From NCBI GenBank assembly GCA_001430755.1, contig CP013062.1, positions 630,001-662,000 of the forward strand: a DNA stretch of 32,000 nucleotides. The letters run 5' to 3'. Under the pieces are notes generated by a model. That model worked only from the letters and a program-made list of their open reading frames with translations. It was not told where the DNA came from and did no database searches. The position numbers and the translations under genes are program-made. Below, piece after piece: positions 1 to 32,000 of the stretch (position 1 is its first letter; the number at the start of each line of letters is the position of its first letter). Source of the DNA: Candidatus Peribacter riflensis. Its GTDB lineage: Bacteria; Patescibacteriota; Gracilibacteria; Peribacterales; Peribacteraceae.

Positions 1-617
1 ACGCCGAGCTCCTTCTGACGCTTGGTGAGCACAGCCTCGGGCGCGGCGACGGTGGCCGGAACGATGTCATCGATATCCACGCCGGCCTGATCCACGCACT
101 TCTCGATGTTCTTCACGTGCTGGATGTGCCCCGTCACGATGTGGGCTTCGACCTCGAGACGGATGCCCGTCATGCCGACGGGATTCTTGATGCCGCGCTG
201 CTCGTCGACCGCGTACGACTTGGGCTCGATGTGCAGGATGCGCCTGTTCTGGGGAATGCTCACGGCCTGTGCAGCCTCGAGCACGCGCCCCACGTCCTCC
301 ACGCTGATCTCGGAACCCGAGATGGCGATGACGCCGCGACTGTCGAACGATTCGATGTGCGATCCGCTCATGCCCACGAACACGTGGTTGATGGGCACCC
401 CCGCCATGCGCTCCGCATCTTCAAGCGAAGAGATGATATTGTGAATGAGTTCCTCCACGTCGATCACGTGCCCCTTGCGCATCCCATGGGAGGGAGAGAT
501 ACCCACACCAATCACATTGGGGATGAGCTTCTCCTGCTCGCCATCCACGACAGCGACGACGGTCCGAATTTTTGCGCTTCCGATATCGAGGCTGGCGACA
601 ATGCGTTCTTTTGGCAT
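1..617 (-). CDS. ftsA: Cell division protein FtsA, N-terminal part (gene continues beyond left edge)
   Basis: Absent from the ORF track because it is open at the window edge. My minus-strand translation from ATG (617..615) gives MPKERIVASLDIGSAKIRTVVAVVDGEQEKLIPNVIGVGISPSHGMRKGHVIDVEEL..., with the actin-fold DIGS phosphate-1 motif and an FtsA-like N-terminus. The + strand ORFs 106..444 and 117..641 are shadow ORFs. Confidence 0.8.
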   Translation of the reverse strand, partial: MPKERIVASLDIGSAKIRTVVAVVDGEQEKLIPNVIGVGISPSHGMRKGHVIDVEELIHNIISSLEDAERMAGVPINHVFVGMSGSHIESFDSRGVIAISGSEISVEDVGRVLEAAQAVSIPQNRRILHIEPKSYAVDEQRGIKNPVGMTGIRLEVEAHIVTGHIQHVKNIEKCVDQAGVDIDDIVPATVAAPEAVLTKRQKELG

Positions 618-890
618 GGGAGAGAGGGTCAGAGAAGTTGAATACAGAAGATGTTCCGCGTACTCCAAAGTGAAGTATCCGCGAAACAACGTAATTCTAA
701 TTGGAGAAAACGCGGATCCGCAAGATGAAGATGAATACCTTTGGTATACAGCAGGCACAACAGAGAACAATTTTTCTGTTCTGGAGTTTGCCCGTCTACT
801 AGGGATGATCACCCATTGTGTGTCACTGAAATTTTTGACGGAAAATGACTGAACACAGGTTGTGAACAGCGTGACGCATCTCTGCACTCC

Positions 891-1853
891 TCAAAAGAGC
901 GTCGGCTGATCGAGCTTCACACTCACCGGTGAGGGCATCGCTGCAGCCGCCTCTGCATCGGCATGCGCCTTGCCGAAGGCTGTTATGAGAAGCGACTGGA
1001 AGCGCTTGATGAGCAGAGTGAACTGCATGTCACGGAAGAATTCCAACACCTGAGTGGTGGGAAAAACGCCGAGCTGCACATCTGCGAGAGAGAGCGGAAG
1101 CGGCATGTCGGAAATCAGTGCAGCCATCCGCTCGCAGAAGAACGCCTGCTCGCGATCCGCCGCGAGCTTCTCGTGGACGGCGGGCCGAATCTCATCCAGA
1201 TGATCGTAGACGCCCTTGAGGGTGTCGTACTTCTGCAGCAGCTCCGCCGCGATCTTGGGCCCGATGCCTTTCACTCCCGGCAGGTTATCGGATTGGTCGC
1301 CGGTGAGTCCTTTATAGGAGGCGATCTGGTCGGGCCGGACCCCGTACTTCGCCTCGATCTCCTTCGGTCCCAGGTACTCCGCCTGCTGGTACCCCTTGTG
1401 CGGAATGGCGATGCGGATCTGATCACTGGCGAGCTGCAGGGCGTCGCGGTCCCCTGTCACGATAGTGACCCTCATCCCAGCCTTCTCCGCCAACCGCGCG
1501 TAGGCGCACAGCAGGTCATCGGCCTCGTACTTGGGATTCGAGACATGGGGAATACCGAACGTCTCGATGAGCTCAAGGATGCGCGGAATCTGCACGTAGA
1601 AATCGTCGGGGGTTTCGGCGCGGCCCGCCTTGTAATCTTTGGCCTCCTGATGGCGGAAAGTTTCATCGCCCTCGTCGAAGCAGAAAAGGAGGGCATCCGG
1701 CTCCTCTTTGCCGAGAATGGAAAGGAGCATGGAAGCCACGCCGAAGACCGCATTCGACTGCTCGCCCGACTGGGTTTTGAGCGTGCGCGGGATCGCCCAG
1801 TAGGCCCGGTACATAAGGTGATGCCCGTCAATCAATACAAGATGCTTCATCAT
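891..1853 (-). CDS. Stand-alone 5'-3' exonuclease (Pol I N-terminal / FEN-like domain)
   Basis: 320 aa. LIDGHHLMYRAYWA start, EADDLL, TGDRDALQL and GVKGIGPKIAAELL (H3TH) motifs are typical of the 5'-3' exonuclease family. No polymerase domain follows. Confidence 0.85.
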   Translation of the reverse strand: MMKHLVLIDGHHLMYRAYWAIPRTLKTQSGEQSNAVFGVASMLLSILGKEEPDALLFCFDEGDETFRHQEAKDYKAGRAETPDDFYVQIPRILELIETFGIPHVSNPKYEADDLLCAYARLAEKAGMRVTIVTGDRDALQLASDQIRIAIPHKGYQQAEYLGPKEIEAKYGVRPDQIASYKGLTGDQSDNLPGVKGIGPKIAAELLQKYDTLKGVYDHLDEIRPAVHEKLAADREQAFFCERMAALISDMPLPLSLADVQLGVFPTTQVLEFFRDMQFTLLIKRFQSLLITAFGKAHADAEAAAAMPSPVSVKLDQPTLF

Positions 1854-1863
1854 AAGAAGAAAA

Positions 1864-1906
1864 GGTGGCTTGCCCGGCGTAGCCCGAAGGGCGAAGTCGG
1901 GTGGCC
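1864..1906 (-). repeat. Copy of dispersed GC-rich nested-hairpin motif (TTC / inner hairpin / TAC / GGCAAGCC)
   Basis: Minus-strand reading: ggccacccgacTTCgcccttcgggcTACgccgGGCAAGCCacc. Same architecture as the copies at 5171-5245, 10285-10332, 18681-18725 and 24834-24893. Confidence 0.7.
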
Positions 1907-2092
1907 ATCAATGAGGACAAGATGCTGCACCGCATGAGCATGCAGCAGAGGCGTTCAAAAGGCAAAAAGGCGGCCCCGCATCCCCCCTCTTCTTGCCTGA
2001 CATTCAACACACACTAAACACGGAAAATCTCAAGTCTTCGTCCCTCCTCAAAAGAGTGATTTTCGGCTATACTATCAGGATAACTGACAACC

Positions 2093-2127
2093 AAGATTAA
2101 AGAATAAGGAATGAAGAATAATGAAAC
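2093..2127 (+). repeat. Purine-rich heptamer array (GAATAAG/GAATGAA type)
   Basis: aagattaaagaataaggaatgaagaataatgaaac. Same unit family as 15163-15194. Confidence 0.8.
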
Positions 2128-2147
2128 AAACACAACAAACAGCACTC

Positions 2148-2182
2148 GTCCTAAGTCCTAAGTCCTAATCCCTAATCCCTAA
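2148..2182 (+). repeat. Tandem heptamer array GTCCTAA x3 + TCCCTAA x2, ending directly at ATG 2183
   Basis: Five exact 7-nt units read directly. TAA recurs every 7 nt, so all three frames are closed. No purine-rich SD lies between the array and the ATG. Confidence 0.95.
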
Positions 2183-2812
2183 ATGAATCCCCTCTCTCCC
2201 GCGTACGATCCGAAGATCACCCGCCGCTACAGCGCGCGGACGATCGAGCATAAGGTGGAGAATAAAACCGCCCTGCAGCGTGAGCTCAATTGGCCAATGG
2301 AACCCAAGGCCCCCGTCATCTGCTTCCCGACCGGGATGTCAGATGCCCTCGGCGGGGAGCTTCTGAAGCAGCTGCTCCCGGGGCTCCTGGCGGTCTCCGC
2401 CGAACTGTTGGTGCTCGGCAAGGGAGAGAACGACTACGGTGAACTGTTCACCGGACTCGCGAAGGAGCGCGGCCACCGCATCGCCATCCTGCCGAACGAC
2501 GACGACAGCATACGCAAGATGCTGGCCGCTTCGGATATCGCCCTCTTCCTCACCGACCCCTGCGCGCTCCCGGAGCTTACGACCTGCCTGCAGTACGGCG
2601 TGGTTCCCGTCGCGCCAGAGTGTAAGGGACTTGAGGACTACAACCCCGTGCAGGAGACCGGCAATGCCTTCCTCGCCGGAGCCGAAACCCCGTGGCTGAT
2701 CTTCGCGGCCCTCGTACGCGCACTCGAAACCTTCAAGTTCCCGTTCGACTGGAGGACGATACAAAGACATGGGATGGAGTCGGTGCACGAAGAGAAACCT
2801 GTTGAGGGTTAG
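2183..2812 (+). CDS. Glycogen/starch synthase (GT5) C-terminal-half homologue, stand-alone 209 aa
   Basis: KVENKTALQRELNW..., LVLGKGENDYGELF and SDIALFLTDPCALPELTTCLQYGVVPV align by eye with the GlgA C-terminal Rossmann half (K.ENK.ALQ, LG.G...YE, PSRFEPCGL.Q.YA..YG..P). The N-terminal half is absent. Confidence 0.55.
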   Translation: MNPLSPAYDPKITRRYSARTIEHKVENKTALQRELNWPMEPKAPVICFPTGMSDALGGELLKQLLPGLLAVSAELLVLGKGENDYGELFTGLAKERGHRIAILPNDDDSIRKMLAASDIALFLTDPCALPELTTCLQYGVVPVAPECKGLEDYNPVQETGNAFLAGAETPWLIFAALVRALETFKFPFDWRTIQRHGMESVHEEKPVEG

Positions 2813-2924
2813 GGAACGAGATATTCGGGAACTAGGGATACGGGAACTAGGGAACTCGGATGAGGAAATGTGATCTTTTTGAAAAACCCGATTTCCCTAC
2901 TTCCCTACTTCCCGATTTCCCTAC
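2806..2924. repeat. Inverted pair of 7-8 nt unit arrays (GGGAAC-type left arm 2806-2859, CCCGATTT/CCCTACTT right arm 2887-2924) between convergent genes
   Basis: Left arm: gggttagggaacgagatattcgggaactagggatacgggaactagggaactcgg. Right arm: cccgatttccctacttccctacttcccgatttccctac. The arms are imperfect reverse complements through the GGGAA/TTCCC cores. Both flanking stop codons (2810-2812 and 2921-2923) lie inside the arms. Confidence 0.9.
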
Positions 2925-4318
2925 ACCAGAAAACTCCCCACCGTCACCCCGCAGAAGAATCCGAGGAAGAGGAAAGTGAAGAGGAGGGCAAAGTTCCTCC
3001 AGCGTGCGGGCCGCAGCGGGCGCGCGAGGGCGCGGTTATTGAAGATAAGCAGCAGCCCGGTGTAGATGAACATCGCGAAGGCGTTGAAGACCGCCCCGAG
3101 CACGATGAGCTCGCGCGGCTGATCGAACCCGAGAGAGAACACGGCGATGCCGAACAGAATCTGCGCCCACAGAATGCCGTAGTACAGCAGCGAGACGGGT
3201 GCAGTGTGACGCCGGGCGAGGAGCAGGGCGTTCTCGGTGATGATGCGGCTGGTGGAATCGAGCACCGTGAGCTGAGTGGCGAGGAGCATGACCCCCGTGG
3301 CGATGAGAAAGAGCATGCCGAAGACGGGGAGTGTGCGCTGCGCGATCACCGACGACTCGAGCAGGATGAAATGAATCCCCTGCGCGTTGCCCGCAGTCCC
3401 GAAGGTTGTGACGTACGAGAGGAACGAGAGTAGGAGCATCGTGATGAGCCCGAGCAGCCAGAAGACAAGCAGGTGCTCAAGGTTCGTCACCTTCCACCAG
3501 CGGCGGAATCGCCTGAGGTTCTCATCCGTGATTGCAAAGGTACATCCCCGCAGTGATATTTTCTGCGCGCCTCCCTCTCCGGTGATCACGCTGGTGATGC
3601 GATCGGCGTAACGGCCCATGCCATACCCTTTGTCACGCACGTAGCATGACTGCGCCAGATTGAGATTACCGCCCGCTCCTGAGTACGCCAGCGCGCCGAG
3701 AAAAGCAGCGAGCGGCACGCCCATCGGCAGGAACCAGAATCCTTCACCCTGACCCACGAGCCCCTGCGCGAGCGTGACGATGTCAGCCGAGCGCGACAGG
3801 TACAGCGCAAGGAGCAGGATGAACGGAACGCCCAAGCCGATCACCACCATCTGCAGCTTCTCGACACTCTTGTAGAGCACCCGGCCCATCGAGAGAAAGA
3901 GACCGATGCACAGGAACACAATGATGGCCACCGCATGCACGTTATCGATCCCCAGCGCACCGGCGAGGAGTGTCGCACCCGCAAGCCCGATGCCCGGCCA
4001 CCCGAATCCGAGGAAGGTCGAGAGGATGAACCACGCAGGCAGCCACTTCCACCGGCGCGCGAACCCCACGAAGATGCTCTCGCCATGGATGAGCGCGTAG
4101 CGCGAGACCTCCATATTGATGAAGAACTGCATGGTGACCCCCACGACGATCGCCCATGCCATGCCGAGCCCGAAATTGGAGGCGAGGTACGGCCACAGGA
4201 TCACTTCGCCGCTGCCTAAGCCTAGCCCCAGAATAATGAAACTCGGCCCGATGAGCTTTTTGAGCTTCGGAGCGGGAGGCAGTGGTTTGCGCGCATGCGC
4301 ACCTTTCGCGGCGGGCAT
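2921..4318 (-). CDS. Nramp-superfamily polytopic membrane transporter with non-canonical metal-site residues
   Basis: 465 aa, about 11 hydrophobic segments. GPSFIILGLGLGSGEVILWP parallels Nramp TM1 GPGFL....DPGN. AGGNLNLAQS parallels TM6 MPHNLYLHS. Confidence 0.55.
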   Translation of the reverse strand: MPAAKGAHARKPLPPAPKLKKLIGPSFIILGLGLGSGEVILWPYLASNFGLGMAWAIVVGVTMQFFINMEVSRYALIHGESIFVGFARRWKWLPAWFILSTFLGFGWPGIGLAGATLLAGALGIDNVHAVAIIVFLCIGLFLSMGRVLYKSVEKLQMVVIGLGVPFILLLALYLSRSADIVTLAQGLVGQGEGFWFLPMGVPLAAFLGALAYSGAGGNLNLAQSCYVRDKGYGMGRYADRITSVITGEGGAQKISLRGCTFAITDENLRRFRRWWKVTNLEHLLVFWLLGLITMLLLSFLSYVTTFGTAGNAQGIHFILLESSVIAQRTLPVFGMLFLIATGVMLLATQLTVLDSTSRIITENALLLARRHTAPVSLLYYGILWAQILFGIAVFSLGFDQPRELIVLGAVFNAFAMFIYTGLLLIFNNRALARPLRPARWRNFALLFTFLFLGFFCGVTVGSFLV

Positions 4319-4387
4319 GGAACGTAGCGTAGCACTTCTCTCTTCCCGTTCACAAATCAGGAATCAAAGAGGAGTAGAGTGTTCCCG

Positions 4388-4474
4388 ATGATTGGATCCA
4401 TCTTCATCATCCTTGGGATCGGCGTCGTTGTTCTCCTCGTCTGGATCGCCGTGAAGGACAGTGGACAGAAATAG
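4388..4474 (+). CDS. Candidate 28-aa single-TM peptide (MIGSIFIILGIGVVVLLVWIAVKDSGQK)
   Basis: Too short for the ORF track. ATG lies 7 nt downstream of TAGAGT (4375-4380), the same leaderless geometry as many genes here. Hydrophobic core with a charged tail. Confidence 0.3.
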   Translation: MIGSIFIILGIGVVVLLVWIAVKDSGQK

Positions 4475-4479
4475 TGTGA

Positions 4480-5028
4480 CTACCGTGGCCCATCGCGCAC
4501 GATCGGCGTGCCGAGGCCGTTGCGATCCTCCTTCACGAGCATGAAGTAGAAGTTGAATCCCCCGCGCTCCGTCTGATCCTGGGGGTTATCGATGCGATCC
4601 ACGAGCAGGCGGTAGTTCGTCCCATCGGGACCCTTCATCTGTACGCTCTGACCGACCGTACCGAGGATCTTTTCCACCTGCACCACCGCACTCGTCCCGT
4701 CGAACTTCTGTCGCACCTCATACATCACATCCCGCAGCGGCCGGAGGTCGACCGCTGTGACAGGCTGTCCCTGTTCGACCTTGGTGCGCACGGCATCCAC
4801 GGCACGCTGGGTACGCTCGAAGAGATCCTTCTCGAGAGATTCCTGTTGCAGGTGTTCCTGTACACGCTGCTGGCGCTCCTGGGCCCTGTCGGCATAGGAC
4901 GAACCCTGCGCAGGTCTTTCATTCTTCGCTTCAGGCGAAGGTTGCTCAGCTTTCGGCTGCTCGCCTTCGAAATGCAGGAACCGATGTTCCCGCAGGGACC
5001 ACGGGTGGCCATGCTCGAATGTATTCAT
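4480..5028 (-). CDS. Hypothetical protein (182 aa)
   Basis: ORF 4480..5199 trimmed to ATG at 5028 (MNTFEHGHPW...). The upstream part crosses an AT-rich promoter and a repeat motif. No family recognised. Confidence 0.55.
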   Translation of the reverse strand: MNTFEHGHPWSLREHRFLHFEGEQPKAEQPSPEAKNERPAQGSSYADRAQERQQRVQEHLQQESLEKDLFERTQRAVDAVRTKVEQGQPVTAVDLRPLRDVMYEVRQKFDGTSAVVQVEKILGTVGQSVQMKGPDGTNYRLLVDRIDNPQDQTERGGFNFYFMLVKEDRNGLGTPIVRDGPR

Positions 5029-5059
5029 GAAAGTATGGGGAAGTTTGTATTCGATAAAT

Positions 5060-5088
5060 ATTATACAATAAAATTCAATAATACACAA
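5060..5088 (-). promoter_or_regulatory. Sigma70-like promoter (TTGTGT-17-TATAAT) for the 4480..5028 gene
   Basis: Minus-strand TTGTGT (5088-5083), a 17-nt spacer, then TATAAT (5065-5060), in the only strongly AT-rich stretch of this region. Confidence 0.5.
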
Positions 5089-5170
5089 ACTGAGGAATTT
5101 GATGTAGAAAACATGGTTGGTCAGGTGGGATCCTTCGGATCCGCTCAGGACAAGTTTGAACCTGTGTTGA

Positions 5171-5245
5171 TGTGGCTTGCCATCCGTAGCGCAGCCCAAA
5201 GATGAATAGCCAACCTTCGCCCCCTTCGTGAGCTACGGTCGGCAT
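5171..5245. repeat. Two inverted copies of the GCTACGG..GGCA(A)GCC dispersed motif downstream of tRNA-Lys
   Basis: 5171-5200 read on the minus strand gives gggctgcGCTACGGatGGCAAGCCaca. 5211-5245 read on the plus strand gives ccaaccTTCgcccccttcgtgaGCTACGGtcGGCA. Confidence 0.7.
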
Positions 5246-5263
5246 CCTCCGCTGCGCGGAGGA

Positions 5264-5340
5264 TGGTGGGTCAGGTGGGATTTGAACCCACGGCCAATTG
5301 CTTAAGAGGCAACTGCTCTACCGGACTGAGCTACTGACCC
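5264..5340 (-). tRNA. tRNA-Lys (anticodon CTT), CCA encoded
   Basis: Minus strand: GGGTCAG-TA-GCTC..GAGC-A-GTTGC-CTCTTAA-GCAAT-TGGCC-GTGGG-TTCAAAT-CCCAC-CTGACCC-A-CCA. A 10-bp hairpin (5243-5265) follows the 3' end. Confidence 0.9.
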
Positions 5341-5375
5341 TTTGTGTGCAAAATCCTATCGGCTCTTCGCCGTTC

Positions 5376-5440
5376 CTACAATACTTTTCGCGCCCGACTT
5401 GAACGTGTCCCATCCCTGCACGGGATCAGCACCGCAATGG
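5376..5440 (-). pseudogene. Displaced relic of the truB 3' end (encodes IAVLIPCRDGTRSSRARKVL*)
   Basis: Minus-strand codons 5438..5376 translate to the same 20 C-terminal residues as TruB (IAVLIPCRDGTRQSRARKVL*), with one substitution. No upstream ORF body is attached. Confidence 0.6.
5407..5440. repeat. Direct repeat, left copy: GTCCCATCCCTGCACGGGATCAGCACCGCAATGG
   Basis: 33 of 34 nt identical to 6517-6550, with a 28-nt perfect core (5413-5440 = 6523-6550). Confidence 0.95.
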
Positions 5441-5449
5441 AAAATCCCC

Positions 5450-6424
5450 TCAGCCATCCTTTTCATCCAGAATATTGCCGACCAATTCCTCGAGAACATC
5501 TTCCAGTGTCACGAGGCCCACGGTCTTGCCCTCCTGCACCACGATCGCAAGCTGGCCCGTGCTCTTCCTGAGGAAATGAAGAAGATCGTCGCACCGCATG
5601 GTACTGCTCACCTTGGGAACCTTGCGCGCGATGCTCAGTGCCAGGGCATGCTCCTTGCCGGCGGCAAGCGTCTCGAGAATGTCGCGGCTGAGCACGTAGC
5701 CGCGGACATCGTCGAGCGAGGCGCCGACGATGGGATACCGCGAATAACTGTGTTCGAAGACCATCCTGGCGACGGATCGGATCGTGTCATTCGTCTGGCA
5801 GTACACCATCCTGGATGCCGGCGTCATGATATCCGCCGTCATGCGGTCATTGAGAACGAATGCCCTGTGGATCAACTCGCGTTCGTCCGCATCGATGTGC
5901 CCCGCTCCCCCGCCCAAATTCGCGAGCGCGCGAATCTGCTCCTCGGTCCCCACTTTTCTCTTGCCGGACTTGAACAGTCGCACCGCTCTCTCGAGCAGCC
6001 ACACGAGCGGAAACAGAGCAATGACGAGTGCGCGCAAAAACGGAGCAGCCATCCTGCTGATACGGGGAGCCTGATGCGATCCGATCGCTTTGGGAATGAT
6101 CTCCGAAAAAATAATCGTCAGAAACGTCAGGATCGCCGTGATGACACCGATGACGCTGCTGCCGAAGATGGCTTCCGCCTTCCGGCCCGCCAGAATGGGC
6201 CCGAGGATATTGGTGACGTTGGTGAGAATGACGATCACGATGATCGCACGCGTGGTATGTCTGAGGAGGTGTTTCAGCTCGACGGCCCCCCAGCGCCTTT
6301 TGGAAATCATCACCTCCACTTCTGCCGGGGTGACGCTCAGGATCGCCGCATCGATCATGGCCCAGAAACCCGATACAAGGATGAACCCGACGATGAAGAG
6401 GATAAGCTCAACCAGAACACACAT
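5450..6424 (-). CDS. CNNM/DUF21 + CBS-pair transporter (HlyC/CorC family), lacking the C-terminal CorC_HlyC domain
   Basis: N-terminal TM bundle (LILFIVGFILVSGFWAMIDAAILS...), then ERELIHRAFVLNDRMTADIMTP and a CBS pair ending VGLVTLEDVLEELVG. The ORF-track start at 6475 is TTG, so I prefer ATG at 6424. Confidence 0.8.
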   Translation of the reverse strand: MCVLVELILFIVGFILVSGFWAMIDAAILSVTPAEVEVMISKRRWGAVELKHLLRHTTRAIIVIVILTNVTNILGPILAGRKAEAIFGSSVIGVITAILTFLTIIFSEIIPKAIGSHQAPRISRMAAPFLRALVIALFPLVWLLERAVRLFKSGKRKVGTEEQIRALANLGGGAGHIDADERELIHRAFVLNDRMTADIMTPASRMVYCQTNDTIRSVARMVFEHSYSRYPIVGASLDDVRGYVLSRDILETLAAGKEHALALSIARKVPKVSSTMRCDDLLHFLRKSTGQLAIVVQEGKTVGLVTLEDVLEELVGNILDEKDG

Positions 6425-6485
6425 TCTATGCAAAACAGCTCCCGCATTCAAGATGCAAGCGGCCTGCTCCCGCAACCGATGGTGC

Positions 6486-7346
6486 TCACAGCACCTTCCT
6501 CGCCCGTGACTGCCTCGTCCCGTCCCTGCACGGGATCAGCACCGCAATGGGTAGCCCCTCGTTCCAGCCGATGGTATCGGGCGCGGTCTCGTGTGCGATG
6601 GAACGCCCGTGCTTGATATCCTCCGCCTGCGCATCGGTGAGTTCGAGTTTCGGGAACGCCGCGAGCACATCCTTTAAAGGAATGACCTTCGTCCACATCG
6701 CCATCCCGGGCTTTATGGCATCCTCCACCGACCACTCCCCCACGCTGATGCGCTTGAGCCCCTCCAGGTAGCCGCCGCACTGCAGGACCTGCCCGAGATC
6801 GTGCGCAAGCGAGCGGATGTAGGTACCCGAGCCGCAGGCTACTTTGAGGTGCAGGTGCGGGTACGCGTACCGCTCGATGATGCACTCGGTGATCTCGACC
6901 TCGCGGGGAGGGATGTTCACTCCCCTGCCCTGACGCGCCTTGCGGTACGCGCGCTCGCCGCCGATCTTCACCGCGGAGTGCGCGGGGGGCACCTGCTGGA
7001 TCTTGCCGAGGAAGCGACTGCCGATGATCGAACGAATCGTGATCTCATCGGGAGCATGCCAGCCCGCAACCGGCGACCACCGCTCGATCACGCCCTCGCG
7101 ATCGTACGTCGTACTCGTGGCGCCGAAATGGATGTGTGCGCGGTACTCTTTGGGCAGATCGGAAAAAAGCTCCACCACCTTGAGCGCCTTCGCCCCCACC
7201 GCGAGCACCAAAAGCCCCTCCGCCGCCGGATCGAGCGTGCCCAGATGCCCGATCTTCTGCTCTTTGAGCACCGCGCGCACCTGCGCCACGGCGTCATGGC
7301 TGGAGGGACCAATGGGCTTGTCGATGAGCAGAAAACCATGGCGCAT
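6486..7346 (-). CDS. truB: tRNA pseudouridine(55) synthase TruB
   Basis: MRHGFLLIDKPIGPSSHD, GHLGTLDPAAEGLLVLAVG (catalytic Asp) and QVPPAHSAVKIGGERAYKRAR-like motifs. The ORF-track start at 7388 is TTG; ATG at 7346 fits the family N-terminus. Confidence 0.85.
   Translation of the reverse strand: MRHGFLLIDKPIGPSSHDAVAQVRAVLKEQKIGHLGTLDPAAEGLLVLAVGAKALKVVELFSDLPKEYRAHIHFGATSTTYDREGVIERWSPVAGWHAPDEITIRSIIGSRFLGKIQQVPPAHSAVKIGGERAYRKARQGRGVNIPPREVEITECIIERYAYPHLHLKVACGSGTYIRSLAHDLGQVLQCGGYLEGLKRISVGEWSVEDAIKPGMAMWTKVIPLKDVLAAFPKLELTDAQAEDIKHGRSIAHETAPDTIGWNEGLPIAVLIPCRDGTRQSRARKVL
6517..6550. repeat. Direct repeat, right copy (inside the truB 3' end): GTCCCGTCCCTGCACGGGATCAGCACCGCAATGG
   Basis: See 5407-5440. 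Confidence 0.95.
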
Positions 7347-7426
7347 CGGAAAGAGTGTATCGGAAAGTGGCGAGGAGATGCATGACAAACCCGCTGATAT
7401 TCCACTTGTCTTTTGCCTGGCGTACC

Positions 7427-7993
7427 ATGGGCCCCATGGACCTCACCCTCACCTGGGATCTGTTCGTCATCGTTTTCTTCGCCGTCGTCATCACCTATAG
7501 CTTCATTATCGGTAAACACGAATCCGTAAAGATCATCATTGCCTCGTACATCGCCGTCGTCGCCGTGCAGGGCATCGGCAACCTGCTCGCCCGCATTGCG
7601 ACGGATGATCCCATGTTTTCGATGCTCGGCATCACCGTGGATATCACCCTGCTCTCCACCACCAAGCTCGTCCTCTTCGTCGCCGCCGTGATCTTCCTCG
7701 CCGTGCGCGGAGGATTCGAAATCGAGTTCAAGCGCGAGCCGGGAGGCACTATCGATCTCGTGCTCACGGGCATGTTCGGGTTCGCCACTGCGGGTCTGCT
7801 GCTCTCGACTCTCCTCACCTACGTCGCAGACGTGCCGATCCTCAGTAAAACCATCGCCGACACGGCGACCATCGCTTCTATCGTGCAGGGAAGCCAGCTC
7901 ATGACCACGATGGTGACGTACCAGGATCTGTGGTTTGCAGGGCCTGCTCTGCTCATCCTCGCAACGGGATTCATCGGTAAGGAGCATGCGTAG
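7427..7993 (+). CDS. Integral membrane protein (4-5 TM, CvpA-like topology), function unknown
   Basis: ORF 7355..7993 starts at GTG. ATG at 7427 (MGPMDLTLTWDLFVIVFFAVVITY...) begins right before TM1. Confidence 0.55.
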   Translation: MGPMDLTLTWDLFVIVFFAVVITYSFIIGKHESVKIIIASYIAVVAVQGIGNLLARIATDDPMFSMLGITVDITLLSTTKLVLFVAAVIFLAVRGGFEIEFKREPGGTIDLVLTGMFGFATAGLLLSTLLTYVADVPILSKTIADTATIASIVQGSQLMTTMVTYQDLWFAGPALLILATGFIGKEHA

Positions 7994-8182
7994 TCCCCCA
8001 ACGGCCCGATGATCATTCTGCTGCTGTGCAGGGTTCGGCAGAGCTCACCGTCACAGAAGCTTCACTGTTCAGAGACCGAGAGAGCAGCTTGCCAAATCTT
8101 TAGAATGTATTTGTGATCTTTTCAAGACCTTGCACACAGAGCGAAAGCCGTATAACAATAAGGAAAATTCTTCCCCCTCCCC

Positions 8183-8524
8183 ATGACACGTCTCCGCACT
8201 CTCAGTCTGAAACTCGCCGCCGCAGTCGTCTGCAGCACTCCTTTCCAGGCATTTGCCCAGCTCGATCCGAATCCGCCGGATGTCGTCGGTCGTGGACCGG
8301 GTGATCTGAAAGAAGGCATCGAGATCGTCATCAAGAAAGTGCTCGACTTCATGACGCTCATCGCCGTGGTGATGATCGTCATCGCCGGCATTCGCTACAT
8401 CATCTCGCAGGGAGAGGAGAGCGAAAAGGACAAGGCGAAGAAGATGATTATCTACGTGATCATCGGCTTGCTCATCATCCTGATCGCCCGCGCCATCGTG
8501 ACCTTCGTGATCGGCGTGTTCTAA
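8183..8524 (+). CDS. Small VirB2/TrbC-type (T4SS pilin-like) membrane protein
   Basis: 113 aa with a signal peptide (LAAAVVCSTPFQAFA) and two hydrophobic helices separated by the charged loop QGEESEKDKAKK. Architecture typical of the T4SS pilin-like family common in CPR genomes. Confidence 0.55.
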   Translation: MTRLRTLSLKLAAAVVCSTPFQAFAQLDPNPPDVVGRGPGDLKEGIEIVIKKVLDFMTLIAVVMIVIAGIRYIISQGEESEKDKAKKMIIYVIIGLLIILIARAIVTFVIGVF

Positions 8525-8546
8525 GCCCTTCCCATTCGAAAACTGC

Positions 8547-8573
8547 AGAGGCCGCCTTCGGGTGGCCTCTTTC
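8547..8573. terminator. Stem-loop terminator (AGAGGCCGCC-TTCG-GGTGGCCTCT) between convergent genes
   Basis: 10-bp stem with a TTCG tetraloop, 23 nt after the 8524 stop and 16 nt from the 8589 stop. Confidence 0.6.
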
Positions 8574-8588
8574 GTATCCCGCGGCGCT

Positions 8589-9137
8589 TCACGCATTGCC
8601 GGGCACCTCAGGGAGCAGAGGCACGAGCTTGGGCTGCACTGGTTCCGCTCCCTTCTCGCTCACCGCTGCCGGCGGGTCACGCACGATGATCGCCGCGGGA
8701 CGCACTTCGATGATCTCCCGTGCCGCGATGGGATCGCGCCAGCGGAAAAACCTCTTCGGAAAGAGCCAGGTGAACCGCAGCGAACCGGTTTCGAACTGCA
8801 CATCGCGGCAGCGCCCCATGCTCATCCCCGACTCCGTCTGAATCCTCTGCCCCAGAATGGACCGCGGATCTTCGAGGAGCGGCCGCACGCGCAGAAAATC
8901 CTCGGCAGGCGCAATGCGGTCATGATCGCGCACGGTGATGACGCGCCCGAAGTGGGCGATATCGAATGACGAGAGGAAGAGCGATGAGGAAGAAAAGAAC
9001 CCCGGCACGCGCAGGAAGAACCCCTCCACGGTGCCGCGATCGGGATGGAGCAGGATTCCGTTGACGACGCCAATCACCTCCTCCGTATCCTCTGCCCTGA
9101 TCGGCATGCCGAGACAAGTGGAGAGTCGCACGTGCAT
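8589..9137 (-). CDS. PRC-barrel domain protein (two barrel-like halves)
   Basis: 182 aa. LGMPIRAEDTEEVIGVVNGILLHPDRGTVEGFFL and ILGQRIQTESGMSMGRCRDVQFETGSL resemble PRC-barrel strands. ATG lies 8 nt after TAGAAT. Confidence 0.5.
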   Translation of the reverse strand: MHVRLSTCLGMPIRAEDTEEVIGVVNGILLHPDRGTVEGFFLRVPGFFSSSSLFLSSFDIAHFGRVITVRDHDRIAPAEDFLRVRPLLEDPRSILGQRIQTESGMSMGRCRDVQFETGSLRFTWLFPKRFFRWRDPIAAREIIEVRPAAIIVRDPPAAVSEKGAEPVQPKLVPLLPEVPGNA

Positions 9138-9141
9138 TTGC

Positions 9142-9151
9142 TATGATTCTA
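9142..9151. promoter_or_regulatory. Overlapping divergent -10 boxes (TATGAT for prs, TAGAAT for the PRC-barrel gene) in an 18-bp spacer
   Basis: The spacer 9138-9155 is ttgcTATGATTCTAcacg. The + strand TATGAT (9142-9147) is 8 nt from ATG 9156. The - strand TAGAAT (9151-9146) is 8 nt from ATG 9137. Confidence 0.45.
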
Positions 9152-9155
9152 CACG

Positions 9156-10082
9156 ATGCACCTCTTCGCAGGATCCTCCCACCCGGCCCTCGCCTCCTCC
9201 CTCTCCAGAGAACTGAAGGTGCCGCTGGGGAAAGTGGACCTCAAAGCCTTCAGCTGCGGGGAGCGCTACGTGCGATACCTGGAATCCGTACGCGGGAGAG
9301 ACGTGTACATCCTGCAGACATCCACGCTGGCACCCGACGAGTGCCTGATCGAGCTCTTTCTCATGTGTCAGGCGGCGCGCTTAAGTTTTGCGGATACCGT
9401 GCACGTGGTGGTGCCCCACTTCGCCTACGCACGGCAGGACCGCGTGGCCGCCCCGCGGGAGCCCATCTCCGCCAAGCTGATCGCGCACCTGCTCGAGGAA
9501 TCCGGCGCGGATCACCTGATCACCTTAGACCTGCACTCCGACCAGATTCAGGGGTTCTTCGGCATCCCTGTGGATGCGCTGGATGCCCGCCCTCTCTTCG
9601 CCGCGTACTTCAAAGCAAAGAAGCTTACGGATCCCGTGGTGATCTCGCCCGATGCCGGCGGCGCCAAGCGCGCCAAGAAGTTTGCCGACATGCTGGGCGC
9701 GGATCTGGCCATCATGCACAAGAGCCGGCCCGCCCACCACGAGGCCGAGATCATCGAGGTGGTGGGAGACATCGCCGACCGCAGCTGCATCCTCTTCGAC
9801 GACATGATCGACACCGGTGGGAGCTTACTCTCGGCCAAGAAGGCACTGCTCAAGCGCAAAGCCCTGCCCGATATCTACGCAGCCGCCACGCACGGCATCT
9901 TTTCTGGTAAGGCCATCGAGAACTTTGAGAAGGCGAACTTCAAGGAAGTCGTCGTGAGCGACAGTCTCCCCATCAAACACACGGCCTTCGGCGGCCTCAA
10001 AGTGCTGCCCATCGCCCCCCTGCTCGCCGAAGTGATCCGGCATATCGAAAAGGGCGAGAGCGTGACAGACATGTATCAATAA
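9156..10082 (+). CDS. prs: Ribose-phosphate pyrophosphokinase (PRPP synthetase)
   Basis: 308 aa. FSCGERYVRYLESVRGRDVYILQT, ARQDR and DLHSDQIQGFF motifs, plus the PRPP loop ILFDDMIDTGGSL. Confidence 0.9.
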   Translation: MHLFAGSSHPALASSLSRELKVPLGKVDLKAFSCGERYVRYLESVRGRDVYILQTSTLAPDECLIELFLMCQAARLSFADTVHVVVPHFAYARQDRVAAPREPISAKLIAHLLEESGADHLITLDLHSDQIQGFFGIPVDALDARPLFAAYFKAKKLTDPVVISPDAGGAKRAKKFADMLGADLAIMHKSRPAHHEAEIIEVVGDIADRSCILFDDMIDTGGSLLSAKKALLKRKALPDIYAAATHGIFSGKAIENFEKANFKEVVVSDSLPIKHTAFGGLKVLPIAPLLAEVIRHIEKGESVTDMYQ

Positions 10083-10151
10083 AGAGGAACCGCGGCGTAA
10101 TCGCGGCAAAACAAAGTGGAGCCGGGTGACGGATATCTATCGGAAATGAAG

Positions 10152-10228
10152 TGGTGGGCGATAGTGGACTTGAACCACTGACCTCGACATTATCAGTGTC
10201 GCGCTCTAACCAGCTGAGCTAATCGCCC
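10152..10228 (-). tRNA. tRNA-Ile (anticodon GAT), CCA encoded
   Basis: Minus strand: GGGCGAT-TA-GCTC-AGCTGGTTA-GAGC-G-CGACA-CTGATAA-TGTCG-AGGTC-AGTGG-TTCAAGT-CCACT-ATCGCCC-A-CCA. Confidence 0.9.
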
Positions 10229-10284
10229 GTGGTGTAAAAGATACCAGTCTCCTTCCTCTCCCGGGACAACAAGCGAAGCTGGAA

Positions 10285-10332
10285 GCTGCCTGCCCTCCGT
10301 AGCTCCAAGCATAAGCGAGGAGCGAAGGAGGG
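10285..10332 (-). repeat. Copy of the dispersed nested-hairpin motif upstream of tRNA-Ile
   Basis: Minus strand: CCCTCC-TTC-GCTCC-tcgcttatgctt-GGAGC-TAC-GGAGGG-caggcagc. The outer and inner stems are both complementary. Confidence 0.7.
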
Positions 10333-10440
10333 AGCTCGTCGCCCAATGGGACGCAGAAAAGCCTACGGAGTATCGCCGTTTTGGTCAACCGATAGAGGGT
10401 CTTTGCCTCATAACCCCCCCCTTCTGCTATACTGCACTCC

Positions 10441-10704
10441 ATGATGAATGATTTCTCCACTCTCTGGCAGAACCGCGGCTTTATGATGGGCGCCTACAAC
10501 CTCAACGGCGCACTGGGCCTCCTCTTCGTGCTGGCCATCATTGACCTGGTGTTCAAGGGCTGGGCCCTGTGGAGGGCGGCACGCATGAGCAAGCAATGGT
10601 GGTTCGTCGCGCTGCTCATCATCAATTCCATGGGTATCCTTCCGGTGATCTTCCTGCTCCTCACGAACAAGGAATACACCAGCAAGCCCAAGCGGAAGAA
10701 GTAG
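10441..10704 (+). CDS. Small 2-3 TM membrane protein (DUF5652-like)
   Basis: 87 aa. LAIIDLVFKGWALWRAARMSKQWWFVALLIINSMGILPVIFLL matches my memory of DUF5652. TATACT (10428-10433) lies 7 nt upstream of the ATG. Confidence 0.6.
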   Translation: MMNDFSTLWQNRGFMMGAYNLNGALGLLFVLAIIDLVFKGWALWRAARMSKQWWFVALLIINSMGILPVIFLLLTNKEYTSKPKRKK

Positions 10705-10767
10705 CGGACCGGGACCATTGTCTCCCTCACCCGCACGAGGAAAGCCGGAAAGAAGCGACGATCTTTA

Positions 10768-10795
10768 TTGATTCTTCCATAATGGATTCTAGTAT
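10768..10795 (+). promoter_or_regulatory. Candidate sigma70 promoter TTGATT-16-TAGTAT with no ATG in leaderless position
   Basis: TTGATT at 10768-10773 and TAGTAT at 10790-10795. It faces a 400-nt stretch with no convincing long ORF. Confidence 0.4.
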
Positions 10796-10902
10796 GGGTG
10801 GCTGTTCTTTTGCACGATCAAGATTCAGCCTGCTCTCTCCAAATGGTTATCGGCACAGCCGATTGATGGGGAGAGCGTGCCGCTGTCTTTGGGAGGAATC
10901 CT

Positions 10903-11154
10903 ATGTGGTGTCGACGACGACCTCGGAGAAAACACTACAAGCCTGAGGCGCTCCTCAGGGCCGGGCTTCCGTTGGAGGCCTGTCTCAGTTGTGCACAGAA
11001 GGGGCACATCGCCCTGGTCCCGATTGAAAAAATCGGGGAACACATCGCGAGAAAGCACACGGCGCGGCCGCCGAAAGTGCGCAGAAGCAGGATCGAAAGG
11101 GCTCAGAAGCCGGTGACCACGACTCCGGCTCATTCGTGGCCGTGGAACTGGTGA
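10903..11154 (+). CDS. Low-confidence small basic protein (83 aa) with C-x2-C ... H-x4-H spacing
   Basis: ATG is preceded by GGGAGGAATCCT, the clearest SD-like sequence in the window. The segment EACLSCAQKGHIALVPIEKIGEHIARKH looks coding by third-position GC. The N- and C-termini are Arg/Trp-rich like GC-rich noise. The region also contains several perfect hairpins. Confidence 0.25.
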   Translation: MWCRRRPRRKHYKPEALLRAGLPLEACLSCAQKGHIALVPIEKIGEHIARKHTARPPKVRRSRIERAQKPVTTTPAHSWPWNW

Positions 11155-11182
11155 ACCCTCACCGGAAAAAGACAGACGGTCC

Positions 11183-11212
11183 GGAGAGGCTTCGCGTACG
11201 CGAAGCCTCTCC
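11183..11212. terminator. Perfect 14-bp palindromic hairpin GGAGAGGCTTCGCG-TA-CGCGAAGCCTCTCC
   Basis: Lies 40 nt downstream of the stop of the 11252..12835 gene. On the minus strand a CTTTTTCC run follows. Confidence 0.6.
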
Positions 11213-11251
11213 AACCCAAAATGGAGAGCAAGCTGAGCACTGATCACTCCC

Positions 11252-12835
11252 CTACTGCCTCACCCACTGCAGGAATGCATCGAGCGACATGGGGTACGGC
11301 AGCAGTTTGCCCTCCTGCACGATGGACGAAACCTGCAGCGTCGGCACATCCACATCGAACATGTACGACAGATCCCCTTTCGGGGAGGCGAACAGAATGT
11401 CGCGTACGGTGACAGCCTGGCCGTCCTCTTTTGGTTCGATTGTGGTCTGCAGAGAGAAGAGCGCACCCGCCTGCTCCAGTGCGGCAGTGACGATCATCAC
11501 CCGCTCCTCCGGATTGATGGGTGTCAGAACGGGCTGAGAGGGCACGGAAGATCCTTGAGAGGAAACTGAGGAAGCCGAGGTGGCTGAAGAGGCAAAGAGA
11601 TTGGCCTGCACTTCAGTGAGCCTCTGCGCTTTTGTAAGAGCGAGCGTCAGTGTCGCAGAGAGACGCGAGGCAACCGGCTCCGCAAAGGACTGAAGCGAGC
11701 GGGCGAGCGTCTGGGCGCGTTCGGGATAGCCCTCCTCCATAGAGCGCTCCACTACGGGGAGCAACGCGGTGAGCAGCGGCTCGATGAGCGGCAGAGGATC
11801 CTGCTGCTGATCGGCAATGAATGCCGTCACGGACTCTGCCCACCACCGCGTCACCACCGGCGAGAACCCTTGAGAAGCCCGATCGGCCTCCGGCAGACCA
11901 AAGGCGAGCAGGGCGCTCTCTTCGGCAGCCAGGGCCGGAACGCCAGCCGACCATGCGCCCGTATGGAACACAGGATGGAGTGCGGCAAGGAGCCACAGAT
12001 CGTGGCGGTCGAAGAGAAAACCGAGAAGCAGCGGACGCAATCCCGCCGCACCATCGGGCGCGCGCGCGGCCAGGACGACGAGCGGAGAAAGGCTGCGCGG
12101 GTCTGTCAGGGCCATGCGAAAGGCGGGGCGCGACAGCATCGCGCGCGCCTCGGCCTCGTTGCCCTGTTCGATGTGCAAGCGGAGCGCGCCCAGCACCTGC
12201 AGGCGCCACTCCTCCTTCGCCCGCTCCTGCGCGGCAGGCAGATTCAACGCGGCCATTACCGGCTCATCGGCGGGCACGGCCTCTGCCAGAGGGAGGACGT
12301 CGTGTGCCGGACCAAAGTGCTTCAGAGCGAGGAGTTGATCACGGAGGAAGTGCTCCGGGAGCGGATCGGTCACCCGCACCTCGCGCCAGGAGGCAAACCC
12401 CGCCTCCGGCCCGGTGAGCGGGCCCTGCAGGCGCAGCTGCATGCCGGGTGTCACAAGGGCACGGCGTCCCGCAACGGACACGAGAACCGGAGCAGTGATC
12501 GCCGAAACGGTTGCAGAAGTCTCATCGGCAACGACGTGGAACGCTCCGGCCACACCGAGCACATCGCCGTGCGCCGTGCGCAGCTGGACGATGCCCTCCG
12601 AGTGCATGAGCAGTTGCCCGTTCCGCAGAAAGGGAACGCCAGCGGACGTATCGAGTGCACTGCCCTCCCCCGGCAGCACCTGCGCCCCTCCCTCCAGGGA
12701 AATGACCTCCTGCGCATCCGTCACCGAAGCGGTGAGAGAGGAGGAAAACCGCACTGTCGGCAACAGAGACAGGCTCAGCACCGCAACGAAGATCGGGAAC
12801 GCCACAAGGTGCCGGTGTCGGGATCGAAGAGACAT
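11252..12835 (-). CDS. Membrane-anchored/secreted hypothetical protein (528 aa)
   Basis: ORF 11252..13045 trimmed to ATG at 12835 (MSLRSRHRHLVAFPIFVAVLSLSLLPTV, a signal-anchor). Long Ala/Leu-rich body; no family recognised. Confidence 0.65.
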   Translation of the reverse strand: MSLRSRHRHLVAFPIFVAVLSLSLLPTVRFSSSLTASVTDAQEVISLEGGAQVLPGEGSALDTSAGVPFLRNGQLLMHSEGIVQLRTAHGDVLGVAGAFHVVADETSATVSAITAPVLVSVAGRRALVTPGMQLRLQGPLTGPEAGFASWREVRVTDPLPEHFLRDQLLALKHFGPAHDVLPLAEAVPADEPVMAALNLPAAQERAKEEWRLQVLGALRLHIEQGNEAEARAMLSRPAFRMALTDPRSLSPLVVLAARAPDGAAGLRPLLLGFLFDRHDLWLLAALHPVFHTGAWSAGVPALAAEESALLAFGLPEADRASQGFSPVVTRWWAESVTAFIADQQQDPLPLIEPLLTALLPVVERSMEEGYPERAQTLARSLQSFAEPVASRLSATLTLALTKAQRLTEVQANLFASSATSASSVSSQGSSVPSQPVLTPINPEERVMIVTAALEQAGALFSLQTTIEPKEDGQAVTVRDILFASPKGDLSYMFDVDVPTLQVSSIVQEGKLLPYPMSLDAFLQWVRQ

Positions 12836-12934
12836 AAGTTTTATCTGTGTATTTCCTCTTAGAATAGCAGAAAACGCCTGTTTCTTCAATGCGAAGGCCT
12901 TGCAGAAAATCCGGGAACCTTGCACCCTCACGGC

Positions 12935-13468
12935 ATGAAAAACGGCCCCAGAAACTCCCAAAAACAGGCCCGGAGGATCCTTGGCATTGACCCCGGTCTC
13001 GCCACCACCGGGCTCGGGCTCATCGAAGCGGATGAACGGCGGCAACTCACTGTGCTGGAATGGCTTACGATCTCAACGGCTGCAGGGCTTCCGCTTTCGG
13101 ATCGTCTGGAGGAAATCCGCAAGGATCTCCTGACCTACCTGCAGGAGCACCGGCCCGATCTCGCCGTCGTCGAACGACTCTTCTTCTCGACGAACGTCAA
13201 AACCGCCTTCGACGTGGCGCAGGTGCGCGGCGTGATTCTGCTCACCCTCGCCGAGCAGGGCATCGCCTGCCTGGAGCCCAATCCCCTCACCCTCAAATCC
13301 TGCATCACAGGTGACGGGCGCGCCGATAAGCGCCAGATGCAGGATATGCTCTGTCGCATACTGGATCTGAAAGAAATTCCGAAGCCCGATGATGCCGCAG
13401 ACGCTCTGGCGCTGGCGGTCTTCGGGGCGATGCAACAACAAGGGTTAGGAATAGAGGGTCGGGCGTAG
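12935..13468 (+). CDS. ruvC: Crossover junction endodeoxyribonuclease RuvC
   Basis: ILGIDPGLATTGLGLIE, AVVERLFFSTNVKTAFDVAQVRGV and PDDAADALALAV motifs. The ORF-track start at 12920 is TTG; ATG is at 12935. The last ~10 residues (QQGLGIEGRA*) are encoded by the left arm of a repeat array. Confidence 0.85.
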   Translation: MKNGPRNSQKQARRILGIDPGLATTGLGLIEADERRQLTVLEWLTISTAAGLPLSDRLEEIRKDLLTYLQEHRPDLAVVERLFFSTNVKTAFDVAQVRGVILLTLAEQGIACLEPNPLTLKSCITGDGRADKRQMQDMLCRILDLKEIPKPDDAADALALAVFGAMQQQGLGIEGRA

Positions 13469-13563
13469 GATTCACGAAAAACCTCTTCCCCTTCTCCTCT
13501 CCTCCCTACACCCTACGCCCTACGCCCTACAACCCTACGCCCCACGCCCTAATCCTACGCCCT
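13441..13563. repeat. Inverted heptamer arrays (left arm 13441-13472, right arm CCCTACG-type 13504-13563) between convergent ruvC and recF
   Basis: Right arm: ccctacaccctacgccctacgccctacaaccctacgccccacgccctaatcctacgccc. Left arm: agggttaggaatagagggtcgggcgtaggatt. Both stop codons (13466-13468 and 13535-13537) are inside the arms. Confidence 0.9.
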
Positions 13564-14659
13564 GTTCCATCACCTTCCCTCCCCCGACTTCCCACACCGT
13601 CGCGGAGGAAACCCCGGGAACACCGTGCGTCGTCGTGAGTAGCACCTGATGCCCTTTGAGCGAAGTCATGAGCCGCTCCTGGTGCACGTGATCCAGCTCT
13701 GAGAAGACATCATCGAGGAGGATGACCGGCTTTTCGCCGCGCCGGACCTCCATGTACGACACCTGCAGAAAGAGCAGAGCCAGTACGGCGGTGCGCTGCT
13801 GCCCGCGCGAGGCGAAGGTCGCGAGCTCCCGCCCCTCCACGTCGATCCGCCAGTCGTGCCGGTGGGGCCCAATCGTGGTGGTGCCGATGAGCAGGTCCCG
13901 CTCCCGAAAGTGAAGAAGATCGTGCTTGAGCTCACTCTCGATCCCCTCGAAGGTCGTCGCCCGGCCATGGCGGTCGTAGAGGAGCTCAACCTGCCGCCAC
14001 GCTTCGCCGAGCGCGTGCAGCTCCTCCTCCAGCGTGCACTGCAGCACTTTGAGCAGTTCCACGTGTCCCAGCGTGACTGCGGCCCCCTCTCGCGCGAGTG
14101 CGTCATCCCAAACCGTCAGATCCTGCTCCCGCCCCGTCCCCTCCCGGATCTTTTTGAGGAGCGCATTGCGCTGTTTGAGGACCTTCTGATACGTCTGCAG
14201 GTGCGCCGAGAACTCCGGAGCGACCTGCACGAGAAGATCATTGAGCAGATCGCGCCGGCGCGCCGGGGAGCCGCTGAAGAGCTCCAGATCCTGCGGCAGA
14301 AACGTCACCGCCGGCAGCATGCCGGTAAGGCGGCCGATCGGCATGCGCACATCATTCAAAAATCCGGCCCGCTGGCGGCGCGGGGCGCTCTGGCTCACGA
14401 TCTCGATGGTCTGTGTTTCGCGGGCATCGGACCGCACAGTCGCGCGAATGCGATAGTACATGTGCCCCCATGCGATGAGGTGGTCCTCCTCGACACCGAG
14501 AAAGGAGCGCCCGGTCGAGAGGAGGGAGAACGCTTCAAGAAGATTCGTCTTGCCTGCGGCATTCGCCCCCTGCAGAACATGCAGATCACCGTCGCCGAAC
14601 ACAAGATCCAGTGCGGTGTAGGAGCGGAACTGCTGGAGCGAGAGAGAAGTGACACGCAT
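13535..14659 (-). CDS. recF: DNA replication and repair protein RecF
   Basis: MRVTSLSLQQFRSY, Walker A GANAAGKTNLLEA, and a C-terminal LLLDDVFSELD (Walker B / signature region). Confidence 0.85.
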   Translation of the reverse strand: MRVTSLSLQQFRSYTALDLVFGDGDLHVLQGANAAGKTNLLEAFSLLSTGRSFLGVEEDHLIAWGHMYYRIRATVRSDARETQTIEIVSQSAPRRQRAGFLNDVRMPIGRLTGMLPAVTFLPQDLELFSGSPARRRDLLNDLLVQVAPEFSAHLQTYQKVLKQRNALLKKIREGTGREQDLTVWDDALAREGAAVTLGHVELLKVLQCTLEEELHALGEAWRQVELLYDRHGRATTFEGIESELKHDLLHFRERDLLIGTTTIGPHRHDWRIDVEGRELATFASRGQQRTAVLALLFLQVSYMEVRRGEKPVILLDDVFSELDHVHQERLMTSLKGHQVLLTTTHGVPGVSSATVWEVGGGKVMEQGVGLGRGA

Positions 14660-14665
14660 GCAGGA

Positions 14666-15121
14666 TCACCGGAGCAAAGGAATCCCCTCGGCGATGAGAC
14701 CGCGGATGAGATCCCGGTAGGCCTTGCGCTTGATGTACTTCGGCAGGTCGTTCTCTTTCACCCAGATGAATGCATTGATCTCTTTGCCGTCCACGACGAT
14801 CTCTGCAGACGCGCCCACTTCGGCAAACACGAATGCGATGTGCTGCCCTTTGACGTTATCTGGACGAAAGCGGCGGTAGGACGGCGGGTAGTCATACTGG
14901 TAGATGCGATGACTCTGCCCGAGGAGTGATGCGGTGATGCCCGCCTCCTCTTGCAGTTCGCGCAGCGCAGCCACCTCTGTGGTCTCTCCTGCTTCCACGC
15001 CCCCCTGCGGCAGCTGCCAGGCATCGTTCCTGCGTGGCTTGCGAAGTAACAGCACCTCCGTGCCATTGGCCCCGCGCCGGAAGACGACGACGGACGCACA
15101 CTGACGGTAGATCTCCTTCAT
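14666..15121 (-). CDS. NUDIX hydrolase
   Basis: Nudix box GGVEAGETTEVAALRELQEEAGI. ATG at 15121 (MKEIYRQCASVVVF); the upstream part of ORF 14666..15217 runs into a repeat array. Confidence 0.75.
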   Translation of the reverse strand: MKEIYRQCASVVVFRRGANGTEVLLLRKPRRNDAWQLPQGGVEAGETTEVAALRELQEEAGITASLLGQSHRIYQYDYPPSYRRFRPDNVKGQHIAFVFAEVGASAEIVVDGKEINAFIWVKENDLPKYIKRKAYRDLIRGLIAEGIPLLR

Positions 15122-15162
15122 AAGAGAACTATAGCAGAGGCATCGGTTGAGGATGGCCGAAG

Positions 15163-15245
15163 GAGAATAAAGAATGAAGAATGAGGAATGAAGGCTTCGC
15201 AGCCATTCTTCATTCATTATTCATACTTCGTAATTCTTATTTCGA
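15163..15245. repeat. Inverted heptamer arrays (GAATGAA-type 15163-15194 / TTCATTC-type 15203-15245) between rpmG and the NUDIX gene
   Basis: gagaataaagaatgaagaatgaggaatgaagg-cttcgcag-ccattcttcattcattattcatacttcgtaattcttatttcg. The rpmG stop (15237-15239) is inside the right arm. Confidence 0.85.
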
Positions 15246-15431
15246 ATGTCTCTCTTCCTTCAGCTTCGGTTTTACGTGCTTGCGGCACACGGAGCAGTAC
15301 TTCATAAGCTTGCCCGCGTGCTCCTTCCAGGCAACGCCGGTTTTATCCTGCTTGTGGAAACGGATGGTTCCTACTCTGTTGCCCGATTCCGGGCAGAGGA
15401 CGGTGAAGACGGTGCGCTTTCCTCTTGGCAT
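15237..15431 (-). CDS. rpmG: 50S ribosomal protein L33
   Basis: 64 aa. The C-terminal KYCSVCRKHVKPKLKE matches the L33 signature (KYC..C.KH..HKE). A TTGCAA-17-TAGCCT promoter (15469-15441) lies 9 nt from the ATG. Confidence 0.75.
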   Translation of the reverse strand: MPRGKRTVFTVLCPESGNRVGTIRFHKQDKTGVAWKEHAGKLMKYCSVCRKHVKPKLKEERHSK

Positions 15432-15487
15432 AACGGCGGTAGGCTACTGATGGTGTTGAGCGATTGCAAGGAAAATAATGATCGAAC

Positions 15488-15563
15488 GAGGGCTAGGGTT
15501 AAGGTTAGGAACAGGAAAAATACGACAGACCATGAACAATTCCTAACCCTATCCCTAATCCTC
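15488..15563. repeat. Inverted short-unit arrays (TAGGGTT/TAAGGTT left, CCTAACC/CCCTAAT right) downstream of trxB
   Basis: gagggctagggttaaggttaggaac ... aattcctaaccctatccctaatcctc. Confidence 0.85.
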
Positions 15564-15575
15564 TTCAATACCCCT

Positions 15576-16490
15576 TTATCTCTGCAAATAACTAAACACC
15601 CCGGAAACAGCCACCGCCCCCTCCCCCGCCGCCGTCACGAATTGGGCGAAGTGATTGCTGGCGCCCGAGACATCCCCCGCGGCAAAGGCGCCGGGAACAG
15701 AGGTCTGCTGTGCAGCATCCACCTTGAGGTATCCGCGTTCATCCAAGGCACAGCCGAGGGATTGCGCCATCTCGACGGCCGGGGTCGCGCCGATCTCGAC
15801 GAACACGCCGTCCACCGCCAGGCGATCAGACCCTTCGAAGGGCTGGTCGAGCACGAGTGCCGTCACCTTCGCATCGCCGGTGATCTCCCTCACTTGTCGT
15901 TCGAGGACGAACGTCACATTGGTCTTCTCTTTGAGCTTCTCGACCCAGTACGGCTCGGCCTTGAACTCTTTGCGCCGGTGGATCACGTAGAGCTTCTTCG
16001 TCACCTGAGCCACGATAGCTGCTCCTTCCACGGCCGCATCCCCTCCCCCCACCACGGCGACGGTCTTGCCCTTGAAGAAGAATGCATCGCACGTGGCGCA
16101 GTACGAAACCCCCTTGCCGGCGAACTCCTTCTCGCCCTTCACATTGAGATGACGCTTGTTGGACCCCGTCGCAAAAATGACAGTCTTGGCCTCCTCCGCC
16201 TTGCCATCGGTGAACGTCAGCCGAAACCCGTCCTTCGTCTTTTCGACCTTCGCGACGCGCGTCTGCCTCAGTGTCACTTCCGAAAAACTCACCGCGTGCT
16301 TCTTCATCCGCTCCATCAGCTCCGGCCCCGTCACTTCGATGTCGCCCGGCCAGTTGCCCACTTCGGCAGCCGTATTGCCCATGCCGCCTTCCTCCTCGCC
16401 GACAAGGAGCGTCGTGAGTTTGTAGCGCGCCGCGTAGATCGCGGCGGTGTACCCGGCGGCCCCGAGGCCGATAATGGCAGTGTCGAACAT
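15576..16490 (-). CDS. trxB: Thioredoxin-disulfide reductase
   Basis: GLGAAGYTAAIYAARY (FAD), redox CATCDAFFF, VVGGGDAAVEGA (NADPH) and GDVSG motifs. A TTGGGG-17-TATCAT promoter lies 9 nt from the ATG. Confidence 0.9.
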   Translation of the reverse strand: MFDTAIIGLGAAGYTAAIYAARYKLTTLLVGEEEGGMGNTAAEVGNWPGDIEVTGPELMERMKKHAVSFSEVTLRQTRVAKVEKTKDGFRLTFTDGKAEEAKTVIFATGSNKRHLNVKGEKEFAGKGVSYCATCDAFFFKGKTVAVVGGGDAAVEGAAIVAQVTKKLYVIHRRKEFKAEPYWVEKLKEKTNVTFVLERQVREITGDAKVTALVLDQPFEGSDRLAVDGVFVEIGATPAVEMAQSLGCALDERGYLKVDAAQQTSVPGAFAAGDVSGASNHFAQFVTAAGEGAVAVSGVFSYLQR

Positions 16491-16538
16491 AGTGCTGCCA
16501 TGATACTCGATTTGTCTGCTCTCCCCAAACCGGCACGC

Positions 16539-16570
16539 AAAAAATGCCTGCCGTCGTCATGACGGCAGGC
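16539..16570 (-). terminator. Rho-independent terminator (GCCTGCCGTC-loop-GACGGCAGGC + T6 on the minus strand) after the RTX gene
   Basis: 10-bp perfect stem at 16546-16570, followed on the minus strand by ATTTTTT (16545-16539). Confidence 0.6.
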
Positions 16571-16628
16571 GGATGCTCATTACATCAGGCACTTCTCTCT
16601 CCCGGGCATCCTGCCCGGAAGGCATGTA

Positions 16629-17651
16629 CTAGCTCAGAAGCGGCGGAAGGAGCACCACGTCGATGCGGTACCCCGCCTCCGTCAGCTGCCGATCGGCCTC
16701 GACATCGATGTGTACCGAATGGATATCCGGCACCTCGATGCGGAGATGCGAAGCGAACAGGTGCAGCCCGTGATCGACGCCGTCGATGGTGACGTTCACA
16801 GGAACGCGACCCAGCGGATCACAGAAGGAGGAAGCCGAGAGGACCAGGGAGTGTCCGCGCAGCAACCAGTACTCCCCTGCCGGATCGTACTGCTGGTCGG
16901 CCACGCAGAAATCTGCGGGAACCGGCACCGGATCCGGGTAGGGAGCGGGCGTGTGGTACAGGGCCTCAAAGTAGAGGTCGTGGATCCACGCCACGTTGTC
17001 GGGCACCACGATGTCGATCTTCTCGAACCCGTAGTAGTCGGCTGCGCCACAGCCAGCGTCCAGGTAATCCTGAACACCGTCCGCGTACGCCCCACCGTCG
17101 ATCAGGTTGCCCGAGAGGACATCCACGCCCTCTCCACCCCACAGGGTATCGCGGCCCGTGCCACCCAGAAGCCAGTCATGACCGGCTTCACCCCAGAGCT
17201 CGTCGCTCTGGTTGCCACCCAGGATGTAGTCGTTGCCCGACTCACCCGTGATGTGGTTGGGATAGTCGCGGGCGCCGAACACTGCGGTGTCGAGGTAGCC
17301 ACCCCAGCACCAGAATTCGGCTTGCAGCTGTGTGGCGTCGATCTGGGCAGGTCCCCAGTAGCCGGCCACCGCCAGCGCAGAGATCTCCACCGGGGCTTCG
17401 TAGGTTTGCACCCGCGTTTGCCCGACGGCGTTGATGTTCTCGACCGTAAGATCGGCGAGCCCATCCTGATCGCTGTCACCGAAGGTGATCGGACCGTGGC
17501 CTTCGACCGATATCCACGCATCACTGACTGTTCCTGTGTCTTGCGCAGCGATCCACACACGGAACCAGTCGACCGAGAGCATCATCCGTTGCTCCAGAGA
17601 TTCGAAACGCAGAAGGCATCCGGTCTTCTGCGCGAATGTAGAAACACGCAT
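16629..17651 (-). CDS. Secreted RTX (hemolysin-type Ca-binding repeat) protein with N-terminal LRFESLEQRMMLS motif
   Basis: GESGNDYILGGNQSDELWGEAGHDWLLGGTGRDTLWGGEGVDVLSGN forms tandem GGxGxD nonapeptides. The ORF-track start is GTG at 17657; ATG is at 17651. Confidence 0.7.
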   Translation of the reverse strand: MRVSTFAQKTGCLLRFESLEQRMMLSVDWFRVWIAAQDTGTVSDAWISVEGHGPITFGDSDQDGLADLTVENINAVGQTRVQTYEAPVEISALAVAGYWGPAQIDATQLQAEFWCWGGYLDTAVFGARDYPNHITGESGNDYILGGNQSDELWGEAGHDWLLGGTGRDTLWGGEGVDVLSGNLIDGGAYADGVQDYLDAGCGAADYYGFEKIDIVVPDNVAWIHDLYFEALYHTPAPYPDPVPVPADFCVADQQYDPAGEYWLLRGHSLVLSASSFCDPLGRVPVNVTIDGVDHGLHLFASHLRIEVPDIHSVHIDVEADRQLTEAGYRIDVVLLPPLLS

Positions 17652-17928
17652 CCTCACGAATTGTTCCTGACACGCTCAACAACACATCCTCGTTCTTTCC
17701 CATGAAACCCTGGTACGGCCTATTCATCCTCCTTTCAAAGAGAAATGCCGTCGATTGAAATGAGCGAGTTCCCATGAACCCCCTTGAAACCTCATTGCAA
17801 TCCAGAGCTCACAGCAGATTATTTTACAATTATTTATATATTCGTCAATTATTCATCTATTCGAATACACAGCCCTCACTCAACCCATCCCACCGCCCGC
17901 TGGCAACGTACGGCGGTATACTGGCTGT

Positions 17929-18588
17929 ATGGCCCGTCTGCCCTTCCACTCACGTACGGAAGCCGGCAAGGAACTCGCCGGGCTGCTGCGCTCGTACGCC
18001 GGCAAGAAGGACACGCTGATCCTCGCCCTCGTCCGCGGCGGCGTGGTGGTAGGAAGGGCCCTGGCCGATGCCCTCAGGCTCCCGATATTCCCGTACGTGG
18101 TTCGCAAGCTCGGACATCCTGCCCACCGCGAGTACGCCCTGGGGGCGATTGCGGAGGGAGGCGGAACCTCTCTCGATGAGGAAGCCATGCGCATGAGCGG
18201 CATCACATGGGAAGACATGGAACCGATCATCGAGGAGGAGACAGCGGAATTGAAGCGCCGCAAAGAGTCGTACGCCGTACACACCCGACCTGCATTGAAA
18301 GGCAAAGTGATCCTTCTGGTGGATGACGGTGCGGCCACGGGCGCAACTCTCTTCGCCGCCATCGAGGATCTGCGCACGGCCAAGGTGAAGAAGATTGTCG
18401 TGGCGCTCCCCGTGAGCCCGCCGGATACCGCCGTGAAGCTCACAGAGAAGGTGGATGATGTCGTTGTGCTGTCGGCCCCCGATCCCTTCGAAGCCGTGGG
18501 ACGGTGGTACCGGGCATTCCCCCAAGTGGAGGATGAGGAGGTCATGCAACTGCTCGCTTCCGGGCCGGGGACGAAAGCAGTAAGATAA
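17929..18588 (+). CDS. Type I phosphoribosyltransferase-domain protein (COG1926-like)
   Basis: 219 aa. PRPP-binding loop VILLVDDGAATGATL, preceded by LALVRGGVVVG. TATACT (17917-17922) lies 6 nt upstream of the ATG. Confidence 0.75.
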   Translation: MARLPFHSRTEAGKELAGLLRSYAGKKDTLILALVRGGVVVGRALADALRLPIFPYVVRKLGHPAHREYALGAIAEGGGTSLDEEAMRMSGITWEDMEPIIEEETAELKRRKESYAVHTRPALKGKVILLVDDGAATGATLFAAIEDLRTAKVKKIVVALPVSPPDTAVKLTEKVDDVVVLSAPDPFEAVGRWYRAFPQVEDEEVMQLLASGPGTKAVR

Positions 18589-18594
18589 GGATGT

Positions 18595-18680
18595 GCCGGA
18601 GTGGCGGAATTGGTAGACGCGCACGACTCAAAATCGTGTGCCGCAAGGCGTTGAGGGTTCGATTCCCTCCTCCGGCACCA
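18595..18680 (+). tRNA. tRNA-Leu (anticodon CAA), long variable arm, CCA encoded
   Basis: GCCGGAG-TG-GCGG..-CACGA-CTCAAAA-TCGTG-TGCCGCAAGGCGT-GAGGG-TTCGATT-CCCTC-CTCCGGC-A-CCA. Confidence 0.9.
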
Positions 18681-18725
18681 TTCGTCGGCCCTTTGGGCCT
18701 CCTCATGGCAAGCCATGGTATGCCA
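18681..18725 (+). repeat. Variant copy of the dispersed tRNA-associated motif (TTCG / GGCCC-TTT-GGGCC / ..GGCAAGCC)
   Basis: ttcgtcGGCCCtttGGGCCtcctcatGGCAAGCCatggtatgcc, immediately after the tRNA-Leu CCA. Confidence 0.55.
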
Positions 18726-18727
18726 TC

Positions 18728-18949
18728 TCACTGCGACTGCCCATCCTCCTCCATCAGCCGCAGGACCGCGTACACCTTGGCCGCCGTTTCATGAGGGCCC
18801 TGCCCCAGACGGCGGCATACTTCCTGCACGATATCGTACCTGCGCATACAGCCGACACCGGAACACGGTATCTGCCCGGCGTGAATATCCGCATCGACAG
18901 CGCGGATAAGATCGGCGATCTGCTGCTGCTCCGGAGGGAGAGAAATCAT
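18728..18949 (-). CDS. Hypothetical 73-aa protein
   Basis: ATG-initiated ORF (MISLPPEQQQIADLIRAVDADIHAGQIPCSGVGCMRRYDIVQEVCRRLG...). No family recognised; the composition is plausible for a real protein. Confidence 0.35.
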   Translation of the reverse strand: MISLPPEQQQIADLIRAVDADIHAGQIPCSGVGCMRRYDIVQEVCRRLGQGPHETAAKVYAVLRLMEEDGQSQ

Positions 18950-19050
18950 ACAGATGTTTTAGCACTCCCGGTGATCAGCGCAAACCCCCTTATTTCTCAA
19001 GGGAATATCCACCACACAAGCCACGGGCCCCGCTATGATGGGGTCTCCCG

Positions 19051-20520
19051 ATGAAGCAGTACTCCTCCTTCATTTTCGATTCCTATGCCTTCGATTCGGA
19101 GGCGGGAACCATCGAGCTCCGCTACGCGCTGGATGATGAGACATTCTTCACCGAGACCCTGCTCCTGCCCAAAGACTATCAGCTGCAAGCTCCAAGTGCG
19201 CAGCAGGATGCGGCACTCGCGGCGCTGCACCTGATCGGCGGCATCAGTTACTACAAAACCTGTTTGCCGAAGAAGATTACAATAAATGATTCCGCTACTT
19301 CTCTCCCCGCCGGGGAGAGACCGAGTGAGGGGGACATACGAAGAAAACCTTTGACCCAAGAACAAGCTGACTTCTGGAACACGGTGTACACGAAAGGCCT
19401 CGGAGAATTCTTCTTCAAGAACCAGATCGACTTCCGAAATCTCATCAATTTCCCGTCTTCACCCCTCACCCCAGCCCTCTCCCCACGGGAGAGGGTGGCG
19501 CAAAGCGCCGGGAGAGGGGCTCGTCTCTTAGTCCCCATCGGCGGCGGCAAAGATTCGACCGTCACCATTGAGCTCCTCAAGAGAGCGGGATACGACATCA
19601 CGCTCTTCCGTATCGGCAGACACCCGCTCATCGAGGAAACCGCGAAAACCGCAGGGCTCCCCCTGCTCACCGTGGAACGCCACCTGGCTCCGGAACTTTT
19701 CAAACTGAATGCGGAGGGCGCCTTGAACGGCCATGTGCCCATCACCGCATATCTCTCGTTCCTGAGCGTTGTGATCGCCGAGCTCTACGGATTCCACGCC
19801 GTCGTGATGAGCAACGAACGGAGCGCCAGCGAGGGCAATGTGGACTACCTGGGCAGCCAGATCAACCATCAGTGGAGCAAGAGTCTGGAATGTGAACGCC
19901 TGCTCCGGCAGTACATGGAAGGGATTGGCAGCGGCGTGCAGTACTTCAGCCTGCTGCGGCCGTTGAGCGAACTCTCCATTCTGAAAACGTTCTCCACCCT
20001 CCCGCAATATTTCTCCTGCATAACGAGCTGCAATACCAACTGGAAAATCGCCTCTTCACGATTGCCGAGTTCCCGAGTTCCCGAGTTCCCTCCCCCTCCT
20101 GTGCAGGGAAATAGGGAAATAGGGAAAGCGGGAGAACGAAATCGCTGGTGTGGCACATGCCCCAAGTGCGCGTTCGCCTTCACACTCTTCGCCGCGTTCC
20201 TGCCGAAGAAGACACTCCTGGAGATCTTCGGGAAGAATCTGTTCGATGCAGAGGCTCTGCAGCCATTCTTCCGTCAACTCCTCGGCCTCGAGGGCTTCAA
20301 GCCGTTCGAGTGCGTGGGCACGCCGGAGGAAACGTCCGCCGCTTTCCTGCTCGCACAGGAGCGGGGCGATCTCACGGATACGAAAGCCATGCAGATCTTT
20401 CTGCAGGAGGTGAAGCCAAAGATCAAGGATGCGAAGACACTGATCGCCTCGGTGCTGGAACCGGGCGACGAGCACTGCATCCCCGAACAATTCCACTCAG
20501 CACTTCCCTCAATCCCTTAG
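19051..20520 (+). CDS. PP-loop ATPase-like protein, candidate UDP-MurNAc-L-Ala-L-Glu epimerase (MurL-like), carrying three in-frame repeat modules
   Basis: 489 aa. LLVPIGGGKDSTV (PP-loop-like SGGxDS), a conserved-looking WCGTCPKCAF block, and a position immediately upstream of murD. The MurL assignment comes from remembered family features and synteny, not a search. Confidence 0.55.
   Translation: MKQYSSFIFDSYAFDSEAGTIELRYALDDETFFTETLLLPKDYQLQAPSAQQDAALAALHLIGGISYYKTCLPKKITINDSATSLPAGERPSEGDIRRKPLTQEQADFWNTVYTKGLGEFFFKNQIDFRNLINFPSSPLTPALSPRERVAQSAGRGARLLVPIGGGKDSTVTIELLKRAGYDITLFRIGRHPLIEETAKTAGLPLLTVERHLAPELFKLNAEGALNGHVPITAYLSFLSVVIAELYGFHAVVMSNERSASEGNVDYLGSQINHQWSKSLECERLLRQYMEGIGSGVQYFSLLRPLSELSILKTFSTLPQYFSCITSCNTNWKIASSRLPSSRVPEFPPPPVQGNREIGKAGERNRWCGTCPKCAFAFTLFAAFLPKKTLLEIFGKNLFDAEALQPFFRQLLGLEGFKPFECVGTPEETSAAFLLAQERGDLTDTKAMQIFLQEVKPKIKDAKTLIASVLEPGDEHCIPEQFHSALPSIP
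19300..19334 (+). repeat. GC hairpin module TCTCTCCCC-GCC-GGGGAGAGA + CCGAGTGAGGGGGA, in frame in the MurL-like CDS
   Basis: Perfect 9-bp stem at 19300-19320. Encodes ..SLPAGERPSEGD.. Confidence 0.85.
19459..19520 (+). repeat. GC hairpin module (CACCCCTCACCCC, CCCTCTCCC-CAC-GGGAGAGGG, GGCGC-AAA-GCGCC, GGGAGAGGGG), in frame in the MurL-like CDS
   Basis: Perfect 9-bp stem at 19475-19495 and 5-bp stem at 19497-19509. Encodes SSPLTPALSPRERVAQSAGRGA, directly before the PP-loop. Confidence 0.85.
20065..20137 (+). repeat. Octamer arrays in inverted arrangement (CCGAGTTC x3; GGGAAATA x2, GGGAAAGC, GGGAGAAC), in frame in the MurL-like CDS
   Basis: Read directly. Encodes SSRVPEFPPPPVQGNREIGKAGERN, just before WCGTCPKC. 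Confidence 0.9.
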
Positions 20521-20568
20521 TCCTTCGTCCTTCGTCCTCTGTCCTCAGTGCTCTATCCTCCGCCCCTC
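20505..20568 (+). repeat. One-armed pyrimidine-rich heptamer array (TTAGTCC, TTCGTCC x2, TCTGTCC ...) filling the murL-like/murD junction up to ATG 20569
   Basis: cttccctcaatcccttagtccttcgtccttcgtcctctgtcctcagtgctctatcctccgcccctc-ATG. The upstream stop TAG (20518-20520) is part of a unit. Confidence 0.9.
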
Positions 20569-21909
20569 ATGCACATCCGCGACCTCAGCGGCAAATCGAT
20601 CTGCATTCTCGGCTACGGCCGTGAGGGACAAGCCATGCTCAAGGCGCTGGAGGAGCACGCGCCCGGCTGCGAGATCACGGTCGCGGACCAGGATGCGGCA
20701 ATCACGCTCCCGAAGGGATCTCGCCACTGGTTGCAGGTGGGAGATGGCTGGCTCAAAAACCTCGACAAGTTCGACGTATTGATCAAATCGCCCGGCATTC
20801 CGCCACATCCGGTGCTCGAAGCCTACCGCTCTGCACTCATCTCACCCACCCAGATCTTCTTCGATTCCATTCGAGACTCGGGAGCCATGGTCATTGGAGT
20901 GACCGGTTCAAAAGGAAAAAGCACGACGGCCAGTCTTCTGTACCACATCCTCCAAACAAGCCAACCAGCCCACCAGCCAACCAGCCGCATTCTCCTCGTC
21001 GGCAACATCGGCGAGCCCGCCATCGCGCACCTGAAGGACGCAGCCCCCGGGACGACCTGTGGTGAGCGCAGTCGAACCATCTTCGTGATGGAGATGAGCA
21101 GCTACCAGCTCATGGATCTCACAACAAGCCCGCACCTCGCCGTCGTGACCTCGTTCTTCCCCGAGCACCTGGACTATCATGGATCGGTGGAAGCCTACGG
21201 AGAAGCGAAGAAACACATCGCGCGCTTTCAGACCAAAGAGGACACGGTGTTCTTCATGGCTGATTCGGCAGGGACGCTCGAGATCGCCAAAGAGAGCCGC
21301 GGAAAGCGCATCCCCTTCTCTGCAGCGGACACTCCGGTGGCGATCGGCGAGACACAGCTCATCGGCACGCACAACCTCGGCAACATTGCAGCCGCCTTCC
21401 TCGTCAGTCAGGAGCTTGGAGTTGAAAAAGAGATCGCCGTTGCAGCGATCCGCTCGTTCACTCCCCTGCCCCATCGCCTGCAGAGCCTGGGCATCAAGCA
21501 CGACATCGAATGGGTGGATGATTCTATTTCCACAACGCCGCAGTCAGCCATCGCCGCGCTCGATGCGCTGGGAGACCGCGTGGCGACGATCATCCTCGGC
21601 GGCTTAGACCGCGGCTACGACTTCAGCCCCCTCGCAGAGCGCCTCACACAATCGACAGTACAAACGGTGATTCTTCTTCCCGAGAGCGGAAAGCGAATTG
21701 GAGAAGCCCTGAAGAAAGCCACGGCCCACGCTCAGATCTGCGAGGCGAAGAACATGGAAGAAGCCGTCACTCTCGCAAAGCAGCACACCCGAAGTCCGAT
21801 TCCCGATTCCCGATTCCCAATCGTATTGCTTTCCCCCGCCTCCCCCAGTTACGGGCACTTCAAGAACTTCGAAGACCGGGGGGAGCAATTCGCTCGTGCT
21901 GCGCAGTAA
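20569..21909 (+). CDS. murD: UDP-N-acetylmuramoyl-L-alanine--glutamate ligase (MurD; possibly MurD2 type)
   Basis: ILGYGREGQA, GVTGSKGKSTTASLL (P-loop), MEMSSYQL, GTHNLGNIAAA, DDSISTTPQSAIAAL and LLSPASPSYGHFKNFEDRGEQF motifs. The ORF-track start at 20548 is GTG inside the array; ATG is at 20569. Confidence 0.85.
   Translation: MHIRDLSGKSICILGYGREGQAMLKALEEHAPGCEITVADQDAAITLPKGSRHWLQVGDGWLKNLDKFDVLIKSPGIPPHPVLEAYRSALISPTQIFFDSIRDSGAMVIGVTGSKGKSTTASLLYHILQTSQPAHQPTSRILLVGNIGEPAIAHLKDAAPGTTCGERSRTIFVMEMSSYQLMDLTTSPHLAVVTSFFPEHLDYHGSVEAYGEAKKHIARFQTKEDTVFFMADSAGTLEIAKESRGKRIPFSAADTPVAIGETQLIGTHNLGNIAAAFLVSQELGVEKEIAVAAIRSFTPLPHRLQSLGIKHDIEWVDDSISTTPQSAIAALDALGDRVATIILGGLDRGYDFSPLAERLTQSTVQTVILLPESGKRIGEALKKATAHAQICEAKNMEEAVTLAKQHTRSPIPDSRFPIVLLSPASPSYGHFKNFEDRGEQFARAAQ
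20957..20988 (+). repeat. Octamer array CCAACCAG / CCCACCAG / CCAACCAG, in frame in murD
   Basis: Three 8-nt units (24 nt) encoding QPAHQPTS, just after the P-loop helix. Confidence 0.85.
21058..21081 (+). repeat. In-frame fragment related to the 30949-31017 hairpin element (TGGTGAGC-nnn-GTCGAACCAT)
   Basis: tgtGGTGAGCgcaGTCGAACCATc compared with catGGTGAGCtctGTCGAACCATg at 30956-30978. Encodes CGERSRTI in murD. Confidence 0.6.
21791..21823 (+). repeat. Heptamer array GAAGTCC + GATTCCC x3, in frame in murD
   Basis: Read directly. Encodes RSPIPDSRFPI, just before the conserved LLSPA..S block. Confidence 0.9.
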
Positions 21910-21940
21910 TTGACAAATATAGATAATAATGTATTATAAT
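21910..21940 (+). promoter_or_regulatory. Near-consensus promoter TTGACA-16-TATTAT (overlapping TATAAT) for the 21946 ORF
   Basis: TTGACA at 21910-21915, TATTAT at 21932-21937 and TATAAT at 21935-21940. The ATG at 21946 lies 5-8 nt downstream. Confidence 0.5.
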
Positions 21941-21945
21941 TACAT

Positions 21946-22245
21946 ATGGAATCGAGCGACCTGAGACATTTTTTGACGGCGGCATGTGCCGCGGCCGCGG
22001 TGGGCACCGGACCGCTCACGCCCGAGAATGAGCAGCGCGCACAGCGGGTGGCTCACGCGTATTTCGACCTCCACCAGGGCAATCATGCGGGGCTGAATCT
22101 GGTCACGCAGGAAATCTCCCAGCTGAAAGCAAAAGATCCTGCCAGAAATCCTGAGGCGAGCCAGGCGCTCCATGTGATCACCGAAACACTGCACTACTGC
22201 AAAGCAGTCCTCCCTCCGGCGGACTTCGGTCACGACGCCGCCTGA
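21946..22245 (+). CDS. Hypothetical 99-aa protein
   Basis: ATG ORF behind the strongest promoter-like sequence in the window. No family recognised. Its 3' end overlaps the grpE 3' end by 16 nt. Confidence 0.5.
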   Translation: MESSDLRHFLTAACAAAAVGTGPLTPENEQRAQRVAHAYFDLHQGNHAGLNLVTQEISQLKAKDPARNPEASQALHVITETLHYCKAVLPPADFGHDAA

Positions 22246-22745
22246 CCCCCATCCCCCACTCGCACCTTCGCCGGCCGGAGCACTTTTCCGTTGAACACGT
22301 AGCCTTCTTCAAAGACCTCGATCACCTTTCCCTGCTCTCCCGGACCGGTCTGCAGCACTTCATGCTGAGTGGGATCGAGCACCGCACCGAGTGACTCCAT
22401 TTTCTGCAGGCCCAGATCCGTTACCTGGCGCACGAGCTCCTGTTCGATCGCCGCCACCCCCTTCACCCAATCATGGTCCTTCAGATCCGCCGGCAGGTGC
22501 GTGAATGCGCGCTGGAAGTTATCGATGGTGGGCAGCAGACGCCGGAGTGTTCCTTCGAGGGCGAACTTCGATACATCCTGCCGCTCCCGCTCCAGCCGGT
22601 CCTTGGCGTTCTGCAGATCCGCCTGCGCGCGGCCTGCCATATCTTTGAGCTGCGCCGACTCTCTGCGCAGGGCATCCGCTTCCGCGCGGAGCGCAATGAG
22701 CTCGGGGGACTCTTTGGCCGGTTCCGGTTTCTTGTGAGTCGCCAT
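22230..22745 (-). CDS. grpE: Nucleotide exchange factor GrpE
   Basis: Coiled-coil N-terminus (LRAEADALRRESAQLKD..DLQNAKDRLERERQD), then LLPTIDNFQRA and a C-terminal beta domain (HEVLQ..G.VIEVFEEGY.FNGKVLRPAKV). ATG is at 22745. Confidence 0.85.
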   Translation of the reverse strand: MATHKKPEPAKESPELIALRAEADALRRESAQLKDMAGRAQADLQNAKDRLERERQDVSKFALEGTLRRLLPTIDNFQRAFTHLPADLKDHDWVKGVAAIEQELVRQVTDLGLQKMESLGAVLDPTQHEVLQTGPGEQGKVIEVFEEGYVFNGKVLRPAKVRVGDGGQAAS

Positions 22746-22864
22746 GAACAAATACATCGTACTGAAACCTGCATCGGTTTCACAAGAGAAGGTGCGACAT
22801 TGAGGATCGAATGGAGCGGCGCGGATTCTGGAAGATGCGCCAGACAAATGGTAGAGTCCGGCAC

Positions 22865-23860
22865 ATGTTCACCACGCTCGCACTCCTCATCATCGGTTTT
22901 GCGTTCCTCATCAAGGGCGCCGACTGGCTGGTCTCTGGCGCATCCGCTCTCGCAAGGAAGCTGGGAGTATCGGACCTGGCCATCGGGCTCACCATCGTGG
23001 CCTTCGGCACCTCCATGCCGGAATTCATGGTGAACATGATCGCGAGTCTGCAGGGCAACAGCGATATCGCCATCGGCAACGTGGTCGGGAGCAACATCTT
23101 CAATATCCTCCTGATCCTGGGCCTCTCGGCTCTCATCGCGCCGATCATCGTGCAACGGTCCACCACGCTCAAAGAAATCCCCTTCAGCTTCCTCGCAGTC
23201 CTGATGCTGCTCGTCATGGCCAATGACGTGTTTGTGGACGGATATGCGCGATCAGAATTGAGCAGGAGCGACGGTCTGGCCTTCATCGGATTCTTCGTGA
23301 TCTTCCTGATCTATACGATGAACCTGCCGCACGCCGGGGAATCCGTCGCCACACCTGAAGCAACAAAAGGGACATGGACATCTGTTGCACTCATCGTGCT
23401 CGGTCTCACAGGCCTCGTGCTCGGAGGAAAGTTCACCGTAGACTCCGCTGTGGCTATCGCACGCGTACTGGGCCTCTCAGAGGCGCTCATCGGTCTCACT
23501 ATCGTCGCAGTGGGAACCTCTCTGCCAGAACTGGCGACTTCCATGGTGGCCGCTCGCAAGAAGAACGCCGATATCGCCGTGGGGAACATCGTGGGCAGCA
23601 ACATCTTCAATATCTTCTGGATCCTCGGGGTGAGCGCCGTGATCCGGCCGATCCCCTTCACGCCGGCAGCCAACTTCGACCTGTGGGTGCTAGTGGCCGT
23701 CACCGTGCTCCTCTTCTTCCTCATCCATAACGGATGGCTCTTGCGCAGAATTTTCCTGTGGTGGAAACAACGTGCCCATTACGTCATCCGCTGGTGGGAG
23801 GGCGCGATCATGGTCGCCTGTTACTGCGCATACATCGGCTACATCGTGTGGCGCGGATAA
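22865..23860 (+). CDS. CaCA-family Na+/Ca2+ (K+-dependent type / YrbG-like) antiporter
   Basis: Two alpha-repeats: GLTIVAFGTSMPEF..GNVVGSNIFNILLILG and GLTIVAVGTSLPELATS..GNIVGSNIFNIFWILG. TGgTAGAGT (22849-22857) lies 7 nt upstream of ATG 22865. Confidence 0.8.
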   Translation: MFTTLALLIIGFAFLIKGADWLVSGASALARKLGVSDLAIGLTIVAFGTSMPEFMVNMIASLQGNSDIAIGNVVGSNIFNILLILGLSALIAPIIVQRSTTLKEIPFSFLAVLMLLVMANDVFVDGYARSELSRSDGLAFIGFFVIFLIYTMNLPHAGESVATPEATKGTWTSVALIVLGLTGLVLGGKFTVDSAVAIARVLGLSEALIGLTIVAVGTSLPELATSMVAARKKNADIAVGNIVGSNIFNIFWILGVSAVIRPIPFTPAANFDLWVLVAVTVLLFFLIHNGWLLRRIFLWWKQRAHYVIRWWEGAIMVACYCAYIGYIVWRG

Positions 23861-23861
23861 C

Positions 23862-23888
23862 AAAACAGGCCCCGTCGGGACCCGTTTT
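23862..23888. terminator. Imperfect bidirectional hairpin AAAACAGGCCCC-GTC-GGGACCCGTTTT between convergent genes
   Basis: Ten of 12 positions pair. A-run and T-run flanks could serve either strand. Confidence 0.4.
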
Positions 23889-23907
23889 GAGAAGTGAGTG
23901 CTGACGA

Positions 23908-24090
23908 TTACTCAACCACCACGTTGCCTTCGGCATCGACAGTCGCATCCACAGTGGGAACCTGCTCAGCGGCAACGGAGGACGAGGAGCTGCTCTCGGT
24001 CGTTCCCTCCTCTGTGGGGGGAGTCACCGAAGCGGAACATGCGCTGAGGAGAAAGAGCGAAAGCCCAATGAGAGCGAAAGAACGCTTCAT
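23908..24090 (-). CDS. Small lipoprotein (60 aa)
   Basis: MKRSFALIGLSLFLLSAC, a lipobox L-L-S-A-C, followed by a low-complexity Ser/Thr/Glu tail. Confidence 0.55.
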   Translation of the reverse strand: MKRSFALIGLSLFLLSACSASVTPPTEEGTTESSSSSSVAAEQVPTVDATVDAEGNVVVE

Positions 24091-24184
24091 AGAAATAAGG
24101 GGGAAGTAAACAAAAATGCACTTCACCCTAGGAGTGAAAAAATGATGGGGCAAGAAAAAAACTCATTTGTTTTCCAAAGAAAAT

Positions 24185-24209
24185 CAAAAAAGACGGGCAC
24201 CTGCCCGCC
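24185..24209 (-). terminator. Rho-independent terminator after the cupredoxin lipoprotein gene
   Basis: Minus strand: GGCGGGC-AGGT-GCCCGTC followed by TTTTTT. Confidence 0.55.
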
Positions 24210-24234
24210 TTTTCTACTGAAGAACACAATCGTC

Positions 24235-24654
24235 TCACTCAATCACGATGGTTCCCTTCATCTCGCGGTGTCCCTCGCCACACATCACGTTGCAGCGGAA
24301 AGGGAAAGTGCCGGCCTTGTCCGTCGGCAGGTCCACAACGGCCGTCTGGCCCTCATCCAATTTCACATCGATCCCGAGATCCGGAACGCCGATGCCGTGA
24401 TTTCCGCTCACACCCACGAATTCCACTTTTACCTGCTCGCCCACCTTCGCGGTGACGAGAGAAGGCGTGAATGCCCAGTTCGCAACCTCGACACGCACGA
24501 CGCGCGCCTCGGATGCGGGAGAAGAAACGGCGAGAGCTTCGGAGGAAGCAGCAGAAGACGCTGCGCCACCATCAGTCCCGACGGATCCGTTCAGGGAACA
24601 GGCTGTCAGCAGCACACCGAGCACTGCGGAAGAGAAGAGGAAGGAACGTTTCAT
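24235..24654 (-). CDS. Cupredoxin-fold lipoprotein
   Basis: MKRSFLFSSAVLGVLLTAC lipobox. The C-terminal FTPSLVTAKVGEQVKVEFVGVSGNHGIGVPDLG...FPFRCNVMCGEGHREMKGTIVIE resembles the cupredoxin_1 family, with a C..C..H..M ligand-like pattern. Confidence 0.6.
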   Translation of the reverse strand: MKRSFLFSSAVLGVLLTACSLNGSVGTDGGAASSAASSEALAVSSPASEARVVRVEVANWAFTPSLVTAKVGEQVKVEFVGVSGNHGIGVPDLGIDVKLDEGQTAVVDLPTDKAGTFPFRCNVMCGEGHREMKGTIVIE

Positions 24655-24759
24655 GAACAAAAGGGGGAAAGGAGGTGAGAGCCTAGCAACCGGATTTCTC
24701 AAAGGCAAGAACGCCTTCTTGCTTCCGCTTCCAAAGCAGCTTTGCTAGGCTACCACTGT

Positions 24760-24835
24760 GTCACGGTAGCTCAGTTGGTAGAGCACAGGACTCATAAGCC
24801 TGGGGTCGCCGGTTCAATCCCGGCCCGTGACACCA
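24760..24835 (+). tRNA. tRNA with CAT anticodon (elongator Met or Ile2), CCA encoded
   Basis: GTCACGG-TA-GCTC-AGTTGGT-AGAGC-A-CAGGA-CTCATAA-GCCTG-GGGTC-GCCGG-TTCAATC-CCGGC-CCGTGAC-A-CCA. The paired G1:C72 argues against an initiator. Confidence 0.85.
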
Positions 24836-24893
24836 GCCTTCGCTCCCTCTGGGGAGCTACGGCTGGCAAGCCACGCCTCGGCTACGCCGTGAT
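24834..24893 (+). repeat. Best-formed copy of the dispersed nested-hairpin motif, overlapping the tRNA CCA end
   Basis: CAGCC-TTC-GCTCCC-tctg-GGGAGC-TAC-GGCTG-GCAAGCCacgcctcGGCTACGCCgtg. Confidence 0.75.
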
Positions 24894-24963
24894 AGTTTAA
24901 TCCAGCAGGAGAAAGGGCATTTTCGCCTGTGATAGCGAAAATTGAGGCATACTATCCCCGTCT

Positions 24964-25695
24964 ATGCAGCCCGTACTGCTTTGTCTGCACGGCTGGGGAG
25001 GCTCCAAGGAATCCTTCGATGAGCTCAAGGCCGCGCTCGACGGCGAAGACCTGTTGATCCTCACGCCGGATCTTCCCGGCTTTGGGCTGGAACCGGAACC
25101 GGATCGTCCGTGGAGCGTGGATGACTATGCCAATTGGGTCGAAGTGTATCTGCAGAAAACCCTACGCCCTACGCCCTACGCCCAAAGTCCTCTTCTCCTC
25201 CTCGGTCATTCGCACGGCGGACGCATCGCCATCAAACTCGCAGCCAGACAAACGAACAGCTACAAGCTAGATCACCTCTACCTCTGCGCCGCCGCAGGCA
25301 TCCGTCACCGGTCACTCAAGCGGCTCCTTGGCAGGATGCTGGCAGGCATCGGACGCGCACTCTTCGCCATCCCCGGTCTCTCAAAGCTGGAGCCGTTTGC
25401 GAAGAGAATGCTCTACAAGCTCCTGCGCGAGCACGACTACGAGCGGGCATCGCCCATCATGCGGCAAACCCTCGCAAGGGTCACGGCGGAGGATCTGACT
25501 TCCCTCCTTCCGAAGATCGCAGTGCCCACCGATCTCTTCTGGGGCGAGGACGATACGTACACGCCCATCGCTCACGGCCGCCTGATGCATGAGGGCATCC
25601 GCGGGAGCGTGCTGCATACATTTGAAGGGACCCGTCACCGCGTGCACCGCGATCGCGCCCTCGAAATCGCCTCTGTCATCCGCGATCATCTCTAA
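24964..25695 (+). CDS. Alpha/beta hydrolase
   Basis: LLCLHGWGGS and the nucleophile elbow LLGHSHGG, plus a C-terminal H in GTRHRVH. TACTAT (24950-24955) lies 8 nt upstream of the ATG. Confidence 0.8.
   Translation: MQPVLLCLHGWGGSKESFDELKAALDGEDLLILTPDLPGFGLEPEPDRPWSVDDYANWVEVYLQKTLRPTPYAQSPLLLLGHSHGGRIAIKLAARQTNSYKLDHLYLCAAAGIRHRSLKRLLGRMLAGIGRALFAIPGLSKLEPFAKRMLYKLLREHDYERASPIMRQTLARVTAEDLTSLLPKIAVPTDLFWGEDDTYTPIAHGRLMHEGIRGSVLHTFEGTRHRVHRDRALEIASVIRDHL
25160..25190 (+). repeat. Heptamer array CCTACGC x3 (+CCAAAGT), in frame in the hydrolase CDS
   Basis: Same unit as the ruvC/recF junction array. Encodes TLRPTPYAQS, just before the nucleophile-elbow strand. Confidence 0.9.
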
Positions 25696-25769
25696 CCTTA
25701 ACCTTATATCTCACCCTTCGTCCTTAGTCCTTCGTCCTTCGTCCTTCGTCCTTAGTCCTAATCCCTAAA
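25693..25769 (+). repeat. One-armed array (TAACCT x2 ... TTCGTCC/TTAGTCC x6, TAATCCC, TAAA) filling the hydrolase/murF junction up to ATG 25770
   Basis: Read directly. It begins with the hydrolase stop TAA, and stop codons occur in all three frames (25725, 25753 and 25766). Confidence 0.95.
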
Positions 25770-27302
25770 ATGTCTCTCCTCCTCGCCCTGCTCACGCTCA
25801 CGGCCACGCTCTCGCCCCTCCTCACCTTCGCCACCCTCTGGCAGGTGAAAGAGTGGCGGACCGACCGCCTGCGGGAACACCTGCGCAGCGAGGGACTGTT
25901 CGTGCAGATCTTCGGCTTTGTAAAACCCCTCGTGCTCCTGCTCGCCCTGCCGGCGCTGGTGTTGCAGTGGCTTCCGCATGTCACCTGGACTGTCGGCGTG
26001 CTCTCGCTCCTCACCGTGCTCACCATCGCGCGCATCGCTTTAGACCGGCAGCCGCACCCCGTGTGGACGGCCAAGGCCGTCGCGCTCATGGCGGGAGCCT
26101 TCGTCTTCGTCCTGGCGGCGACCGTGTGGCTGCTGCTCCTCCCCCTCACGCATACCCCGGCACTGGCGGTGATTCCCCTGCTCTCCCCCATCGCTCTTTT
26201 AGGTTCGTGGATCGTCTTCTCCCCGGTTGATGCCCTGCTCAAACGACGCATCCTTGCGCACGCACGCCGACTGCGAAAGAAGTATGCGGACCTGGTCGTC
26301 ATCGGCATCACGGGGAGCGTGGGTAAGACCACCACCAAAGAACTGCTCCTGCACCTGCTGCGTGACACCGGTGCGCACGCCACGCCCGCCTACGTGAACT
26401 CCGAAGTGGGTGTCGCGCGGTGGCTCATTCACACGCTGTCGGGCACCGCCGTACCGAAGATCCTCATCGTCGAGATGGGCGCCTACCGCAGCGGCGAGAT
26501 CCGCCTGCTGAGCGAAGTCACACAGCCGATCGTCGGCATCATCACGTTCGTGGGATCGCAGCACATGGCGCTCTTCGGCTCACAAGAGAAACTGCTCTCC
26601 GCCAAGGCCGAACTCTTCGACGTGTTGCCATCGGAAGGCGCAGCAATCGTAAACGGAGACAGCCCGTTCGCCGATCAGCTCCGCCCGCACGCACGCTGTC
26701 GCACCGTCACCGTAGGCACAGGCGGACGGGCGGATCTGGAAGCATTCGATATTGAGGAAACCTCCGCAGGCCTGCGGTTCCGCGCCGGCAACACCATGGT
26801 CACCACTCCGCTGCATGGCACGCACAACGTGACCAATGTCCTGCTCGCCATGGCTGCCGCAGAGACGCTGGGGCTCAAGCGCTCCGATGTCGCGCGCAAG
26901 CTCGCAAGCTTCCGGCCGCCCGAACACACATTCTCGGTGCGTTCCGTCGGCTCTCTCACCCTGCTTGATGACACGCACAATGCCAGCCCGGCCAGTTTCA
27001 AGGCCGCAATCGGATGGGCCAAAGCCCAGCCAGCCGAGGGCAAGGTGCTCCTCACGAGCGGCCTGATCGAGCTTGGAGAAGGAGAAGACCGCATCCATGC
27101 GGAACTGGGCGTGGAAGCAGTGGGCATCTTCGACCGCGTGATCTTCACTCATGGCCGCCACGCCCGCGCCTTCGAACGTGGCTACGGCAAACCCGTGGAG
27201 ATTCTGTCGAAAGCAACGAAGCCTGTGAACCACCGCTCCCTCTTCGTATGCGTCGGCCGCATTCCCGAAGAAACCGTCCGCCGTTTACTTCCCAAGTCCT
27301 AA
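25770..27302 (+). CDS. murF: MurF-type Mur ligase (UDP-MurNAc-tripeptide--D-Ala-D-Ala ligase) with an N-terminal polytopic membrane domain
   Basis: About 150 aa with 4-5 hydrophobic helices, then VVIGITGSVGKTTTKE (P-loop), NSEVGVARWL, IVEMGAYRSGEI, LHGTHNVTNVLLA and LDDTHNASPASF, as in MurF. Confidence 0.8.
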   Translation: MSLLLALLTLTATLSPLLTFATLWQVKEWRTDRLREHLRSEGLFVQIFGFVKPLVLLLALPALVLQWLPHVTWTVGVLSLLTVLTIARIALDRQPHPVWTAKAVALMAGAFVFVLAATVWLLLLPLTHTPALAVIPLLSPIALLGSWIVFSPVDALLKRRILAHARRLRKKYADLVVIGITGSVGKTTTKELLLHLLRDTGAHATPAYVNSEVGVARWLIHTLSGTAVPKILIVEMGAYRSGEIRLLSEVTQPIVGIITFVGSQHMALFGSQEKLLSAKAELFDVLPSEGAAIVNGDSPFADQLRPHARCRTVTVGTGGRADLEAFDIEETSAGLRFRAGNTMVTTPLHGTHNVTNVLLAMAAAETLGLKRSDVARKLASFRPPEHTFSVRSVGSLTLLDDTHNASPASFKAAIGWAKAQPAEGKVLLTSGLIELGEGEDRIHAELGVEAVGIFDRVIFTHGRHARAFERGYGKPVEILSKATKPVNHRSLFVCVGRIPEETVRRLLPKS

Positions 27303-27326
27303 CCCTAGCCCTTCGTCCTCCGTCCC
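27289..27326 (+). repeat. Short-unit pyrimidine-rich array across the murF/degT junction, running into the degT start
   Basis: cttcccaagtcctaaccctagcccttcgtcctccgtccc-ATG-tccttcctccatcccatccat. The first DegT codons (MSFLHPIHH) continue the periodic pattern. Confidence 0.8.
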
Positions 27327-28574
27327 ATGTCCTTCCTCCATCCCATCCATCACACCTTCGCGCCGCACGTGAACGCGGCCGCCGTGCTCCGGGCACTGGG
27401 CCTGCTCCTGCAACCGTGGCGGTGGCGCAACGGACCGGAAAGGGAACAACTGCGCGCAGAGATCGCCCGGCGCTACGGGGGAGACACCGTCCTCTTCGCC
27501 TCGGGCCGTGAGGCGCTGGCCGCCCTCTTGAAATCCCTCAAAGGTGCCCCGCGCGGGGAGGTGATCGTACAGGCCTACACCTGCGTCGTCGTGCCCAATG
27601 CTATTCAGGCGGCGGGATGCGTGCCGGTCTACGCCGACATTGAGCGAGAGACCCTCAATCTCGACCTGGCGGATACTGAGCGCCGCATCACTCCCGCGAC
27701 GCAGGCGATCATCTGCCAGCACACATTCGGCATCCCCGCCGATACACACCGGCTTCGCTCCCTCTGTGACCGCTACGGAATCGTGCTCATCGAGGATTGC
27801 GCACACATCATGCCCGATGAGCACGGACCCTCCAGTATCGGAAAAGACGGGGACTTTCTGCTCTTCAGCTTCGGGCGCGACAAGGCAATCTCGGGCATCA
27901 CCGGAGGGGCCTTGGTTTCGCGCCGCCCCGATGTCTCGGTGCGACTCCGCGCCGAGGAGGGCGCAGCCGCTCCGCTCTCCCTCTTCAAGATCAAGCGCCT
28001 CCTCTTCTATCCGCTCGTGTACGCAGTGGCGCGCCCGCTCTACGGATGCGGCCTTGGCAAAGTCCTGCTCAAGCTCGCCCGCACCATAGGCGCCCTCGTC
28101 CCCATCCTCACGGCATCGGAGAAGCGCGGGACGATGTCCTCCACATTCCACGCCCTCCCCAACGCCTGCGCATCGCTCGCACTCGCCGAACTGCAGCGAC
28201 TGCGTGAGATCAATGATCACCGCAGAACACTCACTGCCCTCTACCTCTCAGAGCTCCTCAAATCGCACATCCCACATTCTTCAATTCCCAAATCCATCCA
28301 TCCCGCTCTCCCACTGCAGAAATTTCCGCTGTTCGTGCACGGAGCGGAGGCGATCCGCCGCACCTTGAAGAAGCGGAACATCCACCTGAATGATGGATGG
28401 ACCGGCTGCGTCGTGTGCCCCGCAGGAACGGCCCTGGACGAAGTGAGTTACAAAAAAGGCCTCGATCCGGAAGCGGAAAAAGCCTGCGAACAGATCCTCT
28501 CGCTGCCCACGCACCCGACGATGACGGAAAAGGATGCCAAAAGACTGATCGACACGATGGGATCTCTTCTGTGA
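27327..28574 (+). CDS. DegT/DnrJ/EryC1/StrS-family PLP-dependent aminotransferase
   Basis: VIVQAYTCVVVPNAI, IVLIEDCAH, and LLFSFGRDKAISGITGGALV with the Schiff-base Lys context. Confidence 0.75.
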   Translation: MSFLHPIHHTFAPHVNAAAVLRALGLLLQPWRWRNGPEREQLRAEIARRYGGDTVLFASGREALAALLKSLKGAPRGEVIVQAYTCVVVPNAIQAAGCVPVYADIERETLNLDLADTERRITPATQAIICQHTFGIPADTHRLRSLCDRYGIVLIEDCAHIMPDEHGPSSIGKDGDFLLFSFGRDKAISGITGGALVSRRPDVSVRLRAEEGAAAPLSLFKIKRLLFYPLVYAVARPLYGCGLGKVLLKLARTIGALVPILTASEKRGTMSSTFHALPNACASLALAELQRLREINDHRRTLTALYLSELLKSHIPHSSIPKSIHPALPLQKFPLFVHGAEAIRRTLKKRNIHLNDGWTGCVVCPAGTALDEVSYKKGLDPEAEKACEQILSLPTHPTMTEKDAKRLIDTMGSLL

Positions 28575-28593
28575 ACGGGCAGGCAGAGGACTC

Positions 28594-29346
28594 TTAATGC
28601 ACGTAACTCGCCGCATTGATGTCGATCGTTGCTCCCGTGGCATGATCTGCCAGACCACTGAGCAAAAAGGTGACCATCGGGCTAATATCCGTGGGCTCTG
28701 TAAGCCTGTTCAAGGCGACGCCTTCCAGCAGAGCCGCTTCGCCGTACTGCTCCAGCGCCTCTTTCGCCATATCGGTTTTCACCCAGCCGGGAGCGATGAT
28801 GAAACACTTGATATCGTCCTTTCCAAAATCTCGTGCGATGGATTTGCTCAGAGAGACAACGCCTCCCTTCGATGCCGCATAGCAAAGATAGTCCTCCGTA
28901 TCACCGCGAAACGCCGCGCGCGATGCGATGTTGACGATCCGCCCTCCCCCGCACTTGCGGAAATGGACGACGGCCTCCCGACAGAGGATCGCGACGGCAC
29001 GCAGATTCACCGCGAAAACTTCATCGCATTTCTCAGTCCACTGCTCATCCTGAAGCGGCGCCAGAGGACAAATACCCGCATTGTTCACCAAGGCATCTAT
29101 ATGCCCGAACTGCTGAACGACTTCTGCAAAAAGATGCTGACAGGCAACCGGATCCCGCAAATCCGCCTGAAAGGCCTTCGAACCGTTCCCTGCCTCCTGC
29201 ACCGTGCGATGCGCCGCGTCCTCGCTTCCCGAATAGTGAACGGCTACACGCGCCCCTGCCGCCCCGACCTGCCGCGCGATTGCCGCTCCTATGCCGCGCG
29301 ATGCCCCGGTCACGAGCACATTCTTTCCCTGAAGATCAATGGTCAT
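28594..29346 (-). CDS. SDR-family oxidoreductase (FabG-like)
   Basis: TGASRGIGAAIA (TGxxxGIG), NNAG, and the YAASKGG catalytic Y-x3-K. TGgTAGACT lies 7 nt upstream of ATG 29346. Confidence 0.85.
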   Translation of the reverse strand: MTIDLQGKNVLVTGASRGIGAAIARQVGAAGARVAVHYSGSEDAAHRTVQEAGNGSKAFQADLRDPVACQHLFAEVVQQFGHIDALVNNAGICPLAPLQDEQWTEKCDEVFAVNLRAVAILCREAVVHFRKCGGGRIVNIASRAAFRGDTEDYLCYAASKGGVVSLSKSIARDFGKDDIKCFIIAPGWVKTDMAKEALEQYGEAALLEGVALNRLTEPTDISPMVTFLLSGLADHATGATIDINAASYVH

Positions 29347-29386
29347 GACTCGCAGTCTACCAGCAAGTGCTCACCTGTCGCTTCCA

Positions 29387-29414
29387 TCTTCTGTCTTACG
29401 TCTTACGTCTTCCG
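29387..29414 (+). repeat. Heptamer array TCTTCTG, TCTTACG x2, TCTTCCG in the divergent SDR/femAB promoter region
   Basis: Read directly. It ends 4 nt before TAGAAT (29419-29424). Confidence 0.85.
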
Positions 29415-29431
29415 AAGCTAGAATACCGGCG

Positions 29432-30607
29432 ATGACTATTCAGGAAGCCACAAATCCGCAGGAGTGGGATGCCTTTCTCGCCACGCAAACCTTCCGCCCG
29501 TTCCTGCAGAGCTGGACGATGGGCGAGGTGTATCGCGACACCAAGCAGGAACCCATCCGGCTGGAGGTGCGCGAAGGGCAAGAGATCGTAGCGATTTGTC
29601 TGGCAATTCTCGTTCCCGCGAGGCGCGGCCGCCACCTGATGATCCCCTACGGACCGGTCATGCGAAGTACAGAGTACGGAGTACAAAGTACGGAAGTATT
29701 CAATCTTCTTCTTGAAAAGCTGAAGCGGGTCGCCAAAGAACACCGCTGCTCTTTCATCCGCATGAGTCCCTTCTGGCCTTCCGATTTCCCGAGTTCCCGA
29801 GTTCCCTCCGCCATCCCTTCTCCCCTCCACCTGCTCGCCGAACATCTCTGGTACCTGCCGCTGCAGACGCCGGATCCCTGGCAATTTAATTCCCCTCTCA
29901 CCGCGGGAGAGGGGTTAGGGGTGAGGGGCACTCACCGTACGGAGGAAGAACTGCTCGCAGGGCTGCGCAAGACGACCCGGAACCTGGTGCGACGCGCGGA
30001 GCGTGATGGCGTGACCGTAGAAGCTTCAAAAGATCCGAACCGCGAGATCGAACACTTCATCGCACTGCACGAAGAGACCCGCCAGCGCCACGGATTCACC
30101 CCCTACACACACGCGTTCTTTCGCTCGCAGGTACGCCGCTTTTCCGCACGCAACGAATGCACGCTCTACCTCGCGCGCTTTCAGGGCGAAGTGGCTGCGG
30201 CCTCCATCCACATGCACGCCTTCGGCGAATGTAGCTACCACCACGGCGCCAGTACGCACCGCCTCTCCAAAGTGCCGACGAGCTACCTGCTGCAGTGGAC
30301 GGCCATCCGCGATGCGCTCAAACGCGGTGATCACGTGTACAACTTCTGGGGGATTGCCCCCGTGATCGGGAATCGGGAATCGGGAATCGGACCCAGGACA
30401 TCGGAACAAGAACAGGGATCTTCCCGAAGTCCGAATCCCGAATCCCGAATTCCTTCATCCCATCCCTTCGCCGGCGTCACGCTCTTCAAGACCGGGTTCG
30501 GCGGCGGGCTGCTCCCCCTGACGCACTGCATGGATTTTCCCCTGTCTGCGCGGTACCATCTCACCCGTGCCTTCGAACTCCTCCGCAAATGGCGCAGAGG
30601 ATTCTGA
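29432..30607 (+). CDS. FemAB-family peptidoglycan interpeptide aminoacyltransferase-like protein with four in-frame repeat modules
   Basis: WDAFLATQTFRPFLQSWTMGE, LMIPYGPV, RKTTRNLVRRAERDGV, ALHEETRQRHGF and LFKTGFGG resemble the FemAB/FemX family (PF02388-like). ATG 29432 lies 7 nt after TAGAAT. Confidence 0.7.
   Translation: MTIQEATNPQEWDAFLATQTFRPFLQSWTMGEVYRDTKQEPIRLEVREGQEIVAICLAILVPARRGRHLMIPYGPVMRSTEYGVQSTEVFNLLLEKLKRVAKEHRCSFIRMSPFWPSDFPSSRVPSAIPSPLHLLAEHLWYLPLQTPDPWQFNSPLTAGEGLGVRGTHRTEEELLAGLRKTTRNLVRRAERDGVTVEASKDPNREIEHFIALHEETRQRHGFTPYTHAFFRSQVRRFSARNECTLYLARFQGEVAAASIHMHAFGECSYHHGASTHRLSKVPTSYLLQWTAIRDALKRGDHVYNFWGIAPVIGNRESGIGPRTSEQEQGSSRSPNPESRIPSSHPFAGVTLFKTGFGGGLLPLTHCMDFPLSARYHLTRAFELLRKWRRGF
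29664..29698 (+). repeat. Heptamer array NNAGTAC x4-5, in frame in the FemAB-like CDS
   Basis: gaagtac agagtac ggagtac aaagtac ggaagta, encoding RSTEYGVQSTEV. Confidence 0.85.
29779..29830 (+). repeat. Octamer array CCGATTTC, CCGAGTTC x2 plus a C-rich tail, in frame in the FemAB-like CDS
   Basis: Same CCGAGTTC unit as 20065-20088. Encodes SDFPSSRVPSAIPSPL. Confidence 0.85.
29892..29928 (+). repeat. GC hairpin module CCCCTCTC-loop-GAGAGGGG + TTAGGGGTGAGGGG, in frame in the FemAB-like CDS
   Basis: 8-bp stem at 29892-29914, same family as 19300-19334 and 19459-19520. Encodes SPLTAGEGLGVRG. Confidence 0.85.
30364..30470 (+). repeat. Inverted heptamer arrays (ATCGGGA x3 left; CCGAAGT, CCGAATC x2, CCGAATT right), ~105 nt, in frame in the FemAB-like CDS
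   Basis: Encodes GNRESGIGPRTSEQEQGSSRSPNPESRIPSSHP between two conserved-looking blocks (NFWGIAP ... FAGVTLFKTGFGG). Confidence 0.9.
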
Positions 30608-30637
30608 GCACGATCACCTCTTCATTCCCTCGCCCCG

Positions 30638-30937
30638 ATGCCCGTTCCCCTCAAATCCCCTCCACCGGACAACGTGACGCAGATCCTCGAGATCCTCAAG
30701 CGCATGGACCGCCGTGACAGGCTTCGCACAATCGGGGGCTTCATTCGGGGCATCTTCAGCATCATTCCGATCGTGATCGTCATCTTCCTCACGTGGTACA
30801 CCATCAAGTACGGGGATCAGCTCCTCGAGAAAATCACCACCATGGCTGCAGAGCAGGCGGGCCGGGTGGCGAAGCAGAACACCATCACCAACTTCATGGA
30901 CGAGTTCAATGCCCTCAACCAGAAGCTGAAGAAGTAG
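30638..30937 (+). CDS. Small single-TM membrane protein (99 aa), unknown function
   Basis: ATG ORF with a central TM (FIRGIFSIIPIVIVIFLTWYTI) and charged flanks. Confidence 0.5.
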   Translation: MPVPLKSPPPDNVTQILEILKRMDRRDRLRTIGGFIRGIFSIIPIVIVIFLTWYTIKYGDQLLEKITTMAAEQAGRVAKQNTITNFMDEFNALNQKLKK

Positions 30938-30948
30938 AAAGCAATAGC

Positions 30949-31017
30949 ATGTGTCATGGTGAGCTCTGTCGAACCATGGCACATCACGTCATCCTTCGAC
31001 AGTGCTCAGGATGACAG
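30949..31017. repeat. Double-hairpin GC element between convergent genes (TGTGTCATGG..CCATGGCACA; GTCATCCT..AGGATGAC)
   Basis: Stem 1: 30950-30959 with 30974-30983 (9 of 10 bp). Stem 2: 30988-30995 with 31008-31015 (8 of 8 bp). The sequence class (..GGTGAGC..GTCGAACC.. / ..TTCGACAG.GCTCAGGATGAC..) recalls dispersed elements often mistranslated as short ORFs. Confidence 0.75.
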
Positions 31018-31024
31018 TCAGCTT

Positions 31025-32000
31025 TCATGTTCCGCTTCCTTTCACCATAGTCAGCACTTCCTGATCCGTGGCAGTGGGCGAGACTAAGAAGCTCGGGAGT
31101 CTGAGCAGCTGTTCGCGCTGGAACGTGCGGTCCGGCGCCACACCCACCCCCAGCAGGTACCCGGCCTGCGCGGCATATTGGGCAACCCGATCGTTCACGC
31201 CGCCTTCCGGATAGCCGACCACGCGCACCTGTCCGTGCGTGTACTCCTCCAGAAGCTTGCGACTCTGCTTGAGCTCCAGCTCCACCTGGGCGTTGGTGAG
31301 TGAGCGCAGGTCATCGCCGGTGTGGCCGGCCGATTCCAGATCAAACCCGTTGGCCTGCAGGGTCAGGAGTGTCTTTTCGGTGATGCCGGATAAACCGAGC
31401 TCCTTGGTCGGGATGAAAAGGGTGGCCTTCACGCCTGCGGCAATGAGCGCATCCGAGGCCTCGCGCACGTTCTGCGCAGTGATATCCGATACCGCAATCA
31501 CCACGGCCTTGGGCGGCAGGCGCACATCCTTCTCCTGCTGCCGCAGGAGTAAATCGGCGAACTGTGCCATCGTCAGGAACGACACCCCCTCCGCTTTCAG
31601 CTTCGGCAGGTGCCGCTGCAGTGCGGCCAGCCCCCCCGCCTGTGCCAGACGGTAGTGCAGGATCGGGAGTGTGAACGCATTCTGGCGGACGAGGAAATTC
31701 GGGAGGAACGGCGACAGGTACTGCATCGCCACGTAGCCCTCTTTGCCTTGGAAGGAGATGCGGGCCCAGTTCTCGTCGTGGCTGAGAGGTTTCACGAAAG
31801 ACTGTCCGGGCAGCTCCCCCAGTTTCTCGCTCTCGGAATCCGCGGCCTTGCGGACGTTCACGAAGCCGAAGTTCACGAAATACTGGCCCTGAAACGCCTC
31901 CTTCTCCTTCTTCAGCTGATCCTCAGACACGAGCTTGGCGACGTACCGCTGCGAGACGAATCCCTCACGGTTGTCGGCCAGACGCACCTTGGCCCACGCT
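31025..32000 (-). CDS. SH3b-domain + polysaccharide deacetylase (NodB-homology) protein, C-terminal part (gene continues beyond right edge)
   Basis: The frame stays open to the edge (..AWAKVRLADNREGFVSQRYV is an SH3b-like end). A second SH3b-like unit follows (VNVRKAADSESEKLGELPGQSFVKPLSHDENWARISFQGKEGYVAMQYL), then a deacetylase-like body (ILHYRL.., VVIAVSD, ATLFIPT, GHTGDDL, VVGYPEGG). Confidence 0.7.
   Translation of the reverse strand, partial: AWAKVRLADNREGFVSQRYVAKLVSEDQLKKEKEAFQGQYFVNFGFVNVRKAADSESEKLGELPGQSFVKPLSHDENWARISFQGKEGYVAMQYLSPFLPNFLVRQNAFTLPILHYRLAQAGGLAALQRHLPKLKAEGVSFLTMAQFADLLLRQQEKDVRLPPKAVVIAVSDITAQNVREASDALIAAGVKATLFIPTKELGLSGITEKTLLTLQANGFDLESAGHTGDDLRSLTNAQVELELKQSRKLLEEYTHGQVRVVGYPEGGVNDRVAQYAAQAGYLLGVGVAPDRTFQREQLLRLPSFLVSPTATDQEVLTMVKGSGT

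Follow-up and report, generated by a model that had tools for sequence, protein, structure and literature searches.

The truB/tRNA-Lys junction of Candidatus Peribacter riflensis, a groundwater bacterium, holds a single transporter gene set between two different truB 3' ends. This arrangement is probably a recombination scar, produced by RecA-type exchange at a truB/tRNA-Lys hot spot, and not a self-contained mobile element. On present evidence, the locus does not reveal a new class of mobile element; it is a tidy but rather ordinary trace of genes passing between related lineages. It also illustrates cleanly how a very tight gene junction can take up an insertion and remain viable: the last codons of truB and the tRNA-Lys promoter seem to overlap, a new end is supplied to the gene, and the old end stays with its neighbor. 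More broadly, our comparisons show that uncultivated Peribacteraceae exchange whole haplotypes at this hot spot by homologous recombination, which bears on how the streamlined genomes of the candidate phyla radiation are rearranged without obvious mobile-element machinery.

A transporter gene between two truB 3' ends

The window, that is, the whole stretch of DNA analyzed, is 32,000 nucleotides long. The features of the locus are listed below in the direction of transcription.

6486..7346, minus strand: truB (tRNA pseudouridine-55 synthase), 286 aa, intact, ending in the right-type tail, presumably the incoming one
6517..6550, minus strand: right copy of the truB repeat, encoding (P)IAVLIPCRDGT of the functional TruB; perfect core at 6523-6550
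6486..6516, minus strand: right-type distal truB tail (..R Q S R A R K V L, TGA stop), with GC-rich synonymous codons
6423..6485, minus strand: spacer between the truB stop and the CNNM gene, with a terminator-like hairpin (6459->6441) and a sigma-70-like TTGAAT-17-TAGAAT (6451->6423)
5450..6424, minus strand: CNNM/CorB-type transporter gene, 324 aa, complete ORF, with a DUF21 transmembrane domain and a CBS pair
5441..5449, minus strand: junction between the CNNM stop and the left repeat, 9 nt, GGGGATTTT on the minus strand
5407..5440, minus strand: left copy of the truB repeat, start of what appears to be the displaced resident truB 3' end; perfect core at 5413-5440
5376..5406, minus strand: left-type distal tail (..R S S R A R K V L, TAG stop), without a gene body
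5341..5381, minus strand: conserved spacer into which the end of the old truB tail extends; candidate promoter of tRNA-Lys
5264..5340, minus strand: tRNA-Lys(CTT), found by ARAGORN and by Rfam (tRNA, 76 bits)

The order is truB body, core, new tail, CNNM, core, old tail, tRNA-Lys. The original prediction, made from the letters of the window, had described, at these coordinates, a direct repeat of 34 nt with a single mismatch outside a perfect core of 28 nt; both were recovered, the core giving 0 matches in 100 shuffles and having no further copy in the window. As had also been proposed, the right copy encodes, on the minus strand, the actual C-terminal end of TruB (...IAVLIPCRDGTRQSRARKVL*). 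The protein matches TruB_N of Pfam (2.5e-41) and shows 100% identity to TruB of Ca. Peribacter riflensis, and its tail, LPIAVLIPCRDGTRxSRARKVL, is kept in close homologues. The left copy reads IAVLIPCRDGTRSSRARKVL* (5438..5376) and indeed lacks a gene body, since its reading frame extends over no more than 28 codons; with no credible start and a register different from that of CNNM, its translation was rejected. Between the repeats we found, in agreement with the first description, one real gene and no recombinase.

The core occurs twice in the window and, in the loci fetched, only at truB; a search with a degenerate version of it matched truB in each of three metagenome contigs and gave 0 viral contigs. 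A dispersed repeat was therefore rejected, and the core is ordinary conserved truB coding sequence. A structured RNA or terminator within the repeats was likewise rejected, as the Rfam scan of the repeats gave no match and they fold no better than shuffled sequence (z 0.1-0.6, or about 0).

An empty site in related genomes

In the related genome L102, truB ends in a left-type tail, followed by a 34-nt spacer, GAATGTCGAAGAGCCGATAGGATTTTGCAGCTAC, and by tRNA-Lys, the whole being collinear with window positions 5438->5264; L103 is similar. The spacer 3' of truB in such empty sites is the one that follows the left copy of the window, whose stop lies 35 nt from tRNA-Lys(CTT). This tRNA gene is the immediate downstream neighbor of truB in the empty-site arrangement, which we observed in L012, L014-L017, L102 and L103, and in more distant Peribacteria tRNA-Lys likewise follows truB directly (a scan of a genome collection with generic TruB patterns gave at least nine Peribacteria loci). 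The empty site, with the spacer of the left copy, thus points to the left copy as the resident truB end, and to incoming DNA as the supplier of the replacement end, so that the right copy would have arrived together with the CNNM gene.

The occupied arrangement is present a second time. L104 is a non-sister lineage that has the architecture and junction of the window: right-type truB, homologous spacer, CNNM, a displaced left copy joined at the matching position (where GGG(G) stands in place of the 9-nt junction), the common spacer and tRNA-Lys. Amino-acid identity to the window is 82% for TruB and 77% for CNNM. In a tree of six flanking genes, the window belongs to one clade (97% bootstrap) and L104 groups with L105 (96.5% bootstrap). 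The left copy of L104 has decayed: it has lost 3 nt and carries 18-22 changes in the 48 nt that precede its last 15 nt, against 0-1 changes in those 15 nt.

These data leave next to no chance that the duplicated 34-mer is an artefact of assembly or binning that joined two strains. Repeats of this length can give chimeric joins in metagenome assemblies, and in the P0002 lineage all four contigs break 54-74 bp after truB. However, the identical arrangement is found in 24 contigs, among them a closed genome of 1.25 Mb and contigs of independent assemblies from ENA, JGI and Logan, and its diverged version in L104 comes from an unrelated sample.

Two functional types of truB end

Over the 11 distal codons, 16 of 33 nt distinguish the right copy from the left, and a single amino acid is changed (Q/S); the differences include TCA versus AGT serine codons and TGA versus TAG stops, exactly as noted at the outset. 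In 200,000 simulations of 16 random substitutions, one amino-acid change or fewer with the stop codon kept was never obtained. Both types of tail are in use elsewhere. The left tail differs from the functional tail of L092 at four positions over 63 nt, all of them third codon positions, and a left-type functional end (...CGA AAA GTG TTG TAG) closes truB in L092, L102 and L103, as well as in L091, there with a TGA stop. The right-type functional end (...AGG GCG AGG AAG GTG CTG TGA) is that of L104, L009 and L105, and, with two synonymous changes, of L089. Since both types are working truB ends in relatives, the earlier inference that two diverged 3' ends met at a common core, and not that a local duplicate decayed, is upheld.

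Homologous recombination at the locus

L089 (occupied) and L102 (empty) are sisters with flanks 94.6% identical. Their mismatches amount to about 2 per 100 nt in the flanks and about 10 exactly across truB, and downstream of truB the two are completely different. Judged from this alignment, whole truB-to-downstream haplotypes have visibly, and we would say demonstrably, been swapped between close relatives by homologous recombination; the two genomes differ in tail type because the whole truB allele was swapped. In a comparison for recombination patches, the truB genes of the relatives were all about 80% identical to that of the window. Against the L092 allele, the core of the window truB falls within a 29-nt exact run (truB nt 796-824), which is among the three longest and is the only run of at least 25 nt in the 3' half of the gene; by this measure, the core appears as a natural crossover site.

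An alternative to an exchange between lineages is that the insertion of CNNM created a second truB 3' end on the spot, and that the two copies diverged in situ: the old one would have remained constrained, and the working one, freed from its overlap with the tRNA-Lys promoter, would have drifted to GC-rich synonymous codons. We give this only a slim chance. Apart from the Q/S codon, the tail differences, or nearly all of them, can be reached by synonymous single steps (for example CGA to CGG to AGG, AAA to AAG, TTG to CTG, and TAG to TAA to TGA), conservation of the final 15 nt of the old tail extends to the otherwise decayed copy of L104, and right-type tails are found only where truB does not abut tRNA-Lys (the window, L104, L009, L089 and L105). 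Yet the proximal 48 nt of the old copy are intact in the window, where free decay would be expected, as in L104, and in the derived codons CGT TCA AGT the old copy agrees with the working tail of L092. Right-type codons, moreover, recur in non-sister lineages; the tail types of L089 and L102 differ through the allele swap; and L091 and L092, although uncoupled from the tRNA spacer, are still of the left type.

A possible course of events

The recombination scar that we favor could have formed as follows. In the ancestral state of the Peribacteraceae, truB would have ended 34-35 nt before tRNA-Lys(CTT), its last codons overlapping a conserved region upstream of tRNA-Lys, probably the promoter. 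Donor DNA from a related lineage, carrying a right-type truB 3' end followed by an ordinary CNNM/CorB-type gene with its own promoter, would have recombined into this junction. The join would have been placed in the 28-34-nt truB block that is perfectly conserved between the diverged alleles, as expected of a homology-dependent (RecA-type) crossover, by one of two routes: a Campbell-like single crossover of a circularized fragment, or a double crossover in which an older tail relic served as right-hand homology. The new tail would give TruB its full C-terminus, the old one would be retained as part of the upstream region of tRNA-Lys, and CNNM would be expressed as what is apparently the only copy of the genome. 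In P. riflensis, the event would be of relatively recent date.

Some observations count against a scar of this kind, and first of all against one left by a single event. The left copy of P. riflensis is preserved like a functional tail and that of L104 is heavily decayed; given this inequality, one ancient event alone cannot explain both, and a later transfer or 'refresh' in the P. riflensis lineage must be assumed. The identity of the two 28-nt cores, in turn, needs either identical cores in donor and resident, a Campbell-type duplication or later gene conversion. No donor lineage for the right tail and CNNM was found among the lineages sampled. Finally, the number of contexts in which CNNM is found, at least five (see below), hints at an unusual mobility of this one gene.

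Search for signs of mobility

The original prediction had read the locus as site-specific integration into a gene 3' end, and its content as a minimal cassette mobilized in trans. Of the first claim, the replacement end that came with the insert stands, but the site-specific mechanism is not supported: the core is plain truB, and neither the scanned ORFs of the window nor the genes called up to 10 kb to each side of CNNM included a recombinase. The second was not borne out, for want of a recombinase and of presence/absence polymorphism, and in view of the family-wide occurrence of CNNM. truB and CNNM are together in 24 of 24 P. riflensis contigs; the TruB cluster at 90% has a single member, and the TruB expected after excision (Q to S) is absent from it. 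The repeat has no GTT core of the kind seen in integron attC sites, and no integrase was found among the scanned window ORFs and the genes called near CNNM. A literature search for truB as a known attachment site matched only an author name.

Nor is the insert more alike between lineages than its hosts. Third-position identity between the CNNM genes of the window and L104 is 0.66 over codons 1-200, compared with 0.56-0.67 for flanking genes, so that over this part the truB-linked copies have diverged as much as their surroundings and identity above that of the host was not seen. Over the last 123 codons it falls to 0.33, with a breakpoint near codon 200, and by these values the gene is a mosaic, which adds to the evidence for homologous exchange at this locus.

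A single-gene cassette, made of an attP-like core, a replacement truB tail and CNNM, that entered the truB 3' end site-specifically by means of a tyrosine or serine recombinase encoded elsewhere, is in our view unlikely. It would account for the perfect-core direct repeats that bound the insert, for the displaced original truB end and for the empty site of relatives; the use of one junction in two non-sister lineages, with displaced tails of clearly different ages, could mean that the site was used repeatedly, and CNNM with its short promoter region lies in at least five neighborhoods in the family, three of them abutting tRNA genes. It is at odds with the failure to find a recombinase in the ORFs and called genes examined across the 32-kb window, with the presence of the insert in all 24 contigs and the absence of the excision-product TruB from its protein cluster, with a core confined to truB and devoid of extra RNA or DNA structure, and with the host-like divergence of the truB-linked CNNM copies. 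The other cargo of the hot spot (L009, L089 and L105) also speaks against it, having in common only the right-type tail and no flanking repeats. A single element family with shared ends was rejected, there being no common sequence past the right-type tails among window/L104, L009, L089 and L105.

The CNNM gene and its neighborhoods

The product of the gene matches CNNM (PF01595 DUF21) at 1.4e-33 over residues 27-198, and CBS, in two stretches, at 2.9e-14; the Pfam scan did not find the CorC_HlyC C-terminal domain. Many bacterial members of the CNNM/CorB/CorC family carry this domain. The protein resembles these Mg2+ transporters in its full-length DUF21 transmembrane domain followed by a CBS pair and differs from them in lacking CorC_HlyC, and we regard it as a putative transporter. 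Homologues with 55-80% identity occur throughout the Peribacteraceae and end at the same C-terminal position. In P. riflensis the family-wide gene is apparently single-copy, the one basis for this being that no second P. riflensis match occurs among the 120 listed CNNM homologues. In the search for a canonical CNNM locus in this organism, DivIC homologues did not include a P. riflensis protein.

From CTTGAATGCG onwards, the spacer between truB and CNNM is homologous to that of L104, and a TTGAAT motif also precedes CNNM in L106 and L107. The family shows at least five neighborhoods of the gene: next to tRNA-Ile(TAT), next to tRNA-Ile(GAT), at truB/tRNA-Lys, beside an Fe-hydrogenase (L106) and beside a restriction-modification system (L107). 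That CNNM always adjoins a tRNA gene holds in the first three and fails in the last two. These contexts allow the more daring conjecture, which we hold to be distinctly improbable, that CNNM and its promoter form a nomadic single-gene unit of the Peribacteraceae, moved repeatedly into junctions beside gene ends or tRNA genes either by a recombinase encoded elsewhere or as repeat-mediated circles re-entering through short homology, the truB repeats of P. riflensis being the freshest footprint. If true, bacteria of the candidate phyla radiation would harbor a minimal mobile cassette of a new kind.

Comparison with known systems

Genomic islands, integrative and conjugative elements (ICEs) and prophages enter the 3' ends of tRNA and protein genes and bring a replacement end, their attL and attR sharing an identical core. 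The present locus is like them in the identical-core direct repeats that bound the insert, in a target gene kept intact by incoming, mostly synonymously different sequence, in the displacement of the original end to the far side and in the empty sites of relatives. It is unlike them in that no integrase, excisionase or other element gene was found, the insert is 1.1 kb long with one housekeeping-type gene, the 24 contigs show no sign of excision or polymorphism, the repeat is a conserved stretch of the target gene, and the insert diverges from its L104 counterpart at the rate of host genes.

Integron gene cassettes (attC/IntI) and the pdif modules of Acinetobacter (XerC/XerD) are single-gene units moved in trans. 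Here too there is a one-gene unit of about 1 kb, with short site-like repeats and no internal recombinase; however, the repeats lack an attC-like or dif-like architecture and are pieces of the target gene, the unit is not part of an array, no integrase was found in its vicinity, and the insert has its own predicted promoter.

The recombination scar that we propose can also be compared with the homology-dependent insertion of foreign DNA, including homology-facilitated illegitimate recombination, described in transformable bacteria (PMC3240628). As in Campbell-type or homology-facilitated insertion, a short insert from a related genome would be anchored by homology to a resident gene, with the crossover in the longest identical block and no need for a dedicated recombinase. 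recA, Ruv and type IV pilus genes have been reported for P. riflensis genomes (PMC4736985), the first two being a further likeness. The classic one-sided form usually replaces or deletes resident DNA, whereas here a 65-nt duplication was left.

The old tail and a probable tRNA-Lys promoter

The candidate tRNA-Lys promoter consists of TTGTAG (5381->5376), 17 nt, TAGGAT (5358->5353) and 12 nt to the tRNA gene; its agreement with the sigma-70 consensus is weak, at 7 of 12 positions, and it fell below the threshold of a consensus scan, both of which count against the proposed reading. Its TTGTAG is made up of the Leu codon and the stop of the old truB tail. The window, L102, L103 and L104 share conserved GATAGGATTTTGCA and CGAAAAGT[G/A]TTGTAG. 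The persistence of the old tail may be explained by its last 15 nt, which appear to be under constraint, probably, to judge from this conservation, as part of the tRNA-Lys promoter.

A displaced truB end beside tRNA-Lys

Next to tRNA-Lys, a segment reaching into the 3' end of truB is bounded by a 34-nt direct repeat (5407-5440 and 6517-6550) that has one mismatch and a perfect 28-nt core, with no further copies elsewhere in the window and none in shuffled sequence. The features concerned are as follows:

7346 to 6486, minus strand: truB, whose 3' end carries the right copy of the repeat
6424 to 5450, minus strand: CNNM, a CNNM/CorB-type transporter gene
5438 to 5376, minus strand: truB tail without a gene body (left copy)
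5340 to 5264, minus strand: tRNA-Lys(CTT)

The window comes from Candidatus Peribacter riflensis; its CNNM and TruB proteins match at 100% their counterparts in the closed genome CP013064.1 and in numerous independently made assemblies. The right and left tails differ at 16 of 33 nt with a single amino-acid change; under 16 random substitutions, a peptide so well kept was obtained in 0 of 200,000 simulations. The original prediction was accurate throughout in its description of the repeats, tails and gene order. Upstream of CNNM, the -10 hexamer TAGAAT of a sigma-70-like site (6423-6451) overlaps the annotated ATG at 6424 (TAGAATG), and in alignments the start codon of homologues falls on a CTG located three codons after that ATG; CNNM may therefore start elsewhere than annotated, or its transcript may be leaderless.

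Two tail types and an empty site among relatives

The TruB tail LPIAVLIPCRDGTRxSRARKVL, where x is Q, S, T or M, is kept across close Peribacteraceae homologues, and among the relatives compared (contigs numbered L0xx and L1xx) the corresponding DNA falls into two types. The left type (...CGG GCG CGA AAA GTG TTG TAG) is that of the displaced copy; working truB genes finish with it in L092, L102 and L103, and also in L091, there with a TGA stop. The right type (...AGG GCG AGG AAG GTG CTG TGA) is that of the window's working copy. It ends truB in L104, L009 and L105; L089 has it too, altered by two synonymous changes. Compared with the functional L092 tail, the left copy has 4 changes in 63 nt, each at a third codon position. 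That both types are working ends in relatives bears out the proposal of two truB ends shaped by purifying selection in different lineages.

In L102, GAATGTCGAAGAGCCGATAGGATTTTGCAGCTAC separates the left-type truB from tRNA-Lys, and in the window GAACGGCGAAGAGCCGATAGGATTTTGCACACAAA lies between the left copy and tRNA-Lys; in more distant Peribacteria, tRNA-Lys(CTT) lies 25-105 nt past truB. It follows from this order that the left copy is the resident end in its original context, and that the right tail, spacer and CNNM are the insert. The empty site to be looked for in relatives is thus present in L102, and the predicted footprint, in which incoming DNA supplies a replacement 3' end, is supported by the resident left copy in its original context and by the occurrence of both tail types in relatives.

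The closest left-type TruB (lineage P0002, 86% identity) is found on four independent contigs (L092-L095), every one of which stops 54-74 bp past the truB stop codon, within hairpin-rich sequence. These assembly breaks suggest that in the P0002 population, too, the hot spot itself varies between strains or contains a repeat.

A second occupied lineage

The architecture of L104 is that of the window, with amino-acid identities of 82% for TruB and 77% for CNNM. A right-type tail is followed by a spacer homologous from CTTGAATGCG on, CNNM, a displaced left copy that begins at the window's junction (stop codon, then GGGG), the common spacer and tRNA-Lys. This left copy is decayed: its first 48 nt differ from functional tails at 18-22 positions, 3 nt have been deleted and several amino acids are altered. 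Over the last 15 nt (CGAAAAGTGTTGTAG), 0-1 positions differ, and GATAGGATTTTGCA in the spacer is perfectly conserved, which suggests a constraint at the DNA level. A putative tRNA-Lys promoter would consist of TTGTAG (the final Leu codon and the stop), 17 nt and TAGGAT, 12 nt before the tRNA; it matches the sigma-70 consensus weakly, below the scan threshold. If true, this proposal explains why an insertion at this point is viable only when the tRNA keeps the old truB end and truB receives another.

The second codon of the truB-linked CNNM of L104 is an in-frame TGA (7054-7059), and the gene is called from an internal Met (302 aa), such that most of the first transmembrane helix would be missing; the gene could be a pseudogene or use another start, or the sequence could be in error.

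Haplotype exchange at the truB/tRNA-Lys site

A tree built from six flanking genes (4,560 nt) places the window with L009, L089, L091, L092, L102 and L103 (97% bootstrap support), and L104 with L105 (96.5%). L089 and L102 are sisters (100% support, 94.6% identical) with wholly unlike junctions: L102 is empty with a left-type tail, and in L089 a right-type tail is accompanied by two unrelated genes, a tRNA-Lys in inverted orientation and a transposase gene of the IS200 type. Upstream, the two show about 2 mismatches per 100 nt, a density that climbs to about 10 per 100 nt precisely where truB lies. This jump is the signature of a homologous recombination tract by which truB and the variable region were exchanged as a single haplotype.

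CNNM itself is mosaic: third-position identity between the window and L104 is 0.66 over the first 200 codons and 0.33 over the last 123. The former have diverged like truB (0.64), prs (0.67) and the 212-aa ORF upstream of truB (7355-7993; 0.65). Because of this mosaicism, the two truB-linked copies are paired in 0 of 100 bootstraps of the whole-protein CNNM tree.

Other, unrelated cargo occupies the truB/tRNA-Lys gap in L089 (6938-9557: a 324-aa unknown protein, a MopE-like copper-binding protein and an IS200/IS605 Y1 transposase), L105 (5902-7296: an AT-rich block with a 212-aa gene and a PIN-like gene) and L009 (6967-7464: a 165-aa unknown gene).

Mechanism of insertion

On the evidence, exchange that depends on homology is favoured over the action of a dedicated recombinase. 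The 28-nt core consists of ordinary coding sequence of truB. It forms an exact run of 29 nt, among the three longest between the window truB and the L092 allele, and the only one of at least 25 nt in the 3' half. Between such 80%-identical alleles, this is where one would expect a RecA-type crossover to resolve. Neither the insert, nor the genes called up to 10 kb to each side, nor the other window ORFs scanned yielded a recombinase, and recA and Ruv genes are reported for P. riflensis genomes (PMC4736985). Together these observations favour one of two homology routes. A circularised fragment could have entered by a Campbell-like single crossover; or a double crossover could have used an older tail relic on the donor haplotype as right-hand homology, which would also account for a junction matching that of L104 despite the fresh-looking left copy. 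As this copy is fresh, the P. riflensis lineage would have gained or renewed the arrangement much later than that of L104, which is the least secure part of the account.

Site-specific integration of a cassette at the truB 3' end would be consistent with the single junction that bears displaced tails of two different ages, and with the at least five neighbourhoods in which CNNM and about 45 nt of promoter are found in the family: tRNA-Ile(TAT)/rpmA, tRNA-Ile(GAT), truB/tRNA-Lys, an Fe-hydrogenase and a restriction-modification system. We nevertheless consider it unlikely. truB and CNNM occur together, insert included, in all 24 contigs read, and the TruB cluster has a single member, so that the protein expected from excision (Q to S) is not seen. 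Neither a special fold nor an Rfam match was found for the repeats, and apart from the tail type, the cargo of L009, L089 and L105 has no flanking sequence in common. CNNM is a family-wide gene (homologues of 55-80% identity), with no second P. riflensis copy among the 120 matches listed. Nor is the core a generic dispersed repeat: in metagenome contigs it was found at truB only, and in viral contigs not at all. The minimal, trans-mobilised cassette originally envisaged is therefore not supported, given the 24 occupied contigs and the lack of a recombinase among the window genes scanned. Rather than a new type of element, the scar is a new example of an already known kind. A gene end that apparently overlaps a tRNA promoter, and the clear haplotype exchange in a candidate-phyla-radiation lineage, lend it some interest.

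In L107 (336-2809), CNNM directly follows a type II restriction-modification pair (RE_AccI and an Eco57I-like methyltransferase), a context that often accompanies mobile DNA.

Variation around tRNA genes

Relative to truB, tRNA-Lys has the opposite orientation in L009 (7733-7960), L089 (8812-9060) and L105 (7299-7440), as does a remnant of the old truB tail and its spacer; L009 and L089 have a ~95-bp insert flanked by an 18-nt copy of the tRNA 5' end (GGACTGAGCTACTGACCC). The orientation of tRNA-Ile(GAT) and tRNA-Ile(TAT) also flips between lineages, and single tRNA genes seem to be hot spots of local inversion and insertion in Peribacteraceae.

A conserved element of ~90 nt lies just downstream of tRNA genes in the window (5113-5200, minus strand), L009 (7540-7640), L091 (2975-3125, two copies) and L099 (6985-7067), where a related copy adjoins tRNA-Ile(TAT) right after CNNM. 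It resembles the 3' part of tRNA-Lys (CGTGGGTTCAAA ... ATCCCACCTGACCCACCA) with the T-loop split by ~30 nt (CTTGTCCTGAGC-hairpin-GAAGG), and has no Rfam match and a weak consensus fold (-5.9 kcal/mol). A second copy of the 19-nt tRNA 3' end (5113-5131) lies 150 nt away from the genuine one (5263-5281). Downstream of tRNA-Lys, a gene of unknown function encodes 182 aa in the window (4480-5028, minus strand) and 306 aa in other P. riflensis strains (11397-11945 in contig L001 versus 11397-12317 in L002). The extra length is a 372-bp in-frame tandem duplication (residues ~69-182), a strain-level polymorphism right beside the truB/CNNM site.

Follow-up and report, generated by a model that had tools for sequence, protein, structure and literature searches.

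Short repeats scattered through bacterial genomes come in several described kinds. The small dispersed repeats (SDR) of the Nostocaceae were reportedly characterized by Elhai and colleagues in 2008 (Genome Res 18:1484, cited in PMC5861425) as elements of 21-27 nt, nested in their own copies and embedded in heptamer arrays, and they are said to be confined to one cyanobacterial group. The palindromic elements of Rickettsia (RPEs), in the account of Ogata et al. (2000) relayed by PMC10969869, are about 150 bp long, form families with a conserved peptide-coding consensus and are restricted to Rickettsia. To these may be added the GGGNATC repeats of Xanthomonas and Nostoc (Rehm et al. 2015, PMC4692102), the heptamer tandem repeats of cyanobacteria, the REP and REPIN sequences that go with RAYT genes, and the MITEs. 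I compare all of them here with a stretch of 32,000 nucleotides (the window) from Candidatus Peribacter riflensis, a groundwater bacterium of the Candidate Phyla Radiation (CPR), in which an earlier note had found three repeat modules in frame inside one gene.

That gene occupies positions 19051..20520 of the plus strand, and its 489 codons run uninterrupted through all three modules, encoding the peptides that the earlier note had quoted. Family match and fold suggest a MurL-like epimerase. The ORF matches NCBIfam NF041275 (MurL_Xanthmoales) with E = 8.1e-122, at 406.9 bits, below the 700-bit equivalog cut-off, and its precomputed Pfam domains are MurL_N (PF26299) and MurL_epimerase_C (PF26298). 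A local Pfam scan and a PDB sequence search with the protein gave no match, so the assignment draws on the NCBIfam and precomputed Pfam matches together with the fold. The AF2 model (pLDDT 84) finds its fold matches in QueC and TtuA by Foldseek, which, along with the GGGKDS motif, marks the protein as a PP-loop ATP-pyrophosphatase. MurD (TIGR01087, 7e-82) begins 49 nt downstream, giving the pairing with a MurD-type ligase. ATP-dependent epimerization of L-Glu to D-Glu is known only for the enzymes of Xanthomonas, Micromonospora and Salinispora (PMC8788868). In the translation, GGGKDS and WCGTCPKC flank modules and neither motif holds one; the repeats adjoin the conserved blocks, as had been claimed, and do not interrupt them.

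The three modules are at the positions given for them, as judged by the sequence, by TRF and by a hairpin search. They do not form a single family; they fall into two unrelated classes, hairpins and tandem arrays. The hairpin class comprises MurL modules 1 and 2 and a copy at 29892-29928, inside a FemAB-like gene. Each has a pyrimidine arm, a loop, a purine arm and then GGGGTGAGGGG; in finer detail, the loop has 3-7 nt and the purine arm is followed by N2-3 and G(G/A)GTGAGGGG.

Insert 1 (19279..19332, plus strand) adds 54 nt, or 18 aa (TINDSATSLPAGERPSEG), by codon alignment and ORF translation. An A/T-rich leader precedes the hairpin TCTCTCCCC-GCC-GGGGAGAGA at 19300-19320, whose 9-bp stem is perfect and whose loop has 3 nt, and CC and GAGTGAGGGG follow it. 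This is a true insertion, absent from 101/103 orthologues: site 1 measures 16 aa in those 101, 34 aa in this protein and 42 aa in P0004, and no unrelated lineage carries homologous residues there. Among sister loci, codon alignments show that L007 and L009 have no insert 1 and that L008 has it with a further 24 nt nested inside. Third-position identity between insert 1 and its counterpart in L008 is 0.89, against 0.57 over the rest of the gene. An intergenic sibling of the hairpin lies at L167:19360.

Module 2 (19462..19519, plus strand; delimited by fold and alignment) is a set of nested hairpins that lies ahead of GGGKDS, in the variable linker. CCCTCTCCC-CAC-GGGAGAGGG lies at 19475-19495 and GGCGC-AAA-GCGCC at 19497-19509; outer arms CCCCTCACCCC and GGGAGAGGGG enclose CCCTCTCCCC-ACG-GGGAGAGGG and GGCGC-AAA-GCGCC. 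The predicted fold (-43.6 kcal/mol, z = -5.4) pairs the two ends of the module, CCCCTCACCCC with GGGAGAGGGG, whereas insert 1 has an internal hairpin only. Read on the minus strand, the module is hairpin-CT-GGGGTGAGGGG. It had been called an insertion like the others, but it replaces variable linker sequence with no net gain: the linker is 41 aa long here, which is also its median length over 103 orthologues, and the site varies in length and sequence across all 103. The DNA of module 2 is common to the three lineages compared (this window, L007 and L009), and P0010 has a similar peptide; L008 has heptamer arrays at the site instead.

Insert 3 (20056..20139, plus strand) is made of facing octamer arrays found by TRF, and relative to L007 and L008 the inserted part is at about 20074-20139. 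(CCGAGTTC)x3 is followed by a C-rich spacer and then by (GGGAAATA)-type x4 at 20105-20137; TRF reports the left array as (CCGAGTTC)x3.2 at 20065-20090 and the facing one as (AGGGAAAT)x2.9 at 20105-20127, both with 100% unit identity. The whole is an imperfect hairpin of two G3/C3-tract octamer arrays (fold z = -2.75), and it holds four G3 tracts, at 20106-20134, for which hairpin folding alone was computed. It adds about 22-24 aa between NWKI and RWCGTCPKC and sits within a heptamer array of the relatives. Site 3 ranges from 10 to 77 aa over 103 orthologues (34 aa here), with a minimal loop in 26 of them and unrelated sequences in other lineages. Insert 3 is lineage-specific and falls within an indel hotspot.

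The orthologue alignments that the earlier note had called for give clean gaps of 54 nt (insert 1) and 66 nt (insert 3), both multiples of 3, and in both inserts the gene frame alone is free of stops. This is a constraint expected only if the inserts are translated, which on the sequence they presumably are; peptides spanning the insert junctions are SLPAGERPSEGDIR and VPEFPPPPVQGNR. The claim that such modules persist only where the frame stays open is compatible with this, though for an intact essential gene it is nearly a truism. In the predicted structure the modules fall in low-confidence loops, with pLDDT <50 at residues 82-90 (insert 1), 146-151 (module 2 region) and 336-362 (insert 3), so the repeat segments appear to occupy disordered, permissive loops of an otherwise conserved MurL. 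The insert peptides are Pro/Ser-rich and then Gly/Glu/Arg-rich; nothing points to a benefit, and they are probably neutral.

It might be supposed instead that the segments are removed before the protein matures, as an intervening sequence, by bypass or in the manner of an intein, or that the gene is a pseudogene or an artefact of assembly. Repeats of this kind do disturb assemblies: one metagenome scaffold has a run of N, an assembly gap caused by the repeats, at the FemAB octamer array, and in that assembly FemAB and a Mur ligase were split by the gene callers. The window, however, is the same in NCBI and ENA and identical to CP013064.1, it differs from three other independent assemblies by only 0-2 SNPs, all elsewhere, and at least 24 contigs encode an identical MurL protein. 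Inserts of 18-28 aa are too short for an intein, the local Pfam scan matched no family in the protein, and the intact ORF with its frame-preserving inserts speaks against both removal and decay. I regard the whole supposition as very improbable indeed.

MurD and FemAB, like MurL, carry repeat modules in frame. MurD has a plus-strand array (AACCAGCC)x4 at 20955..20986 (TRF), encoding QPAHQPTS; L007 and L008 have orthologous arrays of AACAAGCC and AGCCAACC, and there is an indel relative to L010. By alignment, a 24-nt in-frame insert (TCGERSRT) with a mini-hairpin CGA-GCGCAG-TCG follows on the plus strand at 21055..21078, and L007, L008 and L009 all lack it. To the eye it resembles the 24 nt nested in insert 1 of L008, which encode CPERSRGG, and also a segment of MurL site 2 in L009; a pattern search for this 24-nt family (GAGCGAAGCCGA, 2 mismatches) gave 6 matches against 7 expected, the level of chance. 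The C-terminal loop of MurD has (CCGATTC)x3.3 at 21796..21818 (plus strand, TRF), which is (GGGAATC)n on the minus strand and 97% complementary to 30364-30392. At the same site, at equal length, L007 has (AGCTCAC)n and L008 has (CCCTACG)n. An alpha/beta-hydrolase gene has (CCCTACG)x3.4 at 25160..25183 (plus strand, TRF), and the gene has GCTACCA / CCAGCTA arrays in L007 and L009.

The FemAB-like gene (29432-30607) has four such sites, A to D, all described on the plus strand. Site A (29666..29694) is (AGTACNG)x4-5; over the 12 orthologous codons L007 has (AGCTCAC)n and L009 has (AGCTACC)n. Site B (29781..29806; repeat family D4) is (CCGAGTTC)x3.2, a sibling of the left array of insert 3, with 84% identity over 43 nt including flanks; this bears out the recurrence noted earlier near 29789-29804. 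Site B is common to L007, and (AGCTACA)n takes its place in L009. Site C (29892..29928; repeat families I7/I12) is the hairpin module CCCCTCTCACCGCGGGAGAGGGG-TTA-GGGGTGAGGGG, found where it had been reported, in inverted orientation; it is common to L009, and (AGCTCAC)n takes its place in L007. Site D (30365..30453; TRF, fold) is (GGGAATC)x3.7 facing (TCCCGAA)x4, an imperfect hairpin partly or wholly missing in L007 and L009. The unit CCGAGTTC had been said to recur in other genes and also in intergenic arrays. The first part is right; in this window, however, CCGAGTTC is confined to CDSs, and the intergenic units are related to it, not identical.

Those intergenic arrays include (GGGAACTA)n facing (TTCCCTAC)n between two convergent genes (2812..2924; fold z = -3.4), a G-rich array facing (CCCTACG)n over the convergent 3' ends of RuvC and SMC_N (13437..13566; repeat family I4; fold z = -4.3), and a pyrimidine-rich heptamer leader, (CCTTCGT / CCTCTGT)n, that leads from the MurL stop to the MurD start (20515..20560, plus strand; TRF; families D1 and D2). 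The leader family also precedes the starts at 25770 and 27327, and L007 and L009 have it too. The window has 39 tandem arrays where dinucleotide shuffles give 5.1, and 26 against 1.5 for period 7/8 and its multiples. CCCTCTCCCNNNGGGAGAGGG, with <=3 mismatches, occurs twice against 0.02 expected, and CTCTCCCCNNNGGGGAGAG five times against 0.45. Strong arrays are about 5-fold denser in intergenic DNA and gene ends (1.9 per kb) than in CDSs (0.35 per kb), where 9 of them lie in frame.

Are the modules kept because they are useful? Hairpins, G-quadruplexes or i-motifs in the mRNA or DNA would adjust translation, the stability of the mRNA or replication across the cluster of cell-wall genes, or the disordered linkers would mediate interactions. 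Shared modules have synonymous-site identities of 0.76-0.89, compared with 0.57-0.59 in the remaining gene, and this reduced divergence could reflect selection on RNA or DNA structure. The predicted folds are strong (z from -2.3 to -2.75 in the modules other than module 2), the arrays within CDSs gather in the cell-wall cluster at 19-31 kb while 16 kb of flanking genome is nearly free of arrays, and the related GGGNATC repeats have been proposed as regulators at ORF boundaries (PMC4692102). Against this, close relatives differ in which modules they have, hairpins and unrelated arrays freely take each other's place at the same site, 101/103 orthologues do without insert 1, and 26/103 have a minimal site-3 loop. 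Rfam scans of the window (gathering threshold and E-value) gave only four tRNAs and two chance-level matches, so the modules are not a known RNA family. Usefulness seems to me quite improbable as the explanation.

The architecture of the hairpin class leads elsewhere. Among 80 metagenome loci surveyed, the same module forms terminal inverted repeats around genes for DUF559/Vsr-like endonucleases, and both module 2 and FemAB site C match this architecture. Perfect hairpins of at least 8 bp number 3.3-6.5 per kb within 200 nt of the genes and mostly 0.2-0.5 per kb further out. At least one is present in 49/70 of the loci, with copies on both sides in 33/70. The terminal inverted repeats reach up to about 60 nt, and at several loci the downstream copy is the reverse complement of the upstream one, its loop included. 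The full module, hairpin plus G-tail, is present in 20 copies over 33.7 kb near the genes versus 6 copies over 149.7 kb further away. One MurL orthologue, P0083, brings gene and module together: at site 2, in frame and between inverted hairpin repeats, it has a whole DUF559 element, with an intact domain (residues 171-275, Pfam E = 8e-31) that keeps 12/12 invariant residues of alignment A3. The stand-alone DUF559 protein P0146 ends in ESPLTPALSRRERG, where MurL module 2 encodes SPLTPALSPRERV. Hairpin-derived tails are found in only 10/120 DUF559 proteins because most hairpins lie outside the ORFs, so that the DNA flanks are needed.

The association could also mean that the nuclease genes inserted next to hairpins already there, and a DUF559 enzyme is at most a candidate transposase or homing enzyme. 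Neither a DUF559 gene nor a transposase was found in about 48 kb of P. riflensis DNA, nor at the other Peribacteria loci except L010. Almost all the hairpin-module copies examined in Peribacteria are inside CDSs. A literature search turned up no prior description of DUF559/Vsr-like genes with inverted repeats, or of repeats in Peribacteria. A link between the heptamer arrays and DUF559 was considered and rejected, the arrays numbering 0.31 per 10 kb near the genes versus 0.89 per 10 kb further away.

In the arrays, every genome favours a unit of its own and uses it again at several loci, and sister genomes have different units of equal length in orthologous loops, which points to turnover or homogenization and away from single landing events. 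Hairpins and unrelated arrays replace each other at the same sites. Most indels of at least 4 aa between the genes of this window and four sister loci coincide with a repeat module. Codon alignments inspected by eye revealed no target-site duplication beside either insert 1 or insert 3, or beside the 24-nt insert of MurD. Copy numbers are the same among the sampled strains, the sole array difference being a run of N, so there is no sign of ongoing array activity. The earlier view of dispersed elements that landed in coding sequence is partly borne out: the families do occur at other loci and in other genes, but the signs of turnover point away from simple landing, and neither a target-site duplication nor a transposase was found.

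One could go further and dispense with mobility altogether. The modules would then be ordinary low-complexity linkers, subject to slippage and concerted evolution in place, their likeness to one another a convergence of composition and slippage bias. Much at sites 2 and 3 fits, since both vary in length and sequence in 103/103 orthologues. FemAB site A and the C-terminal loop of MurD are constant in length while their units differ by 1-3 bases (AGCTCAC, AGCTACC, AGTACNG), and equal-length arrays at orthologous sites can also come from concerted evolution in place. The lack of target-site duplications and of strain-level polymorphism fits as well. Slippage in place does not readily explain, however, why a site invariant in 101/103 orthologues gained a complete 54-nt module at once, nor why MurL and FemAB share an identical octamer array with similar flanks. 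The same CCGAGTTC array lies at 4 non-orthologous loci of another species, the Peribacteraceae genome STD1_115, in both orientations; two of the copies lie antisense within CDSs, and another is part of an intergenic hairpin. These four loci come from a scan of a genome collection for CCGAGTTCCCGAGTTCCC that gave 76 matches, the P. riflensis genome not among them, of which only those in Peribacteraceae are informative; most were set aside as belonging to high-GC genomes with unrelated 24-nt coding periodicities. Nor would convergence readily yield one genome's unit at several separate loci, or a multi-part hairpin, with its arms, loop, spacer and GGGGTGAGGGG, common to DUF559 terminal repeats in unrelated metagenomes. 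I consider an explanation with no mobility unlikely.

I propose instead that the hairpin copies in MurL are most likely gene-less derivatives, MITE-like or solo termini, of a selfish element of the DUF559 type, which would have been copied into the MurL loop by break repair or recombination. The tandem arrays of insert 3, MurD and FemAB are hepta- and octamers with G3/C3 tracts, mainly a gene-boundary feature of Peribacteria genomes. Arrays of this kind would spread to each other's sites and overwrite what is there, the likely means being slippage together with ectopic conversion or template switching. Within genes, arrays would survive only where their length and frame are tolerated. I infer the mobility of the modules, and with it the identity of the mobilizing enzyme, from these distributions, and I think the explanation as a whole probable, with ample room for doubt.

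A more ambitious pair of readings can be built on it. DUF559 genes bracketed by terminal inverted repeats of the hairpin-plus-GGGGTGAGGGG kind may make up a widespread class of selfish element that has gone undescribed, in which a nuclease would be paired with its repeats much as RAYT is with REP. In gene-dense CPR genomes the solo hairpins of this class, and occasionally a whole nuclease ORF, may colonize essential genes, in frame and in the loops of the protein. Independently of this, the dispersed hepta- and octamer arrays of Peribacteria may be overwritten by a genome-specific unit, with length kept, even in coding sequence. Both readings are tentative, and I would put this bolder view somewhat short of an even chance.

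What is at stake is more than one gene. A streamlined CPR genome, with about 15% of the DNA examined intergenic, still carries short repeats, and in the stretches examined it is the disordered loops of essential cell-wall enzymes that hold many of the strong arrays and almost every hairpin module. A G/C-rich hairpin common in metagenomes, seen when translated as PLTPALSPRERG-type or GEGLGVRG-type tails of predicted proteins, would acquire a testable origin in the terminal repeats of DUF559 genes. Arrays that differ between sisters in the same loop yet match other loci of their own genome bear on repeat homogenization in bacteria. On the practical side, the modules make proteins look more divergent than they are, disrupt assembly and gene calling, and may draw misleading annotations.

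How, then, does the locus stand beside the systems named at the outset? It shares with SDR the nesting, in the 24-nt module found within insert 1 of L008 and in MurD, and the setting, in the placement of insert 3 inside the relatives' heptamer array; the lineage and the sequences are different, and the likeness is one of description only. With MITEs and REP/REPIN-RAYT systems it shares short hairpin repeats, candidate gene-carrying relatives bracketed by inverted copies, and dispersed gene-less copies. The bracketed gene, however, encodes a DUF559/Vsr-like PD-(D/E)XK endonuclease, not a DDE or a Y1 (IS200/IS605-like) transposase. MITEs differ further by their target-site duplications, absent at inserts 1 and 3 and the 24-nt MurD insert, and REP/REPIN sequences by being extragenic, whereas the Peribacteria copies examined are almost all in CDSs.

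For the arrays, the closest relatives are the GGGNATC repeats. The identical unit (GGGAATC)n is found at 30365-30390 and, on the opposite strand, at 21796-21818. Arrays related to these heptamers, with G3/C3 tracts, pervade Peribacteria. In both systems the arrays are dispersed, with the C-rich strand as sense just upstream of starts and the G-rich strand just after stops (PMC4692102), a rule obeyed by the boundary arrays at 2148-2182, 25715-25769, 2812-2924 and 13437-13566. They part company in that GGGNATC repeats lie at ORF boundaries and are depleted in CDSs, while 9 strong arrays here are in frame within them, and in that many units here have no G3 tracts. Insert 3 of MurL is built of 8-nt units (GGGAACTC, GGGAAATA) as a facing pair, so module 3 counts as a variant of the GGGNATC heptamers.

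The analogy first drawn was with RPEs. The modules here are 24-84 nt long versus about 100-150 bp, and no consensus peptide unites them, the peptide of the hairpin module varying with orientation and frame (SPLTPALSPRERV in MurL vs SPLTAGEGLGVRG in FemAB). They belong to two unrelated classes, one of them tandem-repetitive, in a CPR host, and orthologous sites have been swapped for other repeats, so that "one-off insertion" is too simple a description. In function the analogy is nonetheless apt. As with RPEs in the account of PMC10969869, palindromic DNA is tolerated in frame in unrelated housekeeping genes, at many loci, where it encodes peptides compatible with the fold, here in surface loops.

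What can be said firmly is that repeat modules of two classes lie in frame within the MurL-like gene, that they sit in permissive loops, and that they are lineage-specific and dispersed to other loci and species. The reading frame, 19051..20520 on the plus strand, is unbroken (489 aa), and its product matches a protein of Candidatus Peribacter riflensis (Peregrinibacteria, CPR) at 100% identity. By family and fold the product is MurL-like: NCBIfam MurL_Xanthmoales matches it at 8e-122, under the equivalog cut-off, precomputed Pfam gives MurL_N and MurL_epimerase_C, and its AF2 model (pLDDT 84) finds fold matches in QueC and TtuA, both PP-loop enzymes. The ligase gene MurD lies directly 3'. MurL with an adjoining MurD-type ligase (19051-21909 here) is common across Peregrinibacteria, with 7710 database proteins at E <= 1e-5; a pathway review of the MurL route names only some Gammaproteobacteria, Alphaproteobacteria and rare actinobacteria. 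On the 5' side of MurL, an 87-aa plus-strand gene call (18791-19054) overlaps a 73-aa minus-strand ORF (18728-18949) that is conserved and called on the minus strand in three sister loci (L007, L008, L009). The call on the plus strand is probably false.

Reading 18600-20800 and translating the ORF bore out the earlier note on the places and sequences of the three modules, the intact frame and the peptides encoded. Insert 1 contains a perfect 9-bp stem, TCTCTCCCC-GCC-GGGGAGAGA, at 19300-19320. Module 2 reads CCCTCTCCC-CAC-GGGAGAGGG at 19475-19495, with a small hairpin, GGCGC-AAA-GCGCC, directly after it at 19497-19509. In insert 3, (CCGAGTTC)x3.2 at 20065-20090 faces (AGGGAAAT)x2.9 at 20105-20127. 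A pattern search of the window gave five matches to the insert 1 hairpin where 0.45 were expected, and two to that of module 2 where 0.02 were expected. Tandem arrays number 39, against 5.1 in dinucleotide shuffles (26 against 1.5 for period 7/8 and multiples). As for the structural check on loops, the AF2 model scores under 50 in pLDDT over three stretches, residues 82-90, 146-151 and 336-362, exactly the three modules. Stop codons are absent from inserts 1 and 3 in the gene frame only. It might be supposed that the modules are artefacts, that the gene is a pseudogene, or that the inserts are removed before translation. Around 630-662 kb, CP013064.1 has the very sequence of the window, and independent ENA assemblies agree with it (0-2 SNPs, none at the modules); these assemblies contradict the assembly errors that would have undone the claim and, with the frame constraints, leave the whole supposition very improbable.

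Were the modules inserted, in multiples of three? This claim stands for inserts 1 and 3 and fails for module 2. I aligned 31 MurL orthologues and measured site lengths by anchors in 103 proteins. Because 101 of the 103 have exactly 16 aa at site 1, and only the window MurL (34 aa) and P0004 (42 aa) carry the insert, insert 1 is, on this comparison, a genuine insertion of 18 aa (54 nt, 19279-19332). At site 2 lengths run from 35 to 213 aa (median 41), and since the window too has 41 aa there, module 2 has replaced linker sequence with no net insertion. Its DNA is common to the window, L007 and L009, a similar peptide occurs in the orthologue P0010, and L008 has heptamer arrays in its place. Site 3 (10-77 aa, median 19, 34 in the window) is an indel hotspot, occupied by unrelated repeats in different lineages; a 66-nt segment of insert 3, 20074-20139, is missing from L007. 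Slippage in place and nothing else would agree with sites 2 and 3, and with arrays of equal length in orthologues, and is at odds with site 1, with shared flanks and with the multi-part architecture of the hairpins. I consider it unlikely. Then there is conservation at third codon positions, 0.89 and 0.76 in lineage-shared modules versus 0.57-0.59 in the remainder of the gene. An adaptive function, in RNA, DNA or protein, would agree with this lowered synonymous divergence and with the clustering of modules in cell-wall genes; the free replacement of modules and their lack from most orthologues speak against it, and it seems quite unlikely.

The hairpin modules (class A: insert 1, module 2 and FemAB site C) have counterparts around genes of another sort. 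The MurL orthologue on a fourth sister locus, P0083 (612 aa, on two contigs), carries at site 2, in the linker before GGGKDS, a whole DUF559/Vsr-like endonuclease domain, fused in frame (L010:10369-10945, residues about 125-315). The domain (Pfam E = 8e-31, residues 171-275) keeps 12/12 invariant residues of a DUF559 alignment, A3, and is apparently complete and intact. Inverted C-rich and G-rich hairpin repeats flank it, and the right-hand module (SPPPRRPLSGVEGGGVGEG...) appears a second time in this protein, at site 3. Relatives of the domain are encoded on 80 metagenome loci, which were scored by simple stem and regex criteria. Within 200 nt of the DUF559 gene, perfect hairpins of at least 8 bp occur at 3.3-6.5 per kb, against mostly 0.2-0.5 per kb farther away and 0.04 per kb within the gene; 49/70 loci have at least one, 33/70 have them on both sides. 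Overwhelmingly a pyrimidine arm is followed by a purine arm, as in CCCCTCTCCC-N-GGGAGAGGGG, CCCCTCCT-N-AGGAGGGG and CCTCCCCC-N-GGGGGAGG. At several loci the downstream copy is the reverse complement of the upstream one, even through the loop, and small stand-alone DUF559 genes have terminal inverted repeats of 25-60 nt. The common core of the flanks is a hairpin, N2-4 and GGGGTGAGGGG, its G tail toward the gene in 14 cases and away in 6; it occurs 20 times near DUF559 genes versus 6 times farther off, where 4.4-fold more sequence was covered.

The class A modules of the window share this architecture. Insert 1 is TCTCTCCCC-GCC-GGGGAGAGA-CC-GAGTGAGGGG, module 2 read along the minus strand is CCCTCTCCC-GTG-GGGAGAGGG-CT-GGGGTGAGGGG, and FemAB site C is CCCCTCTC-ACCGC-GGGAGAGGGG-TTA-GGGGTGAGGGG. 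The GGCGC-AAA-GCGCC of module 2 resembles GGCGGC-AAA-GCCGCC in the terminal repeat of one metagenome locus (L133). The C-terminus of a stand-alone DUF559 protein encoded in a deltaproteobacterial MAG is ESPLTPALSRRERG, to be compared with SPLTPALSPRERV in MurL; this likeness and the third-position conservation fit a DUF559 link. The hairpin module is physically tied to DUF559 genes, including one at MurL site 2, and the association is strong. About 48 kb of P. riflensis DNA was searched and yielded neither a DUF559 gene nor a transposase, and no target-site duplications were seen at inserts 1 and 3 or at a 24-nt insert in MurD. All family hairpins but one in the Peribacteria DNA examined lie within CDSs (MurL, FemAB). 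The exception, TCTCTCCC-CTTG-GGGAGAGA (L167:19360-19379, about 8 kb past the window's right end), is an intergenic sibling of the insert 1 hairpin, between a convergent Fmt gene and a 90-aa gene. A different nuclease gene, GIY-YIG, lies with two small ORFs between phosphoribosyltransferase/tRNA-Leu and MurL at L009:8600-9240, an interval of only 370 nt in the window. On the 5' side of that tRNA an apparent duplicated tRNA 5' fragment is broken by a G/C-rich insert, and on the 3' side is a (GAGACGT)n / (TTTACGTC)n hairpin.

The same kinds of repeat recur in other window genes, as had been claimed. Against the four sister loci L007-L010, a small sample, most indels of at least 4 aa fall on a repeat: in MurD a AACCAGCC array (20955-20986), the 24-nt insert TCGERSRT (21055-21078) and a (CCGATTC)n array (21796-21818), in the FemAB-like CDS (29432-30607) four sites. 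The 24-nt insert belongs to an in-frame module with core CGAGCNNAGNCGA and a CPERSRGG variant; similar modules are nested in MurL insert 1 of L008 (L008:920-943) and take the place of module 2's small hairpin in L009 (about 10390-10411), the family being assigned by eye only and a short pattern search for it remaining at chance level. Nesting of this kind recalls the cyanobacterial SDR elements reportedly described by Elhai in 2008. Repeats also disturb assembly and annotation: on one metagenome scaffold, a run of N (L001:20693-20742, window 29743-29792) lies exactly at the FemAB octamer array, and gene calls split FemAB and a 510-aa Mur ligase.

Strong 7/8-nt arrays are found at 1.9 per kb in intergenic and gene-end DNA versus 0.35 per kb in CDSs; 16 kb flanking the window is nearly without arrays. 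Extragenic arrays are either pyrimidine-rich leaders adjoining start codons or facing arrays that make imperfect hairpins between convergent genes. Leaders of pyrimidine-rich heptamers (GTCCTAA, TCCCTAA, CCTTCGT) run on the sense strand as far as the start ATG in four genes (2148-2182, 20515-20568, 25715-25769, 27303-27326); no GGAGG-like Shine-Dalgarno is visible in the four, two contain CCTCC, and the family is kept 5' of orthologous genes in L007 and L009. Two longer repeats are of other kinds. A 34-nt direct repeat, GTCCCRTCCCTGCACGGGATCAGCACCGCAATGG, 97% identical and containing a small TCCC-TGCAC-GGGA hairpin, lies on either side of a CNNM-family gene (5407-5440, 6517-6550). A 90-nt direct repeat in a Na+/Ca2+ exchanger gene (23057-23146, 23564-23653; 73% identical, 507 nt apart) presumably represents the internal duplication usual for exchangers of that family.

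The arrays (class B) consist mostly of G3/C3-tract heptamers and octamers, and every Peribacteria locus examined has 1-10 such arrays per 10 kb, with very diverse units, some common to several species. Another Peribacteraceae genome has arrays of CCGAGTTC at four non-orthologous loci, two of them antisense within CDSs (a Tgt-like and an O-antigen-ligase-like gene) and one in an intergenic hairpin. Most puzzling is that orthologous loops can be equal in length and built of a different heptamer in each genome (window 29660-29697 and 21787-21822 versus L007, L008 and L009). FemAB site A is (AGTACNG)n, (AGCTCAC)n or (AGCTACC)n, and the MurD C-terminal loop (TCCCGAT)n, (AGCTCAC)n or (CCCTACG)n. Every genome has a unit of its own that recurs at separate loci: AGCTCAC three times in L007, ACTCAAG three times in L008, AGCTACC/A at no fewer than four sites in L009. 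Hairpin modules and arrays also supplant one another at the same site. Among sampled strains there are no array differences.

I propose that DUF559-type selfish elements either gave rise to the class A modules as gene-less derivatives or have them as targets, and that the modules are copied in by break repair; arrays would spread and homogenise through slippage combined with ectopic conversion or template switching. Under purifying selection, an essential gene would admit only copies that are stop-free, a multiple of three and located in loops, and the inserts would be translated and near-neutral. Taken whole, this composite is moderately probable; its DUF559 step is weaker, an even prospect at best.

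The genome paper of Candidatus Peribacter riflensis does not mention the repeats, and an incomplete literature search found no earlier description of them in Peribacteria, nor of hairpin-flanked DUF559 genes. The analogy to Rickettsia palindromic elements holds for the functional situation, palindromic repeats tolerated in frame; membership of that family does not, because size, sequence and lineage all differ. In its logic class A is like MITEs and REP-RAYT systems, except that a PD-(D/E)XK nuclease stands where a transposase would be expected. Two window arrays are literally (GGGAATC)n, a repeat described in Xanthomonas, the GGGNATC type being reported for Nostoc too (PMC4692102). Xanthomonas is also the genus of MurL's discovery, and that it has both is probably coincidence. 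In Xanthomonas and Nostoc the GGGNATC repeats are reported to be depleted in coding regions (PMC4692102). At ORF boundaries the window arrays obey the strand rule of those repeats, of which they are a coding-region variant.

Follow-up and report, generated by a model that had tools for sequence, protein, structure and literature searches.

Heptamer and octamer arrays and a dispersed hairpin element in a FemAB-family gene of Candidatus Peribacter riflensis

Rickettsia palindromic elements (RPEs) are 100-150 bp long, follow a family consensus and are tolerated at surface-exposed positions of conserved proteins. They reportedly lie in frame in protein genes, as Ogata et al. are said to have described in 2000. 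Heptanucleotide repeats of the GGGAATC / GGGGAYT type are dispersed genome-wide in Xanthomonas and Nostoc (Rehm et al. 2015, PMC4692102), and TAACTGA heptamer direct repeats are found in marine Beggiatoaceae, cyanobacteria and Bacteroidetes, where coding potential (stops in some frames) governs the places in which arrays are tolerated (MacGregor 2015, PMC4679880). The tandem repeats of the Borg extrachromosomal elements have, inside ORFs, unit lengths that are all divisible by three (Schoelmerich et al. 2023, PMC9879509). The 2016 genome paper reports only one long direct repeat, short origin repeats and indels in twelve proteins, and the literature that we searched holds no account of the repeats described here in Peribacteria or Peregrinibacteria.

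The cell-wall enzyme gene compared with these systems belongs to the groundwater bacterium Candidatus Peribacter riflensis and lies in a window of 32,000 nt, the whole stretch of DNA that was analysed, to which all coordinates refer. With the Xanthomonas and Nostoc heptamers and the cyanobacterial STRR heptamers, the Peribacteria have in common dispersed 7-nt arrays of typically ~4 units on both strands, and one array arm of the gene is literally (GGGAATC)n. They differ in density (~0.1-0.3 per kb by extrapolation, against ~0.04 per kb in Xanthomonas), in the variety of their units (64 different units among 94 arrays), in the presence of many arrays in frame in housekeeping genes and in the inverted pairs. 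Borg and Peribacter repeats are both perfect, with units specific to each locus, a fast turnover and independent origins; both occur in part within ORFs, which they do not break, and encode disordered segments of the S/P/Q/N type. However, the Peribacter units are 7 or 8 nt long and not divisible by three, so that a peptide period takes three units and all three unit frames are translated. In addition, the Peribacter repeats belong to a CPR bacterium with a small genome and occupy orthologous loops in a conserved enzyme. The TAACTGA repeats are likewise abundant, lineage-restricted heptamer direct repeats of unexplained origin, but they consist of a single unit and are mostly intergenic, just upstream of start codons.

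The FemAB-family gene and its four repeat modules

The gene (29432..30607, + strand) is an intact CDS of 391 codons plus a stop codon at 30605-30607. Its placement in the FemAB family by the initial annotation is borne out by the Pfam profile FemAB PF02388 (98.8 bits against a cut-off of 24, E = 3.9e-28) and by fold matches to FemA and FemX; the Acetyltransf_6 profile matches as well (4.6e-18). The FemX equivalog NCBIfam NF047883 (UDP-MurNAc-pentapeptide-lysine N6-alanyltransferase) gave 41.7 bits, so far under its cut-off of 500 that a specific substrate assignment is unjustified. The frame is open further 5' to an ATG at 29339, which would yield 422 aa and is the start used in one NCBI record; we placed the start at 29432 because orthologues begin there with MTIQEA.

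An AlphaFold2 model of the protein (pLDDT 88.7, pTM 0.88) has a confidently folded core, and its best fold matches are FemA 1lrz and FemX 6snr/1ne9 (probability 1.00, query-normalised TM 0.66-0.72). Across 120 homologues 68 columns are invariant. F352 and K353, invariant in the same set, form a C-terminal F-K motif that aligns with FemA GVVKFKKGY; we take its lysine to be the catalytic Lys of FemX, and the structural alignment to FemX ends short of the motif. From profiles and predicted fold, the gene product appears to be a working FemX/FemA-type transferase, that is, an aminoacyl-tRNA-dependent peptidoglycan branch transferase. It has the two-domain GNAT-like fold in common with FemX of Weissella viridescens and FemA / FmhB of Staphylococcus aureus, and the F-K motif in common with FemA. 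Identity to these enzymes is only 14-16%, however, the FemA-type coiled-coil arm is absent, and the four loops discussed below are longer than in the solved FemX/FemA structures.

The three closest orthologue loci retain the gene order Mur ligase - DegT - SDR - FemAB - ~100-aa protein - SH3/deacetylase - ArgRS, although two of them lack a called SDR gene; next to the CP082927.1 orthologue, the place of the SDR is taken by a 136-aa gene. The protein P0107, encoded on a 1.248-Mb contig, was considered as a paralogue from the same genome and rejected, since its locus matches in synteny in another complete genome, CP082927.1, and it is an orthologue.

Four in-frame repeat modules, S1 to S4, had been proposed for this gene, and sequence reading and TRF recovered all of them. 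In the orthologue alignment each is in frame and flanked by conserved motifs, the 391-codon ORF stays open, and the insert boundaries are multiples of three, which gives no sign of a pseudogene. S1 (29664..29698, + strand) is a heptamer array, (NNAGTAC)x~4.6, with the units GAAGTAC AGAGTAC GGAGTAC AAAGTAC GGAAGTA; TRF reports period 7 and 3.7 copies at 29666-29694. It encodes RSTEYGVQSTEV in the loop and helix N-terminus that follow a conserved YGP motif (aa 76-92). S2 (29781..29806, + strand) is an octamer array, CCGATTTC CCGAGTTC CCGAGTTC CC (TRF period 8, 3.2 copies), and encodes part of SDFPSSRVP in the loop (aa 116-130) that follows a conserved motif, SPFWP. A twofold repeat had been claimed for all of 29779-29830; the repeat itself ends at 29806, and the remainder is C/T-rich and unrepeated. 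S3 (29892..29928, + strand) is a hairpin, CCCCTCTC-ACCGCGG-GAGAGGGG, followed by TTAGGGGTGAGGGG, and can be written CCCCTCTC-N7-GAGAGGGG-TTA-GGGGTGAGGGG. It encodes SPLTAGEGLGVRG, in a loop (aa 151-170) preceded by the conserved PDPW motif.

S4 consists of two inverted heptamer arrays on the + strand. The left arm (30365..30390) is (ATCGGGA)x3.7, equivalent to (GGGAATC)n, with 100% matches in TRF, and encodes IGNRESGIG; its GGGAATC unit recurs on the opposite strand at 21796-21818. A spacer of 31 nt (30391..30421), the apical part of a predicted hairpin, separates it from the right arm (30422..30453), which reads TCCCGAA GTCCGAA TCCCGAA TCCCGAA TTCC (TRF period 7, 4.1 copies at 30422-30450). 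The addition had been put at about 35 residues between conserved blocks. It is indeed long, but the whole stretch from FWGIAP to HPF has 33 residues, which is 28 more than in the shortest orthologues and 18-19 more than in the common form. Among 62 Peribacteria orthologues the stretch measures 5 aa in 16 and 14-15 aa in 21, and in FemA it has ~11. The S4 sequence was sought in distant FemAB proteins and is absent from them, so the objection that it is shared homologous sequence fails. A further array, (GTCTTAC)x2.7 (29393..29411, + strand; TRF and perfect-run scan), lies in the 85 nt that separate the FemAB start from the divergent SDR gene. Peptides that span the loops of the protein are STEYGVQSTEVFNLLLEK, ESGIGPR, TSEQEQGSSR, SPNPESR and IPSSHPFAGVTLFK.

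Short-period repeats across the Peribacteria

Both TRF and a perfect-run scan identify S1, S2 and S4 as non-triplet simple-sequence tandem arrays, and such arrays are far too frequent to be due to chance. At a threshold of at least 2.5 perfect copies, the window contains 10 arrays of period 7 against 0.02 expected and four of period 8 against 0 expected, the expectation being drawn from 100 dinucleotide shuffles with a period-7 maximum of 1. In loci from 80 other Peribacteria species (524 kb), 75 perfect period-7 arrays were found against 0.2 expected, distributed over 36 of the 80 loci. This amounts to a roughly 400-fold excess of perfect 7-nt arrays, accompanied by some 8-nt arrays, in genes and between them; other housekeeping genes, among them a Mur ligase and a hydrolase, carry similar arrays. 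Certain units recur at unrelated loci: CCCTACG makes up six arrays in five genomes, and GGGAATC and AGCTCAC also reappear.

Within the FemAB gene the arrays keep to few places. In 65 orthologous CDS, 43 of the 44 heptamer or octamer arrays lie in S1-S4, which cover ~24% of the gene. The modules are not private inserts; they fill four ancestral length-variable loops that hold other heptamer arrays in many species. S1 arrays begin at one CDS position (nt 232), where at least 10 other species have different units, the units across species being AGTACAG, AGCTCAC, AGCTACC, AGCAGAA, AGGAATC, AGGGGTC and ACAATCA. The S1 length is bimodal, with 23 aa in 16 species and 30 aa in 20, and the gap of 21 nt equals three heptamers. 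The S2 array is common to the orthologue in locus L002, other species have CCCTACG, AGCTACA, CCACTTT or other arrays there, and the site ranges from 13 to 29 aa among orthologues. The array loops vary in length among species, and the model predicts them to be poorly ordered or surface-exposed: pLDDT falls below 50 only at residues 160-163 (S3) and 314-336 (S4) and is 73 at residues 81-90 (S1).

Comparison between species points to turnover of the arrays at fixed sites, and sister species have homologous arrays whose units are differently homogenised. The S4 right arms of the window gene and of loci L083, L001 and L082 are homologous and have been homogenised to different units (GCCCGAA/GTCCGAA in L083, GTCCCAA in L001, GTCCTAA/TCCCTAA in L082). 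L002 and L083 have arrays of equal length that are identical except for a single AGCTCAA variant unit at different positions, and the arrays of L005 and L082 are identical at 32 of 32 positions with flanks that are only 76% identical. In the window gene, nt 211-330 have 91-98% identity to L081, nt 331-385 have ~92% to L002 and nt 445-490 are closest to L082, with the core at ~79%. Loop segments are shared as a mosaic between species.

S3 is of a different kind. The hairpin is present in frame, as had been proposed, but it is a copy of a dispersed element and not a locally arisen heptamer array. A search with a flexible regular expression over the window and the fetched Peribacteria loci gave a second window copy (19463..19495, - strand, inside the ORF 19051-20520) and 15 further copies in about 13-14 other loci. 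Six of these occupy the same FemAB site; the copies away from it lie in other genes or between genes. The consensus is CCCTCTC-loop-GAGAGGG-N3-GGGTGAGGG, ~35 nt in size, and the flanks show no obvious target-site duplication by eye. Dispersed copies, a consensus and a hairpin together define a miniature palindromic element of the REP/RPE/MITE kind; S3 has all three, and S1, S2 and S4 do not.

Origin of the arrays and competing explanations

We consider it probable that a lineage-wide process generates 7-nt repeats, that selection filters them to in-frame arrays in permissive loops and that these are then homogenised and recombined. Short-period repeats found throughout the Peribacteria would have colonised four surface loops of the FemAB protein. 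Replication slippage, or gene conversion within arrays, would in a 7-nt register create the arrays and drive their turnover, and inverted pairs such as S4 may arise, or stay complementary, by fold-back (quasi-palindrome) template switching, while S3 would have arrived as a copy of the small dispersed hairpin element. Purifying selection would purge all out-of-frame or structure-breaking variants, so that arrays are seen only where the total length preserves the frame, in permissive loops. Homologous recombination among related lineages would reshuffle the loop cassettes. Most likely, the array peptides form flexible loops that the protein tolerates and do not act as functional modules.

Several observations sit uneasily with this explanation. 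Slippage and template switching are deduced from patterns, and no intermediate or polymorphic allele was seen. Slippage by one heptamer breaks the frame, yet coding arrays turn over at constant length, and the recurrence of one unit at unrelated loci within and between genomes is not predicted by purely local de novo slippage. Identical arrays between flanks of ~75% identity could mean selection at the nucleotide level, and S4-type hairpins with unrelated units in L016, together with arm covariation between the window and L083, hint at a structure-level constraint.

In an alternative that we regard as unlikely, selection would maintain the arrays as nucleic-acid structures (at S4 a hairpin of mRNA or DNA, at S3 a hairpin/G-quadruplex switch) acting on translation pausing, mRNA stability or processing, replication or transcription, with the peptide as a by-product. 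The S4 arms had been described as approximate reverse complements and are in fact 84% complementary over 25 nt (30368-30392 against 30429-30453). The predicted imperfect hairpin has -44.4 kcal/mol (z = -2.5 to -3.1), and 2 of 200 shuffles fold equally well. For S4, folding likewise predicts significant hairpins in L083 (z = -4.0) and in L016 (z = -3.95), a distant orthologue whose units are unrelated, and the arms co-vary, with CGGGA/TCCCG in the window and CGGAC/GTCCG in L083. The S3 hairpin is predicted at -20.4 kcal/mol as RNA (z = -3.0 as DNA); its stem is kept, with a varying loop sequence, in the copies of the window, L082, L083, L010 and others, and 29905-29928 fits G3+N1-7 x4 with four G-tracts. 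Selection on structure would also agree with arrays that remain identical between species despite diverged flanks and with the inverted arrays that occur between genes in the window. The likeness of S4 to such arrays, drawn in the initial annotation, holds, as the architecture is repeated at 13437-13566, 15164-15237, 15488-15563 and 2812-2924.

However, the S4 hairpin is not conserved in all species with homologous arrays: L001 (z = -0.3) and L082 (0 kcal/mol) lack it, as do the S4 arrays of L009 and L015. The majority of orthologues have no S4 array at all, and S1 and S2 show little or no predicted structure (S2 z = +0.2). The unit diversity given above also speaks against a selected structure, with GGG/CCC in only 27 of 94 units (~29%, G3N4-type; 17% of random genomic heptamers). 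In a G-quadruplex test of the type used by Rehm et al. 2015 (at least four consecutive G3 tracts), the S4 arms fall short, with three G3 tracts and no G3+N1-7 x4. The G-quadruplex was rejected as a general cause on the share of GGG/CCC units and the non-canonical S4. Rfam 15 returned no family match to the structures: only four tRNAs reach the threshold in the window, and 29300-30700 gives only sub-threshold chance hits to miRNA precursors. Template-switch correction alone, moreover, predicts covariation of the arms without any function. S4 was also considered as an intrinsic terminator or promoter and rejected, as no T-tract follows the hairpin and consensus scans were empty, and a -1 frameshift signal was dismissed on inspection, GGGAATC not being a slippery X_XXY_YYZ heptamer.

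Little probability attaches to the idea that the encoded low-complexity loops are adaptive, as flexible S/P/Q/N-rich linkers that tune the binding of substrate, tRNA or a partner. Their position would suit such a role, since S4 lies nine residues before the F-K motif and S3 and S4 lie around the two interdomain crossovers. Four species have a long S4 with an SPxPxS-type peptide (SRSPNPESRIP, ARSPKPEVRSP, SSPSPKSQVPSP and LSPHPQSLIP), the length of S1 arrays stays constant while their units change, and array-encoded peptides are enriched in S, P, Q and N. The Borg repeats, which make disordered regions under selection, are a precedent (PMC9879509). Homologous arrays, however, yield similar peptides automatically, the additions are dispensable in most orthologues, as the short forms of S4 illustrate, and the loop sequences are unconserved across the class. 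The hydropathy of the array peptides is the same as that of random stop-free heptamers (1270 of 5000 resamples), on which grounds protein-level selection on the units was rejected. The low pLDDT of the loops and the like arrays that fill intergenic DNA also weigh against an adaptive role.

Since 7 and 8 are not multiples of three, a change by a single unit would turn the gene off or on, and the arrays could be contingency tracts that toggle a cell-wall branching enzyme within populations; we judge this very improbable. It would account for non-triplet units both inside the ORF and upstream of it and for four tracts in a single envelope-related gene. According to PMC8262952, the HMW adhesins of Haemophilus influenzae phase-vary by heptanucleotide tracts, and non-triplet repeats in or near envelope genes are common to the hmw loci and the Peribacter gene. 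In comparison with the hmw loci as presented there, the Peribacter tracts are short (3-4.6 units), with no polymorphism in length and no off-frame allele seen, and are found in core metabolic genes as well; like arrays in housekeeping genes such as the Mur ligase and the hydrolase do not fit a switch. The exact 391-aa protein is indexed in 44 public assembly blocks, including ~1.248-Mb complete genomes, a comparison that covers consensus sequences only. The DNA matches an independent contig (L084) at 100% identity across 7,569 nt, and none of the 80 orthologue loci has a visible frameshift, the motif test giving no verdict for one of them, L067. Neither a strain-level copy-number variant nor a repeat-number polymorphism that switches the frame was found in the assembly consensus. 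No relative in the database falls between 77% and 100% identity, and searching metagenome contigs for the exact left flank of S4 gave no match. P0124 (384 aa), the sole length variant in the 90% cluster, was rejected as a chimeric contig end whose first 637 nt are unrelated and whose remainder is 100% identical.

That all four modules are in-frame insertions of mobile miniature elements (MITE/REP/RPE-like) is scarcely credible, although we accept this reading for S3, which is truly dispersed, with 15 copies beyond the two in the window. Some array units also recur at unrelated loci, and Rickettsia palindromic elements are a precedent for selfish, hairpin-forming DNA in frame. They come closest to S3, and to S4 in its hairpin form, but S3 is only ~35 nt long, and S1, S2 and S4 are unit arrays that share no family consensus and belong to a population with 64 units in 94 arrays. 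An unsystematic look revealed no terminal repeats or target duplications, and arrays at the same site change by homogenisation of their units, not by presence or absence of a fixed element. Finally, a decaying pseudogene or an assembly artefact, which four low-complexity stretches in 1.2 kb might suggest, is refuted by the open frame, the invariant columns, the confident predicted fold and the conserved synteny, by identical sequence in curated complete genomes and independent assemblies, and by arrays in dozens of independently assembled genomes.

Loop supply and a proposed mutational process behind it

The phenomenon is a lineage-wide rewriting of protein loops and not damage to a single gene. 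Repeats of 7 or 8 nt, usually viewed as frame-breaking switches or intergenic curiosities, here steadily supply new loop sequence to a cell-wall enzyme that is conserved and probably essential, throughout a whole class of uncultivated, ultra-small bacteria. The same loop at the same length with a different unit constitutes a natural experiment on concerted evolution under a reading-frame constraint, and the pattern at orthologous sites informs which enzyme loops accept arbitrary sequence. For genome analysis, the tracts make divergence look larger than it is, give rise to spurious 'hypothetical' low-complexity regions, mislead the annotation of start codons and domains and can cause chimeric assemblies.

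A bolder proposition, which we hold to be doubtful, is that a lineage-specific process writes and rewrites DNA in a 7-nt register and is, ahead of point mutation, the main source of loop sequence in essential proteins; the co-varying inverted arrays would then be either functional hairpins or the footprint of the mechanism. Such a process might use templated or fold-back repair synthesis, or slippage set by a protein with a 7-nt footprint. A dedicated mechanism, if true, would be a new mutational process in bacteria.

A FemAB-family gene with four repeat modules

The gene at 29432-30607 (+) is intact over 391 codons, and in profile searches its product matches Pfam FemAB (3.9e-28) and Acetyltransf_6. 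It scores 41.7 bits against the NCBIfam FemX equivalog, far under the cut-off of 500 bits, and is therefore a FemAB-family transferase with no specificity assigned to it. Public assemblies, including ~1.248-Mb contigs, contain the exact protein; the second-closest among 5.8 billion sequences has 77% identity. The gene belongs to a conserved cell-wall cluster with the order Mur ligase, DegT aminotransferase, SDR, FemAB, ~100-aa protein, SH3/polysaccharide deacetylase and ArgRS. The closest orthologues keep this order, two of them without a called SDR gene, and another complete Peribacteria genome keeps it except that a 136-aa gene takes the place of SDR. One NCBI record places the FemAB start at 29339 (422 aa); orthologues favour 29432, and the 31 extra codons span the divergent FemAB/SDR intergenic region, which holds (GTCTTAC)x2.7 at 29393-29411. 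Between two genes, the convergent one for the small protein (30638-30937) and that for the SH3/deacetylase (31025 onward), an inverted repeat spans 30952-31016, with 27-nt arms of 81% complementarity and a loop of 11 nt. It could be a bidirectional terminator, but a consensus terminator scan left it unflagged.

All four in-frame repeat modules described in the initial annotation were found in this gene, on the forward strand, at sites that we call S1 to S4. S1 (29664-29698) consists of about 4.6 copies of NNAGTAC, S2 (29781-29806) of CCGATTTC CCGAGTTC CCGAGTTC CC with a period of 8, and S3 (29892-29928) of the hairpin CCCCTCTC/GAGAGGGG followed by TTAGGGGTGAGGGG. S4 has two arms, (ATCGGGA)x3.7 at 30365-30390 and (TCCCGAA-type)x4.1 at 30422-30453, which are separated by a 31-nt spacer and show 84% complementarity over 25 nt.

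Orthologues were sampled from 80 loci of species-representative Peribacteria genomes, which yielded 65 complete coding sequences. Their alignment varies in length at four places between conserved motifs, and these are the exact positions of the window modules: S1 after YGP (18-31 aa, most commonly 23 aa in 16 species and 30 aa in 20), S2 after SPFWP (13-29 aa) and S3 after PDPW (17-55 aa), both with spread lengths, and S4 after FWGIAP (5-39 aa, most commonly 5 aa in 16 species and 14 aa in 17). The gap in the 23/30-aa bimodality of S1 equals three heptamers. Every length difference between the window protein and its orthologues amounts to whole codons, and neither the short orthologues nor FemA contain anything that corresponds to the S4 sequence. 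Two objections that the initial annotation had raised against itself, insert boundaries that are not multiples of three and homologous sequence in distant FemAB proteins, therefore fail. The 65 genes hold 44 period-7/8 arrays, counts that lack phylogenetic independence. Automatic placement put 37 in S1-S4, six lie at nucleotides 431-503 of the coding sequence (CDS), corresponding to S3 in sequences where the anchor pattern failed, and one lies outside, at the N-terminus. Because S1-S4 combined account for only about 24% of its length, this confinement is strong.

Unit diversity and mosaic loops

Arrays of distinct units are spread at all four sites over the entire tree, built from 328 conserved columns, and are densest in the window's clade. 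In many species the S1 array starts at CDS nt 232 and is about 4.5 units long, but its unit is AGTACAG in the window and AGCTCAC, AGCTACC, AGCAGAA, AGGAATC, AGGGGTC, ACAATCA, CCAATCA or others elsewhere. In the window and the orthologue loci L083, L001 and L082, the right arms of S4 are positionally homologous, each homogenised to its own unit (TCCCGAA/GTCCGAA in the window, GCCCGAA then GTCCGAA in L083, GTCCCAA in L001, GTCCTAA/TCCCTAA in L082). At S1, both L002 and L083 have an (AGCTCAC) array, of the same length in the two, whose sole AGCTCAA variant unit occupies the first position in one and the third in the other. L005 and L082 are identical at 32/32 positions of S1 (AGCTACC)x4.6 (CDS nt 232-263), with flanks 76% identical; ongoing homogenisation, recent exchange or nucleotide-level selection could each account for this.

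The codon alignment with the closest orthologues gives identities of 74-79% for core nucleotides and 50-61% for third positions. Window CDS nt 211-330, comprising S1 and the following helix, are 91-98% identical to L081, CDS nt 331-385 (S2) are about 92% identical to L002, and for CDS nt 445-490 (S3) L082 is nearest, or L082/L083 in one tally. The mosaic segments at 29642-29870 and 29876-29921 reach 91-98% identity against a background of about 79%, which suggests recombination swapping loop cassettes between Peribacter lineages. We read the array and mosaic patterns as homogenisation constrained in length and frame, combined with loop-segment recombination between related lineages.

Repeats across the window and their probable origin

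At least 2.5 perfect copies of a period-7 unit occur in 10 arrays of the window, compared with 0.02 expected from dinucleotide shuffles. Period 8 gives 4 against 0 expected, and the window scan found no perfect arrays at periods 9-15. In the 80 loci (524 kb), perfect arrays number 75 at period 7, where 0.2 are expected, and 6 at period 8, with essentially none at periods 9-15. Arrays are present in 36 of the 80 species and, with the window, number 94 with 64 distinct units. Of these, 29% contain GGG/CCC, compared with 17% for random heptamers. Certain units turn up again at loci unrelated to each other and in different genomes, for example CCCTACG (6 arrays), the AGCTCAC type (5), and GGGAATC with its near-complement.

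Further in-frame arrays of the window lie in the Mur ligase gene 20548-21909, with (AACCAGCC)x4 at 20955-20986 and (CCGATTC)x3.3 at 21796-21818, in the alpha/beta hydrolase gene 24964-25695, with (CCCTACG)x3.4 at 25160-25183, and in two unannotated ORFs, including the 489-aa ORF 19051-20520 with (CCGAGTTC)x3.2 then (AGGGAAAT)x2.9 at 20065-20127. Many intergenic regions also carry arrays, among them long heptamer arrays of (CCTTCGT)x6.4 at 25715-25759, (CCTTCGT/GTCCTCT) at 20515-20560 and (AAGAATA), (GTCCTAA) and (CCTAATC) at 2093-2182; the CCTTCGT unit occupies two separate intergenic sites. Inverted short-period pairs occur at 13437-13566, 15164-15237, 15488-15563 and 2812-2924, mostly intergenic. 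One pair (GGGTTAA-type/CCCTAAT-type) lies inside ORF 15246-16562, and (CCCTACG)x8.6 at 13504-13563 stands opposite a degenerate G-rich arm. A perfect 30-nt palindrome, GGAGAGGCTTCGCGTACGCGAAGCCTCTCC, is found at 11183-11212, within or adjoining ORF 10825-11247 (-). The window also has four tRNA genes, at 5267-5340 (-), 10155-10228 (-), 18595-18677 (+) and 24760-24832 (+); one of these is overlapped by the mechanical ORF 17880-18731 (-), which probably does not represent a gene.

The interpretation in the initial annotation is supported with refinements, and we favour the following origin as probable. A lineage-wide mutational process would generate repeats in 7-nt register, to which one dispersed hairpin element would add. 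Selection would filter the repeats down to permissive loops, where they would be homogenised and reshuffled by recombination. Slippage, conversion and template-switch steps, as well as the cause of the 7-nt register, are what we infer here.

Alternative explanations and known systems

Nucleotide-level selection may act on the arrays. That they are retained as functional nucleic-acid structures we consider unlikely. For S4, folding predicts a hairpin that is long and imperfect (-44.4 kcal/mol, z = -2.5), with similar predictions for L083 (z = -4.0) and, from unrelated units, the distant L016 (z = -3.95). The same prediction gave no such hairpin in L001, L082, L009 and L015; the hairpin is recurrent, not conserved. 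Both arms changed jointly between the window and L083 (CGGGA/TCCCG against CGGAC/GTCCG), which is consistent with selection that maintains pairing as well as with correction of a quasi-palindrome by template switching.

Somewhat less likely still, the loops could be adaptive at the peptide level. S, P, Q and N are over-represented in the array-encoded peptides, and the mean hydropathy of these peptides showed no difference from random stop-free heptamers, which fits tolerance rather than design. The AlphaFold2 model (120 homologues) is confident, with pLDDT 88.7 and pTM 0.88; values of pLDDT under 50 are confined to residues 160-163 (S3) and 314-336 (S4), and residues 81-90 (S1) score 73. Structurally the model comes closest to S. 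aureus FemA, FmhB/FemX 6snr and W. viridescens FemX. Going by the FemX domain boundaries, S3 and S4 presumably lie near the two inter-domain crossovers, and nine residues separate the end of S4 from the F-K motif.

Phase variation through changing copy number is very improbable. The window protein is identical across 44 assembly blocks. P0124 (384 aa), the sole length variant in the 90% cluster, was rejected as a chimeric contig end: nt 1-637 of its contig L087 (JGI Ga0103682_10000063) are unrelated, the remainder matches the window's strain at 100% identity and the junction directly follows the S1 block. Assembly probably created this chimera by a false join at a conserved motif.

Mobile-element insertion as the source of all four modules has marginally less to recommend it. 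S3, however, is of another kind than the other modules and has the behaviour of a palindromic miniature element that is dispersed. A flexible pattern search recovered it at several places, with the consensus CCCTCTC, a loop of 4-10 nt, GAGAGGG, some 3 nt and GGGTGAGGG. In S3 a hairpin is combined with four G-tracts that match a G-quadruplex motif; no Rfam family matches it. A second copy lies in opposite orientation at 19463-19495 (-), inside ORF 19051-20520, and the element is also found in loci of 13 other Peribacteria species. Six of these copies sit at the same FemAB position, including in orthologues only 56-57% identical, and the others in other genes or intergenic. Rickettsia offers a known case of palindromic selfish DNA that sits in frame.

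A pseudogene or artefact can be practically dismissed: a single intact ORF is present in 79 of 80 orthologue loci (L067 failed the motif test, yet has a full-length tblastn match), 68 columns are invariant in 120 homologues, including F352-K353, aligned with the FemA F-K motif, which places the enzyme core under normal purifying selection, and an independently assembled contig carries the identical sequence, so the modules are not artefacts.

Heptamers are over-represented in other bacteria, as GGGAATC in Xanthomonas, GGGGAYT in Nostoc, cyanobacterial STRRs and TAACTGA in Beggiatoaceae (PMC4692102, PMC4679880), but there one or few units dominate and are mainly intergenic. Perfect repeats with locus-specific units also occur in Borg elements, where they give disordered protein regions and where units inside ORFs are always divisible by three (PMC9879509), unlike the non-triplet Peribacteria arrays. 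The Ca. P. riflensis genome paper (PMC4736985) leaves these repeats undescribed, and our literature searches found no report of them for Peribacteria. Since the known systems differ in this way, the finding varies known phenomena in a new way: what is new are dense, highly diverse non-triplet arrays, some as inverted pairs, in frame at orthologous enzyme loops, together with their concerted evolution at these loops of a conserved enzyme.
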